Below, piece after piece: positions 1 to 64,000 of a stretch of DNA of 64,000 nt; within the stretch, counting starts at the first letter, position 1; every line of letters starts with the position of its first letter. The notes beneath the pieces are model-generated. The model made no database searches. It worked only from the letters and a program-made list of their open reading frames with translations, and had not been told where the DNA came from. A program made the position numbers and the translations under genes. The DNA is taken from contig DASYAI010000016.1 in assembly GCA_036501425.1 (NCBI GenBank), positions 8,490 to 72,489 of the forward strand, given 5' to 3'. Origin of the DNA: Acidimicrobiales bacterium. Its GTDB lineage: Bacteria > Actinomycetota > Acidimicrobiia > Acidimicrobiales > RAAP-2.

Positions 1-1386
1 AGCGGTCAGCGTGGCGGTGACCGAGATCGAGGCGTCACCGGTGGCCACCGGTGCACGCGCGCCGATCGTCCGTCCGCTCCTTCCCCGGGCGTCGGACCGG
101 TGCCGGCCCACCGACGCGGTGTCCGGGGGGCGGCCACCTCGGCGGGGGTCCGGACCGACCCACGCGGCGGGTGGCGGCGCGTCGAGCGCACCGGGACGCT
201 CGGCGCCGGCGTCCGCCCCGCCCGTGCCGGCGCCGTTGTGGTCGCCCTCGTGGTCGCAGTTGTGGTCGCCCTCGCGCTCCCGGCTCCCGGTCGATCCTGG
301 GACCGGCGTGCCGGCACCGGCGGGCCGCTCGGGCGGCTCGGGCGGCCCGGCACCGGCGGACGGCGCGGACGGCGCGGACGGCTCGCCCTCGGCGTGGGAA
401 TCGGGCGGCTCGGAACGGCCAGCCACTCCGCCGGGGCCGGCGCCGGGGCCGGACCCGACCGGGGAGCGATCGTCGCTCCCCGGCGGGCCGAGGATGCCCT
501 CGATCAGCTCGACCAGGTCCTGGCCGGTCCCCAGGGCCTGCCCGAGCGGCGTGGACCGCCGGTGGGCCAGCACCAGCGGGGCAACCCGGCGCACGTGGCG
601 GACGTCGGCGCGGACGTCGGCTTCCCAACCGGCCAGGGCCGCTGCGGCCCGGCAGATCGTGAGGTCCGCCCGAAGCCCCTCGGCACCGGCGCCGACGCAG
701 AGCCGGGCGACCTCCTCTTCGAGGCCTGGGGCCAGGGGGGCGGGCGCGGTCGAGGCCACGCGGTCGGCGAGTAGCTGCTCGCTTCGGGCCCAGTCGTCCA
801 CAAACCCCTCGGGGTCGCGGTCGAAGGCCAGACGCCGCCGGACCGCCTCCGCCCGGAGGGGCGGCAGCGCGGGGGCTCGGACGTCCACCGCCAGGCCGAA
901 CCGGTCCAGCAGCTGGGGCCGGAGGTCGCCTTCCTCGGGGTTCATCGAGCCGACCAGTACGAAGCGGCTCGAATGGACGTGGGAGACCCCGTCGCGCTCG
1001 ACCCGGTTGACCCCGCCCGCCGCCGCGTCGAGCAGGACGTCGACCAAGTGGTCGGGGAGGAGGTTGACCTCGTCGACGTAGAGGACCCCGCCGTCGGCGG
1101 CGGCCAGGAGGCCGGGCGCGAACCGGAGCCCGGCCTCTCCGAGCGCGGCGCCCAGGTCCAACGAGCCCACCACCCGCTCCTCGGTGGCGCCCAGGGGGAG
1201 CTCTACGAACGGCGCCGCGCCGGGAAGCAGCGCAGCCAGGGCGCGGGCAGCGGTCGACTTGGCGCTCCCCTTCTCGCCCCGCAGGAGCACGCCCCCGATC
1301 GCCGGGTCCAGCGCGCAGAGGACGAGGGCCAGGGCCAGCTCGTCCCCCCCGACGATCGCGGACAACGGGAACCCCGGCCGGCTCAT
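1..1386 (-). CDS. Fused ChlI/ChlD-type AAA+ chelatase subunit (probable ATPase partner of CobN); the 3' end runs off the window
   Basis: Absent from the ORF track because it has no stop inside the window. My translation from ATG 1386 (minus) reads [56 protein letters not shown]...[61 protein letters not shown]. That gives Walker A/B and the Mg-chelatase I family pattern, followed by a Pro/Gly/acidic linker as in ChlD. The frame is open for all 462 codons to position 1. ATGA overlap with the cobN stop. Confidence 0.8.
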
Positions 1387-4300
1387 CTGGCCTCCTCCCA
1401 TCCCTCGGCCTCGAGCACCGCTGCTCGCAGGGCCTCGAGCGCACCCGCCGAGGCTCGCCAGAGGCCCCGATCGGCGGCTTCGAGCAGCCGCTCGGCGATC
1501 GCCCGGAGCGCCCAGGGGTTCGACCGACCGAAGAACTCCCGCATCGCCGGGTCGGCCACGTAGGCCCGGGTCACCCGCTCGTACATCCAGTCCTCCACCA
1601 CACCGGCCGTCGCGTCGTACCCGAAGAGGTAGTCGACGGTGGCGGCCATCTCGAACGCCCCCTTGTAGCCGTGCTGCTGCATCGCCACGAGCCACTTGGG
1701 GTTCACCACCCGCGACCGGACCACCCGGGCCGCCTCCTCGGCCAGCGATCGCACGCGGGGACGGCGGGGATCGGCCGAGTCGCCGAACCACGCCTTGGGC
1801 TGGCGCCCGCTCAGCGCGCGCGCGGCGGCGACCATCCCCCCATGGTCCTGCAGGTAGTCGTCGGAGTCGAAGATGTCGTGCTCACGGTTGTCCTGGTTCT
1901 TCACCGCCACCTCCATGACGGCGAGCCGGCGCCGCAAGACGTCGGCGGCGGGCGTCCCGGCGCCCCCCCTCCCGTACGCCCAGCCTCCCCAGGCCAGGTA
2001 CACCTCGGCCAGGTCCTGCTCGTCGCGCCAGTTCCCCGACTCGAGCACGTTCAAGATGCCCGACCCGTACGCCCCGGGCTTGGGCCCGAAGACCCGGGGT
2101 TCGTCGGCTCCCGCCCGGGCGAGCGCGCCATCGGGCTCGTCGGCCGCCGCGGCGAGAGCCACCGCTTCGTTCACCAGGTCGATGACGTGGGGGAAGGCGT
2201 CGCGGAAGAACCCCGACACCCGCAACGTCACGTCGACCCTCGGACGACCCAGCTCCTCCCGGTCGATCAGGCGCACCCCGGTCACCCGCCGGCTCACGTC
2301 GTCCCACACCGGACGCACCCCGAGCAGCGCCAGGGCTTCGGCGATGTCGTCGCCGCCGGTCCGCATGGCGCTCGTGCCCCACACGACCAGCCCGACGGTG
2401 CGCGGTGGCCGGCCCTCCTCGGCCTGGTGACGCTCGAGCAGTCGGTCGGCGAGCTCTCGGCCCACCTCCCAGGCGAGCGGGGTGGGAATGGACCGGGGAT
2501 CGACCGAGTAGAAGTTCCGGCCGGTCGGCAGTACGTGCGCCATGCCGCGGCTCGGCGCCCCGCTCGGCCCGGGGGGGACGAACCGACCGTCGAGCGCGCC
2601 GAGCACGGCGCCGACCTCCCCCACGCTGGCTCGCAGGTCCGGGAGCAGCCGCCCGCAGATCCACCGCACCGACTCCGAGGCATCGGGCGGTGCCGTCCAC
2701 CCCGCTGCGGCGAGCGCGCCCAGGCGCCGAGCCACCTCGTCTTCCACCGCGTCCACCGATCGCCGATCGCCCGCTTCGAGCCGCTCGAGGAGGCCCATGG
2801 CCTCCGCGACCTCCTCGCGCAGCGATCGGTGCGAGCCCTGCGGCAGCCGGGTGACGGCCGCAACCATGTCGAGCTCCGCCTGGCCGCTCGGAGCGGTGCC
2901 CAGGACGTGCAGCCCGCCGCGGATCTGGGCGTCCTTCAGCTCGCAGAGGTAGCCGTCCACCTCGACGAGCAGGTCGTCGAACGAGGGGTCGTCGAACGAC
3001 GGGCCGGACCCGCCGCCGGGGTCCGAGGGGTCGCCGGCCGCCCCGCGCCCCAGGCCCAGGTCCCGGTGGATCTCGGCCTCCACCAGCAGGTCCCAGACCT
3101 GGCGCCGGACGGCCGGGAGCTTGGCCGGGTCGAGGGACGCGGTCTGGGCGTGGATGTCGAGCAGCTCCTCCAGCCGGGCGAGCTCGTCGTGGGCCTCGGC
3201 GCGGGTGAGGGGCGGGACCAGGTGGTCCACCACCACCGCATGGGCACGCCGCTTCGCCTGGGTGCCTTCGCCCGGGTCGTTGACCACGAACGGGTAGACG
3301 AGCGGCAGGGAGCCCAGGGCCGCGTCGGGGAAGCAGGCGGCGGACAGCCCCACCCCCTTGCCGGGCAGCCATTCGAGCGTCCCGTGCTTGCCCACGTGGA
3401 CCACTGCGTGGGCGCCCCAGCCCGACTCGAGCCAACGGTAGAAGGCGAGGTAGTGGTGGGTCGGCGGAAGGTCCGGCGAGTGGTACACGGCGATCGGGTC
3501 CTCGCCGAAGCCCCGAGGAGGCTGGACCGCGACCAGGACCCCGCCCAGGTCGATGCCGCAGAACGCCAGATCGCCGCCCGTGCCGACCTGGACCGTCCCC
3601 GGCGGTGGGCCCCAGGTGTCCTGCACCGCCGTGCGGGCGACGTCGGGCAGGGTGGCGAACCAGTCGGCGTAGGCCTGCGCGGTCCAGTGACCGACTGCCC
3701 GCGCCGCCTGCTCGGGCGCCAGGGCGGGCTCGTCATAGGTCAGGCCGTCGGCCAGCTCGGCCATCAGCTCGTCTCCGGACTCCGGCAGCCGCTCCACCCG
3801 GTAGCCGGCCTCCCGCATCGCCCCGAGGAGGGCCACGACCGAGGCGGGCGTGTCGAGGCCGACCGCGTTGCCCAGCCGGCTGCGCCGTGTCGGGTACGCC
3901 GAAAGGACCAGGGCGATCCGGCGCTCGCCGACCGGCCGGGACCGAAGCCGGGCGAGCGCGACGGCAAGGCCGGCCACCCGCTGGGTCCGGTCCGGCACCG
4001 TGCGATAGGCGCTCACCGGGACGCCGAGGTCCTCGCCGTCGTCAACCTCCTCCTTGAACGAGAACGGAACGGTGACGATGCGCCCGTCGAACTCGGGTGC
4101 CGCCATCCCCATGGCGACGTCGATCGGGGAGAGCCCGTGGGTCGAGCTCTCCCAGCGCTCGGACCCCACCGTGGCACACACCGCCTGCACGACCGGCACG
4201 TCGAGGGTGGCGAGCTCGCCCGGGTCCCACGAGTCGGCGTCGGCGGGCAGCGAGCCGGCAGCCAACACCGTGGTCACCACCGCCGCCACCTCGTGCTCGG

Positions 4301-4940
4301 CGAGGAGGCGCACGGCCGGGGAGGGCACGCCCGGTGCGACCGGCCGCAGCGAGTAGCAGTAGAGCGCGAGGGCGTTGGCGCCGGCACGCTCGAGGGCGTC
4401 GCACAGGTCGTCGACGAAACCGGTGTTGCCGGCCACCAGATGGGCCCGGTAGAAGACGACGGCGACGGTGGGGCGGCCGGCGAGAACCGGGCGTCGCCCG
4501 TAGACGCCGTGGTCGGGCACCACCATCGGGGGCTCGAAACCGAAGCCCTCCATCAAGAGGGTGTCCACCAGAAACCGCAGGAGATGCTCGAGGTTGCGGG
4601 GCCCACCCTGGACGAGATACTCGAACGCCTGGACCACGGTGGCGCCGGGCGCGCTCGACAGCTCGGTCAGCTCGGCGTCGGGGATCGACTCGCCGCCGAA
4701 GGCGAGCAACGGCACCCCCTCGCGAGCGCACGCCTCGGCCAGCGTCCGCAGGCCGCGCTCCCAAGCCCGCCGGCCGCCGAGCAGCCGGACCACCACGAGC
4801 TCGACGCCGTCGAGAGAGGGCGCGGTCGCCACGCGGTCGGGGTGCGTCGCCCGGAGGGCCGGAAAGCCTTCGGGGAGCCCCTCGGCGATGGTGCGCAGGG
4901 CGAGGAGCTCGGTGTCGGCGTTCGAGACGAAGAGGATCAC
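1383..4940 (-). CDS. cobN: Cobaltochelatase large subunit CobN
   Basis: Track ORF 1383..6722 looks like a protein only from GTG 4940 ([23 protein letters not shown]...). It shows CobN/BchH-family sequence along its full length ([25 protein letters not shown]). The upstream ~590 aa of that ORF are Arg/Pro-rich read-through across cobQ. GTGA overlap with the cobQ stop. Confidence 0.9.
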
Positions 4941-6463
4941 CGGTGCCTCCCGATCTCGATGATCTCCAGCAGCCGGGGCACGTCGAGGGCCGCCTCGCAG
5001 GCGTCGGCCAGCCGGTCGATCTGGCCTTCGCGCGCCGCGGCGAACGACACTCCCGAGGACACCCACCGCTTGCCCCGGGCCCGGGCCACCTCGCCGAGGA
5101 AGCGGTCCCGCAGGGGGTCGGACTCCAAGACGCCGTGCAGCCGGGTGCCGTAGAGCCCTCCGGCGCGATCGAGGCAGCCCTCGGGCTCCCCCGCCTCGAG
5201 GCTGAACCACGGCTCCGCCGAGGCGGCGACCACCGGCCGGCCGTGGTGGATCTCGTAGCCCTCCACCTCCAGGCCCGACCGGCGCTCGAGGCCGCGCCGG
5301 CGCCGGGTGCGCTTCTCCTCCTCGAAGCGGGTCGTCACGCCCAGCCATCCCAGCCCCCGGCGCACGGGCACCGCCGACTCGACGCCGCCGGGGTCCTCGA
5401 TCACCGATCCGAGCATCTGGTAACCCCCGCAGATCCCGAGCACCACCGGCCGGCGGGACGGGTCGGCCCGCCGGCGCTCGATGGCGGCGACGATGCCCTG
5501 CTCCTCCGCCCAGTCCAGGTCGGCCACGGTCGAGCGGGTGCCCGGCAGCACCACGACGTCCGGCTCGCCCAGGGCGCCGGGGCTGTCGACGAAGCGCACC
5601 GAGAGCGCGGGCTCGAGCGCCAGGGCGTCGAGATCGGTGAAGTTCGAGATCCGGGGGAAGCGCACCACGGCCACGTCGAGCGTCGCGCCGCCCGCACCGG
5701 TGGCCCCCCACGCGGCACTCGGGGACGGGAGCGACAGGGAGTCCTCCGCGTCGAGGCCGACGCCGGGCAGGTACGGGACCACTCCCAGCGTCGGCACCCC
5801 GCACCGGGCCTCCAGCACCTTGGTGGCGTCGCCCAGGAGCTCGGGGTCGCCCCGGAACTTGTTCACGACGAAGCCCCGCACCCGGTCCCGCAGGGCGTCG
5901 GGCAGGAGGGCGACGGTGCCGTAGAGGTGGGCGAAGACCCCGCCGCGCTCGATGTCCCCCACGATCAGCGCCGGGATCCCCGCCTGGGCGGCGAGCCCGA
6001 GGTTCACCAGGTCGTCGTCCAGCAGGTTGATCTCGGCCGGGCTCCCCGCGCCCTCGCAGACCACGACGTCGAAGCGGCGACGGAGCTCCTCGAGCGCGCC
6101 GAGCACCACCGGCGCCAGCTCCGCCTTGGCGGCGTGGAAGGTCGCCGCGTCGAGGGTGCGCCACGGACGCCCCATCACCACCACCTGGCTGGTGCGCTCG
6201 CCTGTCGGCTTGAGCAGGACCGGGTTCATGGCCACTTCGGGCTCGACCCGGGCGGCGCGGGCCTGAGCCTCCTGGGCCCGCCCGATCTCGTGGCCGCCGG
6301 CGGTCACCGCCGAGTTGAGCGACATGTTCTGCCCCTTGAAGGGGGCCACCCGCACGCCCCGACGGGCGAGCAACCGGCAGATCCCGCTCGCGACGTGGCT
6401 CTTGCCGGCATCCGACGACGTGCCGCACACCATCACGGCGCCGACCGTCCCGCCGGCGGTCAT
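4937..6463 (-). CDS. cobQ: Cobyric acid synthase CobQ/CbiP
   Basis: ATG 6463 gives MTAGGTVGAVMVCGTSSDAGKSHV... (P-loop). A C-terminal glutamine amidotransferase domain is present (ICGGYQMLG). 508 aa. The stop overlaps the cobN start. Confidence 0.9.
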   Translation of the reverse strand: MTAGGTVGAVMVCGTSSDAGKSHVASGICRLLARRGVRVAPFKGQNMSLNSAVTAGGHEIGRAQEAQARAARVEPEVAMNPVLLKPTGERTSQVVVMGRPWRTLDAATFHAAKAELAPVVLGALEELRRRFDVVVCEGAGSPAEINLLDDDLVNLGLAAQAGIPALIVGDIERGGVFAHLYGTVALLPDALRDRVRGFVVNKFRGDPELLGDATKVLEARCGVPTLGVVPYLPGVGLDAEDSLSLPSPSAAWGATGAGGATLDVAVVRFPRISNFTDLDALALEPALSVRFVDSPGALGEPDVVVLPGTRSTVADLDWAEEQGIVAAIERRRADPSRRPVVLGICGGYQMLGSVIEDPGGVESAVPVRRGLGWLGVTTRFEEEKRTRRRRGLERRSGLEVEGYEIHHGRPVVAASAEPWFSLEAGEPEGCLDRAGGLYGTRLHGVLESDPLRDRFLGEVARARGKRWVSSGVSFAAAREGQIDRLADACEAALDVPRLLEIIEIGRHR

Positions 6464-7464
6464 CGGATCCGCTCGAGGGCATCGACGAGCCGGGACAAGC
6501 CGTCCCCGTCGGGAACGGCGATCCGCACCGCGTCGGGCAGCCCGAAGGAGCGGCAATCGCGGACCACGACGCCGTGCCGGGCGAGCCCGTCGCGCACCCC
6601 GGCCGCCCGGTCGACGAGGACGAAGCTGGCAGCCGAGGAGCGAGGGGCGAGGCCGAAGCGCCGGAGCTCGACGCAGAGCTGGCGACGCGCCTCGGCAACG
6701 GACCGGGCCCACCTGGCGACATCGGCCGTCTCGAGGAGGTGAGGCAGCGCCCCCAGGGCGGGTGTCCCGACCGACCACCGGGGTTGGCGGGCCGCGAGCC
6801 GGTCCGCCAAGTCGGCGAACCCGAGCGACCGGCCCCCGTCCTCGGGCGCCACGACGTAGCCCAGCCGCAGGCCCGGGCAGCCCAGCACCTTGGTGAGGGA
6901 ACCCAGCACGATGGCCGGCTCGTCGCGCGCCGCCCGAGGGACGGCCGGCCGCCGGGTCCAGTGGCCGGTGGCGAGCGCGTAGAAGGCCTCGTCCCACACC
7001 TCTGCCCGCTCGTCCTCTGCGGCCAGCTGTCCGGTGGGGTTGTGCGGGTCGGAGCGGAAGCGCGGTCCCCCAGGGGTCAGAGCCTCGAGGTGACGGCCGT
7101 AGAGCGAGAAGTCCGGCGGATCGACCCTCCCCTGGCGCAGGAGGGTCGCCACCAGGGCGATCGCCTCGGAGCCGCCGTTGGTGAGCAGGAGGCGCCCAGG
7201 GTCCACCCCGAGCACCTCGGCCATCGCCGCTCTGGCCCGGGTGTAGTCCAGCTGGTCCGGGTATCGCCGGAGGGCTCCCCCGGCGATCTGTGCGACGACC
7301 GCCGGCGCCGGGTCCGGCGCGAAGGGGTTCACGCTGACCGAAAGATCCAGCACCGCCCCGGGATCCACGCCGAGATGGGCCGCCACCACCCGGGCGTCAC
7401 CGCCGTGGGGGCCGGCGGGCACCGGGGCATCACCGCCGTGGGGGCGGGCGGGTGCCGGGCTCAT
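6460..7464 (-). CDS. cobC: L-threonine-O-3-phosphate decarboxylase (PLP aminotransferase class I/II fold; CobC/CobD of the aminopropanol arm)
   Basis: ATG 7464. Motifs seen: PHGGD N-terminal motif, LDLSVSVNPFAP, DEAFYAL, and GSLTKVLGCPGLRLGY (PLP lysine). Sits between cbiB and cobQ with overlapping ends. Confidence 0.8.
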   Translation of the reverse strand: MSPAPARPHGGDAPVPAGPHGGDARVVAAHLGVDPGAVLDLSVSVNPFAPDPAPAVVAQIAGGALRRYPDQLDYTRARAAMAEVLGVDPGRLLLTNGGSEAIALVATLLRQGRVDPPDFSLYGRHLEALTPGGPRFRSDPHNPTGQLAAEDERAEVWDEAFYALATGHWTRRPAVPRAARDEPAIVLGSLTKVLGCPGLRLGYVVAPEDGGRSLGFADLADRLAARQPRWSVGTPALGALPHLLETADVARWARSVAEARRQLCVELRRFGLAPRSSAASFVLVDRAAGVRDGLARHGVVVRDCRSFGLPDAVRIAVPDGDGLSRLVDALERIR

Positions 7465-8426
7465 CGGGCGCCTCGTGGTCGGGGCGCGCCTCGTTCGCCG
7501 CCCCGCCCCGCGCACAACCACCCGAAGCAGCACGCTACGACGAGGATCGTGGCCACGTCGTCGGCCAGCGCCACGGCCCGCTCGACGTCCACGACCGCCG
7601 GGGCCGGTCCCTCGCCGAGCGCCGGTCGGCACTCGGGCCGCCCGGCGTAGCGGTTCATCCCGCCGAGGCGGAGCCCGAGGGCCGCGGCGAACGCCGCTTC
7701 GGCCACGCCGGCGTTGGGCGACGGGTGGTGAGGCGCGTCCCGCCGAACGGCCGTCCACACGGCGCCGGCCCGGCCCGGCCGGGCCAGGCCCACCAGGACC
7801 GCGGTCAGACGCGCCGCCGGCCAGCCCAGCAGGTCGTCCGCCCGAGCGGCCGCCCAGCCGAAGGCCTCGTAGCGCGGCGAGTGGTGACCCACCATCGCAT
7901 CGAGCGTGTTGACGGCCCGGTGGAGCAGGGCGCCGGAGGCCCCGCCGGCCAGGCCCCACAGCGCGGTGGCCACCACGGCGTCGGACAGGTTTTCGGCCAC
8001 CGACTCGACCGCCGCCCGAGCGATCTCGGGGGCGTCGAGGTGCCCGACGTCCCGGCCGACCAGCGAGGGAAGGCGCAGGCGCGCCCCGGGGAGGTCCCCG
8101 GACGCGAGGAGGTCGGCGATGGCGCACGCCTCGGTGCGCAGCGACCGGTGCGCCGCGCAGAGCGCCGTCGCCGCGCCCAGCGCCGCCGACGGTCCGACCG
8201 CCGCGTCGCCCACGCCGGCCGCGACGAGCGCGATGCTCCCTCCCGCAAGGGCGTAGACCACGCCCCGCTTGCGGTCGTCGGCCCAACAGCGGTCTTCGAT
8301 CCCCCGCATCGCCCCACCGAACCGGGCCACCGGATGCACCGGCCCCGGAGGCTCGCCCAGGATCCGGTCCGCCAGCAGCCCGACAGCCACCGGACCCCAC
8401 CGTCCGCCGGCGGACGATCTGGCCAC
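7461..8426 (-). CDS. cbiB: Adenosylcobinamide-phosphate synthase CbiB (CobD family membrane protein)
   Basis: C-terminal 321 aa of track ORF 7461..9356. Motifs: LLADRILGEPPGPVHPVARFGG, HHSPRYEAFGW, SPNAGVAEAAFAAALG. The start was chosen at GTG 8426 and is uncertain. Confidence 0.8.
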   Translation of the reverse strand: MARSSAGGRWGPVAVGLLADRILGEPPGPVHPVARFGGAMRGIEDRCWADDRKRGVVYALAGGSIALVAAGVGDAAVGPSAALGAATALCAAHRSLRTEACAIADLLASGDLPGARLRLPSLVGRDVGHLDAPEIARAAVESVAENLSDAVVATALWGLAGGASGALLHRAVNTLDAMVGHHSPRYEAFGWAAARADDLLGWPAARLTAVLVGLARPGRAGAVWTAVRRDAPHHPSPNAGVAEAAFAAALGLRLGGMNRYAGRPECRPALGEGPAPAVVDVERAVALADDVATILVVACCFGWLCAGRGGERGAPRPRGAR

Positions 8427-8491
8427 CCGGCGCACCCGCGGCCCAGCCGCCGGCGTCACCACGCGCCTGACGACCGGGCTCACCACCCGCC

Positions 8492-9247
8492 TCACCACCG
8501 GGCGGCCGCCACGGCCAGGGCCGTGGTCTCGAACGCCACGCCGAGGGCCCCGAGCACGTCGCCGGTGTAGCCCCCGAGCCGCCGGACGGCGAATGCCACC
8601 ACGGCCAGCCCGACCGAGCCGGCGCACAGCCAGGCCACCGCCCCCGGCAGGGTCCGGTAGAGCATCACCACGGCGAGGGAGCCAGCCAGCCCGAGCACTC
8701 CGACGACGAGCGTTCCCCGGCGCCGCTCGGGTACGAACCGGCTCGCCAGGCCGCCGTGCTCGGCACGCGCGTAGGGCACCAGGCCCATCACCACGACCAT
8801 CGACGCCCGGGCGCCCGCCCACACACCGACGAGGAGGACGGCCGACGGGGCCAGGGACGCGAGGGCGGCCCAACGGACGAGGAGGGCGATGCCGCCGGCG
8901 CCCAGCCCGAAGGCACCCACCCCGGGTTCGGCCATCACCTCGAGGCGCCGCGACCGGTCGAGGTGTGCCAGCAACCCGTCGGCCGCGTCGACCAGCCCGT
9001 CGAAGTGCAGCATCCCGGTGAGGGCCAGGTCGGCGGCGACCACCACGGCACCGGCGACGCCGGGCGGCCACGCCCGGCGTGCCAGCCACCAGACCCCTCC
9101 GAGGGCTGCCCCGAGCCCGCCGCCGACCACGGCGAACCACCCCAACGCAGCCGGCGTGGGGGTGCTGGCACCGCCGAGGGGCGTCAGGAACCCCACTGCC
9201 TGGCGAAATCCGCTCAGGGCCGGCCTGGCCCGAAGGAGGCCGCTCAC
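8492..9247 (-). CDS. cobS: Adenosylcobinamide-GDP ribazoletransferase (cobalamin synthase) CobS
   Basis: C-terminal 251 aa of track ORF 8492..10333. Motifs: FLTPLGG, MLHFDGLVDAADGL, GGYTGDVLGA. GTG 9247 overlaps the cobU stop (GTGA). Confidence 0.85.
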   Translation of the reverse strand: MSGLLRARPALSGFRQAVGFLTPLGGASTPTPAALGWFAVVGGGLGAALGGVWWLARRAWPPGVAGAVVVAADLALTGMLHFDGLVDAADGLLAHLDRSRRLEVMAEPGVGAFGLGAGGIALLVRWAALASLAPSAVLLVGVWAGARASMVVVMGLVPYARAEHGGLASRFVPERRRGTLVVGVLGLAGSLAVVMLYRTLPGAVAWLCAGSVGLAVVAFAVRRLGGYTGDVLGALGVAFETTALAVAAARW

Positions 9248-9807
9248 GGCCGGTGGGGCTCGAAGGGGTCGTCGAGCACGAGCGCCCGGCCGGCCACGAC
9301 CAGGTAGGCCTGCGACGCCACCGCCCCCACCTGTGCGTTGAGCCGGCCCAGGGCATCGCGGAAGTGGCCGCCCAACCGGGTCGAAGGGTGGACTCCCAGA
9401 CCCACCTCGTCGCTCACTACGACGGTCGGTGCACCGTCCTCGGCCCGGCGGGACAGCCCCTCGACCATCGCCGCGCCCCACGATCCCTCGGCATCGAAGT
9501 CGGGCAGCCCGGCGATCCAGGCTCCCAGGGAGTCCACCAGCGCCGGACCCTTCAGGGACCCGAGAATGGTGCCCAGCTCGCGCGGGTCTGCCGGCTCGAT
9601 CGTTGCCCAGGTGAGAGGGCGCCGGGTCCGGTGCGCGTCCACCCTTGCTGCCCAGCCGGGATCCGACGTGTCGGGAGCAGGTCCGGTGGCGACGTAGGTG
9701 ACCGCGGGACCCATGCGCCCGGCCAGCCGTTCGGCGATCTCGGACTTGCCCGAGCGCGCGCCGCCCAGCACGAAGATGATCGCCGCTCGCCCTGCCACTG
9801 CGTCCAC
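9244..9807 (-). CDS. cobU: Adenosylcobinamide kinase / adenosylcobinamide-phosphate guanylyltransferase CobU/CobP
   Basis: Track ORF of 187 aa with P-loop FVLGGARSGKS. It is the first gene after the riboswitch. The start codon is GTG, preceded by GGGGAAAGGG. Confidence 0.85.
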   Translation of the reverse strand: MDAVAGRAAIIFVLGGARSGKSEIAERLAGRMGPAVTYVATGPAPDTSDPGWAARVDAHRTRRPLTWATIEPADPRELGTILGSLKGPALVDSLGAWIAGLPDFDAEGSWGAAMVEGLSRRAEDGAPTVVVSDEVGLGVHPSTRLGGHFRDALGRLNAQVGAVASQAYLVVAGRALVLDDPFEPHRP

Positions 9808-9839
9808 GCGCCCTTTCCCCGACGGGACCGGGTGTCCTG

Positions 9840-10010
9840 CCGGGCGCAGTCAGGTCTCCTGGCTTCCGGATCGTCGCTCTGCTCGGCCTTCCCGCCCCGA
9901 AGGGCCGTGGCCATCTCGAGTCTCGCTCCCCGGTCACAGTTGCGGGACAGCCCCGGATCTGCCCCGGGTTCCCTGTGCTGCGCCAGCGATGGTAGCCGTG
10001 TCGGCGCCGC
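9840..10010 (-). promoter_or_regulatory. Cobalamin (B12) riboswitch, 5' leader of the cobU operon
   Basis: The minus strand reads ...CAGGGAACCCGGGGCAGATCCGGGGCTGTCCCGCAACTGTGACCGG...GCCACGGCCCTTCGGGGCGGGAAGGCC...GATCCGGAAGCCAGGAGACCTGACTGC. This contains the conserved GGGAA / CCCGCAACTGT / GGGAAGGC blocks and the B12 box (AGCCAGGAGACCTG, plus-strand 9846-9864). The boundaries are approximate. Confidence 0.88.
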
Positions 10011-10061
10011 GCTCCCCACGGCGCGCCCCCGCCTCGGGCATCCGCAGCGCCCGTCGAGGTC

Positions 10062-10613
10062 ATGGCGCCCTCCGGTAGCGTGCGGGGCGTGGCACGGGCC
10101 GGCTCGATCGTCCTCCTCAACACCGGCGACGGCAAGGGCAAGTCGTCGGCGGCATTCGGGGTGATGGCTCGCGGGTGGGCACGCGGGTGGCGGGTGGGGG
10201 TCGTGCAGTTCGTGAAGGGCGGCAAGTGGAGGACCGGCGAGCGCAAGCTCGCCGACCACCTGGGCATCGAATGGCACACGCTCGGCGACGGGTTCACGTG
10301 GGAGTCGACCGATCTCGACGAGACCGCCGCCAAGGGGCGTCACGCCTGGTCCGTCGCCGCGGCGAAGCTCGCCTCGGGCGACTACGACCTGTTGATCCTC
10401 GACGAGCTCACGTACGCCGTGAGCTACGGCTGGGTGCCGGTGGACGAGGTGGTCGCCGGGGTCGCCGGGCGCCACCCCGGCACCAACGTGGCGATCACCG
10501 GGCGCAACGCGGCGCCCGAGCTGGTCGAGGTCGCCGACACGGTCACCGAGATGCGCAAGGTCAAGCACGTCTACGACACCGGTGTGAAGGCCAAAAAGGG
10601 GATCGAGTACTGA
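10062..10613 (+). CDS. cobO: Cob(I)yrinic acid a,c-diamide adenosyltransferase (CobO/CobA/BtuR)
   Basis: Track ORF of 183 aa. Motifs: NTGDGKGKSSAAFG P-loop, LLILDELTYA, ITGRNAAPELVEVADTVTEM. Confidence 0.9.
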   Translation: MAPSGSVRGVARAGSIVLLNTGDGKGKSSAAFGVMARGWARGWRVGVVQFVKGGKWRTGERKLADHLGIEWHTLGDGFTWESTDLDETAAKGRHAWSVAAAKLASGDYDLLILDELTYAVSYGWVPVDEVVAGVAGRHPGTNVAITGRNAAPELVEVADTVTEMRKVKHVYDTGVKAKKGIEY

Positions 10614-10666
10614 CCGGCACCGCGCCGAGTGCCACCCCGGGGGCGTCCGCACTGGGCCCGCGGGTC

Positions 10667-12040
10667 GTGATCGCGGGCACCCACTCGGGCGTGGGCAAGA
10701 CCACGGTGGCCACCGGTCTGATGGCGGCGCTCGGCCGCCTCGGCTTCCGGGTGGCGCCGGCCAAGGTGGGGCCCGACTACATCGATCCGGGCTACCACCG
10801 CATCGCCACCGGCCGCGCCGGAGCGAACCTGGATCCGTTCCTCTGCGGCCCCGGGGCGGTGGCGGCGCTGGCCGCGCGGGCGGCCGCGGGCGCCGACCTC
10901 ATGGTGGTGGAGGGGGTCATGGGCCTCTTCGACGGGCTGGGCGCGTCGACGACCGCCAGCACCGCCGAGGTGGCGATCCTGCTCGGGTCCCCGGTCGTGT
11001 TGGTGGTGGACGCGTCGGCGATGAGCGGTTCGGTGAGTGCCCTGGTCGGCGGGTACGACGCACAGCTGCGCGCCATCGGGGGCGCCGGGTTGGGCGGGAT
11101 CGTGCTGAACCGGGTGGGCAGCGACAACCACGAGTCCATCCTGCGCGAGGCGCTCGGCTCGTCCGCCGCCCCGGTCCTGGGAGTGCTGCGGCGGGACCCC
11201 GGTCTCGCCTGGCGCGACCGGCACCTCGGGCTGGTCCCGGTGGTCGAGCAGCCGGCCGAGGTGGCCCGCTCACTCGAGCGGCTGGCCGGGCTCGTCGCCC
11301 GCCACGTCGACCTCGGGGCGGTGGTCGCGCTGGCCCGTCGAGCCCCGTCCCGGCCGGTGGACCGGGCAAGCATCAGGCCGACCCGGTCGGTGTCGACCCG
11401 CCCGGTCCCGGTGGCGGTCGTCGGCGGCCCTGCGTTCCCCTTCGCCTACCCGGACAACCTCAACCGGCTTGCCGAAGCCGGGGCGGAGCTGGTCACGGTC
11501 GACCCCCTGGTGGACCGCGCGCTGCCGCCCGGCGTCCGCGGGCTCTACGCATGCGGCGGCTTCCCCGAGGTCTTCGCCGAGACCCTTTCGGCGAACGAGC
11601 CGCTCCTGGCCGACGTGCGCCGCAGGGTGCGGAGCGGCCTGACGACGTGGGCCGAGTGCGGCGGCCTGTTGTGGCTGGCCGAATCCATCGGGTCCAAACG
11701 GCTCTGCGGCGCCCTTCCGGCGCGGGCCACCATGACCGACCGGGTCACCGTCGGCTACCGCGAGGCGGCCGTCCTGGTCGACAACCCGGTGGCCGCTGCG
11801 GGCACGGCCCTGCGGGGCCACGAGCTGCACTACGCGACCTTGGATCCCCCCGGCGAGGCCCTGCGTTTGGTCGGCCGGGCGGGCCACGTGGTGAGCGGGT
11901 GGGCGGGGCCGACCCTTCTCGCGTCCTTCCTCCACCTCCATCTCGGTGCCGATCCGGGCCCCGCCGAGCGGTTCGTCGGCTGCGCCGCCGGCTCGGCGCC
12001 GCGGGGAGGGCCCGGTGATCGGGCTCCGTACACTGGATAA
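10667..12040 (+). CDS. cobB: Cobyrinic acid a,c-diamide synthase CobB/CbiA
   Basis: Part of track ORF 10175..12040. Motifs: VIAGTHSGVGKTTVATGL and a C-terminal GATase nucleophile (TWAECGGLLWL). The start is uncertain: GTG 10667 was chosen, and an unusual start near 10610 is possible. Confidence 0.85.
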   Translation: MIAGTHSGVGKTTVATGLMAALGRLGFRVAPAKVGPDYIDPGYHRIATGRAGANLDPFLCGPGAVAALAARAAAGADLMVVEGVMGLFDGLGASTTASTAEVAILLGSPVVLVVDASAMSGSVSALVGGYDAQLRAIGGAGLGGIVLNRVGSDNHESILREALGSSAAPVLGVLRRDPGLAWRDRHLGLVPVVEQPAEVARSLERLAGLVARHVDLGAVVALARRAPSRPVDRASIRPTRSVSTRPVPVAVVGGPAFPFAYPDNLNRLAEAGAELVTVDPLVDRALPPGVRGLYACGGFPEVFAETLSANEPLLADVRRRVRSGLTTWAECGGLLWLAESIGSKRLCGALPARATMTDRVTVGYREAAVLVDNPVAAAGTALRGHELHYATLDPPGEALRLVGRAGHVVSGWAGPTLLASFLHLHLGADPGPAERFVGCAAGSAPRGGPGDRAPYTG

Positions 12041-13927
12041 ATGCCACCGGCGGGGAGGGGGATGGGCTACGGCGGAATGCGCTCGTTCCGCCAGGACCGC
12101 GCCGTCCTGCGGCACCGGGTGGCCAAGGGGACGACCAGGCGGATGCTGCGCTTCGCCGCCCCCTACCGCCGGATCCTCGCCGTGTTCCTTCCGGTCGTAG
12201 TGCTCGACGCCGCGGTGGGCGCGATCAACCCGCTCATCCTGCGAGGCATCATCGACAAGGGCATCCTCGGCCACCGCACCGGGCTCATCATGGCCCTGGC
12301 GGGGCTGGCCGCCGTGCTGGCGCTGGCCGACGCCGGCCTTTCGCTGTTCGAGCGTCGCACCTCGGCCGTCGTGGGCGAGGGACTGATCTTCGACATGCGT
12401 ACGAAGGTCTTCCGGCACATCCAACGGATGCCGCTCGCCTTCTTCACCCGCACCCAGACCGGAGCGCTGGTCAGCCGGCTGAACAACGACGTCATCGGGG
12501 CGCAGCAGGCGTTCACCGACCTGCTGTCCAACGTGGTCGGCAACGTCATCACCGTCGGCATCGTCCTGGTGGCCATGTTCTTCCTGTCGTGGCAGATCAC
12601 CCTGGTCTCCCTGGTGCTCCTACCCGCGTTCTTGATCCCCGCCCGGCTCGTCGGGCGTCGGCTGGGGGCCATGACCCGCGAGAGCTACGACCTCAACGCC
12701 CAGATGAACATGGTGATGAACGAGCGCTTCAACGTGTCGGGCGCGCTGCTGGTGAAGCTCTACGGCCGCACCGATGCCGAGGCCACCCACTTCGAGCAAC
12801 GGGCGGCCCGGGTGCGCGACATCGGGATCTCCCAGGCCCTCTACGCCCGGCTGTTCATGGTGGCCCTGACGCTCACGGCCGCCCTGGCCACGGCCTTCGC
12901 CTACGCCTTCGGCGGCGTGGCCGCCGTCCACGGGACGCTCGCCGTGGGCACCGTCGTGGCGCTGACCGCCTACCTCGGCCGGCTGTACCAACCGTTGACC
13001 CAGCTGTCGAACCTCAACCTCGACGTCATGACCACCCTGGTCTCCTTCGAGCGCATCTTCGAGGTGCTCGACCTGGTGCCGATGCTCGAGCCGGGGCCGG
13101 GAAGGATCCCCGAGGGACCGGCGACGGTCGAGCTCGACCACGTCGACTTCGCCTACCCCGGAGCCAGCGAGGTCTCCCTCGCCTCGCTGGAGGCGGTGGC
13201 GGTGCTCGAGCGCACCGACCGCCACGAAGTGCTCCACGACGTCTCGTTCCGGGTCGAGCCGGGCCAGATGGTGGCGCTGGTGGGGCCGTCCGGAGCGGGC
13301 AAGACGACCATCTCGGCACTGGTGGCCCGGCTCTACGACCCCACCGCCGGCAGCGTGCGGGTGGGCGGCACCGACGTCCGCGAGGTGAGCTTCGAGTCCC
13401 TCCACGAGGTGGTCGGCATGGTGACCCAGGACCCCCACCTCTTCCACGACTCGCTGCGCGCCAACCTGCTCTACGCCCGACCCTCCGCCACCGAGGCGGA
13501 GCTGTGGGCGGCGCTGGAGCAGGCTCAGATCCTGCCGCTGGTCCGCTCGCTGCCCGACGGGCTCGACACGGTGGTCGGCGACCGGGGCTACCGGCTGTCG
13601 GGGGGCGAGAAGCAGCGGGTCGCGCTGGCCCGGCTCATCCTCAAGGCGCCGGCGGTCGTGGTCCTCGACGAGGCCACCGCGCACCTCGACTCAGAGTCCG
13701 AGGCGGCGGTGCAGGAGGCGCTCCGGACGGCGCTGGCCGGGCGTACGTCGGTCGTGATCGCCCACCGGCTCTCGACGATCCGCGAGGCGGACCGGGTACT
13801 GGTCGTCGACGCCGGGCGGATCGTCGAGCGGGGCACCCACGCCGAGCTGTTGGCGCTCGACGGGCTCTACGCCGAGCTCTACCGGACCCAGTTCGCCGAC
13901 CAGGACGCCGCGACGCCCTACCCTTGA
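12041..13927 (+). CDS. ABC transporter, fused six-TM permease + ATPase (exporter-fold half-transporter)
   Basis: Track ORF of 628 aa. An N-terminal ABC_membrane-like region is followed by an NBD with GPSGAGKTT, LSGGEKQRVALAR and VVVLDEATAHLD. The start abuts the cobB stop (TAAATG). An internal Met (M8 or M13) could be the real start. Confidence 0.85.
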   Translation: MPPAGRGMGYGGMRSFRQDRAVLRHRVAKGTTRRMLRFAAPYRRILAVFLPVVVLDAAVGAINPLILRGIIDKGILGHRTGLIMALAGLAAVLALADAGLSLFERRTSAVVGEGLIFDMRTKVFRHIQRMPLAFFTRTQTGALVSRLNNDVIGAQQAFTDLLSNVVGNVITVGIVLVAMFFLSWQITLVSLVLLPAFLIPARLVGRRLGAMTRESYDLNAQMNMVMNERFNVSGALLVKLYGRTDAEATHFEQRAARVRDIGISQALYARLFMVALTLTAALATAFAYAFGGVAAVHGTLAVGTVVALTAYLGRLYQPLTQLSNLNLDVMTTLVSFERIFEVLDLVPMLEPGPGRIPEGPATVELDHVDFAYPGASEVSLASLEAVAVLERTDRHEVLHDVSFRVEPGQMVALVGPSGAGKTTISALVARLYDPTAGSVRVGGTDVREVSFESLHEVVGMVTQDPHLFHDSLRANLLYARPSATEAELWAALEQAQILPLVRSLPDGLDTVVGDRGYRLSGGEKQRVALARLILKAPAVVVLDEATAHLDSESEAAVQEALRTALAGRTSVVIAHRLSTIREADRVLVVDAGRIVERGTHAELLALDGLYAELYRTQFADQDAATPYP

Positions 13928-13952
13928 GCGCCATGATCCACCGCTGGCCGGC

Positions 13953-14660
13953 GTGGCCGGCGTGACCGGCAAGCTGACCGGCGTCGGCGTGGGCCCCGGC
14001 GATCCGGAGCTCCTCACCCGGCGCGCCCTGCGCATCCTGGGCGAAGCCGACCGGGTGGTCGCCCCCACCACCTCCCCCGACGAGCCCGGAAGGGCCGAGA
14101 CCGTCGTGCTCGAGGCCCTGCCCGGGCTCGCGGTGACCCGGCTCCCGTTCGACATGTCCCTGCGTGACGTGCCCCGGCTCGATGCGGCGCGCCCGCTGGT
14201 GCCGTGGCTCGACGCGGGCGAGCACGTGGCGTTCGTGACCCTGGGCGACCCCAACGTCTACAGCACGTTCGGTGCGGTCGCCCGGGCCCTCGAGGTCCTC
14301 GGGTGCCCGGTTGACGTGGCCACGGTGCCGGGGATCATGGCCTTCCAAGAGCTGGCCGCCCGGAGCGGGACGGTCCTGGTCGACGGCATCGAGGGGCTCT
14401 CGCTGGTGACCGCGCTCGACGGGGTCGGCCACGTCGCCGAGGCGCTCGAGGACCCGACCAGGGCCGTGATCGTCTACAAGGGGGGTCGCCACGTGCCGGC
14501 GATCGCCCGGCTCCTCGCCGACCGCGGCCGCCTCGACGGGGCGGTGGTGGGCGAGCTGCTCGGGCTGCCCGGCGAGCGGATCGCCGCCGTGGACCCGAGC
14601 GCCGCCGCCGCCTCCTACCTCGTCGCGGTCATCGTCCCGCCGGCCGGGCGGCGCGGGTGA
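13953..14660 (+). CDS. cobI: Precorrin-2 / cobalt-factor-II C20-methyltransferase (CobI/CbiL)
   Basis: Track ORF of 235 aa with GVGVGPGDPELLTRRA and VTLGDPNVYSTF. GTG start; GTG 13962 is an alternative. Confidence 0.85.
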   Translation: MAGVTGKLTGVGVGPGDPELLTRRALRILGEADRVVAPTTSPDEPGRAETVVLEALPGLAVTRLPFDMSLRDVPRLDAARPLVPWLDAGEHVAFVTLGDPNVYSTFGAVARALEVLGCPVDVATVPGIMAFQELAARSGTVLVDGIEGLSLVTALDGVGHVAEALEDPTRAVIVYKGGRHVPAIARLLADRGRLDGAVVGELLGLPGERIAAVDPSAAAASYLVAVIVPPAGRRG

Positions 14661-15463
14661 CGGCCGGCCGCATCAGCTTCGTGGGCGCCGGGCCCGGGGC
14701 GCCGGACCTGATCACCCTCCGGGGGGCGCAGCGTCTCGCCCGGGCGGACGTGGTGATCTGGGCGTCCTCGCTCGTCCCCGAGGCCCTCCTCTCCCACGCC
14801 GGCGCCGGCAGCGTGGTGCACGACTCGGCCTCCATGACCCTCGAGGACGTCCTGGCCGTCTACCAGGCTCACCCCGACGCGGCCATCGTGCGGCTGCACT
14901 CGGGGGACCCCTCGCTCTACGGCGCCATCCAGGAGCAGATCGATTGGTGCGAGCGCGAGGGGCGCCAGTACGAGGTCGTGCCCGGGGTGTCCTCGCTGGG
15001 GGCCGGCGCGGCGGCGGCCCGGCGGGAGCTGACGGTGCCCGAGGTGGCCCAGAGCGTGGTGGTGACCCGGCTGGCGAGCCGGACCGGTCGGTCCATGCCC
15101 GACGCCGAGACGATCGGGGCCTTCGCCGCCACCGGCTGCACCCTGGCCGTCTTCCTGTCTGCCGCCCGGCCGGGGGCGCTCGAGGCGGAGCTGCTCGCGC
15201 CCCCGAGCCGCTACACGCCCGACACCCCGGCGGTGATCGTGGTCCGGGCCACCTGGCCGGACGAGCAGGTCGTGGTGTCCCGCTGCGGTCGCCTCGCCGA
15301 GGACCTGCGAGCCACCGGGGCCACCACGACGGTCCTGGTGCTCGTCGGGCCGGCCCTGGCCGGCGCGGCGCCCCGCAGCCACCTCTACGCCCCGGACTTC
15401 GCCCACGGGCACCGCCGGCGCTCGGCCCCGGGGTCGACGGCTGGGCGGCCCGCCCGTGGTTGA
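14657..15463 (+). CDS. cobM: Precorrin-4 / cobalt-precorrin-4 C11-methyltransferase (CobM/CbiF)
   Basis: Track ORF of 268 aa with ISFVGAGPGAPDLITLRG, HSGDPSLYGA and VPGVSS. GTGA overlap with the cobI stop. Confidence 0.88.
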   Translation: MTAGRISFVGAGPGAPDLITLRGAQRLARADVVIWASSLVPEALLSHAGAGSVVHDSASMTLEDVLAVYQAHPDAAIVRLHSGDPSLYGAIQEQIDWCEREGRQYEVVPGVSSLGAGAAAARRELTVPEVAQSVVVTRLASRTGRSMPDAETIGAFAATGCTLAVFLSAARPGALEAELLAPPSRYTPDTPAVIVVRATWPDEQVVVSRCGRLAEDLRATGATTTVLVLVGPALAGAAPRSHLYAPDFAHGHRRRSAPGSTAGRPARG

Positions 15464-16718
15464 GGCACCGATCGTCACCGTCATCGGGCTGGCGAGCGAC
15501 CGGCTGGGCGACCTGTCACGCGACGCCGTGGACGCGTTGGGCTCGGCCGAGCTGGTCGTCGGGGGCGAGCGGCACCTGGCCGCCTGGCGATCGTGGCGCC
15601 CGCTCCTCGGGGCCGACGCCGACGCCGCCGGCCGGGTCGAGATGCTGGCGATCGGGGCCGACGCCGACGCCGCCGCGCTCGAGGTCCGCCGGGCGGCGGT
15701 CGACGGTGGGCGCCGGGTCTGCGTGCTGGCGTCGGGGGATCCGGGCTTCTTCGGCATCCTCCGGGCGCTCCTCCGAGCGCTGGACCGGCGGAGCCTGCGG
15801 GTGCTGCCCGCTGCGTCCTCGGTGGCCGTGGCGTTCGCCCGCCTGGGCCTCCCCTGGGACGACGCAGCTGTCGTGTCGGCCCACGGTCGGCCCCTGGTGG
15901 ACGCGGTCCGCGCCGCCCGCACGCGCCCCAAGGTGGCGGTGCTCACCTCACCGGACGCGCCACCCCAGGCCCTCGGATCGGCCCTGGTCGACCTCGGGCT
16001 GAGCTTCGACCTGGTGGCGGTGTGCAGCAGCCTGGGGACGCCGAGCGAGTCGGTGGACGAGCTGGACCTGGCGCAGCTCGCTGCTGGGTCGTTCGATCCG
16101 CTGTCCGTGGTGGTGCTGGTGGGGCCGGCCGGATTGCCCCCCGTCGGGTGGTCCCCCGCCGGCGGGTCGCCCAAGCCCCTCGGGTGGGGGTTGCCCGACG
16201 ACCGGTTCGCCCACCGCGCCGGCATGATCACCAAGGCCGAGGTCCGCTCGGTCGTCCTGGGGAAGCTCGAGTTGCCACCGACCGGGGTGCTCTGGGACGT
16301 CGGTGCCGGCAGCGCCAGCGTGGCCATCGAGGCAGCACTGGCCCGTCCGGGGATGACCGTCCTGGCCGTCGAGGCGTCGCCGGAGGCCGCCGCGCAGGCG
16401 ACCGCCAACGTGGCCGACCTGCAGGCCGGGGTCCACGTCGTCCTCGGGCGGGCACCCGAGGTCCTGGCCACCCTTCCGGCGCCCGACCGGGTGTTCGTGG
16501 GCGGCGGCGGGCTCGAGGTCCTCAGGTCGGTCCTCGGCCACCTGGGCCCGGGCGGCCGGGCGGTGGCGACCTTCGCCGCGCTGGACCGGGCGGCGGCGGC
16601 GGGCGAGCTGCTGGGCAACCTGGCCCAGATCGCGGTGTCCGCCGGCGAGCGGCTGCCCGACGGCGCCTGGCGGCTGGCGGCGCGCAACCCGGTCTTCGTG
16701 GCGTGGGGGCCCACGTGA
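15456..16718 (+). CDS. cobL: Precorrin-6Y C5,15-methyltransferase (decarboxylating), CbiE+CbiT fusion (CobL)
   Basis: Track ORF of 420 aa. The N-terminal half is tetrapyrrole-methylase-like (VLASGDPGFFGI). The C-terminal half is a class I SAM methyltransferase (ITKAEVRSVVLGKLELPPTGVLWDVGAGSASVAIEAA). Confidence 0.85.
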   Translation: MVEAPIVTVIGLASDRLGDLSRDAVDALGSAELVVGGERHLAAWRSWRPLLGADADAAGRVEMLAIGADADAAALEVRRAAVDGGRRVCVLASGDPGFFGILRALLRALDRRSLRVLPAASSVAVAFARLGLPWDDAAVVSAHGRPLVDAVRAARTRPKVAVLTSPDAPPQALGSALVDLGLSFDLVAVCSSLGTPSESVDELDLAQLAAGSFDPLSVVVLVGPAGLPPVGWSPAGGSPKPLGWGLPDDRFAHRAGMITKAEVRSVVLGKLELPPTGVLWDVGAGSASVAIEAALARPGMTVLAVEASPEAAAQATANVADLQAGVHVVLGRAPEVLATLPAPDRVFVGGGGLEVLRSVLGHLGPGGRAVATFAALDRAAAAGELLGNLAQIAVSAGERLPDGAWRLAARNPVFVAWGPT

Positions 16719-18403
16719 GGGTGGTCACGCTCAGCGTGAGCGAGCCGGGGCGGGTCCTCGGCACCCGCCTCCCGTTCCCCCTGGTCCACGGCGATCCCGC
16801 CCGGACGTTGCGCACCAGGTGGCATCAGGTCGACGCGTTCGTGGCGGTGCTGGCGGTCGGGGCCACCGTCCGGCTGATCGCCCCGCTGCTGGCGGACAAG
16901 GCGACCGACCCGGCCGTCGTCTGCCTCGACGACGCCGGTCGGCACGCCGTCGTCCTCTGCGGCGCCCACCGGGGCGGCAACGAGCTCGCCCGCGAGCTGG
17001 CCGGCCTGGTCGGGGCCGAGCCGGTGCTCACCACCGCGACCGACGCCCTCGGGATCGTCGCGCTGGACCAGTTGCCCGGCGTGGTCGCCCGGGGTGACGT
17101 GGCGGGGGCCACCTCGCTCGTCCTCGCCGGGGCCGGGCTGGCCGTCTCGAGCCCGTCGGGCTGGCCGGTGCCGCCCGCCCTGGCGGCGCTGGACGATCCG
17201 ACGTCCCCGGCGTCGGTGGTCGTCACCGACGCCGTGTCGAGCCCGGGCGCGACGGTCGTCCTGCACCCCCCGTCGCTCGTGGTGGGCATCGGAACCTCGC
17301 GGGACGCCACGCCGGCCGAGGCCCGCGCCGCCGTGCAGGGGGCCCTCCGCCGCTCGGGGCTGGCCCAACCCTCCGTCGGGCGGGTGAGCACGATCGACCG
17401 CCGGGCGACCCATGACGCGGTGGTGGGGGTCGCGGCGACCCTGGGGGCGGGCCTGACCGCCTACGGGGCCGATCAGTTGGACGCGGTGGCCGTGCCCAAC
17501 CCCAGCGACACCGTCCGGCGGGCCGTCGGTACGGCCTCGGTCGCCGAGGCCGCCGCCATCCTCGGGGCCGGGCCCGGTGGCCGGCTGGCGGTCGAGAAGC
17601 AGTCCAGCGCCCGGGTCACCGTGGCCATCGCCCGCCGGGGCCGGCCCGAGGGCGGGCTCGCCGTCGTCGGCCTGGGCCCCGGACGCCCCGAGCACCGGAC
17701 CCCTGCCGCAACCCGGGCCGTGCGGCACGCCGAGGTGGTGGTCGGGTACCAGGGGTACCTCGACCAGTGCCACGACCTGCTGGAGCGGGCGCAAGAGGTG
17801 CGGGCGTTCCCGCTCGGCGCCGAAATGGAACGGGCCCGCTACGCCCTCGAGGAGGCCGAAGCCGGCCGGCGGGTCGCCCTGGTGTGCTCGGGGGACGCCG
17901 GGGTGTACGCCATGGCCTCGCCGGTGCTGGAGTTGGCCGGGACGCCCGGGGCCGACGGCCGCTCCCCCTTCGCCGGCGTCGAGGTCGAGCTGGTGCCCGG
18001 GGTGACCGCCTCGTTGGCCGCCGCCGCCGTCCTCGGGGCCCCGCTCGGCCACGACCACGCGGTGATCAGCCTGTCGGACCTGCACACTCCGTGGGAGCGG
18101 ATCGCCGAGCGGGTCACCGCGGCGGCGGCGAGCGACTTCGTCATCGTGCTCTACAACCCCCGGTCGGCCCGTCGGACATGGCAGATCGAGACGGTCAAGC
18201 AGATCGTGCTCGAGCATCGCGACCCGGCGACGCCGGTCGGCCTGGTCACCGACGCCGGCCGCGCCGGGCAACGGTCCCGCATCGTCGCCCTCGCCGACCT
18301 GCCCTGCGACCAGGTGACCATGACGACCTGCGTGATCGTGGGCAGCTCGACGACCCGGACGGCGGGCGGGCGGATGGTGACCCCGAGGGGGTACGACCGG
18401 TGA
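16715..18403 (+). CDS. cobJ: CbiG-like (cobalt-precorrin-5A hydrolase) fused to precorrin-3B C17-methyltransferase (CobJ/CbiH)
   Basis: Last 562 aa of track ORF 15593..18403, starting at GTG 16715 (GTGA overlap with cobL). The CbiG part has AVLAVGATVRLIAPLL and GTASVAEAAAILGAG. The CobJ part has LAVVGLGPGRPEHRTPAATRAV, VCSGDAGVYAMA and VPGVTA. Confidence 0.8.
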   Translation: MRVVTLSVSEPGRVLGTRLPFPLVHGDPARTLRTRWHQVDAFVAVLAVGATVRLIAPLLADKATDPAVVCLDDAGRHAVVLCGAHRGGNELARELAGLVGAEPVLTTATDALGIVALDQLPGVVARGDVAGATSLVLAGAGLAVSSPSGWPVPPALAALDDPTSPASVVVTDAVSSPGATVVLHPPSLVVGIGTSRDATPAEARAAVQGALRRSGLAQPSVGRVSTIDRRATHDAVVGVAATLGAGLTAYGADQLDAVAVPNPSDTVRRAVGTASVAEAAAILGAGPGGRLAVEKQSSARVTVAIARRGRPEGGLAVVGLGPGRPEHRTPAATRAVRHAEVVVGYQGYLDQCHDLLERAQEVRAFPLGAEMERARYALEEAEAGRRVALVCSGDAGVYAMASPVLELAGTPGADGRSPFAGVEVELVPGVTASLAAAAVLGAPLGHDHAVISLSDLHTPWERIAERVTAAAASDFVIVLYNPRSARRTWQIETVKQIVLEHRDPATPVGLVTDAGRAGQRSRIVALADLPCDQVTMTTCVIVGSSTTRTAGGRMVTPRGYDR

Positions 18404-20043
18404 CCGAGGACCGAGGACCCGAGGACGCCGGCGCCACGGTGGTCCATCCGATCGAGCAGGAGAGTTACCGGATCCTCGCCCAGCGGCTCGACCTGTCCGG
18501 TCGGGGCCCCGGCCCGGCGACGGTCGTCGCCCGGATCGTCCACGCCACGGCCGAGCCGGAGCTGGCCGGCTCGGTGGTGGTCGACGAGGTGGCGGTGGCG
18601 GCCGGCGTGGCCGCGCTGCGGGGCGGCGCCCCGATCATCTGCGACGTCGAGATGGTGCGCTCGGGGATCTCCGCCCCCGACGCGCGGTGCCTGCTCGGAG
18701 AGGTGCCGGTGGCGCCGCCCGCCGGCACCCGCTCGGCCGCCGCCATGGAGCTGGCGGCCGAGCGACATCCCGAGGGTGCGGTCTTCGTCGTCGGGTGTGC
18801 CCCCACCGCGCTCGAGGCCCTCAACCGGCGCATCGAGGACGGGCGGTTGCGCCCGGCCCTGGTCGTGGGCACCCCGGTGGGCTTCGTCGGCGCCGAGGCG
18901 TCCAAGGAGCGCCTCCTGCGGGTCGCCGGCACGGCGGGGGTGCCGGTGATCGCCTTGCGGGGCGAGCGGGGTGGGGCGGCCGTCGCCGCAGCCGCCGTCA
19001 ACGCCCTGGGCCGGCTGGCGGGAGGGAGGACCCACCCCCGGACGGTGGGGCGGGTGGCCGATGCCGGGGGGCCGCCGGCTCCGGCCATGGTGCTGATCGG
19101 CCACGGGACCAGGTCGGTACAGGGTGAGGCCGAGCTGCGGGCGTTCTGCCGCCTGGTCGCCGCGGCCCGGCCGGAGGTGCCGGTCTCGGAGGGCTTCATC
19201 GAGTTCATGGCGCCGACGTTGCCCGAGGCCCTCGAGGCGGCGGCAGGGCCCGGGACCGGGGCGGGGCATTCGGTGATCGCCGTGCCATTGGTGTTGCTCG
19301 GGGCGGGACACATGAAGGACGACGGCCCGGTCGCCCTGGCGCATGCCCGGGCCCGGCACCCGGGCGTCACCTTCTCCTACGGGAGGGACCTGGGGGTCCA
19401 CCCGACGGTGCTGGAGGTGGTGGCCCAACGGGTCGTGGAGGCCGTGGCCCACCGGCCGGTCGACGCGGTCGTGCTGGTGGGACGGGGCTCGAGCGACCCC
19501 GACGCGAACGCGGACCTGGTCAAAGCGGCCCGCCTGCTGGCCGACGGCCGCCGGCTGACCTCGCCCCGGCCACCCGCGGGGCCGCTCGACCGCCCCGGGG
19601 CTGGACTCGACCGCCCCGGGGGCGGACCGGTCGCCGAGCCCCCGGGACCACCGCTCGGCATGGTCGAAGCGTGCTTCGTGTCGCTGGCCGCGCCCGACGT
19701 CGCCGGGGCGCTCACCCGCTGCCGCCTGCTGGGCGCCCGGCGGATCCTGGTGGTGCCGTACTTCTTGTTCGCCGGCCTGCTGGTCGACCGGATCAGCGAC
19801 CAGGCGCACGCCTGGGCCGCTGCCCACGACGACACCGAGGTGGTGGTGGGTGGCCACATGGGCGTCGACCCCCGGCTGGTCGAGCTGGTCTGGCACCGCT
19901 ACGACGAGGTCGCCGGGGGTCCGGTGCACATGAACTGTGACGGGTGCCTGCACCGGACGCCGCTGCCCGGCTACGAGAGCCGGGTGGGCGTGGCGCCGCC
20001 GACCGCTACCTCGCGGACGTCGAGGACCTCGAGGACGCGCTGA
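18400..20043 (+). CDS. cobH: Precorrin-8X methylmutase (CobH/CbiC) fused in frame to a two-domain CbiX/SirB-type chelatase
   Basis: Last 547 aa of track ORF 17767..20043, starting at GTG 18400. The CobH part has HPIEQESYRIL, VFVVGCAPTAL and GFVGAEASKE. The CbiX part has MVLIGHGTRS and VLVGRGSSDPDANADL, the two class II chelatase repeats. A C-terminal HMNCDGC motif is present. There is no stop between the two parts. Confidence 0.75.
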   Translation: MTEDRGPEDAGATVVHPIEQESYRILAQRLDLSGRGPGPATVVARIVHATAEPELAGSVVVDEVAVAAGVAALRGGAPIICDVEMVRSGISAPDARCLLGEVPVAPPAGTRSAAAMELAAERHPEGAVFVVGCAPTALEALNRRIEDGRLRPALVVGTPVGFVGAEASKERLLRVAGTAGVPVIALRGERGGAAVAAAAVNALGRLAGGRTHPRTVGRVADAGGPPAPAMVLIGHGTRSVQGEAELRAFCRLVAAARPEVPVSEGFIEFMAPTLPEALEAAAGPGTGAGHSVIAVPLVLLGAGHMKDDGPVALAHARARHPGVTFSYGRDLGVHPTVLEVVAQRVVEAVAHRPVDAVVLVGRGSSDPDANADLVKAARLLADGRRLTSPRPPAGPLDRPGAGLDRPGGGPVAEPPGPPLGMVEACFVSLAAPDVAGALTRCRLLGARRILVVPYFLFAGLLVDRISDQAHAWAAAHDDTEVVVGGHMGVDPRLVELVWHRYDEVAGGPVHMNCDGCLHRTPLPGYESRVGVAPPTATSRTSRTSRTR

Positions 20044-22135
20044 GCCGGGCTTCGAGCCCCAGGCGGTCGACCGTGGGCAGGACGCGGGGTTGGAGCCATT
20101 GCCCCCCATTCGCGGTGATGTGGATCCCGTCGGACCACCGCACGTCCACCCCGTCGATGGTGGCGGCGAAGCGGCGGCTGGGGTCGAGGAGGGCGTTGAG
20201 GTCGACGACGTGGGCCCCGGTGCGGCGGGAGACCCGCTCGACCAGGGCGTTGTAGGCGTCGACCCGCCCCGGCTGGTCCTCGGGGTAGGGCGAGCCGTCC
20301 GGCGCCTCCTCGGGGACGTCGAGGTAGGGCATGGTGAAGAGCACGACCGACGCCCCGCGGCGCGCCAGCAGGTGGACGGCCGTCTGCATCTCGGCGCTCA
20401 GGTGGTCGTCCCAGAGCCGCTCGCCGATGTGGGTCCAATGGCCGTCGAGGCGGTGGTCGGCTACCTCCCAGCGGCCCAGAAGCAGCCCGACCACCTGGGG
20501 CCGGTCCTGGCGGACGAGGCGAGACCAGGTGGCCCGCCAGTCGGGACACCCCGCCGTGGCCGGGCCGACCTGACCGCTCAGCCGGACCTCGAGCGTCGGG
20601 TCGAGGTCACATCCCAGCTCGGAGTCGTTGTCGATCCGGACCCCGTAGCGGCTCCGCGAGTCGTCGCTGAGCCCGATGCCCATGGTGAGGGCGATCGAGT
20701 CGCCGACCAGCAAGAAGCGCACGGGGTTCGTCGTGAAGGCGTGGAGGGCCGCCAGCTGCCGCCGCTCGGAGCCGGCGGCCGCCGTTGCCCGGACCGGTGC
20801 GCCGCCGGCCGGCACGACGGTCGCGACGAGCAGGGCGCCCACGGCGACCAGGGCACCGGCGGTGGCGCCGACCACGCCGTGCCGGCCGCGGCTCAGCGAC
20901 CCGGTGCGTACCGGTTCCTCGACCAGGTGGAAGGACGCGATCGCCGCAGCAAAGGTTGCCGCGAGGCGGCAGGCGAGCAGCGCGGGACCCGACAGCCCGG
21001 TGTGCTGGTGATCGATCGCCAGGCACAGGGGCCAGTGGTAGAGGTACAGGCCGTAGGAGATCCTCCCGACGTAGGCGAGCGGGCGCAGCGCGCACAGGCG
21101 GCCCACGGGCGATCCGGGGCACTCGGACACCGAGCCGACCACCCCCGCAGCGGCCAGGGCGACGAGGGCGAATCCCCCCCGGTAGAGGAAGGTTGCCTGC
21201 CCGTCGAGGGAGGTCCAGGCGAACAGCAGCGCCGCTCCCCCGGCCACGCCGGCCGCGCTCCAGGCCCGTCGCCGCTCGGGGACCGAGGGCGCCGCTCCCC
21301 GAGCGGCGCACCGGCCGAGGGCGGCCGACCGCCACCCGCAGGCCGCGCCGAGGAAGGAGCCGATCAGCAGCGCCTGGGCCCGTGTGTCGCTCCCGTAGTA
21401 CAGGCGGTCGGCCGAGAACCCGGCCGCCTGCATGACGGCCATCAGCGTCGCCGACACGGCGGCGGCGCCCAGGGCCACCTTGGCGAGCACCCTGGTCCCC
21501 CACCGCTGCAGGACGACCGCCGCCACCAGGGGCCAGACGAGGTAGTACTGCTCCTCGACGCCCAGCGACCAGGTGTGGAGCAGCGGCGACGGCGCGCCCG
21601 ACGCGGCGAAGTACCCCTGTCCGGCCACGATGTAGTGCCAGTTGGCCACGTAGAGGAGCGTCGAGAGGGCGTCGGCGCGCACGGCCGAAACGTCGACGGT
21701 GGACGCGAAGACCCTGGCATAGACCGCCACGCCGACCAACAAGAGCAGCAGGCCCGGAAGGAGCCGGCGCGCCCGGCGCGCCCAGAAGGCACCCAGGGCC
21801 ACCCGTCCCGACCGGTCGTGCTCGCGGCAGAGCAGCGAGGTGATCAAGAACCCCGACAGCACGAAGAAGACGTCCACACCCAGGAGGCCGCCGTGGACCC
21901 CGGGAACGCCGAAGTGGTAGGCGATGACCGCCAGCACGGCGAAGGCGCGCACCCCGTCGAGGGCAGACGAGCGGCGATCGGCGGGGGGCGGGACGCTATC
22001 GTCGGGCCGGTGCGAGCCGCCGCCGATGGCTGAACGGAGCCGCGACCCCCGCTTCAGCCGCGGCCACGCCCGGGTCGCCCCGCTGGACGGGTCCCCCGAC
22101 CGGCTCCCCGGCGCTACGGCAGTTGACGGATTCAT
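20006..22135 (-). CDS. Acyltransferase family 3 membrane protein with a C-terminal SGNH/GDSL-like domain (OafA/YrhL type)
   Basis: Track ORF of 709 aa. Motifs: LDGVRAFAVLAVIAYHF and GVDVFFVLSGFLIT, multiple TM segments, and a C-terminal FLLVGDSIALTMG. Confidence 0.8.
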   Translation of the reverse strand: MNPSTAVAPGSRSGDPSSGATRAWPRLKRGSRLRSAIGGGSHRPDDSVPPPADRRSSALDGVRAFAVLAVIAYHFGVPGVHGGLLGVDVFFVLSGFLITSLLCREHDRSGRVALGAFWARRARRLLPGLLLLLVGVAVYARVFASTVDVSAVRADALSTLLYVANWHYIVAGQGYFAASGAPSPLLHTWSLGVEEQYYLVWPLVAAVVLQRWGTRVLAKVALGAAAVSATLMAVMQAAGFSADRLYYGSDTRAQALLIGSFLGAACGWRSAALGRCAARGAAPSVPERRRAWSAAGVAGGAALLFAWTSLDGQATFLYRGGFALVALAAAGVVGSVSECPGSPVGRLCALRPLAYVGRISYGLYLYHWPLCLAIDHQHTGLSGPALLACRLAATFAAAIASFHLVEEPVRTGSLSRGRHGVVGATAGALVAVGALLVATVVPAGGAPVRATAAAGSERRQLAALHAFTTNPVRFLLVGDSIALTMGIGLSDDSRSRYGVRIDNDSELGCDLDPTLEVRLSGQVGPATAGCPDWRATWSRLVRQDRPQVVGLLLGRWEVADHRLDGHWTHIGERLWDDHLSAEMQTAVHLLARRGASVVLFTMPYLDVPEEAPDGSPYPEDQPGRVDAYNALVERVSRRTGAHVVDLNALLDPSRRFAATIDGVDVRWSDGIHITANGGQWLQPRVLPTVDRLGLEARLSASSRSSTSAR

Positions 22136-22604
22136 CGGGTCGAGATTGGGCGTACGGTCGTAGTCGTGCGGTGGAATCGCTCAGATCCGGCCCGTCGAGG
22201 CGCCACTCGGCACTCGGTCGAGCTTCCGGCTCCCCCGGACACCGACCCGGTCGACACCGAACGGGATCGCCTCACGTCGCTGGAGCGGTCGTGGAACCGT
22301 GAGGTGGGCGATGGCACCCAGATGCGCTCTTTCCTACGGCGGGTCGGCCGTATGTACGAGGCCGGATGCACCCACGAGACCCGAGGGTGGCGGTACTCGT
22401 ATCTCGCCGCAACGCCCGAAGCGGCCCTCGGGGGCTTGACGCAGCTCGTGAACGCGCCCGAGGGGCCGCGCACCGGCGGCTCATCGTCCCGCCGCTACGC
22501 CCATAGCTGAACCCGTACGGTCATACCGGCAGGCACGCTACGTCGTTCGCCGAGGGGGTTGCGAGCCGCCGGGGCGCATCCCGAGGCGCCGCTACCATGC
22601 CCCC

Positions 22605-23465
22605 ATGGCGACGACCGGCATCGAGGTGGGCGCCGCCTCGACGACCCATGCCGGCTGGGTCGACCCGGACGCGGCGATCGCCTACGCGCTCGCGACCGAC
22701 GATCCTCGGGAGCTCTACCTGCGCGGGGAGGCGGTGCATCCGCTCTTCACCGTCGCGCTCGTGCACGGCTCGATGGGTGAGGCGACCCGGCGCGGGATCG
22801 CGGGCGGTGCGGTGCGGGGCGCGACGGGAGCCGTCCACGCCCAGCATGACGTCCACCTCCTGGGGGACGTGGCCCCCGGCATGGCCGTCCGCTGGCGGGC
22901 CGAGACCTACGGCGCCCGCCAGACCAGCGCCGGGGCCCTCGTCACCCAACGGATCGAGGTCTGTGACGAGCGCGGCGTGCCGCTGGTGGTCCATTACTGG
23001 TCGTCCCTGCACACTGGCGGCACGATCGAGTCCGACGTAGGCCCCGACCTGCCCGACCACACCTTTCCGCCCGCCGCCCGGGACCGGCCCCTCGGCCGGC
23101 GGCTATTGGATGTGACGGTCGACCAGTCATTCCGGTACGCCGGCGCTTCCGGTGACCGCAACCCACATTGCGTGGACGACCAGGCGGCGCGCCGGGAGGG
23201 CTTCCCGGGCAAGATCCTCCAGGGGCTGTGCACGTTCGCCCTGTGCTCGGGCGGCGTCCTCGACGTCGGCACGGGCGGCGATCCCCGGACCCTGACCCGC
23301 ATCGCCGGGCGATTTTCGGCGCCGGTCTTCCCCCGGGCCGTGCTGGCGGTCGAGGTGTTCGACGCCGGCGTCGACGAGCAGGGCGGGCGCGTGCTGGCGT
23401 TCGAGGCCACGAGCGGGGGCCGGACGGTCGTGAAGCACGGTCGAGCCCACTTCCGTCCGGCCTGA
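22605..23465 (+). CDS. MaoC-like double hot-dog (R)-hydratase/dehydratase
   Basis: Track ORF of 286 aa. The C-terminal half carries YAGASGDRNPHCVD (hydratase motif). The N-terminal half looks like a degenerate hot-dog fold. Confidence 0.7.
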   Translation: MATTGIEVGAASTTHAGWVDPDAAIAYALATDDPRELYLRGEAVHPLFTVALVHGSMGEATRRGIAGGAVRGATGAVHAQHDVHLLGDVAPGMAVRWRAETYGARQTSAGALVTQRIEVCDERGVPLVVHYWSSLHTGGTIESDVGPDLPDHTFPPAARDRPLGRRLLDVTVDQSFRYAGASGDRNPHCVDDQAARREGFPGKILQGLCTFALCSGGVLDVGTGGDPRTLTRIAGRFSAPVFPRAVLAVEVFDAGVDEQGGRVLAFEATSGGRTVVKHGRAHFRPA

Positions 23466-23695
23466 TCCGACCCATTCGGGGGATCGTCGCGACCACGTTG
23501 TCCGGCGCCGCCGTTTGTTTTGCCCGGCTGGCGGGCCCGGCTACCCGGCGCTTTGGCGTCGCTCGAAGACGGGTGCGCCCACTTTTTGCCGGTCGCGCTC
23601 TACCGTTTAGCCGGACGGACCGGCGCCGCCCTTCGCATCCAGGGCGTTGATGCGTTGGGCTGGCGCGGTCCTCCAAGACTGCTACTCTGACGGCT

Positions 23696-24034
23696 ATGGC
23701 TAAAACCGTCTTTGTAAAGCTGACCGACGACCTTGACGGGTCGGAAGCCGACGAAACCGTAAGCTTCGGTCTGGACGGCAGGTCCTACGAGATCGACCTT
23801 GCCACGGCAAACGCCGAAAAGCTGCGCAAGGCGCTGGAGCCCTATATCGCCAAGGCGGCCAGGGCTGGGCGGGCGGCGCGCGCCGCCAGCCGCCCCGAAG
23901 GCGGCCGCGTTACCGCGTTTTCCCAGCTCAGTGAGGACGAGAAGCTGCGCTTCCGCAAGTGGGCAAAGGCCCCGACGGCACGTCGCATCGCCGACGCCAA
24001 GGTCGAGGAGTGGGAGGCGGCCGGCAAACCCTGA
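23696..24034 (+). CDS. lsr2: Lsr2-family nucleoid-associated protein
   Basis: Track ORF of 112 aa. MAKTVFVKLTDDLDGSEADETVSFGLDGRSYEIDLATANAEKLRKALEPYI matches the Lsr2 dimerisation domain pattern. This is followed by a basic linker (RAGRAARAASR) and a C-terminal DNA-binding-like part (RKWAKAPTARRIADAKVEEW). Confidence 0.85.
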   Translation: MAKTVFVKLTDDLDGSEADETVSFGLDGRSYEIDLATANAEKLRKALEPYIAKAARAGRAARAASRPEGGRVTAFSQLSEDEKLRFRKWAKAPTARRIADAKVEEWEAAGKP

Positions 24035-24300
24035 CCGGCTGGCCAACGCGGTATCGTTTGCGCCGATAGTCGGGCCGCTATTTTGGGCGTCGGTTCATTC
24101 GCCTAGCCCGTGCATTTAGCCGGTTGACGCCGATTGGCTGCTTGACGCCGATTGGTCCGGTCGCCTAGCCCATCGGCTTGAACAGGTGCCCGGGTGTCGA
24201 AGGGGCCCCGACCTTTGAGCTCGGTACCACCGGCGAGCGCTGCTTGCCGGCAACCGGCGCTTGGCGATCCTTCCTCCTCGACAAGAGATCCCCCGGGGGG

Positions 24301-25380
24301 TCAGTCTTGCAGGGCTTGTAGAGCTTGCTGGTCTGCTTCCAACGTCGATTGGGCGGCGTCGAGCTGCTGGGTGGCCTGGGCCACCGCTTGCTGGTCACCG
24401 TCCAGCGCATCGCAGTTGCTCGACGGGGTGGCGTTGCACGCATCGGAATCGGCGCCGAGGAGCGTCTCGGCGGCCTGCAGCTGTGTGCCCACCTCCTCGA
24501 CGGTTTGCTCATCCGCTGTGACCTGGTTCTTCAACTCGTCGATCCGGGGATCGGGTCCGGTAGTGCTGACGGGCGTGATCCGACCGGCCGGGATGGTCGT
24601 CGGGACGGTGGTGCGGGGCGGGGCCGAATGCGACGTGGTCGTCGTCACCGGCACCCGGCTGGTCGTCGGCGCCACCGGGCTCGTGGTCGACGTGGCAACC
24701 GGGGCGGGAGTGGTCGTGGTCGTCGAACCGATCGTCGGCGCGGAGGTGGTCGGCGGGGGCGCCGGTCGGTGCTGGTGCTGAATCGCGGCGCGCACCGGGG
24801 TCGAGGGCCCGTTGACGACGTCGAACGCCACGATCGCCCCGATGACGAGGCTGAAGACACCGGCAGCGGCCATCGATGCCCGGCGCATGGTCGCCAGCTG
24901 GGGTCGCCGGCCGCCCCAGCGCGTCGGTCCGGACCCCCATGGGGTGGTCGGTGCCCCGGTCGGGGGGCCCGCGGTGGCGATCCCCGCCCCGACGCCCACC
25001 TTCTCGTCGGCAGGCCGGTCGATCCGATCGCCATCGTCGCCGGAGGTCGAGTCGAGCCCCCGGTCGCCACCAGCGGGCGCGGACGAAGCGTCGGCGACGA
25101 GGCGGGCGTCGCGCAGAGCCGCCAGGGGGTCGCCCAACGTGGTGTGCAGCTGGGCCCGGATGGCTGCCTCCTCGACCCGCTGGAGCCGCAGCTGCAACCG
25201 GTGATGGGCGAGGGCCGTGAGCCCGCAACCCACGACGGCGGCCCCGACCCAGCCACCAAAGAGTGCCTGCCGGTCGGCGAGGGGCCACTTCGCCCACCGG
25301 TGGAACACCGCGAAGAGGGTCGGCACCGACACCACGATGACGCCGGTGAGCACTGCGAGGCTGGTGCGTACGACCTTCAT
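24301..25380 (-). CDS. Hypothetical membrane protein: N-terminal TM pair, central TM anchor, Thr/Pro-rich linker, C-terminal Gln/Ala-rich coiled-coil-like tail
   Basis: Track ORF 24301..25446, with the start placed at MKVVRTSLAVLTGVIVVSV (ATG 25380). Sequence features: AAAGVFSLVIGAIVAF, PPPTTSAPTIGSTTTTTPAPVATSTTSPVAPTTS, and QQAVAQATQQLDAAQSTLEADQQALQALQD. I recognise no family. An internal start (MRRASMAAAG) is possible. Confidence 0.55.
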   Translation of the reverse strand: MKVVRTSLAVLTGVIVVSVPTLFAVFHRWAKWPLADRQALFGGWVGAAVVGCGLTALAHHRLQLRLQRVEEAAIRAQLHTTLGDPLAALRDARLVADASSAPAGGDRGLDSTSGDDGDRIDRPADEKVGVGAGIATAGPPTGAPTTPWGSGPTRWGGRRPQLATMRRASMAAAGVFSLVIGAIVAFDVVNGPSTPVRAAIQHQHRPAPPPTTSAPTIGSTTTTTPAPVATSTTSPVAPTTSRVPVTTTTSHSAPPRTTVPTTIPAGRITPVSTTGPDPRIDELKNQVTADEQTVEEVGTQLQAAETLLGADSDACNATPSSNCDALDGDQQAVAQATQQLDAAQSTLEADQQALQALQD

Positions 25381-25613
25381 GCGCGCGGGTCCTCCGGGCC
25401 CAACGGACGTTCGTCCGGCCTCATGTGCAGAGCCCGGTGGCCCCACCGGCCGGCGCCCGCCGGTCGGCGTTCACGATCACGAGGCGCAAAACGGGTCCCC
25501 CACGGGCGTTCCAGGGCCGTCAGCATACCCGCCGGCCCCTCGTGGTCGGCGTGAGCACCTCGGTGGGGAGCGAATGGGCCGGGCCCCAGAACGCCGAGCC
25601 TGCCCGACCCCGA

Positions 25614-26630
25614 TCACGCCACGAGGGCCGCGCGAACCTGCTGGAGGCGCTCCGGTGAGATTCCGGCGTGGCCGACGAGGTAGGCCTGCGCCCCGCCGTA
25701 GCGGGCATCGAGCTCGTCGAGCGCCTCGGCCATCGCCCAGCGCGGCGCTCCCAGCACGCCGACGGCTGCCTCGGGCGCCAGGCCCGAAGCCAGCAAGCTC
25801 TCGTAGGACTCGCCCTGCTCGGCTCGGGTCCGGAAGCGAGCCGTCAGCTGGTAGTCGTCGAGCACCGTCTCGCGCTCCACGCCCAACATCTCCAACAGGA
25901 GCGCCATCAGGATGCCCGTGCGGTCCTTGCCGCCGGTGCAGTGGAACAGCGCCGGAAGGGCCGCCGGGCCTGCCAGGCCACCCAGCAAGTCGCCCAGCAC
26001 CGGCGCCGAGTGCTCGAGGATGCCGCAGTACATGTCTCGCAGCAGGCGCTCTCCGTCGGCGGCGAGTCGGAGCTCGGACCGGACCGGGCCGGCATCGTCG
26101 GTCACGACGGGACGGCCCAGCACGGGCATGTGAGCCGAGGTGAACGGGTCGGGCCTGCTCTCTCGCTCGGCGACACCCCGCAGGTCGTAGACCGCTCGTA
26201 TCCCAAGGCGGCCGTAGAGCTCGAGATCCGCCGACGTGAGCCGGTGCAGCGCATCGGAGCGGAACACCACTCCCCAACGAGTCATGCCGCCGGACGCCCG
26301 GTAGCCGCCGATGTCCCGAAAGTTGGTCGCACCGTCGAACCGGACCCGACGCTCACCGACCACCACCGGCCGGTTCTCGCCCGTCGTGAGCGAGACGTAG
26401 TGACGTCCCGGTCCCGGATCGGCGATCCGCAACGATCGCTCGGCGCCGCCGACCGTCACCAGATGGGTGTGCCCGGCGGCGTCGGGAGAGGAGCCCATGG
26501 CGACGTCGACCACCAGGTCGCCGTCCTCGGTGCAGGTCCAACCGACCACCAACCCCCCCTCGGGCAGGGCTTCCACAGAGATCGCAACGAGGGCCGGTGG
26601 CACCGGCCCAACATAACCATCGCCTCTCAC
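25614..26630 (-). CDS. Protein tyrosine/serine phosphatase-like protein (Y_phosphatase3-type)
   Basis: C-terminal part of track ORF 25614..26885. Motifs: NFRDIGGY and HCTGGKDRTG (CX5R P-loop). The N-terminal 85 aa of the track ORF look non-coding. The start is uncertain (GTG 26630 or GTG 26603). Confidence 0.75.
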   Translation of the reverse strand: MRGDGYVGPVPPALVAISVEALPEGGLVVGWTCTEDGDLVVDVAMGSSPDAAGHTHLVTVGGAERSLRIADPGPGRHYVSLTTGENRPVVVGERRVRFDGATNFRDIGGYRASGGMTRWGVVFRSDALHRLTSADLELYGRLGIRAVYDLRGVAERESRPDPFTSAHMPVLGRPVVTDDAGPVRSELRLAADGERLLRDMYCGILEHSAPVLGDLLGGLAGPAALPALFHCTGGKDRTGILMALLLEMLGVERETVLDDYQLTARFRTRAEQGESYESLLASGLAPEAAVGVLGAPRWAMAEALDELDARYGGAQAYLVGHAGISPERLQQVRAALVA

Positions 26631-26810
26631 CGCTTGGTGTCCCGGGGGTGAACGTTGCACGAACGGCGCCCGCGTCGCCGGGGCGGTCGCGGTGCGTGCC
26701 TCGCAGAGGGGCCGGGTTCCGTTGGAGGGGGGCGTGGGGCCCACGTCGGCCCGGGATGCTTGCCGGCGAACATGTGTTCGTCTATATTTCGGTGCACAAC
26801 CCAGGGAGGC

Positions 26811-27023
26811 ATGGTGAAGACGACCGCCACAGCTGTCGGTACCACGGTCGAGAGCTCGGGTGCCGAGCGGTACCGCCGACTCCACGACGAGCTGCAGCAG
26901 GCTCGGATGGAGATCGTCTACGCCGCGTGGCTCGACCGCTGGCGGCTCGCACGCCGGATCGCCCGAGCCGAGACCGAGCTGTCGACGATGACCGCGCCGG
27001 ATCGGCTCGCGCCGGCGTCGTGA
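26811..27023 (+). CDS. Small hypothetical protein (70 aa, helical/charged)
   Basis: ATG 26811 is preceded by GGGAGG 4 nt upstream. Sequence: MVKTTATAVGTTVESSGAERYRRLHDELQQARMEIVYAAWLDRWRLARRIARAETELS... It is the 3' part of track ORF 26655..27023. I recognise no family. Confidence 0.45.
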   Translation: MVKTTATAVGTTVESSGAERYRRLHDELQQARMEIVYAAWLDRWRLARRIARAETELSTMTAPDRLAPAS

Positions 27024-27227
27024 GGCTGGACGAAGCCCGTTTGGAGAACCCCATTTGTGGGCACAGGCACCATCGAGCGACCGTCAGTCACAAGTCGGAC
27101 CTCACCGAGGGCCCGGGGCCGGAGGCTCATCCTCGTTCCCGAATGGGATCGAGGCTCCGGGCCCGGGCCTTCGCGTCGCGGGCCTCGGGGGTGCGGCCCG
27201 CCTCGGTGGCCGACCGGTCGAGGCCTC

Positions 27228-28478
27228 TCAGGACAGCTTTACCAGGGGGCCGCAGACCGGCTTGCCGTTGTTGGTCGAGTGGTAGCTGCCGCCGCGCAGC
27301 TGGAGGAAGTACTCGCACTCGGTCTTCGGCAGGCCGGCAACCGAACCGAAGCGGTCGAACCTGAGGGCCTCGGGCAAGAGTCCCCCGGCGGTGTAGCTCT
27401 GCACCTCGCGGAGGTTGGCGATGAAGGCCGGTCGGGTCGGGTTGGTGCCGGCCCGTTGGAGCCCCTCGATCATCAGGTCGGCGGACAGGTAGGCGAACAC
27501 CGTGCCCAGATCGGGCAGTCCGCCGTGATAGCTCTTGTCGTACCGCTTGAGCGCGTTCAACATCGTCCTCGTCGGGGCGTTCGGCGTGGTCATGTTGACC
27601 GTCGCCGCGAAGTACCCCCTGTCGAGGGCCGACGAAGAGAGCGGTTGGGCCAGGACCTGATTGTCGTACCCGGTGAGATACAGCGCCTTGGCCGTGCTCC
27701 CGTCGTTCTTGAGGGCCGATCCGATGGCGACGTCGGTGCTGTCAACCGCCGAGACGTACACCCCATCGCAGTTGGCGTGAGCGATCGACAGCGCGTCCAC
27801 CGTGAAGTTGGTGCCACCCAGTGGCACGTTCACGTCGGTGAAGCAGGTGGCGATCCCGTTCCGGTCCTTGAGCATGTTCATCTGTTCGAGGAAACCCTTG
27901 CCGATGCCGTTGTAGGTGATGCCGGCCAGGTTCTTCACGCCGATGGACTTCAAGAAGGGTCCGATGTAGTTGTAGGCATAGGTCGCCCCGGCCAGGGTCC
28001 CACCTAACCCCGGCAAGTTGGGGGAGAAGGCGTCGAACACGTTCGAGTCGATCGTGTTGGTGCCCCAGGTGGTAACCGGGACGCCCAACTTGGCGAGCAC
28101 CTTGTCCCCGACCTCGTAGTTGTCGTCGATGGCGGTGTCCTCGATGACCGCGAACACGTTGGATCCCCCCAGCTCGGAGGCGACGTTGGCGTTGGTGACC
28201 GTGCTCGACTGGTCGTCCTTGGTGACCAACCGGAGCTTTCGTCCGTTCACCCCACCCTGGGCGTTCTGCAAGGCGAAACGAGCCAGCGCGCCGCCGGCGC
28301 TGTCGGAGAACGTCGGGGCGGCGGGTCCGGTCTCCGAGGTGACGAAGCCGATGGTTATCGACCTGCTGGCCACCCCGGGCGCACTCGGCGCGGCCGACGC
28401 AGCCGACCCACCCCCGGCGACGGATCCCAGAACGAGCAGCACGAATGCAGCGGCCCTCAGCCGATTGACCATGGTCAT
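27228..28478 (-). CDS. ABC transporter substrate-binding protein, type-1 periplasmic binding fold (LivK / branched-chain amino acid-like)
   Basis: Track ORF 27228..28562, with the start at MTMVNRLRAAAFVLLVLGSVAGGGSAASAAPS (signal peptide). ITIGFVTSETGPAA and a QGGVNGRKL-type motif are present. The gene looks less GC-rich than its neighbours by eye. Confidence 0.75.
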   Translation of the reverse strand: MTMVNRLRAAAFVLLVLGSVAGGGSAASAAPSAPGVASRSITIGFVTSETGPAAPTFSDSAGGALARFALQNAQGGVNGRKLRLVTKDDQSSTVTNANVASELGGSNVFAVIEDTAIDDNYEVGDKVLAKLGVPVTTWGTNTIDSNVFDAFSPNLPGLGGTLAGATYAYNYIGPFLKSIGVKNLAGITYNGIGKGFLEQMNMLKDRNGIATCFTDVNVPLGGTNFTVDALSIAHANCDGVYVSAVDSTDVAIGSALKNDGSTAKALYLTGYDNQVLAQPLSSSALDRGYFAATVNMTTPNAPTRTMLNALKRYDKSYHGGLPDLGTVFAYLSADLMIEGLQRAGTNPTRPAFIANLREVQSYTAGGLLPEALRFDRFGSVAGLPKTECEYFLQLRGGSYHSTNNGKPVCGPLVKLS

Positions 28479-28614
28479 CCCCCCCTGCGCCCGGCCGCAC
28501 GATGACAGCGGTGCGGCCGAGACAGCACCAAGCATCGTGGCATATTCGTGCCGGGCTGGCAATGGCCGGAGGCCGAGTTGTCGAGTGCGCGTCGGCGCAG
28601 TGACCGGCGGGTGG

Positions 28615-29928
28615 CTAGGTCGTCCGCCGGCCCCTTGGAGAACGTGCCGATGTCGCGGACGGTTTTGCGCTCGCCGTCGCGCTCGATGTCGCCGTCGATG
28701 TCGCGCTCGATGTCGCCGTCGCGCTCGATGTCGCCGTCGATGTCGCCGTCGATGTCGATGTCGCGGCCAGGTAATCGAAGACCCGCACGGCGGCGGCCTG
28801 GGCGATCAGCAGTTGGGACGGCTGGCCGTCGAAGCCGGTCAGGTGCACGACCCCGTCGGCGTGGTCCATGTGGTCGTAGAGGTAGGTCGCGTAGGACTCC
28901 AGCGCCGCCCGATACCCTGCGTCCGGTGACACCCGGTCCAGCTCCATGAGGTAATCGAAGAACACCGCGTTGAAGGGGGCGGTCTGGTCGACCAGACCGT
29001 GGCCGCGAAAGTACGAGAGCGCGCGTTGGGCCAGGGCCACGGCCGAGCGGAGATACTCCTGCCGATGGGTCGTCGAATAGAGGGTGACCCAGGCGCCGAT
29101 GGCCAGGCCCTGGTTGTACGACCAGACCTTGGCGTTGATCGCTCCGGACGACGAGATGTGATCAGCGAGCAGTCCGTCAGAAACGGTAAGGGTCCCGAAG
29201 AGCCAGCGTAGGTCGCGGACCGCCCACGAACGATACGAGGCCCGACCGGTCACCTCGAGGAGCTGCGCGTCGAGCAGTGCCGCGCCCCCGGTCGTCACGG
29301 CGTTGCGGTCGGTGCCGAAGTGCGGGTCCTCCCAGTACTCACCGCCCGGGTGTGGCAGGGACGTCCGGGTCGACCAGCCCGACTCCACGTAGCGGGCGTC
29401 GGCTTCGGTCTCGTGCAGGTAGACGACGGAGCCCGTGATCCGGTAGGCCTCCAGAAGATCGAGTGCCACAAAGATGTTGTCGTCGTACTTTCGAGCGCCG
29501 CCCCCGAACCAGAACCATCGGGGTCCGGGGTCATACCCGCCGGCAGGGTCGCGGTACGCACTCAACGTCGCCATCCGGCCGGGGATGCTCCGGAGCAATT
29601 GCGGCGGGGTGCCCGGGAGCGCCGCCAGTTCGAGGAGCCCTGCCAGAGCTTGCGATTCGGGCCATGCGGTCGCCCCCGGACCGATGTAGAGGCCTTTGAA
29701 GGATCCACCGGGACCGCCGTAACAGGTGACCAGCGCCTGATAGGCCCGTTGGGCGGCCGCTGCGGCAGACCGGTTGGAGATCGGAGCGTGGGTCGGCCTG
29801 GGCACCGCCCTGCACGCTGCGGCCACCGTTCCGTACGGGGTGCTGAAGTCGAGAACGGTCAGCGACCCGAACACCAGGGCGACCACGAGGCTCGCCGTAC
29901 CCGCGATCCGGAGGAACAGCGACGTCAC
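28615..29928 (-). CDS. Secreted/anchored glycoside hydrolase family 76-like protein with an Ala/Thr/Ser repeat tail
   Basis: Track ORF of 437 aa. It has an N-terminal TM/signal segment (FLRIAGTASLVVALVFGSL). ARKYDDNIFVALDLLEAYRITG resembles the GH76 DD catalytic region. The tail reads ATSTSTATSTATSSATATSSATSTATSSATASA. Confidence 0.55.
   Translation of the reverse strand: MTSLFLRIAGTASLVVALVFGSLTVLDFSTPYGTVAAACRAVPRPTHAPISNRSAAAAAQRAYQALVTCYGGPGGSFKGLYIGPGATAWPESQALAGLLELAALPGTPPQLLRSIPGRMATLSAYRDPAGGYDPGPRWFWFGGGARKYDDNIFVALDLLEAYRITGSVVYLHETEADARYVESGWSTRTSLPHPGGEYWEDPHFGTDRNAVTTGGAALLDAQLLEVTGRASYRSWAVRDLRWLFGTLTVSDGLLADHISSSGAINAKVWSYNQGLAIGAWVTLYSTTHRQEYLRSAVALAQRALSYFRGHGLVDQTAPFNAVFFDYLMELDRVSPDAGYRAALESYATYLYDHMDHADGVVHLTGFDGQPSQLLIAQAAAVRVFDYLAATSTSTATSTATSSATATSSATSTATSSATASAKPSATSARSPRGRRTT
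28649..28768. repeat. Hexamer-phased tandem repeat (GATGTC / GCCGTC / GCGCTC units, about 20 units)
   Basis: Read directly from the sequence: gatgtcgccgtcgatgtcgcgctcgatgtcgccgtcgcgctcgatgtcgccgtcgatgtcgccgtcgatgtcgatgtc. It encodes the A/T/S tail of the GH76-like gene on the minus strand. Confidence 0.85.
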
Positions 29929-30003
29929 CGGCTACGGCGCCCCAGCCACGACGCGATCATTACCCATCGACGCGCCGGTCGTGCGCGATCACGAGGGAGC
30001 GGG

Positions 30004-30666
30004 TCAGCCCTCGAGGTAGCGCAGCACCGCCAGCACGCGGCGGTGGTCGGTCGAGGTGGCCGGCAGCTCCAGCTTGGCGAAGATGTTGGCGACGTGCTTC
30101 TCCACCGCCCCCTCCGAGATCACCAGGCTGGAGGCCACAGCCGAGTTGGTCCGCCCTTCGGCCATGAGCGCCAGCACCTCCCTCTCGCGGCCGCTCAGCC
30201 GGGCGAGCACGTCGTTGTGGCGGGACGCCCCCATCAGTTGGGTCACCACCTCGGGGTCGAGGGCGGTGCCGCCGACGGCCACTCGTGCCAACGCCTCGAC
30301 GAAGTCGCCGACGTCGGCGACCCGATCCTTGAGGAGGTAGCCGATCCCCGCCGCGCCGCCGGCGAGCAGCTCCGCCGCGTAGCGAGTCTCGATGTACTGG
30401 GAGAACACCAAGATTCCCACTTCCGGGTGCTCCCGGCGCAATCCGATGGCTGCCCGCAACCCTTCGTCGGTGAACGTCGGTGGCATGCGCACATCGACCA
30501 CCGCCACGTCGGGGGGCTCGTCGGCCACCGCTCCGGCCAGGCTCACGGCATCGCTCACCGCGCGCAGCACCACGAAGCCCCGATCCGTCAAGAGCTGGAC
30601 CAAGCCGTCGCGCAGGACGGCAGAATCCTCCGCGATGACGACCCGCACCCCGTCGGCCCCTGCCAC
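30004..30666 (-). CDS. Two-component response regulator, NarL/LuxR family
   Basis: C-terminal 220 aa of track ORF 30004..30852, starting at GTG 30666. The REC domain has VRVVIAEDSAVLRDGL and VAVVDVRMPP. The LuxR HTH is LSGREREVLALMAEGRTNSAVASSLVISEGAVEKHVANIFAKL. Confidence 0.88.
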   Translation of the reverse strand: MAGADGVRVVIAEDSAVLRDGLVQLLTDRGFVVLRAVSDAVSLAGAVADEPPDVAVVDVRMPPTFTDEGLRAAIGLRREHPEVGILVFSQYIETRYAAELLAGGAAGIGYLLKDRVADVGDFVEALARVAVGGTALDPEVVTQLMGASRHNDVLARLSGREREVLALMAEGRTNSAVASSLVISEGAVEKHVANIFAKLELPATSTDHRRVLAVLRYLEG

Positions 30667-30668
30667 GG

Positions 30669-32039
30669 TCAAGCCTGCATTGGCAGGTCGACCGTGATGG
30701 CGGTGGGCCCACCCGGGGGGCTGGCGATGCCGAGATGGCCGTCGACCGCGCCGACCCGGTCGGACAGCCCGGCCAGGCCGCTCGACGACGAGACGGCTCT
30801 TTTGAGCACCGCGCCACCCTGGCCATCGTCGCGGACCACGATCCGAATCCACTGGCCGTGCTGGGCGCAGCTCAGGGACGCCCGGGAGGCCCGGCCGTGC
30901 TGGGCGACATTGGCGAGCAGCTCCGCCGCACAGAAGTAGCAGATGGCTTCGATGGCCGGGCTGGGCCTCGACTGGACCGACACCGCGATCTCGGTTCGCA
31001 CCGGGCTCCGTGCGGCGAGGGTCGCCAGGGCATTCTCGAGGCCGGTGTCCAGCGCCGGCGGGTGGATACCCCGGGCGAGGTCGCGCAGCTCGACGATGGC
31101 CTCCTTGGCTCCGCTGTGCGCCTGGTCCACCAGGTGCCGGATGGCGTCGAGATCAGCGGGCACGTGGGTACCGGCGTCCATGTTGTCGAGCTTGTCCTTG
31201 GCCTGACCCAGCCGCATCGCCAGCGCGACGAGCTGCGCCTGGGTGCCATCGTGAAGGTCTCGCTCGATGCGCTGGAGGGTCTCGGTGGCCGCATCGAGGG
31301 TCTTGGAACGTGATTCCTCGAGCCTGCGGACCCGCGACACGGCCGCGTCCGGGCCGAGCAGCAGGTGCATCGCCCACCGGTCGAGGTTGACCACCAGCCG
31401 CATCGTCCAGGGGGCGACGAAGAGGAACACGACACCGATGAGGAACGCCCCGGCGGTCGAGCCGGGGTGTCCGGCACCATCGCCGTCGCCGAACGCCCTC
31501 CCGAACGCGCCGAACCTCCCCGGGGCACTGCTTCCGGTCAGGGGTGACGTGATGCCGAAGAATGCCTCGAGCCACACGCTGAGGCCGAACCAGACGCCGA
31601 AGACGGTGAGCGGCAACTTCGCGGCGAAGTAGCCGGCCGAGCGCCAGGCGGTCCGATCGCCGAACGACGCCCGCAACCACCGGAAGAACCCCGGGCGGGG
31701 ATGGAACGGCTCGGGCTCGGCGATCTGCTCCCCGAGCAGTCGCCGAGCCAGCGCCCGTTGCCAGCGCCCGAAGCCCCTCGCCGCCCGCAGGCCACCGGCG
31801 AGGATCACCACGCCGAGGACGACCACCGTGAGCGGCAATCCGGCGAGCCCCACCACACCCAACGTGACGACCCCGGCACCGGTCAGGGCGGAGCTGACCA
31901 GGAAGAACCCCAGCTCGGCCCGGGTCCGCCGCTGGAACGGCTCACGGCTGATCAACCGGGCCAGCCGCCTGGCCTGCTGTGCCCGTTCTTCGGGGATCCG
32001 GATCTGCACCCAGCCGCCTTCGGCACCACTCTCGCTCAC
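30669..32039 (-). CDS. Sensor histidine kinase (HisKA_3 / NarX-DesK type) with a multi-TM sensor region
   Basis: C-terminal 456 aa of track ORF 30669..32597. GTG 32039 overlaps the permease stop (GTGA). H-box: IERDLHDGTQAQLVAL. ATPase part: VVRDDGQGG and GLAGLSDRV. Confidence 0.85.
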   Translation of the reverse strand: MSESGAEGGWVQIRIPEERAQQARRLARLISREPFQRRTRAELGFFLVSSALTGAGVVTLGVVGLAGLPLTVVVLGVVILAGGLRAARGFGRWQRALARRLLGEQIAEPEPFHPRPGFFRWLRASFGDRTAWRSAGYFAAKLPLTVFGVWFGLSVWLEAFFGITSPLTGSSAPGRFGAFGRAFGDGDGAGHPGSTAGAFLIGVVFLFVAPWTMRLVVNLDRWAMHLLLGPDAAVSRVRRLEESRSKTLDAATETLQRIERDLHDGTQAQLVALAMRLGQAKDKLDNMDAGTHVPADLDAIRHLVDQAHSGAKEAIVELRDLARGIHPPALDTGLENALATLAARSPVRTEIAVSVQSRPSPAIEAICYFCAAELLANVAQHGRASRASLSCAQHGQWIRIVVRDDGQGGAVLKRAVSSSSGLAGLSDRVGAVDGHLGIASPPGGPTAITVDLPMQA

Positions 32040-32830
32040 GCGTCTCGCTTGGCGAACAGCACCGCCCCGGCTCCGAGGGCGATCGCGGCGTAGACGGCCA
32101 TCAGCCCCAACCCTACGCCGGGCGAGACGACCCCCTGTCCTTGGTTGACGGTGGCCGTGATCGAATTGGTGAGGATGTTCGTCGGGAGATACCGCACGTC
32201 GTGCTCGGATATCGCGTGCATCACGAGCGGGAGCACGAACAGCACGCCGGCGAACGCGGCGATGGCGGCCGCCGTGCTGCGGAAGATGAGGCCGAGTCCG
32301 AACGACATGAGGCAGATGAGCGCCATGAACACGCCGGTCATCAACACAGCCCGAAGCGCGCCCGGCGACCCCAGGCCGGCAGAGGGAGCCCCCCCGGCGG
32401 AAAGGACAACCTGGCCGACGAAGAAGGCGGCGAAGCTGAGAAGCTCGAAGAAGACCAGCGCGGCTCCAGCGGTCACTCCGATCTTGGTGGCCAAAAGGAG
32501 TCCCCGCCGCGGAGTGGCTGCCAGGGTCGTACGAATGGTGCCGCTCGAATGCTCGCCGGTGATCAGGAGTGCCCCGAACACTCCCCCGGTCAGGCATCCG
32601 ACGATCAATCCGACCAGCGACTCCTGGGTGGGGTCGAAGGCAAAGTAGTACCGGTTTCCGTGGTGCAGCGCGGCGTTGGTGACCAGCCCGGTGACCAAGA
32701 GCGACGCGATGATCGTGAAGCCGACGGTGATGGCGGTCGATCGCAGGGTCACCATCTTCACGATCTCGGACCGGGCCACGTGCTTGGCTCGATAGCGGCC
32801 CGACGGGGCGGTCTGGATCATCGGGATCAT
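32036..32830 (-). CDS. ABC-2 type transporter permease
   Basis: Track ORF of 264 aa with six predicted hydrophobic segments. Its ends overlap the ATPase and the kinase genes. Confidence 0.75.
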   Translation of the reverse strand: MIPMIQTAPSGRYRAKHVARSEIVKMVTLRSTAITVGFTIIASLLVTGLVTNAALHHGNRYYFAFDPTQESLVGLIVGCLTGGVFGALLITGEHSSGTIRTTLAATPRRGLLLATKIGVTAGAALVFFELLSFAAFFVGQVVLSAGGAPSAGLGSPGALRAVLMTGVFMALICLMSFGLGLIFRSTAAAIAAFAGVLFVLPLVMHAISEHDVRYLPTNILTNSITATVNQGQGVVSPGVGLGLMAVYAAIALGAGAVLFAKRDA

Positions 32831-33774
32831 CGACGTCCCTCCCTCTCGCTCGCAGTCGCCGCGGCGCCCGCCGACGGGCGGTACTCCACCTCGTCTCGTG
32901 TCAGCTCCATGAAGGCGTCCTCCAACGACGCGGTGATCGGTGTCAGCTCGTGAACCCGAAGTCCGTCGCGGGAGCCGAAATCACCGATCTGTGGTGCGGT
33001 CAGCCCCTCGACGGTCAACGACCGTGCATCGTCGTCGCGGTGGCCGATCGTGGCACCCGCCGCCGAGAGGACAGCGCTGAAGGCCGCCGGATCGGGCGTG
33101 ACCAGCTTCACCGCGCCACCGCTTCGGGCGACGAAGTCGGCCACGCTGGTTTCGGCGATGAGCCGACCGCGACCGATCACCACCAACCGGTCGGCCGTCA
33201 GTGCCATCTCGCTGATCAGGTGGCTGGACACGAACACCGTCCGGCCTCCCGTGGCGAGGTCCCGGAGGAGGTGGCGGAGCCACCGGATGCCCTCGGGGTC
33301 CAGACCGTTGACCGGCTCGTCGAAGATCAGCACACCGGGGTCCCCGAGGAGCGTTGCGGCGATCCCGAGCCGCTGGCTCATCCCGAGCGAGAACTTCCCC
33401 GCTCGCCGGTCGGCCACCGAGGCCAGCCCGACCTGGTCGAGGACCTCGTCGACCCGACGTAGCGGGATGTCGTTGCTCAGGGCGAGCCATCGGAGATGGT
33501 TCCGGGCGGTGCGGGCCGGATGAAAGGCCTTGGCGTCGAGCACGGCGCCGACCTCCCGCAGAGGCCACGCCAGCTCGGAATAGAGCTTGCCGCCGATCAG
33601 GGCGGACCCGGAGTCGGGAAGGTCGAGGCCCATGATCATGCGCATGGTCGTGGACTTGCCCGACCCGTTGGGTCCCAGGAAGCCGGTGACAGACCCGGGT
33701 AGGACCTCGAACGTCAGGTCGGCGACGGCAGTGGCCGCACCGTACCGCTTGGTGAGTGAGTGTGCCGTGATCAT
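32827..33774 (-). CDS. ABC transporter ATP-binding protein (ABC-2 / drug-bacitracin type)
   Basis: Track ORF 32827..33801, with the start placed at MITAHSLTKRYG (ATG 33774). Motifs: GPNGSGKSTT, FSLGMSQRLG, LIFDEPVNGLD. Confidence 0.88.
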   Translation of the reverse strand: MITAHSLTKRYGAATAVADLTFEVLPGSVTGFLGPNGSGKSTTMRMIMGLDLPDSGSALIGGKLYSELAWPLREVGAVLDAKAFHPARTARNHLRWLALSNDIPLRRVDEVLDQVGLASVADRRAGKFSLGMSQRLGIAATLLGDPGVLIFDEPVNGLDPEGIRWLRHLLRDLATGGRTVFVSSHLISEMALTADRLVVIGRGRLIAETSVADFVARSGGAVKLVTPDPAAFSAVLSAAGATIGHRDDDARSLTVEGLTAPQIGDFGSRDGLRVHELTPITASLEDAFMELTRDEVEYRPSAGAAATASEREGRR

Positions 33775-34041
33775 CACGACCAACGGTAAGGATCGGGCCA
33801 CCCGGCGGGAATGCCGCTACCCGGCGTCCACCAGCTGGGGCTACCCCCCGCCGGTCACCAGGGGGGGCGCAATTGCCGTTCGCCGCCGGGAGGGACGAGA
33901 TGCTGGACCGGTCGAGCCGAGCCGGCCGCGCTCGCCGAGCCGGCCGCGCGGGGTCGCTCGGGCGGCCTCCGGAGGCGGCTCGCGGGCCCACCGCCGAGGC
34001 GCCGTCCAGTGCCCCCAGCGGCGGGTGCCATGCTGGCTCCC

Positions 34042-34116
34042 ATGTGCGGCCGCTTCACGATGTCGGAGAGCAAGCGCCACCGGGCCCGGTCAGCCGCTCC
34101 CCCCGCCGCCAGGTAG
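34042..34116 (+). pseudogene. Possible remnant of an SRAP (SOS-response-associated peptidase / YedK) gene: only the first codons survive
   Basis: ATG 34042 gives MCGRFTMSESKRHRARSAAPPAAR*. MCGRF is the invariant N-terminus of SRAP proteins (catalytic Cys2), but the reading frame ends after 24 codons. The match is short, so confidence is low. Confidence 0.25.
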
Positions 34117-34151
34117 GACGACCGCCCGATCCGCTCCAAGGACCGAAGCCG

Positions 34152-35105
34152 ATGCGCTCCCGATTGTCCCGCGTCGCCGCCGCCTACCCCGAACTGCTGA
34201 TCGTGTTGGTCGCGGCTGGGACCGGCTTGGCCCTCGCCCGTCCGCTGCGCTGGCTGGACGGTCGCCAGGGCATCAACGTCCTCCTCGTCGTGCTCGTGTT
34301 CGCCACCGCGGTCACCGTGTCCACCGACGCCCTGGGCCGTCTCAGATCGGCCTGGCCCCACCTTGTCGCCACCCTGGCCATCGGAGTGATCCTGTTGCCC
34401 GCCTTGTCGTGGCTGGCATCACGGGTGGTCACCGCCGGGTCGCTTCGCAACGGCATCATGACCGTGGGCCTCGCACCGTGCGAAATCGCGTCCGTGGCCA
34501 CCACCGGTCTCGCCGGCGGGGAACCGGCGTTGGCGGCGGCCGTCCTCATCGGTTCCACGGCGCTCAGCGTGGCCGTCGCCGGACCGATCCTCTCCGTGGA
34601 GGCCAGCGGGGCACACGTCCACTCCGGGCATATCCTCATCAACCTGGCCGTCGTCGTCGCCCTACCCCTCGTCGCCGGGCTCACGTTGCGCGCCAAGACC
34701 GGGATCACCCCGTTGCGCGAGGTGGCAGCCACCAACGCCGCCACCGCCGCGCTGGCGGGACTGGTCGCTCTCGTCGCCGCCCAGGTCCACCTGGGGACCG
34801 CCTACTTCGCCGTGTTCGCCGCCATCGTCATCGTCATCGGCGTGTCAGCGGTCATCGCTGCACTGCTCGGGCGGACCCTGTCACCCCAACGGGCCACTGC
34901 GCTGCTGCTCACCATCTCCATGCGAGACTTCGCCATTGCTGCCGGCCTGGCCAGCGCGGCGTTCGGCCCCGCGTCGGCCGCCCCCCTCGGGCTCTACGGG
35001 GTCGCGGTGATCATCTGGGGGACCGCCGTCGCTGGCAGGCGACGAGCCAAGGCCACGACCCTGAACAGCCCGGAGAGCGACGGTCCGGAGCTGGTCGACG
35101 GATGA
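34152..35105 (+). CDS. Bile acid:sodium symporter (BASS/SBF-like) family membrane transporter
   Basis: The last 317 aa of track ORF 33873..35105, from ATG 34152 (MRSRLSRVAAAYPELLIVLVAAGTGLAL...), are polytopic. TVGLAPCEIASVATTGLAGG and ISMRDFAIAAGLA are typical of the SBF family. Confidence 0.7.
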   Translation: MRSRLSRVAAAYPELLIVLVAAGTGLALARPLRWLDGRQGINVLLVVLVFATAVTVSTDALGRLRSAWPHLVATLAIGVILLPALSWLASRVVTAGSLRNGIMTVGLAPCEIASVATTGLAGGEPALAAAVLIGSTALSVAVAGPILSVEASGAHVHSGHILINLAVVVALPLVAGLTLRAKTGITPLREVAATNAATAALAGLVALVAAQVHLGTAYFAVFAAIVIVIGVSAVIAALLGRTLSPQRATALLLTISMRDFAIAAGLASAAFGPASAAPLGLYGVAVIIWGTAVAGRRRAKATTLNSPESDGPELVDG

Positions 35106-35558
35106 CTCGGGCGACAGGGTTAGCCGGTGGCCGCGGGGGGCATCGTTGCCTCGTGCCGGATGACAAGATCGAGCACCAAGCCGACGACGATGGCCCTGAG
35201 GTCGATGAGGGGTTGCAGAAGGCTCATCATGAGGCGGACGGCGACACGGGAACGTCGGATTCGGACGACCAGGCCAATCGTTCCTGACAAGCCGCGGGCG
35301 GCCGGCGCGCTGGTTCTTCATCGCGTGGCCTCGGTCGCGCACGTCGTAGCGGACCGCGCCGATGGGGTCTTGCGCTTGGTCACCTTGGCCATGGGCGGGG
35401 GCCTCCTCGGGTGGTGGGGAAGCCGGAGGCTCACCGAAGGGTGTGACGCCCTGTTTCAGGCAGACGTGTTGAACATCCCTGAGCGCCCGCCCCCTCCCGG
35501 CACCGCACCTAGGGTCCCGTAATATCCAGGTCCTATCGGATCCCCTGGGGAGGACACC

Positions 35559-36827
35559 TTGGGCGCGGCAACGACGATTGTGAACGCGAAGGTATTCGAC
35601 GGGACGAAGTCGCGAGCCTGGACTTCGGTCCGATTCGCTGACGGCCTGATCACCGAGTGCTCGGTCTCCTCGGCCGCCGAAGAAGGCGACGAAGTGATCG
35701 ACGCGGGCGGCGGGACAGTGCTGCCCGGCCTCATCGACTCGCACGTGCACCTCGTGCCCGGCGCACTGGCACAATCCCTAACCTTCGGCGTTACCACCGT
35801 TCTTGACATGTTCAGCACAATCGACATCGTGGCGAGCGCGAAGGAGCAGGCCGGCTCCCGCTCAGATGTGGCGGACGTGCGCTCTGCGGGTGTCGGCGCC
35901 ACCGCGCCCGGCGGGCACCCGTCGATGATGTACGGCCCGTTCCCGACGTTGACCTCCGCTGAGCAGGCCGAGATGTTCGTGGCCGAACGGATAGCGGAAG
36001 GCTCGGACTATCTGAAGGTCTTCTCTGGGATCCGGGGTTTGTGGCCCTGGCTGGACGTTCAAACCATCAGAGCGCTCGTCACTGCCGGACACCGCCGTGG
36101 GTTGATTGTGGTCGCTCACGTGAGTTCGACAGCCGGCTTCGAGGAGGTCGTTGCCGCCGGCGTTGACGTCGTGGCCCACGTTCCGGCGAACGCCGAGCTA
36201 GACGAGTCCCTCGTCCAACGCACGGCCGAGGTCGGAGTCGTGGTCGGTCCGACGCTGGCTACCGTCGAGAACACTCTCGGTGAGCCCGGAGGCGCCGCCG
36301 TAGCAGGGGACCCGCGGCTCGGCGAGGTCCTCGGTGAGGTCTGGGTTCGTCGGTTGACCGCGGATGCCTCGGGAGGGCATGGTCGGCCAACGCCGCCGTA
36401 CTCTCGGGCCGAGGACAACGTGCGACGACTAGCCGATGCGGGGGTCACTCTCCTTGCTGGCACGGACGCTCCCAGTCCGGGCACCGCGTTCGGCGCAAGC
36501 CTGCACCGAGAACTTGAACTTCTGGTGCGGTGTGGCATCAGCCCGGCGCGGGCCCTGGAGGCTGCGACTGCTGAACCGGCCCGAATGTTCGGGCTCGCGG
36601 ATCGAGGACGTATCGCAGCCGGGCAGCGGGCGGACCTGGTCCTTTTGTCTGGTGACCCACTGACCGACATCACGGAGACCCGCTCCATTGAGTGGATATG
36701 GCGCGGCGGCGAAGCCTGTGACCGACATGCCTTCGCCGCAAGCGCTGCCGAAGTTGAACAGCTCGCCGCTTTCGATGCTCAGCTCGCTAGGATCGTGGCA
36801 GCCGTGCGTGGACGCCACGGTGGCTGA
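35559..36827 (+). CDS. Amidohydrolase-superfamily metal-dependent hydrolase
   Basis: Track ORF of 422 aa. TTG start with GGGGAGGA 5 nt upstream. Motifs: VLPGLIDSHVHL (HxH), VVAHV, LAGTDAP, ADLVLLSGDPL. Lower GC than the flanking regions. Confidence 0.8.
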   Translation: MGAATTIVNAKVFDGTKSRAWTSVRFADGLITECSVSSAAEEGDEVIDAGGGTVLPGLIDSHVHLVPGALAQSLTFGVTTVLDMFSTIDIVASAKEQAGSRSDVADVRSAGVGATAPGGHPSMMYGPFPTLTSAEQAEMFVAERIAEGSDYLKVFSGIRGLWPWLDVQTIRALVTAGHRRGLIVVAHVSSTAGFEEVVAAGVDVVAHVPANAELDESLVQRTAEVGVVVGPTLATVENTLGEPGGAAVAGDPRLGEVLGEVWVRRLTADASGGHGRPTPPYSRAEDNVRRLADAGVTLLAGTDAPSPGTAFGASLHRELELLVRCGISPARALEAATAEPARMFGLADRGRIAAGQRADLVLLSGDPLTDITETRSIEWIWRGGEACDRHAFAASAAEVEQLAAFDAQLARIVAAVRGRHGG

Positions 36828-37228
36828 GTAGCTCTCGTCACACAACCGCCCGCATCGCCCCGTGTAGCCCCGCCTGAGCCCCCGGGCCGGGAAGGCCTAC
36901 CGGTGCGGTCCCGGCCCGGCCACCAGCGTCCGGCTACAAGATCGCTAGCTCCCCTCGCGAGAGAATCCCGGGCTCGCCCTCCAACGTTGCCGGTCACGGC
37001 ACTAGTGCTCCTGGCAGTAGTCGACGCGGAACCGCTTGCCCTCGGCCGTGACGTACGTGCCGCGCACGCTCACCGGCCGGGGCAGTGGAGCGGCTGACCA
37101 CCTCGTCCGGGGTGGCTGTCTCGAACCATCCGCCAGCACCGTCCGGGCTGGGCCGTGAATCCGGGGGCGACCTCCACATTGGGGACCGTGATCCCAGGCT
37201 GTGACCCCGCGACGCCGGCTGGCACCCG

Positions 37229-37747
37229 TCAATCGCTCCGGTGGCTTGGCGGACCGAGGTAGACGTGCTCTTCGACCACGTCGCCCTGACCCAAGGGACA
37301 GGTGACGGTGCCTGCCCGGATCCACCCGCACGATTCGTAGAGCGCGACGGCGGCAACATGCTGTGCGACGACGTCGAGAATCGGATAGAGCCCGCGGGTC
37401 GCGGCCTCTCGCGCAGCCACATCGAGAAGTGATCGACCGATCCCGGCTCGACGCACACCGGGTGCCACCAGGAGTCGCGCCACGACAGCAAGGCGATGAG
37501 CTGGTCGGCCGAGCGCAGTGCTCGCTAGCCCAATAACGGCATCGGTGGAGCGCTTATGGAGCGCCACGTGGCCAACCACATGGCCGCCATCTTCTGCCAC
37601 CCAGGCTCCGTACGCCTCGGCTGACACGAGGAACTCCCGAAGACTCGTCGGCAAGTACACCGGGTAGCCGTCGAGATCGTGGACCGCCTCGGCAATGGCA
37701 ACACAGGCATCTACGTCAGCCCCTGTCCGCGGGCGAATCGTCACCAC
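37229..37747 (-). CDS. GNAT family N-acetyltransferase
   Basis: C-terminal 172 aa of track ORF 37229..38089, starting at GTG 37747 (VVTIRPRTGADVDACVAI...). The acetyl-CoA site is LLVAPGVRRAGIGRSLL. Confidence 0.75.
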   Translation of the reverse strand: MVTIRPRTGADVDACVAIAEAVHDLDGYPVYLPTSLREFLVSAEAYGAWVAEDGGHVVGHVALHKRSTDAVIGLASTALGRPAHRLAVVARLLVAPGVRRAGIGRSLLDVAAREAATRGLYPILDVVAQHVAAVALYESCGWIRAGTVTCPLGQGDVVEEHVYLGPPSHRSD

Positions 37748-37868
37748 GGACTGCGATCGTAGGTGACCCGTATCGGCGTTGCTCTCTGGCTCGGTACGCG
37801 CCCACGGCAGGACGGGGGTGGGCAGCCCAGCGAGTCGATGGGTCATCGAGTCATGGCAAGCTGAGGCC

Positions 37869-38246
37869 ATGGCAGGATTGCGTTTGGCCCTGATCGTCTC
37901 CCATGAGGGGAGCAACGCCCAAGCGGTCATCGATGCCTGAACCCGGGGGGAGCTGGCCGCGACAGCGGCCGTCGTGATTAGCAACAACTCCGCAAGCCGT
38001 GTCTTGGAGCGAGCCAGGCTCGTCGGGATACCTATTGCCCATCTCAGCGACGTTACCCATCCCGAACCCGACGGTTTGGACCGAGCCATCCTCGCTGAAC
38101 TGACAGCACGTGACGTACAGGTAGTAGTGCTTGCGGGTTATCCATTACCCAGGGTTCGCCACCTTTGGACGGATTCTGAAGGCGTGGGCGGGATACTCAC
38201 CGGTGGAGCGGTGATCTACGTCGCCCGGGAGCACGTCGAGCCGTAA
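37869..38246 (+). pseudogene. purN: purN-like phosphoribosylglycinamide formyltransferase pseudogene (in-frame TGA plus a degraded 3' half)
   Basis: ATG 37869 gives MAGLRLALIVSHEGSNAQAVIDA, then TGA (37938-37940), then TRGELAATAAVVISNNSASRVLERARLVGIP...VVVLAGY. This parallels E. coli PurN (LISGNGSNLQAIIDAC...VFSNKADAFGLERA...VVLAGFM). The stop sits at the conserved Cys codon. After VVLAGY the expected NIHPSLLP region is missing or out of frame. Confidence 0.7.
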
Positions 38247-38289
38247 GCAGGGTCCCAGCCGTCGCCCATCCGGGCGCCCCCAGAATTGC

Positions 38290-38619
38290 TCACGAGCCGT
38301 TCAACTCCCCGGCGCCGCCGAGGAGCCCTTCGATGTCATCGAGGAGAGCGACGGCGTCCTCCGGCACACCCATGACGAGGCTGACGGCCTCGACCTCGAC
38401 CTCGACCGAGAACCGGAAGAACGCGCAGCAGGTCTTCTCCCGCTGGGCGAGGGCCACAATCGCCGGCAACTCGGCCCGGTCTTGGGTCAGTTCGAGGCGC
38501 AACGTGTCGGCGGCCACACGCTCGAAGCGGACCACCACCCTGACGAGCAGCTCTCGCCACTCGCGCCTCTGGGCAAGGGCGTCGCCTTCGTCGAGCGTGC
38601 AGGCCAGCGGGATCCTCAC
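38290..38619 (-). CDS. Hypothetical protein (109 aa) with a conserved-looking CC motif
   Basis: Track ORF: MRIPLACTLDEGDALAQRREWRELLVRVVV...ALAQREKTCCAFFRFSVEVEVEAVSLVM. The composition is protein-like. It resembles a small actinobacterial family often found near metal/redox regulators, but I cannot name the family. Confidence 0.5.
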   Translation of the reverse strand: MRIPLACTLDEGDALAQRREWRELLVRVVVRFERVAADTLRLELTQDRAELPAIVALAQREKTCCAFFRFSVEVEVEAVSLVMGVPEDAVALLDDIEGLLGGAGELNGS

Positions 38620-38986
38620 GGAGCTACTTTATGGCCGCTCAATGACCCGACCCAAGCGCCCGCACCGGCAGGAGACGCCGCCCCCAGAATCGCCCAGGAG
38701 CCTGGCAGTGAGGGATCGGGGACCCCTCCTTGTCCTCAGCCACTTCGTCGGTCAGCGTGGTGCCCATGCCCAAGCGCCGACCGGTGACGACCCCGAACAA
38801 GAACAAGAACCAGAAGCCGGGCCGCAACGACCCGAGCCGGGGTGGTGGTGGCCGACGCACCGATCGGGGCAACGGCCGATGATCCTCGGGCACGGGCCCA
38901 CCGTCCCACTAGACGCCCCCAGAGTCGCTCAGCAGGCGGCCACCTCGCTCCATAGTGGCGTCCCCGCCTATGGGCGACCGCAAGCC

Positions 38987-39709
38987 CTATGGGCCGACGC
39001 TCTGCTTGTCGAAGCCGAGTTGGCCGAGGGCGGTTTCGATGCCCGGCGGCGGCTCCTCGAAGGCGACCACGATGGTGTCGTCCTCCCAGACCGCATCACC
39101 GTTGCCACCGATGGACTGGACGTCGCTCTCGGCCGAGGACAGGTCGTTCTCGGTGAAGATCTTCACGAGGCCCTTGGCGCCGGCGCACTCGTTGTCGGTG
39201 GTCTGGGCGTAGAGGTGCTCGGTGAGATTGCCGGCCTCGCTGAGATTGCAGAGCCCGATGCCGGTCGTGAGGATTGCGTTCTCCACCTTGGAGAAGCTCG
39301 GCAGCGTGCCTCCTCTGCCCGTTGGAGCGGTCGCATCGTCGGTCGAGGTCCACTCCTCGTGCCAGTGCCCGGTCGAGTTGGTGCCCGATGTGACCGAGCA
39401 GCTCACGTAGGCAACGACGTCACCGTATGCCGAACACGCTGTACTTGAACTTCTTGCTGGCCACCCATTGCTTCGGGTCGGTGCACTGGGCCGAGCTGGC
39501 GTTGCCGACGCCCTCCTTGACAGCGTTGCCCTTGACTGCGTGACGCACGATGGCCGCAGACGGTCCCTTGGGGGTCGTGGCGCCCGACGCTGACGCGGGG
39601 ACGCTTGCCAGCCCCGCACCTGCACCGAGCGTGAGAGCGCCGAGCGCCGCGCCGGCTGCCAGCCGCCTCGTGCCCGGGAACGTCCTGGTCGTTTCGATGA
39701 ATCCATCAT
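38987..39709 (-). pseudogene. Secreted protein gene disrupted by frameshift(s)
   Basis: ATGATG 39709 with GGGAG upstream lies in the frame of track ORF 38987..39889. The signal peptide and N-terminal domain (TRRLAAGAALGALTLGAGAGLASVPASASGATTPKGPSAAIVRHAVKGNAVKEG...KKFKYSVFGIR*) are in the frame of track ORF 39420..39911. The C-terminal domain (YGDVVAYVSCSVTSGTNSTGHWHEEW...VKIFTENDLSSAESDVQSIGGNGDAVWEDDTIVVAFEEPPPGIETALGQLGF) returns to the first frame. Confidence 0.5.
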
Positions 39710-39754
39710 TGCTCCCGGCCTCCCTGGATAGCCGACGGAGACGCCCTGCTCTTC

Positions 39755-40081
39755 GTGGGCGAGGGACGCGAGGGACGCGAGGGACGCGAGGGCAAGGCGA
39801 CCACCCAACCCCCGCACCACTCGAACTGGCGGCAGCGGATCTGGGTGTCGGCGTATGAGCGAGCGGGCTTGCCCGGTCTTCGGTTCCACGATCTGCGGTC
39901 GTTAGCAGCAAGCGTTTTGGTGGCTAGCGGCATCAACGTAAAAACGGCAATGACCCGCCTTGGCCACGCCTCGGCAAGAACGACGCTGGAGCTGTACGCC
40001 CGAGCCCACGACGACGCCGACGTGGAGGCCGCCCAGAGCGTGGGTGCGTGGTTCCGTTCGAGCGCCTCTGCCAACGGGTGA
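39755..40081 (+). pseudogene. Tyrosine recombinase/integrase, C-terminal fragment only
   Basis: Track ORF of 108 aa. ...AGLPGLRFHDLRSLAASVLVASGINVKTAMTRLGHASARTTLELYARAHDD covers the HxxR, LGH and catalytic Tyr region. The N-terminal ~250 aa of a normal integrase are missing. It lies 93 bp from the 3' end of tRNA-Val. Confidence 0.75.
39761..39793. repeat. 9-bp tandem repeat GAGGGACGC, three perfect copies plus a partial copy
   Basis: Read directly: gagggacgc gagggacgc gagggacgc gagggcaag. It lies exactly where the integrase homology begins. Confidence 0.9.
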
Positions 40082-40173
40082 TTTTGGAGCCGTGGACAAT
40101 GGATGGACAATGGAGCGGGGCCTGACGCTCGCAGTTCCGAGCTTCGCAGGCCCCCTACCAGTGGGAACAGGGG

Positions 40174-40247
40174 TGGGCGCTAGAGGACTCGAACCTCCGA
40201 CCTCAGCCGTGTGAAGGCTGCGCTCTAACCAACTGAGCTAAGCGCCC
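40174..40247 (-). tRNA. tRNA-Val(CAC): tRNA-Val (anticodon CAC)
   Basis: The minus strand folds by hand as GGGCGCT TA GCTC AGTTGGTTA GAGC G CAGCC TTCACAC GGCTG AGGTC GGAGG TTCGAGT CCTCT AGCGCCC A. This is a full cloverleaf with one G-U pair in the T stem. CCA is not encoded. Confidence 0.92.
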
Positions 40248-40392
40248 TTGTACCGCGATCGCCGGGTGACCCACACCTCGTCCGGGCGCACCTTGCAAGG
40301 GGCCCCCGGCATCGGGCATTGCCGCCCACCGCATCGACGGCACAATCTAACCGAAAGGGCGCACCGGAGCGGTCAGCTAGCCTCGACCCCCG

Positions 40393-41202
40393 ATGGCTAA
40401 CGATCGCGAGCCGCCCCCGGACGTGGGAGGACACGGCGGGCTCGAGGGCCCTCGGGCCTCGACGTCCTGGCTCAACCGGGTCTTCTCCCCCCAGGCAGGC
40501 GGCCGCCGACGCCCGCCCGCCCGAGCTCCGGGACCGCTGTCCGATCCCGCTCGACGGGCCCAGATCCTGGCGATCGACGGCACCGAACGACGGATCGGGT
40601 ACGCGGCGGCCATCGTCGCCGCGGTCATTGCGATCCTCACCATCGCTCCCTATGTCCGGAACCCGAAGTCGGCGGCACACCCCACCGTCTCGCCGATCAA
40701 GGGGAAGGCGTGCCCCACCGGCTATCACTACCAAAAGGTCAACGGCCACTTCACGTGCTGGAGCCTGCAGGCCTACCCCCGGTCGCACTGGGTCGTCGCC
40801 CTGGTGGTGGTGGGGGTGTTCGCTCTGGCCGTCTACATCGCGGTCCGGATCGGGCGGCGCTCGGCGGTGGCCTTCACGATCTTGATGACCGGCCTGGCCC
40901 TCATGTCGGTCGAGGGCACGGTCCTCGCCGTCCCGTTCATCTTCGTGGGCGGTTGGCTGCTGGTACGGGCCTGGCGGGTCCAGCGGTTCGGCTCGCCCAC
41001 GGCCAAACGTCCGGTGGCCGCCGAATCGTCGAACGGGACCGCCCGCGCGCCGTCTGAGGGTTCGGCCGCCCGGCCGGCCAAGGCCCGGGCGACACCGTCC
41101 AAGGGGTCACGACGGGGCAAACCGGCGCCAGCCGGACCCGCGCCCAACAAGCGCTACACCCCCAAGACTCCGCAGCGTCGGCGGCCGGCGCCCCCGTCCT
41201 GA
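40393..41202 (+). CDS. Hypothetical integral membrane protein (about 4 TM) with basic Pro-rich termini
   Basis: Track ORF of 269 aa. Hydrophobic segments: IGYAAAIVAAVIAILTIAPY, WVVALVVVGVFALAVYIAV, AFTILMTGLALMSV, LAVPFIFVGGWLLV. I recognise no family. Confidence 0.55.
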   Translation: MANDREPPPDVGGHGGLEGPRASTSWLNRVFSPQAGGRRRPPARAPGPLSDPARRAQILAIDGTERRIGYAAAIVAAVIAILTIAPYVRNPKSAAHPTVSPIKGKACPTGYHYQKVNGHFTCWSLQAYPRSHWVVALVVVGVFALAVYIAVRIGRRSAVAFTILMTGLALMSVEGTVLAVPFIFVGGWLLVRAWRVQRFGSPTAKRPVAAESSNGTARAPSEGSAARPAKARATPSKGSRRGKPAPAGPAPNKRYTPKTPQRRRPAPPS

Positions 41203-41294
41203 AGGTCCTCGCCGCCCGCTCCCACGATGCCCCGGACCGGCCGGGTGGGACCCGAGGAGCGGCACACCCGACGATTGGCCCGGACTCGACAAGC

Positions 41295-41897
41295 TCAGCG
41301 GGGGTCCGGGGCCGCCAGCAACGCCGAGCGCAGCAGGGCCAGGACGTCGGCTCGCCGCCGCACGAGCGATCTGGCGGTTGGCTCCTCACCCACCGCCCGC
41401 AGCACCTCCACCTCGGTGACCATGCCGACCACGGTGGAGTAGATGGCCAGCAGCAGGAGACCCGGATCGTGGCGACGCATCCGGCCGGCATCCATCTCGG
41501 CCTGCAGGAACTCCGACGCCCGCCGCACCAGCGGGGCAATGGCCGTGGTGAACTGGGTGGCCGCCGGTGGCCCGAGGCGGGCTGCCTCGCGTACCAAGCC
41601 CAGCAGCTCGGGCCGCCTCGCCGACAGCCGGAACACCGACCGGACCACGGCGTCGACCCGGGCCCACCCCTCCCCCGCCGCGTCGAGGGCATCTTGCAAC
41701 GCGCTCGCCAGCTCGGTGGCCCCCTGGGTGATGACCGCCTCGAGGAGGCTCTCCTTGCTGGGGAACCAGTAGAGGATGGTCTGCTTGCGGATCTCGAGCA
41801 TGGCGGCGACGGCGTCGAGCGAGGTGCCTTCGTAGCCCTTGGTCCCGAAGGACGAGAGGGCCGCGGCCACGATGCGGTCCGGCGTATCGCTCACCAT
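41295..41897 (-). CDS. TetR/AcrR family transcriptional regulator
   Basis: C-terminal 200 aa of track ORF 41295..42335, starting at ATG 41897. HTH: GYEGTSLDAVAAMLEIRKQTILYWFPSKESLL. It is divergent from the FAR-HAD operon. Confidence 0.85.
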   Translation of the reverse strand: MVSDTPDRIVAAALSSFGTKGYEGTSLDAVAAMLEIRKQTILYWFPSKESLLEAVITQGATELASALQDALDAAGEGWARVDAVVRSVFRLSARRPELLGLVREAARLGPPAATQFTTAIAPLVRRASEFLQAEMDAGRMRRHDPGLLLLAIYSTVVGMVTEVEVLRAVGEEPTARSLVRRRADVLALLRSALLAAPDPR

Positions 41898-41904
41898 GCG
41901 ACCA

Positions 41905-41934
41905 TGGTAGACACTCCTCCCTACCAGATGGTAG
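41905..41934. promoter_or_regulatory. Candidate TetR operator: TGGTAG-N10-CTACCA-GA-TGGTAG, plus a direct repeat ATGGTAGACA x2
   Basis: Read directly from the 46-bp divergent spacer: accATGGTAGACActcctccCTACCAGATGGTAGACAgatcc. Confidence 0.4.
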
Positions 41935-41943
41935 ACAGATCCG

Positions 41944-44355
41944 GTGGGCATCAGTGACCGCCTCTCGGGGCGCCGCCTCTTCATCACCGGCGCGACCGGG
42001 TTCCTCGGAACCGCCCTGGTCGAACGCATCCTGCGGTGCGTTCCCGACGCCGAGGTGGTCCTCCTCGTCCGCCCGACCCGTCGCTCGGACGCGGCCCGCC
42101 GGGTGGAGCGCGAGGTGCTTCGCAACGACTGCTTCGATCGCCTGCGAGAAGAGCTGGGTGGGCGGTTCGCCTCCGAGATGAGCCGTCGGGTCCGGGCCGT
42201 CTCGGGTGACGTCGGCGAGGACGGGCTGGGGCTCGACGAGGCGGGACGCGCCGCACTCGCGTCGTGCGATCTCGCCATCCACTCCGCCGCCGCGGTGAGC
42301 TTCGACGCTCCCCTCGACCAGGCGGTGGAGGTCAACCTGCTCGGTCCCTCGCGGGTGGCTGCCGCGGTCGCCGCCGCGCGTGCCGGGGGAGCCTCGGCCG
42401 AGGGAACCGGGCCGGCGCACCTGATCGCCGTCTCGACCGCCTATGTCGCCGGCACCCACCAGGGCGAGGCGCGTGAGGAGCTACTGGACGACCAGCGCTT
42501 CACGGTCGACGTCGAGTGGAGGGGCGAGGTGGCGAGCGCCCGGCGGCTGCGCGCCGACCTGCAGGCCGAGTCGCGTCGGGTGGAGCACCTGAGACGGTTC
42601 ACCACGCGGGCGCGAGAGGAGATGGGCGGTGCAGGCGACCACGTCCTCGCCGCCCGGGCCGAAAAGCTGCGCGACGAATGGGTCAAACGGCGGCTGGTGG
42701 AAGCCGGTACCGCCCGAGCGCAGGCGCTCGGCTGGCCGGACGCCTACCCCTTCACGAAGGCGCTGGGCGAGCAGGCGCTGATCGCCGGCCACGGCGTGGG
42801 CCGGGCGGTAGAGCACGACGCCGTCCCGCTCACGATCGTCCGCCCGTCGATCATCGAGTCGGCCCTGTCCGAACCGCGGCCCGGCTGGATCCGGGGCTTC
42901 CGTATGGCCGAGCCCATCATCGTCTCCTATGCGCGGGGCTTGCTCCGCGAGTTCCCCGGCGTTCCCGAAGGGGTCACCGACGTGATCCCGGTCGACATGG
43001 TGGTCGCGGCCATCCTGGCGGTCGCCGCCGAGGGTCCACCCCGCAGCGGACCCGCCGTGCTGCACGTGGCGTCGGGGGTCCGCAATCCCCTCCACTACGG
43101 GCGGCTGGTCGAGCTGGTGCAGGACTGGTTCGGGCGCCACCCGGTGTACGACGAGCAAGGCCAGCCCATCGACGTGCCGGCGTGGTCGTTCCCTGGCCGG
43201 GGCAGGGTGCAACGCCAGCTCCAGCGGGCGGACCGGGCGATGGAGGCCGCCGAGCGCCTCATCACCGCGCTGCCGCTCCGAGGGCGTCAGGCCGCGCTGG
43301 CGGCCCGGCTCGAGGACCGCCACGCGTTGGCCCGCCGAGCGCTGGGCTACGTGGAGCTCTACGGCGCCTACACCGAGACCGAGGCCCGCTATCGGGTCGA
43401 CCGGCTCCTCGAGCTGTGGGGCCGCTGCGGCGCCGAGGACCGGGCGCGCTTCTGCTTCGACCCGGGGGTCATCGACTGGGACCGCTACGTCCACGACGTC
43501 CACCTGCCCTCGGTGGTGCACCACGCCCGGCTCCGCACGACGCCGGGCCGCTCGGCGGTCGACCGGCGTCCGGACCGGGCCCGCCGGGCCATCCTCTCCC
43601 CGGACCGGCACCTGGCGGTCTTCGACCTCGAGCACACCCTCATCGCGTCGAACGTGGTGGACACCTACGCCTGGCTGGCGTCGCGGCACCTGTCGGTGGC
43701 CGAGCGCGCCGCCTTCGTGGCCCGCCTGCTGGGCGACGCCCCCTCCCTGCTGGCGCTCGACCGGCGCGACCGGGGGGACTTCCTGCGCTCCTTCTACCGC
43801 CGCTACGAGGACGCGCCGGTCACCTCGTTGGCAGAGGACTCGTGGGACCTCTTCCACCACCACCTGCTCCCGCGGTCGTTCCCCGACGGGCTGGCCCGGG
43901 TGCGCGAGCACCGGCGTCTCGGCCACCGGACCCTGCTGATCACCGGTGCGCTCGATTTCGTCATCGAGCCGATCCGACCCCTGTTCGACGACATCGTCTG
44001 CGCCCGGCTCGACCAGCGTGCCGGGCGCTACACGGGGCGGCTCGAGGAGCTCCCGCCCATCGGCGAGGCTCGGGCGCTGCTGCTCGCCGACTACGCCGCC
44101 GTGCACGACCTCTCGCTCGAGGAGTCGGTGGCCTATGCCGACTCCTCGAGTGACCTGGCGATGCTCGAGGCGGTCGGCTTTCCGGTGGCCGTGAACCCCG
44201 AGGCGCGCCTGGCGGCGATCGCCCGGCGGCGAGGCTGGCACGTCGAGCACTGGTCCAAGGCCACCGGGCGCTCCCACCCCCTGCTGCCTCTCGGCCCGCG
44301 CAGCGGAGCGCGAGCAGACGGTCGTCCCCTCCGCCCGGCCCGGTCCGCCCGGTGA
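41944..44355 (+). CDS. Fatty acyl-CoA/ACP reductase-type SDR (male-sterility NAD-binding domain) fused to a HAD-IB phosphatase-like domain
   Basis: Track ORF of 803 aa with a GTG start. The N-terminal part has LFITGATGFLGTALVERIL, HSAAAVSF and YPFTKALGE (YxxxK). The C-terminal ~230 aa have LAVFDLEHTLI (motif I with Glu at the Asp+2 position), ITGALDFV and AYADSSSDLAMLEAVG. Confidence 0.8.
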   Translation: MGISDRLSGRRLFITGATGFLGTALVERILRCVPDAEVVLLVRPTRRSDAARRVEREVLRNDCFDRLREELGGRFASEMSRRVRAVSGDVGEDGLGLDEAGRAALASCDLAIHSAAAVSFDAPLDQAVEVNLLGPSRVAAAVAAARAGGASAEGTGPAHLIAVSTAYVAGTHQGEAREELLDDQRFTVDVEWRGEVASARRLRADLQAESRRVEHLRRFTTRAREEMGGAGDHVLAARAEKLRDEWVKRRLVEAGTARAQALGWPDAYPFTKALGEQALIAGHGVGRAVEHDAVPLTIVRPSIIESALSEPRPGWIRGFRMAEPIIVSYARGLLREFPGVPEGVTDVIPVDMVVAAILAVAAEGPPRSGPAVLHVASGVRNPLHYGRLVELVQDWFGRHPVYDEQGQPIDVPAWSFPGRGRVQRQLQRADRAMEAAERLITALPLRGRQAALAARLEDRHALARRALGYVELYGAYTETEARYRVDRLLELWGRCGAEDRARFCFDPGVIDWDRYVHDVHLPSVVHHARLRTTPGRSAVDRRPDRARRAILSPDRHLAVFDLEHTLIASNVVDTYAWLASRHLSVAERAAFVARLLGDAPSLLALDRRDRGDFLRSFYRRYEDAPVTSLAEDSWDLFHHHLLPRSFPDGLARVREHRRLGHRTLLITGALDFVIEPIRPLFDDIVCARLDQRAGRYTGRLEELPPIGEARALLLADYAAVHDLSLEESVAYADSSSDLAMLEAVGFPVAVNPEARLAAIARRRGWHVEHWSKATGRSHPLLPLGPRSGARADGRPLRPARSAR

Positions 44356-45626
44356 AGTCCCTCGTGATCGAGCGCAATGTGGCCCGGTTCGCCGCAGCGC
44401 GGGTCATGGCGGCCGTCGCGCCGGGTCGCTCGGCCGGCATCGGCCCGCTCCGCCTCGCCGAGCAGGACCCCCCCGCAGCCCCCGCAGCGGACTGGTACCC
44501 GGTGCTCCCCTCCCTTTCGGGTATCTGCGGGTCGGACCTCGCCACGCTCGACGGCCGGAGCTCGCGCTACTTCGAGGACCTGGTGAGCTTCCCGTTCGTG
44601 CCGGGTCACGAGATCGTCGGCGTGGCGGCGCAGGGCGCGGTGGGTGCCGGCGGCGCCGAGATCGCCGCCGGAGCCCGGGTGGTGATCGAACCGGTGCTCG
44701 GCTGCGCCGCCCGGGGCATCGAGCCTCCGTGCCGGGCGTGCGCGACGGGAAACACCGGGGACTGCACCCGGGTGGCCCACGGCCATGTGCGCCCGGGGCT
44801 GCAGACCGGCTTCTGCACCGATACCGGAGGGGGGTGGTCCGAGGCGGGCCTGGTCGCTCACTCCTCCCAGCTGCACCCGGTGCCCGCCGGGCTCAGCGAC
44901 GAGGACGCGGTGACCGTCGAGCCAGTCGCCTGCGCCACTCACGCGGTCCACATGGCGGCCCTACGCGCCGGGGAGGTCGTGGCCGTCCTGGGGGCGGGCA
45001 CGCTCGGGCTCGCCCTCACCGCCGCCCTCACCCACCTGGTCGAGGTGGGCCGCTGTGCCGAGCCCGAAGTGGTCCTCGTCGGCGCCCGTTACCCGCACCA
45101 GCAACGGTGGGCCCTCGAGTTCGGGGCCACCTCCGCCCTCCCGGCCGACGCGCTGGCCCGCGCCGTGCGTCGGCGCAGCAGGTCCCTTGCCCTGGGCTCC
45201 CCGCGCCTGGGCACCCAGCAGCTCACCGGCGGCGCCGACGTGGTGTTCGACTGTGTCGGATCGAGCGAGTCCATCGCCCAGTCGCTGTCGATGGTCCGTC
45301 CTCGCGGGCGCATCGTACTGGTGGGCATGCCCGGGCGGGTGCACGTCGACCTGGCCGCCCTGTGGCACCGCGAGATCAGCCTGGCCGGTGCGTACGCCTA
45401 CGGGACCGAGGGCGGCGCCGGAGGAGGAGCGCCGGCGCGGACCTTCGATCTGGCGTTCGACGTCGTGGCCCGGCATCGCACCGGCCGGTTGGTGTCCGCC
45501 ACCTACCCGCTCGAGCGCTTCGAGGAGGCGATCACGCACGCCGGCCAGGCAGGCCGCCGGGGCTCGGTCAAGATCGCCTTCGCACCGCACGCGGAGCGCT
45601 CCGCCTCGAAAGGACCACGCCGATGA
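44352..45626 (+). CDS. Zinc-dependent medium-chain dehydrogenase/reductase (alcohol / threonine / polyol dehydrogenase-like)
   Basis: Track ORF of 424 aa. Motifs: GICGSDL, PGHEIVG, a structural Zn Cys cluster (CAARGIEPPCRACATGNTGDC), and Rossmann VLGAGTLGL. GTGA overlap with the upstream stop. Confidence 0.8.
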   Translation: MKSLVIERNVARFAAARVMAAVAPGRSAGIGPLRLAEQDPPAAPAADWYPVLPSLSGICGSDLATLDGRSSRYFEDLVSFPFVPGHEIVGVAAQGAVGAGGAEIAAGARVVIEPVLGCAARGIEPPCRACATGNTGDCTRVAHGHVRPGLQTGFCTDTGGGWSEAGLVAHSSQLHPVPAGLSDEDAVTVEPVACATHAVHMAALRAGEVVAVLGAGTLGLALTAALTHLVEVGRCAEPEVVLVGARYPHQQRWALEFGATSALPADALARAVRRRSRSLALGSPRLGTQQLTGGADVVFDCVGSSESIAQSLSMVRPRGRIVLVGMPGRVHVDLAALWHREISLAGAYAYGTEGGAGGGAPARTFDLAFDVVARHRTGRLVSATYPLERFEEAITHAGQAGRRGSVKIAFAPHAERSASKGPRR

Positions 45627-47212
45627 GCCCGCGACCCGGCTTCGTGCTGGAGGTGGACCGCTCCACCCCGCCCACCATGTTCTGGCACGGGGAGAAGTTC
45701 GCCCTCGAGCGGCTGCCCGAGGGGAGCCGGGTCGTCTACGCGCCCGAGCCGTCCGAGCCCTTGGCGGACCCGGTCGCCGCGATCCGCCACGCCCTGCTGC
45801 ACCCGCTCGGCGACCGCGCTCCCCTGCCGGACCTGCTGCGCGCCGACATGCGGCTCACCATCTGCTTCGACGACGTCTCGCTGCCCCTCCCGCCGATGCA
45901 GCCGCCCGACATCCGCCAGATGGTGATCGAGGAGGTGCTCACCATGGCGGCCGACGCCGGCGTCGATGACGTGGTGCTGGTGGCCGCCCTGGCCCTGCAC
46001 CGGCGCATGACCGAGGCCGAGCTCCGCCACGCGCTGGGGGATCGGGTCTACGACGCCTTCGCCCCCCACGGGCTGCTGCTGCAGCACGACGCCGAGGATC
46101 CCCAGAACCTCGTCCACCTCGGACAGACCGACCAGGGGGAGGACGTCGAGATCAACAAGCGGGCGGCCACCAGCGACCTGCTGGTGTACGTCAACATCAA
46201 CCTGGTGGCGATGGACGGCGGGCACAAGAGCGTGGCCACCGGCCTGGCGAGCTACCGGAGCCTCCGCCACCATCACAACCCCCAGACCATGCGCCACAGC
46301 CGGTCGTTCATGGATGCCCCGGCCTCGGAGCTGCACTCCTCCAACTGGCGCATGGGCCGACTCATCGCGGCCAACGGGGTCAAGGTGTTCCAGATCGAGA
46401 CCACGCTCAACAACGACACCTTCCCCTCCTCGTTCGCCTTCCTGCAACGACGCGAGTGGGAGTGGTCATTGCGCGACCGGGCCACCTACGGCGCGACCAG
46501 CGCCGCCCTCAGCGCCACCCCGGAGTCAACCGCCCGGCGCATCTTCCACTCGATCCGCTCGCCTCACGCGCTCAGCTCGGTGCAGGCGGGAGAGGTGGAG
46601 GCGGTCCACGAGGTGACCACGGCCAACGTGTGGGCCCAGCAAGGCGTCGAGGTGCAGGGGCAGACCGACATCCTGACCATGGGCCTGCCGTACATCTGCC
46701 CCTACAACGTCGACTCGATCATGAACCCGATCCTCGTTGCCTGCCTGGGCCTCGGGTACTTCTTCAACCTGTACCGGGGCAAGCCCCTGGTGCGCGAGGG
46801 CGGGGTCCTCATCATGCGTCACCCCACGCCCTGGGCCTTCCACCCCGGCCACCATCCGAGCTATATCGACTTCTTCGAGCAGGTCCTCGCCGAGACGACC
46901 GATCCGGTGGCCATCCACAAGCAGTTCGAGGAGTCCTTCGCCACCGACCCCTGGTACATCCACCTCTACCGCACGGCCCACGCCTATCACGGGGTGCATC
47001 CGTTCTACATGTGGTATTGGTGCGCGCACGCGCTCGAGCACCTGGGACGGGTCGTCGTCGTCGGTGGCGACACGGCGGCGGTACGCCGGCTCGGCTTCTC
47101 GCCCGCCTCGACCCTGGCCGACGCGCTCGAGATGGCCGGGGACGTGGTGGGGCCGTCGCCCACCCTGACCCACCTGCACGCTCCGCCGATCCTCCTCGCC
47201 GACGTGCGATGA
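45623..47212 (+). CDS. LarA-like protein (lactate racemase N-terminal / DUF2088 family; putative nickel-pincer-cofactor-dependent racemase/epimerase)
   Basis: Last 529 aa of track ORF 44729..47212, from ATG 45623 (ATGA overlap). Sequence features: RLTICFDDVSLPLPP, LLVYVNINLVAMDGGHKSVATGLASYRSLRHHHN, GLPYICPYNVDSIMNPIL. The family assignment is from recalled motif patterns and was not verified by search. Confidence 0.6.
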   Translation: MSPRPGFVLEVDRSTPPTMFWHGEKFALERLPEGSRVVYAPEPSEPLADPVAAIRHALLHPLGDRAPLPDLLRADMRLTICFDDVSLPLPPMQPPDIRQMVIEEVLTMAADAGVDDVVLVAALALHRRMTEAELRHALGDRVYDAFAPHGLLLQHDAEDPQNLVHLGQTDQGEDVEINKRAATSDLLVYVNINLVAMDGGHKSVATGLASYRSLRHHHNPQTMRHSRSFMDAPASELHSSNWRMGRLIAANGVKVFQIETTLNNDTFPSSFAFLQRREWEWSLRDRATYGATSAALSATPESTARRIFHSIRSPHALSSVQAGEVEAVHEVTTANVWAQQGVEVQGQTDILTMGLPYICPYNVDSIMNPILVACLGLGYFFNLYRGKPLVREGGVLIMRHPTPWAFHPGHHPSYIDFFEQVLAETTDPVAIHKQFEESFATDPWYIHLYRTAHAYHGVHPFYMWYWCAHALEHLGRVVVVGGDTAAVRRLGFSPASTLADALEMAGDVVGPSPTLTHLHAPPILLADVR

Positions 47213-48174
47213 CCGCCCGCTCGGTGCTCGGCCGCCTCCGGCGGTTTCCGTTGGTCGCGCCCCCCTGGCCGTCGAGCCTGCCGAGGCCGGCGCCCGAGCG
47301 GCGGGTCGGGCTGGACTACGACCACGAGTGGTCGCGGCGGTACCCGGTGCGCCTGGCGCGGGCGGTGGTGGTCGACAACGTGACCCGCCCGGTGGCCCGG
47401 CTCCTGGCGCCGCCCACCATCCGGGGCGTCGAGCACCTGCGCCACGTCGGCGCCCCGGCCATCTTCGTCGCCAACCACACCAGCCACATCGACACCCCGC
47501 TCCTGTTGTCGAACCTGCCGGTCGAGTTCCGGCACCGCACCGTGGTGGCCGCGGCGTCGGACTACTTCTTCGACCGTACCTGGAAGGCGGCGTTGTGGTC
47601 GTTCCTGCTGCCGGCCATCCCCATCGAGCGGACCCGGGTGAACCGCCGGTCGGCCGACATGGCGGCAGAGCTGATCGGCCAGGGTTGGAGCTTGATCATC
47701 TTCCCCGAGGGCGGACGCTCCCCCGACGGTTGGGGCCAGACGTTCCGCCCGGGCGGCGCGGCCTATCTGGCCCTCCGCACCGGACGTCCGGTCGTGCCGG
47801 TCCACCTGCGCGGGGCCCGCACCGTCGTGCCCCGGCGACCCCGGCACGACACGCCGCCCGGGGGGTCGGGCACCGAGTCGGCCGGGGGCCGGCGCCTGGT
47901 GCGCGCCCCGGTGACGTTGACCTTCGGCGCCCCGATGGTCCCCGACGACGGCGAGGACGCCCGGCGGTTCGGCGTGCGACTCGAGCGCGCCGTCGAGGTG
48001 CTCGCCGACGAGTCGGTCAGCGACTGGTGGCAGGCGCGCCGGCGAGCCGGCGCGGGACGCACGCCCTCGCACCGCGGACCCGACGCGTCGCCGTGGCGGC
48101 GGGCCTGGGAGCTCGACCGGTCGGCGTCGACCGTCGCGTCCCCCAGCGACGCCCCGAGCTGGCCCAAGCGCTGA
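47209..48174 (+). CDS. PlsC-family lysophospholipid / 1-acyl-glycerol-3-phosphate acyltransferase
   Basis: Last 321 aa of track ORF 46456..48174, from ATG 47209 (ATGA overlap). Motifs: FVANHTSHIDTPLL (HX4D), IFPEGGRSPDG, PVVPVHLRG. Confidence 0.8.
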   Translation: MTARSVLGRLRRFPLVAPPWPSSLPRPAPERRVGLDYDHEWSRRYPVRLARAVVVDNVTRPVARLLAPPTIRGVEHLRHVGAPAIFVANHTSHIDTPLLLSNLPVEFRHRTVVAAASDYFFDRTWKAALWSFLLPAIPIERTRVNRRSADMAAELIGQGWSLIIFPEGGRSPDGWGQTFRPGGAAYLALRTGRPVVPVHLRGARTVVPRRPRHDTPPGGSGTESAGGRRLVRAPVTLTFGAPMVPDDGEDARRFGVRLERAVEVLADESVSDWWQARRRAGAGRTPSHRGPDASPWRRAWELDRSASTVASPSDAPSWPKR

Positions 48175-48218
48175 GGGTCCGGACCCGCCCGAGCGGCGGC
48201 GCTGGGTAACGTGCCGGC

Positions 48219-49055
48219 GTGTGCCTGCTCGTGATGCTCTTCGGGGTCGATCCGGGCGCCCCGCTGGTCGTGGCGGCCAACCGGGACGAGCGGCTCGAGC
48301 GCGCCGCGACGGCCGTGACGGTGCTGTCCGAGCGCGACCCGCGCATGCTCGGCGGCCGTGACGGCCTCGCCGGTGGCACCTGGCTGGCGGTGAACGAGCA
48401 CGGGGTGGTCGCCGGCCTCACCAACCGCCCCGCGGTCGCCGGGCGAGATCCGACCAAACGCTCCCGCGGCGAGCTCCCGCTGTGGCTCGCCGCCCACCGC
48501 AGCGCCTCGGCCGCGGCCGCGGCCTTCGCCCGGCACTTCGATCCGTCCGCCTTCAACCCGTGCTGGCTGATGGTCGGCGACCGCGACGCGCTCTTCGTCA
48601 TCGACCTGACGGGCGAGGACGACCCGGCCCCCCGCGAGCTGGGTCCCGGTGCCTACGTGCTCGAGAACAGCCCTCTGGGCGAGCCCACCCCCAAGCGGGA
48701 GCATGTGGCGGCCCAGCTGGCGGGCCTGGTGGACCGCCGCGGGATGGACCTGCTGGCCGGCCTGGGCCACCTGCTCGCCGACCATCGGGTCCCCGACGGC
48801 GTGCCCGAGGCGGCCCGAGGGCCTCGGTCGGACACCGACCCGCCGGACCACGGCGATACGTCGGGCGGGCCGGACCCGTCGGACCGGCCGGCGGCGCTGT
48901 CGGCCAACTGCGTGCACATCGAGGGCTACGGCACTCGGTCGTCCCTCCTGTGCCGCGTCCCGGCCAGCCCGGTGCGCTGGCCCGAGGTGCTGGTGGCCGA
49001 CGGATCGCCGTGCGTGGCGCCGATGCGCGACGTCAGCGACCTGTGGCGGACCTGA
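48219..49055 (+). CDS. NRDE-family protein (TANGO2-like, N-terminal Cys)
   Basis: Track ORF of 278 aa. MCLLVMLFG...VVAANRDER...GGTWLAVNEHGVVAGLTN is the characteristic NRDE motif. GTG start. Confidence 0.75.
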   Translation: MCLLVMLFGVDPGAPLVVAANRDERLERAATAVTVLSERDPRMLGGRDGLAGGTWLAVNEHGVVAGLTNRPAVAGRDPTKRSRGELPLWLAAHRSASAAAAAFARHFDPSAFNPCWLMVGDRDALFVIDLTGEDDPAPRELGPGAYVLENSPLGEPTPKREHVAAQLAGLVDRRGMDLLAGLGHLLADHRVPDGVPEAARGPRSDTDPPDHGDTSGGPDPSDRPAALSANCVHIEGYGTRSSLLCRVPASPVRWPEVLVADGSPCVAPMRDVSDLWRT

Positions 49056-49920
49056 ACCGCGAGGCCCGCCGGGCGGCGGCCCGGAACCCCGCGCCCAGGA
49101 ACCCCACGCTTCGGGCGGCGGGCGCCGGGACGGCGAGCCGCTCGCGGCGTAGCCGCTGGACCCGCTCGTCGTCGAGGGGAGCCAGCGCACCGCTCGACCC
49201 CAGCGCCCATCCCAACAGTAGGTCCGCCAGCGCGGGATTTCGGGCCAGCACCGGCCCGTGGAGGTACGTGCCCACGATCCGGCCGCTGATCACCCCGTCG
49301 GTCCCGTCGCCGTTGCCGGTGCCGGTGACCACCCGGCCGAGCGGCTCGAGGTCGGGTCCGCGCACGGTGATGCCGGCGTGGTTCTCGAAGCCGCTCAGCG
49401 TGTCGGCGACCGACAACGGGCCGTCGCCGTCGCCTCGGTGGGGCTCGGCCCGTACCTCGCCCACCGCCCGGCTCGGGCCGCGCACCGTCCGCACGTCGAG
49501 CAGGCCGAGGCCCGACCGCAGCGTGCCGTCTCCGGCGGCGAAGGAGCGGCCGAGGATCTGGTAGCCGGCGCAGACCGCCAGCACGACGGCGCCCCCGAGC
49601 ACGGCGCGCCGAAGGGTCCCGTCGGCCTCGAGCATCCGGGCGGCGCGGGCCTGGGGATCGTCCTCGCCGCCTCCAAGGCAGTAGACGTCGCCGTCGGGCA
49701 GCGGTTCGTCGGAGGGTGCCTCGAGCACCGTGGCGGCCACGCCCCGCCACTGGGCCCGCTTGGCCAGGACGAGCGCATTGCCCCCGTCCCCGTAGGTCCC
49801 GAGCAGGTCGGGGTAGACGACGACCACCCGCAGGGAGGCGGCGGCCGCAGGACGCCCGGAGGCGGCGGCCGCAGGACGCCCGGAGGCGATGGCCTCGCGG
49901 TCCGACGTGGTCGGGCTCAT
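49033..49920 (-). CDS. gatD: Lipid II isoglutaminyl synthase, glutaminase subunit GatD (CobB/CobQ-like GATase)
   Basis: C-terminal 295 aa of track ORF 49033..50676, from ATG 49920 (ATGA overlap with the murT stop). Motifs: VVVYPDLLGTYGDGGN, LAVCAGYQILG, GTYLHGPVLARNP. Confidence 0.8.
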   Translation of the reverse strand: MSPTTSDREAIASGRPAAAASGRPAAAASLRVVVVYPDLLGTYGDGGNALVLAKRAQWRGVAATVLEAPSDEPLPDGDVYCLGGGEDDPQARAARMLEADGTLRRAVLGGAVVLAVCAGYQILGRSFAAGDGTLRSGLGLLDVRTVRGPSRAVGEVRAEPHRGDGDGPLSVADTLSGFENHAGITVRGPDLEPLGRVVTGTGNGDGTDGVISGRIVGTYLHGPVLARNPALADLLLGWALGSSGALAPLDDERVQRLRRERLAVPAPAARSVGFLGAGFRAAARRASRFRSATGR

Positions 49921-51332
49921 CGGCGCCCGAGCAGGTCGTGGAAGGCCGTGTAGTTGCCGACGAACTGCACGGTCGGCAGGCGACCGTCCGGCCCCGGGCG
50001 GGTGTCGCGGTCCGCGCAGTCCCCGCCCCAGCCGGGTCCGCCGGCCGCGCCCACGGCTGCCCCGACGTCGGGGACCGTGCGGTGCTCCACCCCGGCGTAG
50101 TGGAGACGGACCGACAGGTCGCTCGCCCGATCCCCGCTCGCCACCACCCGCCGGCCCGCCAGCACCTCGAACGGCACGTCCCACAGCCACGACGGGTCGC
50201 GGCCGTCGGCGACCCGGGCGTTGATCGCCACCACGATCGGCTCGTCGCCCCCTCCGACCAGGTCCAGCAGCTCGGTCCAACCGGCCGGGTTCTTCGCCAG
50301 CAGGAGCCGGACCCGCACCGGACCGAACGACCGCAGGGCGAAGCGCCCGGCGACCTCCGACAGCCCGGCCACGGCGCTCAGCGCGTCCCCGGCGTCGACG
50401 TCGAGGGCTTCGGCCGCCACCACGGCGATCAGGGCGTTGGCTTGGTTGAACCGGCCCGGCAGCTCGAGCTGCAGCGCCCGACGCCGGCCGTCCGCCCACG
50501 CCACGGCGGTCCGGCCGTCGGTGGTCTCGAGCCAGGCATGGGCCGGGGGACGAGCCAGGGCGCACGAGGTGCAGTGCCACCCGCCCGCCACCGGCGGCGA
50601 GGACGAGACGCCGGGGGCGGCGCCCGGACCTGGCCGGTCGGTCGCGAAGGCGATCCGTCCCGAGCAGGCCGGGCACCCCGTAGCGTCGTGGCGCCAGCCG
50701 AGACCGCCGGCCGAGACCCAGAGGTTCCCGGGTCGCCCGGCCGCCCCGAACACCACCAGGGGATCGTCGGCGTTGGCCACGACCCGCACACCTGGGGCGG
50801 ATTCGAGCGCTCCGCGCCAGCGCTCGGCCAGCATCCGCACTTCGTTGGTGCGGTCCAGCTGGTCACGCGAGAGGTTGAGGAGGACCACCATCTCCGGCCG
50901 CAGCTCGGCCACCTGGCGACCGAGGTAGGCCTCGTCGACCTCCAGCACCGCCGGTGCCCCCCGTGGTCCGCCCACCAGGCTGGCCAAGTGCCCGGCCGGC
51001 ATGTTGGCCCCCGTCGCGTTGGTGACCACCCCGGTGCCCGAGGCGGCCAACGCCCGGGCGAGCAGGGCGGTGGTCGTGGTCTTGCCGTTGGTGCCGCTCA
51101 CCAGCACCACCCGGCGGTCCCGGGCGAGGCGCGCCAGGATCGACGGGTCGATGACCAGCCCGATCCGGCCACCGGCCACCGTGCCACCGCCCAGCCCGAG
51201 GCGACGCGAGAGCGCGTTGAGGGCCCGGGTCGCACCGACGGCTGCCGCGCCGCGCAGCCGGACGAGGACGTGCCCGTCGCCCGCCGGCGATCCGGTGCCG
51301 TCGCCGGGGGGGGTGCGCCCAGGACCGGCCAC
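49917..51332 (-). CDS. murT: Lipid II isoglutaminyl synthase, Mur-ligase subunit MurT
   Basis: Track ORF of 471 aa. Motifs: VSGTNGKTTT, LNLSRDQLDR, Cys4 ribbon CPACSG...WHCTSC, and a C-terminal DUF1727-like region (ARVADGRDPSWLWDVPFE). The start (GTG 51332) is uncertain. Confidence 0.82.
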   Translation of the reverse strand: MAGPGRTPPGDGTGSPAGDGHVLVRLRGAAAVGATRALNALSRRLGLGGGTVAGGRIGLVIDPSILARLARDRRVVLVSGTNGKTTTTALLARALAASGTGVVTNATGANMPAGHLASLVGGPRGAPAVLEVDEAYLGRQVAELRPEMVVLLNLSRDQLDRTNEVRMLAERWRGALESAPGVRVVANADDPLVVFGAAGRPGNLWVSAGGLGWRHDATGCPACSGRIAFATDRPGPGAAPGVSSSPPVAGGWHCTSCALARPPAHAWLETTDGRTAVAWADGRRRALQLELPGRFNQANALIAVVAAEALDVDAGDALSAVAGLSEVAGRFALRSFGPVRVRLLLAKNPAGWTELLDLVGGGDEPIVVAINARVADGRDPSWLWDVPFEVLAGRRVVASGDRASDLSVRLHYAGVEHRTVPDVGAAVGAAGGPGWGGDCADRDTRPGPDGRLPTVQFVGNYTAFHDLLGRR

Positions 51333-51490
51333 GCCCGCCGACGATACCCGGCGTCAGCGGCGACCCTCGAAGAACCCCGCGAGGCTCCGGCCGGTCCCCG
51401 CCGCCGGCCCGAGGGGGACCCGATGTGCCCGGACCGCCCGGCGCCCCGGTCGGATCACCGACCAGGGCGACCGGACGGACCCCGGACGCG

Positions 51491-51526
51491 GTGAAGGGAT
51501 CGCCGGGGGGGAGGCGATCCCTTCAC
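51491..51526. other. Perfect 14-bp inverted repeat (GTGAAGGGATCGCC - 8 nt - GGCGATCCCTTCAC)
   Basis: Read directly. It lies in the murT / LysR divergent intergenic region. No gene ends here, so it is not an obvious terminator. Confidence 0.8.
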
Positions 51527-51556
51527 ACGACCAGCGAGGAACGGAGGGGGGGTTCC

Positions 51557-51637
51557 ATGTCCTGCGGTCTGAAACCCATTGTGGAGGACGCGGGGCAATC
51601 TGTCAAGCAGCTTTCGGAGATAGTTCACATCATTTAG
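51557..51637 (+). CDS. Candidate small ORF (26 aa): MSCGLKPIVEDAGQSVKQLSEIVHII
   Basis: ATG 51557 is preceded by GGAGGGGGGG. The codons are AT-rich relative to the genome. The stop TAG lies inside the palindrome upstream of the LysR gene. No homology evidence. Confidence 0.25.
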   Translation: MSCGLKPIVEDAGQSVKQLSEIVHII

Positions 51638-51644
51638 AATGATG
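51628..51644. promoter_or_regulatory. Palindrome CATCATT-TAG-AATGATG (contains a T-N11-A LysR-type box), 41 bp upstream of the LysR start
   Basis: Read directly. TCATTTAGAATGA fits the generic LTTR T-N11-A pattern. Confidence 0.4.
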
Positions 51645-51684
51645 AATCGATGAGCGCCGACAACTGCCCGGATCGCTGAGCGCG

Positions 51685-52695
51685 GTGGACCTCAAACACC
51701 TGCAAGCGTTGATCGGCATCGCCGAGTGCGGGAGCTTTTCGGCCGCCGCCGAGTCGATCGGGACCGTGCAGTCCAACATCTCGGCCCACGTGGCCCGGCT
51801 CGAGCGGGAGCTCGACGTGGTGCTCGTCGACCGGTCGACGGGCCGGCTGACCGAGGAGGGCGAGGTGGTCGTGGCCCGGGCCCGGCGCATGATGGCGGAG
51901 CTGGACGCGATGGCGGCCGACGTCGTCTCGTTGCGCCAAGAGGTCTCGGGAACGGTGCGGGCCGGCATGATCGGCACGACGGGGCGGTGGCTCGTTCCCG
52001 AGCTCTTCGCCCGGCTCCGGGCCCGCCACCCGCACGTCCACCTCAACGTCACCGACGGCTCGAACAGCACGCTCGAGCCCCAGGTCGTCACCGGGCAGCT
52101 GGACCTGGCCGTGGTCAGCCTGCCGGTACGGGGCGACGAGCTGGCGGTCACGCCCCTGTTCGAAGAGGACCTGATGCTCGTCGTGCCCTCGGACCACCCG
52201 TTGGCCCTCGCGGCCCGGCACACCGTGTTCGGCGTCACCGCCGACGGCCGATCGGCGGCTTCCCACGACGATCCCCTTCCCATCTCGGCGCTGGCCGACC
52301 TCGAGCTGCTGCTGCCGATGCCGGGAACGGTCCTGCGCAACGAGATCGACGCGGTGGTGAAGCCGACCGGCATCACGCTGCGGCCCTCGATCGAGCTCGA
52401 CGGCGTGCGGATGCTGGCCTCCCTCACCTTCGACGGGTACGGGCCGTCGATCCTTCCGGCGGCCGCGGTGCCCGAGCACCTGCGCGACCAGTTCCGGCTG
52501 CTGCCCCTCCAGGGTTTCCCGCGCCGGGGCGTCGGGATCGTGGTGCGGAGCCGGGGGATGCCCTCCTCCCCCACCCGGGTGCTCATCGACGTCCTCCACG
52601 AGACCGTGCGCGACTGCAGCAGCATGCCCGGGCTGCACCCGGTCCGATCGGTCGAGGAACGGCGGACCCGGACACCCCGCTCCGCCGCGGTCTGA
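51685..52695 (+). CDS. LysR family transcriptional regulator
   Basis: Track ORF of 336 aa. HTH: LKHLQALIGIAECGSFSAAAESIGTVQSNISAHVARLERELDVVLVDR. A LysR substrate-binding domain follows. Confidence 0.88.
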   Translation: MDLKHLQALIGIAECGSFSAAAESIGTVQSNISAHVARLERELDVVLVDRSTGRLTEEGEVVVARARRMMAELDAMAADVVSLRQEVSGTVRAGMIGTTGRWLVPELFARLRARHPHVHLNVTDGSNSTLEPQVVTGQLDLAVVSLPVRGDELAVTPLFEEDLMLVVPSDHPLALAARHTVFGVTADGRSAASHDDPLPISALADLELLLPMPGTVLRNEIDAVVKPTGITLRPSIELDGVRMLASLTFDGYGPSILPAAAVPEHLRDQFRLLPLQGFPRRGVGIVVRSRGMPSSPTRVLIDVLHETVRDCSSMPGLHPVRSVEERRTRTPRSAAV

Positions 52696-52859
52696 CTCGC
52701 CCCGCCATGGGTCCTCGACGTCTGGTGGAGGTCGATGGTCGGGCACCCCACCTCCACCGCCGCCACCGTGGGGTCCCGGGGGCCGGTAGCGTTCAGCACG
52801 TGCCCGCCAACCCCTCCGACCCGCACCCACCGGCCGGACCATCGCCCGGCGGTCCCCCG

Positions 52860-54392
52860 TTGCGGGGAGCCGACGCCGGGGACGCCGGGCGCCCATTCGG
52901 CGACCTCGACGAGGCCCGGCGCGACGAGCTGCACGCCGCGGTGCTGGAGGCGGCCCAGTCCTTGGGCTGTAGCCACGCCGAGGTGCGCACCGAGCAATTG
53001 CGATCACAGGGCCTGCGCCTTCGCGACGGCCATCTCGAGACCGCGGCCGACGACACCGAGCGGGGCATCGGCGTGCGGGTGGTCTACGACGGCGTGATCG
53101 GGTTCGCCGCCACGGTGGCCACCGACGTCGACGCCGTGGTGGCGCTGGCCTCCCAGGCCGTCCACGGCGCCCGGGTCTGCGCCCGGGCCGCCCCGACACG
53201 GATCGAGCTGGCCCCCCAGCCCTCGCTCGGGCGGGTCCGTTGGGTGGCTCCCCATGCCCTCGACCCGGTGGAGGTGCCGCTGGCCGACAAGGTGTCCCTG
53301 CTCGCCGAATGGAGCCACCGATTGCTGCGGTCATCCAGCGTCGACCACGTCGGCGCGTCGGTGCTGTCGGTGACCGAGGACAAGCACTACGCCGACCTCA
53401 ACGGCACCGTCGCGCTCCAGCGGCGGGTGCGGGTCCACCCGGCCGTCGAGGCGGTCGGGCTGGGGGGCGGCGGATCCGGGTTCGAGACGATGCGCACGCT
53501 GGCCCCGCCGGTGGGGCGGGGATGGGAGTACCTGTTGGGCACCGGTTGGGACTGGGACGCCGAGCTGGCCGAGCTGCCCGAGCTGCTCGCCGCCAAGCTG
53601 GTGGCGCCGTCGGTCGAGCCCGGGTCCTACGACCTGGTCGTCGACCCGACCAACCTGTGGTTGACCATCCACGAGTCCATCGGCCACGCGACCGAGCTCG
53701 ACCGGGCGATGGGCTACGAGGCGGCGTACGCGGGTACCTCCTTCGCCACCCCCGACCGGCTGGGGACGCTTCGCTACGGCTCGCCGCTGCTGGAGGTGAC
53801 CGGCGACCGGACGACCCCCTTCGGGCTGGCGACGGTGGCGGTGGACGACGAGGGCGTGGTTGCCCAGTCCTTCGATCTGGTGCGGGAGGGCACGCTCGTC
53901 GGCTACCAGCTCGACCGGGCCATCGCCGGCACGGCGGGGCTGGGTTCGTCCAACGGGTGCGCGTTCGCCGACTCCCCCCTGCACGTGCCCATGCAGCGGA
54001 TGGCCAACGTCTCGTTGGCCTCGGCGCCCGAGGTGGGCCCGAGCACCGAGGAGCTCATCGGCGGGGTCGACCGGGGCATCTACGTGGTCGGGGACAAGAG
54101 CTGGTCGATCGACATGCAGCGCTACAACTTCCAGTTCACCGGCCAGCGGTTCTTCGCCATCGAGCACGGGGAGGTGACCGGCCAGGTCAAGGACGTGGCC
54201 TACCAAGCCACCACCACCGAGTTCTGGGGTTCGCTCGAGGCGGTGGGCGGTACCGCGACGTACCGCCTCGGTGGCGCGTTCAACTGCGGCAAGGGGCAGC
54301 CCGGCCAGGTGGCGCCGGTCAGTCACGGGTGCCCGTCGGTCCTGGTCCGGTCGGTGAATGTGCTCAACGCCCGGGCCGAGGCCGGACGTTGA
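52860..54392 (+). CDS. tldD: TldD-family metalloprotease
   Basis: C-terminal part of track ORF 51726..54392. Motifs: GIGVRVVYDG, IHESIGHATELD (HExxxH), NCGKGQPGQ. The start is uncertain (TTG 52860 chosen; GTG 52800 is the alternative). Confidence 0.82.
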   Translation: MRGADAGDAGRPFGDLDEARRDELHAAVLEAAQSLGCSHAEVRTEQLRSQGLRLRDGHLETAADDTERGIGVRVVYDGVIGFAATVATDVDAVVALASQAVHGARVCARAAPTRIELAPQPSLGRVRWVAPHALDPVEVPLADKVSLLAEWSHRLLRSSSVDHVGASVLSVTEDKHYADLNGTVALQRRVRVHPAVEAVGLGGGGSGFETMRTLAPPVGRGWEYLLGTGWDWDAELAELPELLAAKLVAPSVEPGSYDLVVDPTNLWLTIHESIGHATELDRAMGYEAAYAGTSFATPDRLGTLRYGSPLLEVTGDRTTPFGLATVAVDDEGVVAQSFDLVREGTLVGYQLDRAIAGTAGLGSSNGCAFADSPLHVPMQRMANVSLASAPEVGPSTEELIGGVDRGIYVVGDKSWSIDMQRYNFQFTGQRFFAIEHGEVTGQVKDVAYQATTTEFWGSLEAVGGTATYRLGGAFNCGKGQPGQVAPVSHGCPSVLVRSVNVLNARAEAGR

Positions 54393-54408
54393 GCACGGAG
54401 GTCCGCCG

Positions 54409-55842
54409 ATGACCCCGGCCCCCGCGGCCGGGTTGCCGGCGCCCCACGAGGTGGTCGAGGCGGCGCTGGACGCCGCGGGGGGCCGTGGCTGCGTGGTCGT
54501 GGTGGAGGAGTCCAACGAGGCCGAGGTCCGCTTTGCCAACAACAGCGTCACCACCAACGGGCTGCGCCGGGACCGCCGGGTGACGGTGGTGAGCTTCGCC
54601 GAGGTGGCGGGGGGCGTGAGCGCGGGCGTGGCCCGCCATGGCGGGGACGTCGACGTCGAGTCCCTGGTGGCCGCGGCCCGCGCCGACGCGCTGGGGTCCG
54701 AGCCGGCCGACGACGCGGCGCCGTTGCTCGGACCCGGTGATGTCGTGGTGCCCGCTGGGGGTCGAGGGGTCCAGCGGTTCGAGGACCCCCCCGGACGCAG
54801 CGATCTCGGAGTGCTCGACGGGGTGCTGAGCGGGCTCGGAGCGGCGTTCGAACGGGCCGGGCGGCCCGGGGTCGACCGGGTCCTGGCCGGGTTCGCCGAG
54901 CACGGGGTCTCCACGGTGTACCTCGGGACCTCGACCGGTGTGCGGCTGGCCCACCGCCAGCCCACCGGAGCCCTTCACCTGGTCGCCCGGAGCCGGGACG
55001 GGAGCCGTTCGGCGTGGGCCGGCCGCGGCACCGAAAGGTTCGCCGACGTGTCGGTCGACGAGCTGGAGGAGCAGCTGGCCGGCCGGCTCGAGGTGGCCCG
55101 GAACCGGATCGACGTGGCCGCCGGGCGCCACCAGACGGTGCTCCCGCCCGAGGCGACCGCCGATCTGATGGTCGCGCTGGTCGAAGCCATGGGAGGCCAG
55201 GACGCCGAGGACGGCCGCACCGTGTTCTCGCGCCGAGGCGGCGGGACGCGGGTGGGCGAGGTCGTGGCTCGTCTGCCGTTCGACCTGCGCAGCGACCCGG
55301 CTGAGGCCGGGCTGGCGTGCACGCCGTTCGTGGTGGCGTCGGCCTCCAGCGCCGAGCAGTCGGTGTTCGACAACGGCCTGCCGCTCGCCCGCACCAACTG
55401 GGTGCGCGCCGGACGGCTCGAGCGGCTGCGCTACCACCGGGCCGGGGCAGCCCGCTCGCAGGTCGAGCCGACCCCACCGATCGACAACGTGACGCTCGAG
55501 CTGCCCGGCGCGACCGGCAGCACCGACGACCTGGTCCGAGGGACCGAACGCGGGTTGCTGGTGACCTGCTTGTGGTACATCCGCGAGGTCGACCCCACCA
55601 CCCTGTTGCTCACCGGGCTGACCCGCGACGGGGTCTACGTCGTCGAGGACGGCCGGGTCGTCGGCGTGGCCAACAACTTCCGCTTCAACGAGAGCCCGCT
55701 CGACCTCCTCGACCGGGCGACCGAGGCCGGAGCATCGGTGCGGGCCCTGGGGCGCGAGTTCGGCGAGTGGCTCAACCGGGCCGCCATGCCCCCCTTGCGG
55801 ATCCCGGACTTCAACATGAGCTCGGTCAGCCAGGCCAGCTGA
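54409..55842 (+). CDS. pmbA: PmbA/TldE-family protein (TldD partner)
   Basis: Track ORF 54358..55842, with the start at ATG 54409 and GGAGG 7 nt upstream. Motifs: EVRFANNSVTTNG and TCLWYIREVDP. Confidence 0.8.
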   Translation: MTPAPAAGLPAPHEVVEAALDAAGGRGCVVVVEESNEAEVRFANNSVTTNGLRRDRRVTVVSFAEVAGGVSAGVARHGGDVDVESLVAAARADALGSEPADDAAPLLGPGDVVVPAGGRGVQRFEDPPGRSDLGVLDGVLSGLGAAFERAGRPGVDRVLAGFAEHGVSTVYLGTSTGVRLAHRQPTGALHLVARSRDGSRSAWAGRGTERFADVSVDELEEQLAGRLEVARNRIDVAAGRHQTVLPPEATADLMVALVEAMGGQDAEDGRTVFSRRGGGTRVGEVVARLPFDLRSDPAEAGLACTPFVVASASSAEQSVFDNGLPLARTNWVRAGRLERLRYHRAGAARSQVEPTPPIDNVTLELPGATGSTDDLVRGTERGLLVTCLWYIREVDPTTLLLTGLTRDGVYVVEDGRVVGVANNFRFNESPLDLLDRATEAGASVRALGREFGEWLNRAAMPPLRIPDFNMSSVSQAS

Positions 55843-55844
55843 CG

Positions 55845-56528
55845 GTGGCCGCGGGACGGCACATCGCCGCCGAGCTCGCCCGGCGCGACCCGGTGGTCTC
55901 GATGCTGGTGGCCACCCACGGCGTGCCACCTACCCGCCGGGCGGTACCGGCCGAGGATCGCTTCGCGGCCCTGGTCCAGGTCATCTGCTCCCAGCAGCTC
56001 GCGGGCAACGCCGCCCGGGCCATCCACGGCCGGTTGGTGGCCGTCCTCGGCGGGGTGGTCACCCCGGCTGCGGTGCTCGCCCGCCCGGCCGGTCAGCTGG
56101 CGGCCGCCGGGCTGAGCGGGGCCAAGGTGGCTGCCGTCCGAGATCTCGCCGATCGGGTCGCCCACGGCCAGGTCGCTCTGGGTCGGATTGGCGGGCTGGA
56201 GGACGAGGCGGTGGTCGAGCACCTCGTACAGGTCCGCGGCGTGGGTCGGTGGACGGCCGAGATCTTCCTGCTGTTCTCGCTCGGTCGCCACGACGTGTGG
56301 CCGGTCGGCGACCTGGGGGTCCGTAGCGGCTACGCCCGGGCGTTCGGGCTGTCCGCCGTCCCGTCGCCGCGCGAGCTCGACTCGATGGCCGACCGGTTCC
56401 GGCCCTACCGCAGCACCCTCGCCTGGTACTGCTGGCGGGTGGTCGACGACCGGGGCCCGCGCGAGCCGGCTCAGCGAACCAGGTCCCGCACCGCCCCGGT
56501 CGCCTCGATGGTGCCCGAGCTCAGATAG
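55845..56528 (+). CDS. HhH-GPD DNA glycosylase (AlkA / 3-methyladenine DNA glycosylase II-like)
   Basis: C-terminal 227 aa of track ORF 55317..56528, from GTG 55845. Motifs: QQLAGNAARAI, VRGVGRWTAEIFLLFSLGRHDVWPVGDLGVRSG (HhH plus catalytic Asp). Confidence 0.75.
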   Translation: MAAGRHIAAELARRDPVVSMLVATHGVPPTRRAVPAEDRFAALVQVICSQQLAGNAARAIHGRLVAVLGGVVTPAAVLARPAGQLAAAGLSGAKVAAVRDLADRVAHGQVALGRIGGLEDEAVVEHLVQVRGVGRWTAEIFLLFSLGRHDVWPVGDLGVRSGYARAFGLSAVPSPRELDSMADRFRPYRSTLAWYCWRVVDDRGPREPAQRTRSRTAPVASMVPELR

Positions 56529-57835
56529 CCGTCGACGTTGGCGGCGATCGAGTCGAGGTCGTAGCGGTAGTTCACCATGATGCCGAAGGAGCGGTCGATC
56601 TCGTAGGGGGCGGGGTTGGCCAGCCAGTTGAGGCGCTCGATCCGGGCCCCGTTGGAGAGGTGGAAGTTGGCGACGGAGTCCGCCGCCCGCTTCCCTCCCT
56701 CGCCGATCAGGTACCGCGCGCACATGGAGAGCAGTCCGGCACGCGGTCCCTCCCCCAACCGGCGCACGGGATCGGGACCGACGAGGTCCGCCGCGAACTG
56801 CAGGTCGTCGCCGAACAGGGCCCGCTCCCCCGGGGTCACGTCGCCGTTGGCCAGGCGCTTTTCGGCCCAGGTCCGGAAGTCGGGGATGGGCGAGAGGGTG
56901 GCGAAGTTGCGGAGGGCCGGCACGTCTCGGCGCAGCTCCTCGACCACGTGCTTGATGAGCTCGTTGCCCAGCTGGATGCCGGCCAGGCCCGGCTGGCAGG
57001 ACGTGATCGAGTAGAAGATGGCGGTGTCGCCTTCGGACACCTCGGCCTCGGTCTCCGCGTGGCCGAGCAGCACCGGCAGGTCGCCGGCGATGCCCCGGGT
57101 CAGGGCCACCTCCACGAAGACCAGGGGCTCGTCGGGCATGGAGGGGTGGATGAACGCGAAGCACCGCTGCGCCCCTTCGAGCCGGTGCTTGAGGTCCTCC
57201 CACGATTCGATCTCGTGCACGGCCTCGTAGGCGATCAGCTTCTCGAGCAGCGCCGCCGGCGAGCGCTCCCAGGTGATGTTCTGCAGCTCGAGCAGGCCGA
57301 CGTCGAAGAGGGTGGAGAGATGTCCCGACAGCTCGTCGTCGAGCCGGCGCAGGGAGGGATCCTGGCCCCGGTAGCCGAGCAGGTCGGCCCGCAGGTCGAT
57401 CAGGAGCTTGACCCCTTCGGGCAGCCCGGTGAAGACGTGGAACAGGCGGGCGTAGCGCGGCGTGAGCACCCGCCGGAGCTCCCGCTCGGCCGCCACCCGG
57501 GCCACCGGGCTGTCGGCGTCCTGCACGGTCTTGATGGCGGCATCGACGGCCGCCGGGTCGGGCGCGAGCTGCTCGGCCATCTGCTCGAAGAACCGCCGCC
57601 GCCCCACCTCGTTCAGCTTGCCGTAGGCCGCCAGAACCGCCGCCGCCATCCGCCGCCGGGTGGCCGGCTCCCGCTGGGCCAGGACCGATTCGAGCGCACT
57701 GCCCAGCCGCTCGGCGTCGCGCGGTCGCATTGCCGGGTCGACGTTGACCTCGTAGGGATCCCGCTTCTCGCGATGGGCCCGGCGGCGCAGGCGCGAGAAC
57801 GACGCGGCGAAGCGGCCCCTGGTTCGTTCCACCAT
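56471..57835 (-). CDS. Malonyl-CoA decarboxylase
   Basis: Track ORF 56471..57877. Motifs: FFEQMAEQL, LLELQNITWERSPAALLEKLIAYEAVHEI, FYSITSCQPGLAGIQLGNELIK, ANFHLSNGA. The start is ATG 57835 or ATG 57877. Confidence 0.82.
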   Translation of the reverse strand: MVERTRGRFAASFSRLRRRAHREKRDPYEVNVDPAMRPRDAERLGSALESVLAQREPATRRRMAAAVLAAYGKLNEVGRRRFFEQMAEQLAPDPAAVDAAIKTVQDADSPVARVAAERELRRVLTPRYARLFHVFTGLPEGVKLLIDLRADLLGYRGQDPSLRRLDDELSGHLSTLFDVGLLELQNITWERSPAALLEKLIAYEAVHEIESWEDLKHRLEGAQRCFAFIHPSMPDEPLVFVEVALTRGIAGDLPVLLGHAETEAEVSEGDTAIFYSITSCQPGLAGIQLGNELIKHVVEELRRDVPALRNFATLSPIPDFRTWAEKRLANGDVTPGERALFGDDLQFAADLVGPDPVRRLGEGPRAGLLSMCARYLIGEGGKRAADSVANFHLSNGARIERLNWLANPAPYEIDRSFGIMVNYRYDLDSIAANVDGYLSSGTIEATGAVRDLVR

Positions 57836-58077
57836 GGCCCGAATCGTAGGCCATGGTGCCTGGTTGTCCCGCATCACGTCGTCCCGGTGCCGCCCGAGCG
57901 GGCCGGGCCGACTCGTTGCCCGAGCGGCGCACCCGGACGGCGGCTACGGTCGACCGAAGGTCCCGACCCGGGACCCTCGGTGGGCGCGCGGGTGCCACCA
58001 CCACCGGCACGGGCAGCGGCACGGGCACCACCACCGGCACCACCACCGGCAAGGACATAGGGCGAAAGGCAGGGTCG

Positions 58078-59073
58078 ATGGACGTCCGCTCGATCGGGAG
58101 CCTGACCGTGTCGGTCGTGGGCCTCGGCTGCAACCAGCTCGGCACCACCTTCGTGGACGACGACGACGTCGATCGGATCGTGGGCGAGGCGATCGAGGCG
58201 GGGATCACCTACTTCGACACCGCCGACGAGTACGGCGCCAACTACGCCGACCCGTCGGACCCCCGGGGATGGGGGCGCTCCGAGGAGCTCCTCGGTCGTG
58301 CCCTCGGCCGCCGGCGCGACCAGGTGGTCGTCGGGTCCAAGTTCGGGGTGGCGCCCCACGGGGACGCCCCGGGCGGTGGCGCCAGCGCCCGGTGGGCCCG
58401 GTCGGCGATCGAGGCGACCCTCCGGCGGCTGGGCACCGACTACGTCGACCTCTACCAGCTGCACTTCCCCGACCCGGCGGTGGGCATCGACGAGACCCTC
58501 GGGGCGCTCGACCAATTGGTGCACGAGGGCAAGGTACGCGAGATCGGGTGTTGCAACTTCTCCGCCGACCAGCTGGCCGAGGCGCACGACGTAGCGAGGG
58601 CCGAGCGCGTCCGACCCTTCGCCAGCATCCAGAGCCCGCTCAACATCTTCCAGCGAGGGGCCCTCGACGAGCTCCTGCCGGCAGCCGGTGAGCTGGGCAT
58701 GAGCTTCATCCCCTACTACCCCCTCGCCAGCGGCATGCTGACCGGCAAGTACCGCCGGGGAGAGCCGGCACCGCAGGGCTCGCGCCTGGCCGACCAGGTG
58801 GGCGACGACGTCCGGTCCCGTCTCCTGTCGGACCGCAACTTCGCCCGGGTCGAGGCGCTGGAGGCCTACGCCCAGGCCCGGGGGCATACCCTGATCGAGC
58901 TGGCCTTCGCCTGGCTGCTCGGCCACGACCCGGTGGCCACCGTCATCGCCGGGGCCTCGCGGCCCGGTCAGGCCGCGACCAACGGGGCCTCCGCCGGATG
59001 GCAGCTCGCTCCGGCCGAGGTGGGCGAGGTGACCGCCCTGGTGGCCTCCGCAGGGCAGGCGGCCCGGTCATGA
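58078..59073 (+). CDS. Aldo/keto reductase
   Basis: Last 331 aa of track ORF 57853..59073, from ATG 58078. Motifs: GLGCNQLG, YFDTADEYG, DLYQLHFPD, GCCNF. Confidence 0.85.
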   Translation: MDVRSIGSLTVSVVGLGCNQLGTTFVDDDDVDRIVGEAIEAGITYFDTADEYGANYADPSDPRGWGRSEELLGRALGRRRDQVVVGSKFGVAPHGDAPGGGASARWARSAIEATLRRLGTDYVDLYQLHFPDPAVGIDETLGALDQLVHEGKVREIGCCNFSADQLAEAHDVARAERVRPFASIQSPLNIFQRGALDELLPAAGELGMSFIPYYPLASGMLTGKYRRGEPAPQGSRLADQVGDDVRSRLLSDRNFARVEALEAYAQARGHTLIELAFAWLLGHDPVATVIAGASRPGQAATNGASAGWQLAPAEVGEVTALVASAGQAARS

Positions 59074-59882
59074 GCATCATCCACCGGCTGGACCACGTGA
59101 TCGTGGCGGTGGCGGATCGCTCCCAGTGGCTGCCCGTGATCGAGCGGGTGCTGGGCCTCACCCCGGGTCGCATGCTCGAAGGCTCCGGCGCGGGCGCCGC
59201 CGCCTTCTCCAATGCCGAGTTCGCCATCGGCGACGGCTTTCTGGGCGTGGTCGAGCCGGCGGGCCCCGCCTCGCAGCTCCACCGCTTCCTCGAGCGCTCC
59301 GGGGACGGCTTCTACGCCATCAGCATCGACGTGGGCGACGTGGGAGCCGCCACCGCCGCCCTCGACGCCGCTGCCGTGGACCATCGGGGCCAACCCGGAG
59401 CGCTGGTGTGGGCGGGGCCCCGGCGCACCCACGGCGTGCTGTACCAGGTGATCGGGGGCATGCTGCTCGGAGCGGGTGCCAACCCCAACTATCTGGGGCT
59501 GGCGAGGTTCACCGTCGTCGTCGAGGACCTGGCGGAGGCCACCGCGACCTACCGGGCCGCCTTCGGGCTTCCGGACGGCCCGGCGGTGGTGGACGAACCT
59601 CGCTCGACCCGGGGGCGGCGGTTGCCCATTCCGGGGGCCGGACTCGACCAGCACGTGCTGCTGGTCCAGCCGACGGGCGCCGGACCGGTGGCCCGCCATC
59701 TCCTCGAGCGGGGCGAGGGCATCTGGTCCTTCGGGATCGCGGTCAGCGACCTGGCGGCCGAGATGGAGCGCCTCGAGGCACTCGACGTGGCGGTCGACGT
59801 CGATCCGGGCGTCCCGGGCCGGGCCACGATCGACCCCGGGGCACTGCGAGGGCTGCGGGTCGAGCTGCTCCAAGCGGGCTGA
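59070..59882 (+). CDS. VOC (glyoxalase / bleomycin resistance / dioxygenase) family protein, two-module
   Basis: Last 270 aa of track ORF 58998..59882, from ATG 59070 (ATGA overlap). LDHVIVAVAD and FTVVVEDL begin the two modules. Confidence 0.65.
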   Translation: MSIIHRLDHVIVAVADRSQWLPVIERVLGLTPGRMLEGSGAGAAAFSNAEFAIGDGFLGVVEPAGPASQLHRFLERSGDGFYAISIDVGDVGAATAALDAAAVDHRGQPGALVWAGPRRTHGVLYQVIGGMLLGAGANPNYLGLARFTVVVEDLAEATATYRAAFGLPDGPAVVDEPRSTRGRRLPIPGAGLDQHVLLVQPTGAGPVARHLLERGEGIWSFGIAVSDLAAEMERLEALDVAVDVDPGVPGRATIDPGALRGLRVELLQAG

Positions 59883-59905
59883 GCGGCGCGGTGGCGCCGT
59901 CACGC

Positions 59906-60151
59906 TCAGCGGCCGACGGACACCAGGCTCAAGCGACGGCGGCGGAGCAGCCGGCGCCGTTCGCGCTCCGAACGTCCCCCCCAGACCCCGTGGTCGATCC
60001 GATTGGCCAGGGCGTACTCGAGGCACTGCTCGGCCACCGGGCACTCGGCGCAGATCCGCTGGGCCTCTTGCACCCCAAGGCCGTCGCTCGGGAAGAAGGT
60101 CGAGGGAGCCAGATCCCTGCAACTCCCGTCCGCCATCCAATCCGTGTTCAT
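59906..60151 (-). CDS. WhiB-family Fe-S transcriptional regulator
   Basis: Track ORF 59906..60199, with the start at MNTDWMADGSC (ATG 60151; GGGAG upstream). Cys pattern C-X22-C-X2-C-X5-C, GVWGG turn, basic tail. Confidence 0.88.
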   Translation of the reverse strand: MNTDWMADGSCRDLAPSTFFPSDGLGVQEAQRICAECPVAEQCLEYALANRIDHGVWGGRSERERRRLLRRRRLSLVSVGR

Positions 60152-60223
60152 AGTCGCGCTCCCTTTCAAGGGAGATCTAACTACGTCCGCCTTTCGCACT
60201 CCATCTATTTTCCGTAAGAACTA

Positions 60224-60259
60224 CCTCTCTCCCTTGGGCCGGAGCGCAAGGGAGAGAGG
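60224..60259 (-). terminator. Stem-loop (13-bp perfect stem CCTCTCTCCCTTG / CAAGGGAGAGAGG, 10-nt loop) downstream of the LLM oxidoreductase gene
   Basis: Read directly. It lies 11 nt after the stop at 60270 on the minus strand and is followed by a partially T-rich TAGTTCTTAC. Confidence 0.55.
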
Positions 60260-60269
60260 GCCCTGGTCG

Positions 60270-61271
60270 CTAGGCCGCCGGGGCGACGGGGTTCCAGGCG
60301 GCAGCGACCAGTTCGAAGGAGCGCCGTCGATCATCGGCGCCGAACACCCGGGTGCTCAGCATCAGCTCGTCGGCCCCGGTGCGCACCTGCAGCTGCTCGA
60401 GACCCGCAATGACTATTGCCGGATCGCCCACCAGGTGCGACGAGGACATCGAGTCGGCGATCTCGGCTTCGGCCGGGGTGAACTCGTACGCAGCTGCCTC
60501 CTCGGGACTGGGCAAGGGACCGGCGCGATTGGTGCGCAGCCGGAGGGTGGCCAGCCGAGAAGGCCCGGCGATCCAGCGGGCCTGCTGCTCGCCCGGGGCG
60601 CAGATCACGCTGGCGGCCACCATCAGGCGCGGCCGGTCGAGGAACGCCGAGGGCTGGAACGTGTCCCGGTAGCGGGCCACCGCCGGGTCGAGGAACTGCG
60701 GGCTGAAGTGGTAGGCGAACGCGAAGGACAAGCCGAGCATCGCCGCCAGGCTGGCGCTGAACACGCTGGATCCGAGCAGCCAGACCTCGGGAAGGTAGCC
60801 CTCGCCGGGGATGGCCTTGGGATGGTCGCGGGCCCCGAGGAAGTAGCCCAGAAGCTCCACCACGTCGTCGGGGAAGCTGTCGGCGCCGACGTCGGCCGAT
60901 CGCCGCAGCGCCCGGGCGGTCAGCTGATCGGTCCCCGGGGCCCGACCGATGCCCAGGTCGATCCGGCCCGGGTGGAGGGCCTCGAGGGTGCCGAACTGTT
61001 CGGCGATCACCAGCGGGACGTGGTTGGGCAGCATGACCCCGCCCGAGCCGACCCGCAGGGTGGTGGTGGCGGCCGCCAGATGGGCGATGAGCACCGCCGG
61101 CGCCGAGCTGGCCACGGCGGCCATGCCGTGGTGCTCGGCCACCCACAGCCTTCGGAACCCCAGGGCCTCGACCGTCCGGGCCAGCTCGGTCGTCTCTTGC
61201 AGGGCCTGGGCGGGTGAGGACCCGGCGCCCACCGTGGCGAGCTCGAGCACCGACAGGGGGACACGCTCCAT
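60270..61271 (-). CDS. LLM-class (luciferase-like) flavin-dependent oxidoreductase
   Basis: C-terminal 333 aa of track ORF 60270..62087, from ATG 61271. Motifs: [49 protein letters not shown]. Confidence 0.82.
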
Positions 61272-61339
61272 AGGCGGTGCAACGCCCGATCGACGGCCAG
61301 CCTTCCCCGCCCCCCGCCGGGCGAGGCTACCGTCGGCAG

Positions 61340-62803
61340 ATGAGCGTGCCCGAGGTGCCCGGGGGACTGGACGGACTGCTCGCGTGGGTGGCGAGCACCT
61401 GGGAGCGCGAGGTCCTACCGGCCCTGGGCGACTACACCCGGGTGCGCTGCCTCTCGCCGGCGTTCGACCCCGGTTGGCGGGAGAGCGGCGAGCTCCACCG
61501 GGCCGCCCGGCTGCTCGAGAGCTGGAGCGGGACCCGGCCCGTTGCCGGGCTCCGGCCCCAGGTGCTCGAGATCGGAGGTCGGACTCCGGTGCTGCTCGTC
61601 GAGGCACCCGGCAGCCGCCCCGGCAGCGTCCTCGTCTACGGGCACCTCGACAAGCAACCCCCGCAGGGCCAGTGGCGCAGCGGCCTGGGCCCTTACGAGC
61701 CGGTCCGCGAGGACGAGCGGCTCTACGGCCGGGGGACGGCCGACGACGGCTACGCCCTGTTCGCCGCGCTCGTCGCGCTGGAGGCCTTGGACAGCCGAGG
61801 GCTGCCCCGTCCCGACGTGCGGGTGCTGGTCGAGGCGAGCGAGGAGAGCGGCAGCCCCGATCTCGATGCCTACCTCGACCAGCTGGCGCCCCGGCTCGGG
61901 CAGCCCGACCTGGTGGTCTGCCTCGATTCGGGGTGCCTGACCTACGACCGGCTCTGGCGGACCACCTCGCTCCGGGGCAACCTCGTCGCCACGTTGCGGG
62001 TCGACGTGCTGGACGAGGGGGTCCACAGCGGGCTCGCCGGTGGGGTCGTACCCTCGTCGTTCCGGCTGCTGCGGCGGCTGTTGTCACGGATCGAGGACGA
62101 GCGCACCGGGGCCATCTTGCTCCCCGAGCTGCAGGTCGCCGTGCCCGAGGTCCACCGGGCGAGCCTGAGCGCGATCGCCGAGGAGTTCGGTCACGACGCC
62201 GCCGGCGGCCTGCCCACGGTCCCCGGGCTCCGGCTGGCCGGATCGAGCGCCGCCGACCGCCTGGTCGCCCGGGCGTGGGCGCCGGCCCTCGCCGTGACCG
62301 GTATGGACGGGATCCCCGCCGTGCGCGACGGGGGGAACGTCCTGCGTCCGTTCACCGCCGCCCGCATCTCGCTGCGGCTCGCCCCGACCTGTGACGCCGC
62401 CGCCGCCGCCGAAGCCCTGCGGCGCACGCTCGAAGCCGATCCCCCCGACGGTGCCCGGGTGGCGGTGAGCGTCGACACGCCGGCCTCGGGCTGGCTCGCC
62501 CCCGATCCCGAGCCCTGGCTGGACGCGGCGCTCTCTGCCGCCTCGGAGGCCGCGTTCGGGCGCCCCCCGTCGGCCTACGGCGAGGGTGGGACCATCCCCT
62601 TCCTGGCGACCCTGGGCGCCCGGTTCCCCGGCACCCAGCTGGTGGCCACCGGGGTGCTCGGGCCGCACTCCAACGCCCACGGCCCCAACGAGTTCCTGCA
62701 CCTCCCGATGGCCCACGGCGTCACCACCGCGCTGGCCCACCTGATCGAGGCGGCGGGCCGGGCCTCGCCCTTGCCTTCACCCTCACCCTCACCCTCAGGG
62801 TGA
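61340..62803 (+). CDS. M20-family metallopeptidase (dipeptidase-like)
   Basis: Track ORF 61277..62803, with the start at ATG 61340. Motifs: [36 protein letters not shown]. Confidence 0.8.
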
Positions 62804-63997
62804 CGGTGCCGGATCGGCGAGCGAGGGCCGGACCGGGCCCCCGGCGCGAGGGTCAACCGGCTGGTCCCGGCGCAGGACCCGGAGCAGCTCCTCGTAGGGG
62901 CCGAGGAGGTAGGCCTGGTCACCGGGGGCGAACCGGGTACCTCGCCGCGGCGGGTGCTCGAGCGCACCTTCCCCTCCGCCCCGTCGCAGCGCGATGACCC
63001 GGGTCCGGGCGGAGAGATCCTGCATGGCGAGCCCCTCGAGGCCCCCGCCTTCGGCCACCGCCAGCCGGGCGACCAGGAAGGGCTGCTGCTCGACGTAGAA
63101 CGTGCCGAGGACGTCGAGCCCCAGCGCGGCGCCGACGAACCAGGGCGCGGCGAGGGCCGACGTGGAGCGGACGTGGCGGAACCCGAAGCTCGACTCCATC
63201 ATGCGGCCCAGGTTGCGGTCGAACACCCTGATCACCACCGGCACCGTGTCCCAACGCTCCCCGAGCGACTCGCGCACGGCCAGCCCGGTCTCGATGTTCG
63301 TCAGGTCGTCACTGGTCAAGATGGCCACGGCGGAGGCGTCGGGCAGGTTGACGGTGTCGTGGGTCTGCCCTTGGGTGGCGTCGGCGATCACGACGGGGAC
63401 GCCCAGCGCCCGGGCACGGTCGAGATAGCGGTTCGACCCGTCGCGTTCGACGACCACCACGCGCCGGCCCTCACCGAGGAGCCCCTCGACCACCGCGATC
63501 CCGACCGAACCGAGGCCGATCACCACGACGTGCCCGCGCATGCCCGGCACCCGACGCCGCCCCAGCGACTGCTCGATGCGCCGGCTCACCAGCAGGTTGG
63601 TGAAGAGGGCGAACGAGGTGGTGACGAGCACCACGCCGACGACGATCATCAGGGTGCCGAACAGCTCCAGCCAGGCCGGCTGGGCGCCGAACGAGTAGTC
63701 GCCGTAGCCGACCGTGGCGATGGTGACCACCGTGAAGTACGCCGCGCCCAGCCAGCCCAGGGTGGCCCCGTGGCCCCCCGACGGGTGGTAGTTGAACCGC
63801 AGGACCAGGACGGCGGTGACCACCAGGACGCCGAGTGCCCCGAGGGCGAAGACCAGACCCCGGTCGCTGCCCCGGATCGCGGCGCGCAACCGGCGCCGGG
63901 CGCGGGCTACCCGGGCGAGCTCGTCGGGGGCGGCGTGCCCCCCCGGCGGCGTGCTGGCGATGTCGGCCCGCTCGAGATCCTCGGGCGTGCCCAGCAC
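62795..63997 (-). CDS. Potassium channel (TVGYGD pore) with a cytoplasmic TrkA-N/RCK domain; the 5' end may extend beyond the window
   Basis: Track ORF of 400 aa. Motifs: FTVVTIATVGYGD, VVVIGLGSVGIAVV (Rossmann). The ORF is open to within 3 nt of the window end. Confidence 0.8.
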   Translation of the reverse strand: MLGTPEDLERADIASTPPGGHAAPDELARVARARRRLRAAIRGSDRGLVFALGALGVLVVTAVLVLRFNYHPSGGHGATLGWLGAAYFTVVTIATVGYGDYSFGAQPAWLELFGTLMIVVGVVLVTTSFALFTNLLVSRRIEQSLGRRRVPGMRGHVVVIGLGSVGIAVVEGLLGEGRRVVVVERDGSNRYLDRARALGVPVVIADATQGQTHDTVNLPDASAVAILTSDDLTNIETGLAVRESLGERWDTVPVVIRVFDRNLGRMMESSFGFRHVRSTSALAAPWFVGAALGLDVLGTFYVEQQPFLVARLAVAEGGGLEGLAMQDLSARTRVIALRRGGGEGALEHPPRRGTRFAPGDQAYLLGPYEELLRVLRRDQPVDPRAGGPVRPSLADPAPSP

Positions 63998-64000
63998 GGC

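Follow-up and report, generated by a model that had tools for sequence, protein, structure and literature searches.

A TetR-flanked four-gene operon in an Acidimicrobiales bacterium, a putative actinobacterial counterpart of the elb ether-lipid genes

The locus and its encoded proteins

The window, a 64,000-nucleotide stretch of the Acidimicrobiales contig DASYAI010000016.1, contains a gene for a TetR-family regulator and, read divergently from it, four plus-strand genes. These encode a fatty acyl reductase (FAR) fused to a HAD module, a Zn-dependent dehydrogenase (Zn-ADH), a LarA homologue (LarAH) and a PlsC-family acyltransferase. The coordinates of all five reading frames agree with the contig's own gene calls. 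The features are as follows.

41295-41897, minus strand: TetR-family regulator, 200 aa (TetR_N, 3.6e-11), transcribed divergently from the operon
41904-41913, no strand: second ATGGTAGACA half-site, a direct repeat of the right arm of the palindrome, read from the sequence
41920-41937, no strand: predicted palindromic operator CCTACCAGATGGTAGACA, 6 bp 5' of the FAR start codon
41944-44355, plus strand: FAR-HAD fusion protein, 803 aa (ORF call)
41944-43533, plus strand: FAR1-type fatty acyl reductase module, residues 1 to ~530 of FAR-HAD (Pfam NAD_binding_4, 2e-54, and a weak Sterile match)
43606-44355, plus strand: HAD-IB phosphatase-like module, residues ~555-803 of FAR-HAD (PF12710, 2e-25)
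44352-45626, plus strand: Zn-dependent MDR dehydrogenase of the polyol-dehydrogenase type, 424 aa (ADH_N and ADH_zinc_N)
45623-47212, plus strand: LarA homologue of the LarAH14/15/16 family, ElbC homologue, 529 aa (NF052592, Lar_N)
47209-48174, plus strand: PlsC/AGPAT-family acyltransferase, 321 aa (PF01553, 8e-20)

The four plus-strand genes are joined by 4-nt overlaps (GTGA at 44352-44355, ATGA at 45623-45626 and ATGA at 47209-47212), and GC3 of the reading frames at the locus is 0.88-0.95. The order of these four genes is kept in 59 of 60 Acidimicrobiales species loci, counting only those with enough flanking sequence. The overlaps themselves are not universal, and many relatives have short gaps instead. 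The five genes, three overlaps, 46-bp spacer and sequence motifs listed in an earlier, sequence-only reading are all present. The profile searches it proposed uphold every domain assignment through Pfam matches, and the neighbourhood comparison it proposed gave the collinearity described above. Its proposal of a TetR-controlled four-gene operon with a lipid-type product is supported.

The spacer between the TetR and FAR genes (46 bp, 41898-41943) carries CTACCAGATGGTAG at 41921-41934. Of the TetR-FAR spacers taken from genomes of Acidimicrobiales species, all 37 contain a (T/C)TACCA-N-ATGGTAGACA motif; these spacers are 24 to 271 bp long and are divergent outside the motif. A second GGTGGTAGACA-like copy is found in many of the related spacers, not in all, and a TetR homologue read in the opposite direction lies at 39 of the 62 related loci for which enough upstream sequence is available. 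The N-terminal TetR HTH, the divergent layout and the palindrome in the shared spacer are features of TetR-family repressors; in the NCBIfam profile search the regulator reached no curated equivalog. Conservation of the palindrome suggests that it is the TetR operator. The regulator would bind it over the start of the operon and repress transcription, and a lipid ligand presumably releases it.

In the fusion protein, residues 1-529 match the fatty acyl-CoA reductase structure 7eoz (2e-59), with GATGFLG at residues 16-22 and YPFTK at residues 268-272. Motif I of the HAD module is FDLEHT, with D-x-E in place of D-x-D. Members of the Acidimicrobiales keep this variant, in contrast to the FDVDGT of Rubrobacter and myxobacteria, and because of it phosphatase activity of the module is not assured. 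The Zn-ADH carries the GICGSD and GHE motifs and Cys118, Cys127, Cys130 and Cys138; the Zn ligands are present. Its nearest NCBIfam and PDB relatives are L-idonate 5-dehydrogenase, ketose reductase, xylitol dehydrogenase and galactitol-1-phosphate 5-dehydrogenase, all matched below the family cut-offs. The acyltransferase contains the HX4D motif as HTSHID (residues 90-95) and FPEGGRS at residue 165.

Relation to the elb operon and other gene clusters

The elbABCDE genes (MXAN_1531 to MXAN_1527; MIBiG BGC0000871) form a genetically studied ether-lipid operon in Myxococcus xanthus. According to a review of this work (PMC9131029), which mentions no elbC-specific mutant, disruption of elbD strongly reduces both alkyl and vinyl ether lipids and inactivation of elbE also lowers ether lipids. 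Four elb components, the FAR1-like reductase with Sterile domain, the AGPAT-like acyltransferase, the HAD-IB protein and the LarAH14/15/16-family protein, are homologous to window proteins with 31-51% identity. The elb-type features found in the window operon are accordingly a FAR1-like module, an AGPAT/GNPAT-like acyltransferase, an ElbB-type HAD and an ElbC-type LarAH. The FAR module is 31% identical to the N-terminal FAR module of Anaeromyxobacter ElbD (E 4e-51) and the HAD module 37% identical to Anaeromyxobacter ElbB (E 9e-34); PlsC is 41% identical to the C-terminal acyltransferase module of ElbD (E 3e-19). LarAH shares 46-51% identity with ElbC-family (LarAH15) proteins from Myxococcota, one of which is encoded in the elb operon of Anaeromyxobacter. 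In Anaeromyxobacter oryzae the order is Epimerase / HAD / Lar_N / (FAR-Sterile-AMP-binding-ACP-Acyltransferase) / Epimerase, corresponding to elbA-E.

The domains are distributed differently in the two operons. In elb, the FAR, acyltransferase, ACS and ACP modules are combined in one 1,593-aa protein and the HAD is separate, whereas in the window FAR is fused to HAD and the acyltransferase is separate. No AMP-binding, PP-binding or Epimerase-family gene, and hence no counterpart of the ACS and ACP modules or of the ElbE-type SDR, is present in the window operon. Its accessory dehydrogenase is a Zn-MDR in place of the extended SDRs ElbA/ElbE, which belong to a different superfamily, and TetR control is a further difference. 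AGPS is absent from both operons, and no FAD-dependent AGPS is encoded elsewhere in the 64-kb window.

A related locus is found in Rubrobacter radiotolerans, where the order PlsY / FAR-HAD / Zn-ADH / Lar_N includes the same fusion, dehydrogenase and LarAH group in the same order, with 38-53% identity to the window proteins (45% for the dehydrogenases). The Rubrobacter locus differs in having PlsY upstream and no PlsC downstream, in its canonical DVDGT motif, and in that no adjoining TetR gene was seen. Members of the Rubrobacterales reportedly contain 1-O-alkyl glycerols, and a putative elb-like operon is said to have been noted in them. Mixed ether/ester lipids are reported to be dominant in this order (Sinninghe Damste, 2023).

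The gene association itself has been tabulated before. LarAH group 14 is listed with PlsC, HAD, Zn-ADH and thioester-reductase genes, with 88% association for COG0204, COG0560 and COG1063 and 50% for COG3320 (Desguin et al., 2020, Table S1; PMC7583248). MXAN_1529, which is elbC by the published numbering, belongs to group 15, the sister of group 14. The sequence-only reading could not assign the gene set to a characterised pathway and saw no role for a LarA homologue in lipid pathways; these two links overturn both statements. Through the group 14 table and elbC, orthologues are in part already placed in a published pathway, which that reading had named as grounds against its claim. In the literature searched, no paper tied ether lipids to LarA or NPN.

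A rival reading is that the operon resembles elb only through shared building blocks and that its product, a neutral or polar lipid, contains no ether bond; fatty alcohols, esters resembling waxes or an unusual polyol phosphate bearing acyl groups would be examples. Wax-ester synthesis also runs on a FAR and an acyltransferase, the dehydrogenase is of the polyol type, and ElbD homologues occur in organisms in which ether lipids were not found, for example Pontiella. We regard this as very unlikely, as LarAH, HAD, FAR and acyltransferase co-occur across Actinomycetota and Myxococcota in a way that tracks known ether-lipid producers, and wax esters in bacteria are normally made by WS/DGAT rather than PlsC. 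Frankia, Kribbella and Nocardioides, the other cultured group-14 hosts, are to our knowledge not known as ether-lipid producers.

The LarA homologue

LarAH scored 880.7 bits against NF052592 (LarAH14/15/16; curated NCBIfam cut-off 740) over model positions 1-520, and its Lar_N domain matches PF09861 at 1.2e-37. Among related Acidimicrobiales loci its median identity is 78%, the highest of any protein in the operon. The AF2 model (pLDDT 88.7) has the two-domain LarA fold and is similar to LarA lactate racemase and the characterised LarAHs (TM 0.70-0.83, normalised by target length), although LarAH is ~100 residues longer than LarA. Its fold is matched best by two single-His LarAHs, 9q3k (TM 0.83) and 9q3j (TM 0.81), and the Foldseek E values are 1.6e-30 for 9q3k and 1.4e-22 for 5huq.

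Asp84, His126, Lys202 and His218 align with LarA Asp72, His108, Lys184 and His200, and none of the four varies in 22 sequences drawn from three lineages. By the LarA alignment, Lys202 is the thioamide cofactor tether, His218 binds Ni, Asp84 is the ribose Asp and His126 is the first catalytic His; Lys202, His218 and His126 are shared with LarA and the characterised NPN-dependent LarAHs. The second catalytic His (LarA His174) falls in an alignment gap, and the carboxylate-binding residues of LarA (Arg75, Tyr294, Gln295 and Lys298) are not kept, Arg75 being replaced by Leu87. The same pattern is seen in the group-14 row of the Desguin dataset, with D, K and H kept at the Asp72, Lys184 and His200 positions and I/L, S, a gap and N at those of Arg75, Tyr294, Gln295 and Lys298 (PMC7583248). 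The second catalytic His is missing from LarAH groups 14 and 15 in general (PMC12611868). The Frankia LarAH14 protein, unlike the characterised LarA racemases and epimerases, was inactive in seven hydroxy-acid racemase or epimerase assays, and the gene context is lipid metabolism for the window LarAH as opposed to organic-acid metabolism for LarA. The protein had been read from sequence as a racemase/epimerase of the LarA family. The family assignment stands on NF052592 and Lar_N; lacking both the second catalytic His and the Arg that binds carboxylate, LarAH is probably not a hydroxy-acid racemase.

Among solved structures, LarASp and LarABw (PDB 9q2u, 9q3k and 9q3j) match LarAH best in both sequence and fold, although their identity to it is only 20-24%. 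They have one catalytic His and bound NPN, are inactive on lactate and are suspected to carry a phosphorylated ligand, and their gene context is glycolysis and sugar metabolism. At the His174 position they have Asn where LarAH has a gap, and at the Arg75 position Lys where LarAH has Leu.

Could LarAH work without the nickel-pincer cofactor and carry out no redox chemistry, as a scaffold, a subunit that binds lipid or an enzyme that depends on a different cofactor? The larB, larC and larE genes are not among the ~49 genes of the 64-kb window, Arg75 also binds the cofactor phosphate in LarA and is Leu here, and the related group 16 (Frankia) has no Lys184, showing that the clade is able to drift from NPN. 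This seems quite unlikely to us in view of the four invariant residues, the high conservation of LarAH within the operon and the NPN bound in the nearest structures.

A proposed route to alkyl ether lipids

By analogy with elbABCDE, we consider it reasonably probable that the operon encodes a TetR-repressed, AGPS-independent 1-O-alkylglycerol(-phosphate) ether-lipid pathway and is a domain-shuffled actinobacterial counterpart of the myxobacterial genes. Homology and synteny support part of this scheme. The FAR module, which matches the ElbD N-terminus, would reduce a cellular acyl thioester to a fatty aldehyde or alcohol; PlsC, which matches the ElbD C-terminus, would acylate a glycerol-phosphate or DHAP-type acceptor; and the HAD module and LarAH would correspond to ElbB and ElbC. 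The polyol-type Zn-ADH may replace the SDR ElbE or ElbA as a ketone or aldehyde reductase, for example converting alkyl-DHAP to 1-alkyl-G3P, and the HAD module may remove phosphate, for example from 1-alkyl-G3P to give alkylglycerol. The aerobic FAR1-GNPAT-AGPS-alkyl-DHAP reductase pathway (animals; MXAN_1676 to MXAN_1674) combines a FAR, a PlsC-family acyltransferase and a reductase by the same 1-O-alkyl glycerolipid logic. It differs in that a LarA homologue fills the unassigned slot in the window operon.

Instead of acting as a racemase, LarAH might transiently oxidise a hydroxyl with its tethered nickel-pincer cofactor and single catalytic His. Either the sn-2 position of (acyl)glycerol phosphate or the fatty alcohol could supply this hydroxyl. 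Oxidation would make the adjacent position reactive towards C-O exchange or condensation, and LarAH would then hand the hydride back, so that an ether bond forms without AGPS. LarAH14 and ElbC would thus be nickel-pincer-dependent ether synthases that take up a hydride, allow acyl/alkyl exchange or hemiacetal dehydration and return the hydride to yield 1-O-alkyl-glycerol phosphate, a tentative proposal that we ourselves find rather doubtful. It derives from elimination (the other components are FAR, HAD, acyltransferase and dehydrogenase, and there is no AGPS in the window) and from chemical plausibility. We know of no FAR, HAD, acyltransferase or dehydrogenase that makes ether bonds, and ElbC is a candidate for the ether-forming step because it is the only elb protein that has no assigned role.

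Alternatively, the operon may make an ether lipid while LarAH acts as an epimerase or isomerase on a stereocentre in the glycerol backbone or its precursor, such as the sn-2 hydroxyl of glycerol phosphate or a lyso-lipid, or glycerate/phosphoglycerate. The ether would then be formed by the FAR module via a hemiacetal, or by an unlinked enzyme, and the elbD-dependent i15:0 aldehyde in M. xanthus agrees with this (PMC9131029). Every characterised LarA enzyme is a C2 racemase or epimerase, a unidirectional epimerase role has been proposed for single-His LarAHs, and the closest solved relatives, with their suspected phosphorylated ligand, adjoin triose-phosphate genes. We nevertheless think this unlikely: the His174 equivalent is deleted and not substituted, all four carboxylate-binding positions differ, the Frankia protein was inactive in the seven assays, and a G3P-based pathway has no evident need for stereo-inversion.

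Since ElbC is a LarAH, the locus joins two problems, AGPS-independent alkyl ether lipids in aerobic bacteria and the single-His LarA homologues of the nickel-pincer field. If the ether-synthase proposal is true, a nickel-pincer enzyme would be the missing AGPS-independent ether-forming step of aerobic bacteria and would provide the first non-isomerase reaction for a LarA-fold enzyme. The four-gene actinobacterial version reduces the pathway to FAR, HAD, one dehydrogenase, LarAH and one acyltransferase, a set compact enough that direct reconstitution is feasible. The operon also leads to the prediction that non-isoprenoid alkylglycerol ethers may come from Acidimicrobiales.

As regards the genome records themselves, several of the matching MAGs carry bog, palsa or pasture sample names.

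The operon and its conservation

All five proposed genes, TetR and the four plus-strand genes forming the operon, are real, with GC3 values of 0.88-0.95 in their frames; the G+C content of the window is ~74%. The sequence-only reading had also described three 4-nt overlaps, a 46-bp TetR-FAR spacer and a number of protein motifs. The overlaps read GTGA, ATGA and ATGA at the very positions it gave, the spacer length was confirmed from the sequence, and every quoted motif was found in the window proteins. No clear transmembrane segment was found in any of the four operon enzymes, the first of which is a fusion of a fatty acyl reductase and a HAD phosphatase-like module (FAR-HAD).

Genes and sites of the operon region
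41295-41897, minus strand: TetR regulator (gene calls and Pfam)
41904-41913, TetR-FAR spacer: additional half-site of the putative operator (sequence)
41920-41937, TetR-FAR spacer: putative operator palindrome (conserved in 37/37 spacers)
41944-44355, plus strand: FAR-HAD fusion, 803 aa (gene calls and Pfam)
43621-43635, plus strand: HAD motif I, FAR-HAD residues 560-564 (sequence comparison)
44352-45626, plus strand: Zn-MDR dehydrogenase (Zn-ADH), 424 aa (gene calls and Pfam)
45623-47212, plus strand: LarA-like protein, 529 aa (gene calls and Pfam)
47209-48174, plus strand: PlsC acyltransferase, 321 aa (gene calls and Pfam)

With one genome scanned for each GTDB species, at least 596 loci were found to encode relatives of the window LarA-like protein. 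The best 80 of these are all Acidimicrobiales metagenome-assembled genomes (MAGs), with 70-87% identity to it; wider taxonomic breadth is judged from Desguin's table and from individual checks of Anaeromyxobacter, Archangium and Rubrobacter genomes. The closest relatives come from MAGs named Acidimicrobiales or Acidimicrobiaceae, and an identical sequence is also encoded on a 16.6-kb JGI metagenome contig. In tblastn searches with the window proteins, FAR-HAD / ADH / LarA homologue (LarAH) / PlsC were recovered in this order and all in the same orientation at 59 of 60 loci that had sufficient flanking sequence. A divergently read TetR gene accompanies the operon at 39 of 62 loci. The 4-nt overlaps are limited to some genomes, many relatives having short intergenic gaps instead. 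Median identities to the window are 78% for LarAH, 69% for HAD, 63% for FAR, 59% for ADH and 57% for PlsC, making the LarA-like protein the most constrained part of the operon.

In each of the 37 TetR-FAR spacers with definable limits, the palindrome (T/C)TACCA-N-ATGGTAGACA lies shortly before the FAR start. These spacers range from 24 to 271 bp and are unalignable apart from the palindrome, which is a phylogenetic footprint of a putative operator.

Two database proteins related to the window LarAH, P0041 (ADH and LarA, 926 aa) and P0065 (LarA and PlsC, 868 aa), were considered as Rosetta-stone fusions and rejected. In both, the junction stretch is out of frame and rich in Arg, Pro and Gly; they are frameshift artefacts, most likely from indel errors in long-read MAG assemblies, and provide no evidence for gene fusion. 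A TANGO2-family gene (48219-49055) begins 45 nt after PlsC ends. Of 83 loci examined for this gene, only L001, the contig encoding the window's own operon proteins, has it; the gene therefore lies outside the conserved unit and was rejected as a fifth operon gene. A GatD/MurT pair, a LysR gene and an upstream gene for a 269-aa Pro/Arg-rich membrane protein are syntenic in ~31-38 loci.

Active site of the LarA-like protein

The window LarA-like protein matches NCBIfam NF052592, ‘NPN-dependent hydroxyacid isomerase, LarAH14/15/16 family’ (NPN, nickel-pincer cofactor), with 880.7 bits against a cut-off of 740. Its AlphaFold2 model (pLDDT 88.7, pTM 0.90) is closest in fold to the recently determined structures 9q3k (TM 0.83) and 9q3j (TM 0.81), both of LarA homologues of the ‘single catalytic histidine’ kind, followed by the classical LarAs. 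Residues were assigned by alignment to solved LarAs and with Desguin's residue table. D84 corresponds to LarA D72, which contacts the ribose; H126 to H108, the first catalytic histidine; K202 to K184, the lysine tethering the cofactor; and H218 to H200, the nickel ligand. These four residues are invariant in 22 of 22 LarAH sequences from Acidimicrobiia, Rubrobacteria and Myxococcota. The second catalytic histidine, H174 of LarA, falls in an alignment gap. The LarA R75 position is occupied by Leu, and the remaining carboxylate-binding positions Y294, Q295 and K298 by Ser, a gap and Asn.

Judged from its sequence, the protein belongs to the LarA superfamily, yet it lacks two defining features of hydroxy-acid racemases, the second catalytic histidine and the carboxylate-binding residues. 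A purified Frankia group 14 LarAH supplied with NPN was inactive in seven racemase/epimerase assays. The active-site residues and these published negative assays led us to reject a plain lactate or hydroxy-acid racemase; the sequence-only reading had called the protein a hydroxy-acid racemase homologue. No larB, larC or larE was found among the ~49 predicted genes of the 64-kb window by Pfam scan. In some Frankia genomes, group 16 LarAH paralogues (FRAAL3757, Francci3_2278) also adjoin PlsC and HAD genes. These have Gly at the position of the Lys that tethers the cofactor, and one has Asn for the catalytic His; they are possibly degenerate copies.

Relationship to the elb ether-lipid operon

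The neighbours tabulated for group 14 LarAHs, COG0204 PlsC (88%), COG0560 HAD (88%), COG1063 Zn-ADH (88%) and COG3320 thioester reductase (50%), match the window operon precisely (Desguin et al. 2020, Table S1, PMC7583248). Cultured bacteria that carry a group 14 LarAH include Ilumatobacter coccineus, Acidimicrobium ferrooxidans, Kribbella flavida, Nocardioides sp. JS614 and Frankia. Those of group 15 are COG0451, COG0560 and COG1022 (same table), and MXAN_1529 of Myxococcus xanthus belongs to that group (Desguin 2020 dataset). The M. xanthus ether-lipid operon elbABCDE spans MXAN_1531 to MXAN_1527, so MXAN_1529 is elbC. It is described as ‘a protein of unknown function’ (PMC9131029), and reviews up to 2026 leave ElbC without an assignment. 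Alkyl and vinyl ether lipids fall sharply when elbD, which encodes a multidomain protein, is disrupted, and elbE contributes too; no elbC-specific mutant is described in this review of the elb genes (PMC9131029). ElbD homologues can exist without detectable ether lipids.

In Anaeromyxobacter oryzae, the gene order is Epimerase, HAD, Lar_N, a 1,593-aa multidomain protein (NAD_binding_4, Sterile, AMP-binding, PP-binding and Acyltransferase) and Epimerase, which is the published elbA-E architecture. The window FAR (residues 1-521) aligns with ElbD 28-593 (31% identity, E 4e-51), the window HAD with ElbB (37%, E 9e-34) and the window PlsC with ElbD 1320-1448 (41%, E 3e-19). The window LarAH is 46-51% identical to LarAH15 (ElbC-family) proteins of Myxococcota. 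The ACS and ACP modules are absent from the window operon. On the grounds of homology and synteny, the window modules correspond to the FAR, AT, HAD and ElbC components of an ether-lipid system that has been validated by genetics.

This linkage is not universal. In two Archangium genomes (L003 10001-11602; L086 10001-11614) the LarAH15 gene lies apart from any ElbD-like gene, in line with reports that elbB and elbC are sometimes unlinked from elbD and elbE (PMC9131029). One of these LarAH15 genes adjoins a fatty-acid desaturase, an amine-oxidase-type flavoprotein and a metallophosphatase; the other has a HAD gene 2.7 kb upstream.

In Rubrobacter radiotolerans, four consecutive genes encode PlsY, a FAR-HAD fusion (752 aa), a Zn-ADH (401 aa) and a Lar_N protein (526 aa), with identities to the window of 38% (FAR), 45% (HAD), 45% (ADH) and 53% (LarAH). 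The order Rubrobacterales is reported to be dominated by mixed ether/ester lipids. The 2023 study by Sinninghe Damste reportedly found 1-O-alkyl glycerols to be abundant, together with a putative 1-O-alkyl glycerol phosphate operon resembling that of other aerobic ether-lipid producers; if so, the FAR-HAD / Zn-ADH / LarAH architecture has already been flagged in Rubrobacter. The Rubrobacter locus lends independent support to the ether-lipid link. The Rubrobacter fusion and myxobacterial ElbB carry the canonical HAD motif I, FDVDGT, whereas the Acidimicrobiales FAR-HAD proteins (loci L013-L083) have FDLE[H/N/Q]T. The general acid/base Asp+2 is therefore consistently Glu in this one lineage.

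The sequence-only reading could map the gene set to no characterised pathway. This no longer holds, since the modules are homologous to the elb system; the gene association is already published as a table entry (Desguin 2020) and elb is well established as an ether-lipid cluster, so the window operon is not a new system. In the literature searched, no paper joined ether lipids with LarA, DUF2088 or nickel-pincer. The operon could serve as a minimal, reconstitutable version of the unsolved elb-type ether-lipid pathway, and it points to a specific candidate role for the nickel-pincer enzymes of an orphan clade.

Proposed pathway and the surrounding genes

In the pathway we propose, the FAR module would draw on the acyl-CoA or acyl-ACP pool to supply a fatty aldehyde or alcohol, and PlsC would acylate G3P or DHAP. 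The Zn-ADH, whose nearest relatives are polyol and polyol-phosphate dehydrogenases, could reduce a keto intermediate (e.g. alkyl-DHAP) or an aldehyde, replacing the SDR ElbE, and the HAD module would dephosphorylate a product. To our knowledge, none of these four enzyme types forms ether bonds, and no flavoprotein of the alkyl-DHAP synthase (AGPS) type is encoded among the predicted genes of the window (Pfam scan). This leaves the LarAH, by elimination, as the strongest candidate for forming the ether. It may act by transient oxidation, the hydride then being returned to the same face, a tentative proposal of rather low probability. The active site fits such a reaction better than stereo-inversion: the cofactor ligands are kept, a single acid/base histidine is present and the carboxylate site is absent.

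Other features of the window
9852-9974, minus strand: cobalamin riboswitch, 84.7 bits (upstream of the CobU-CobS-CobD leg)
20006-22135, minus strand: AT3-SGNH O-acyltransferase, 709 aa (lipid/acyl-related)
56471-57877, minus strand: malonyl-CoA decarboxylase, 468 aa (lipid/acyl-related)

A link of the O-acyltransferase or the decarboxylase to the operon is not evident within the window. Next to a tRNA-Val gene (40172-40247, minus strand) lies a C-terminal integrase fragment of phage type (39755-40081; 108 aa). These features border 14 kb of sequence (26000-40000) with a G+C of 0.67-0.69 versus 0.71-0.77 elsewhere. The arrangement resembles what is left of an element inserted at the tRNA, and it stops ~1 kb short of the TetR gene; the operon has the genome's normal G+C. 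Positions 1-19000 are occupied by a large cluster for the synthesis and salvage of cobalamin, comprising a Mg-chelatase-like AAA protein, CobN, CobQ, an aminotransferase, CobD, CobS, CobU, CobO, CbiA, four tetrapyrrole methylases and CbiG.
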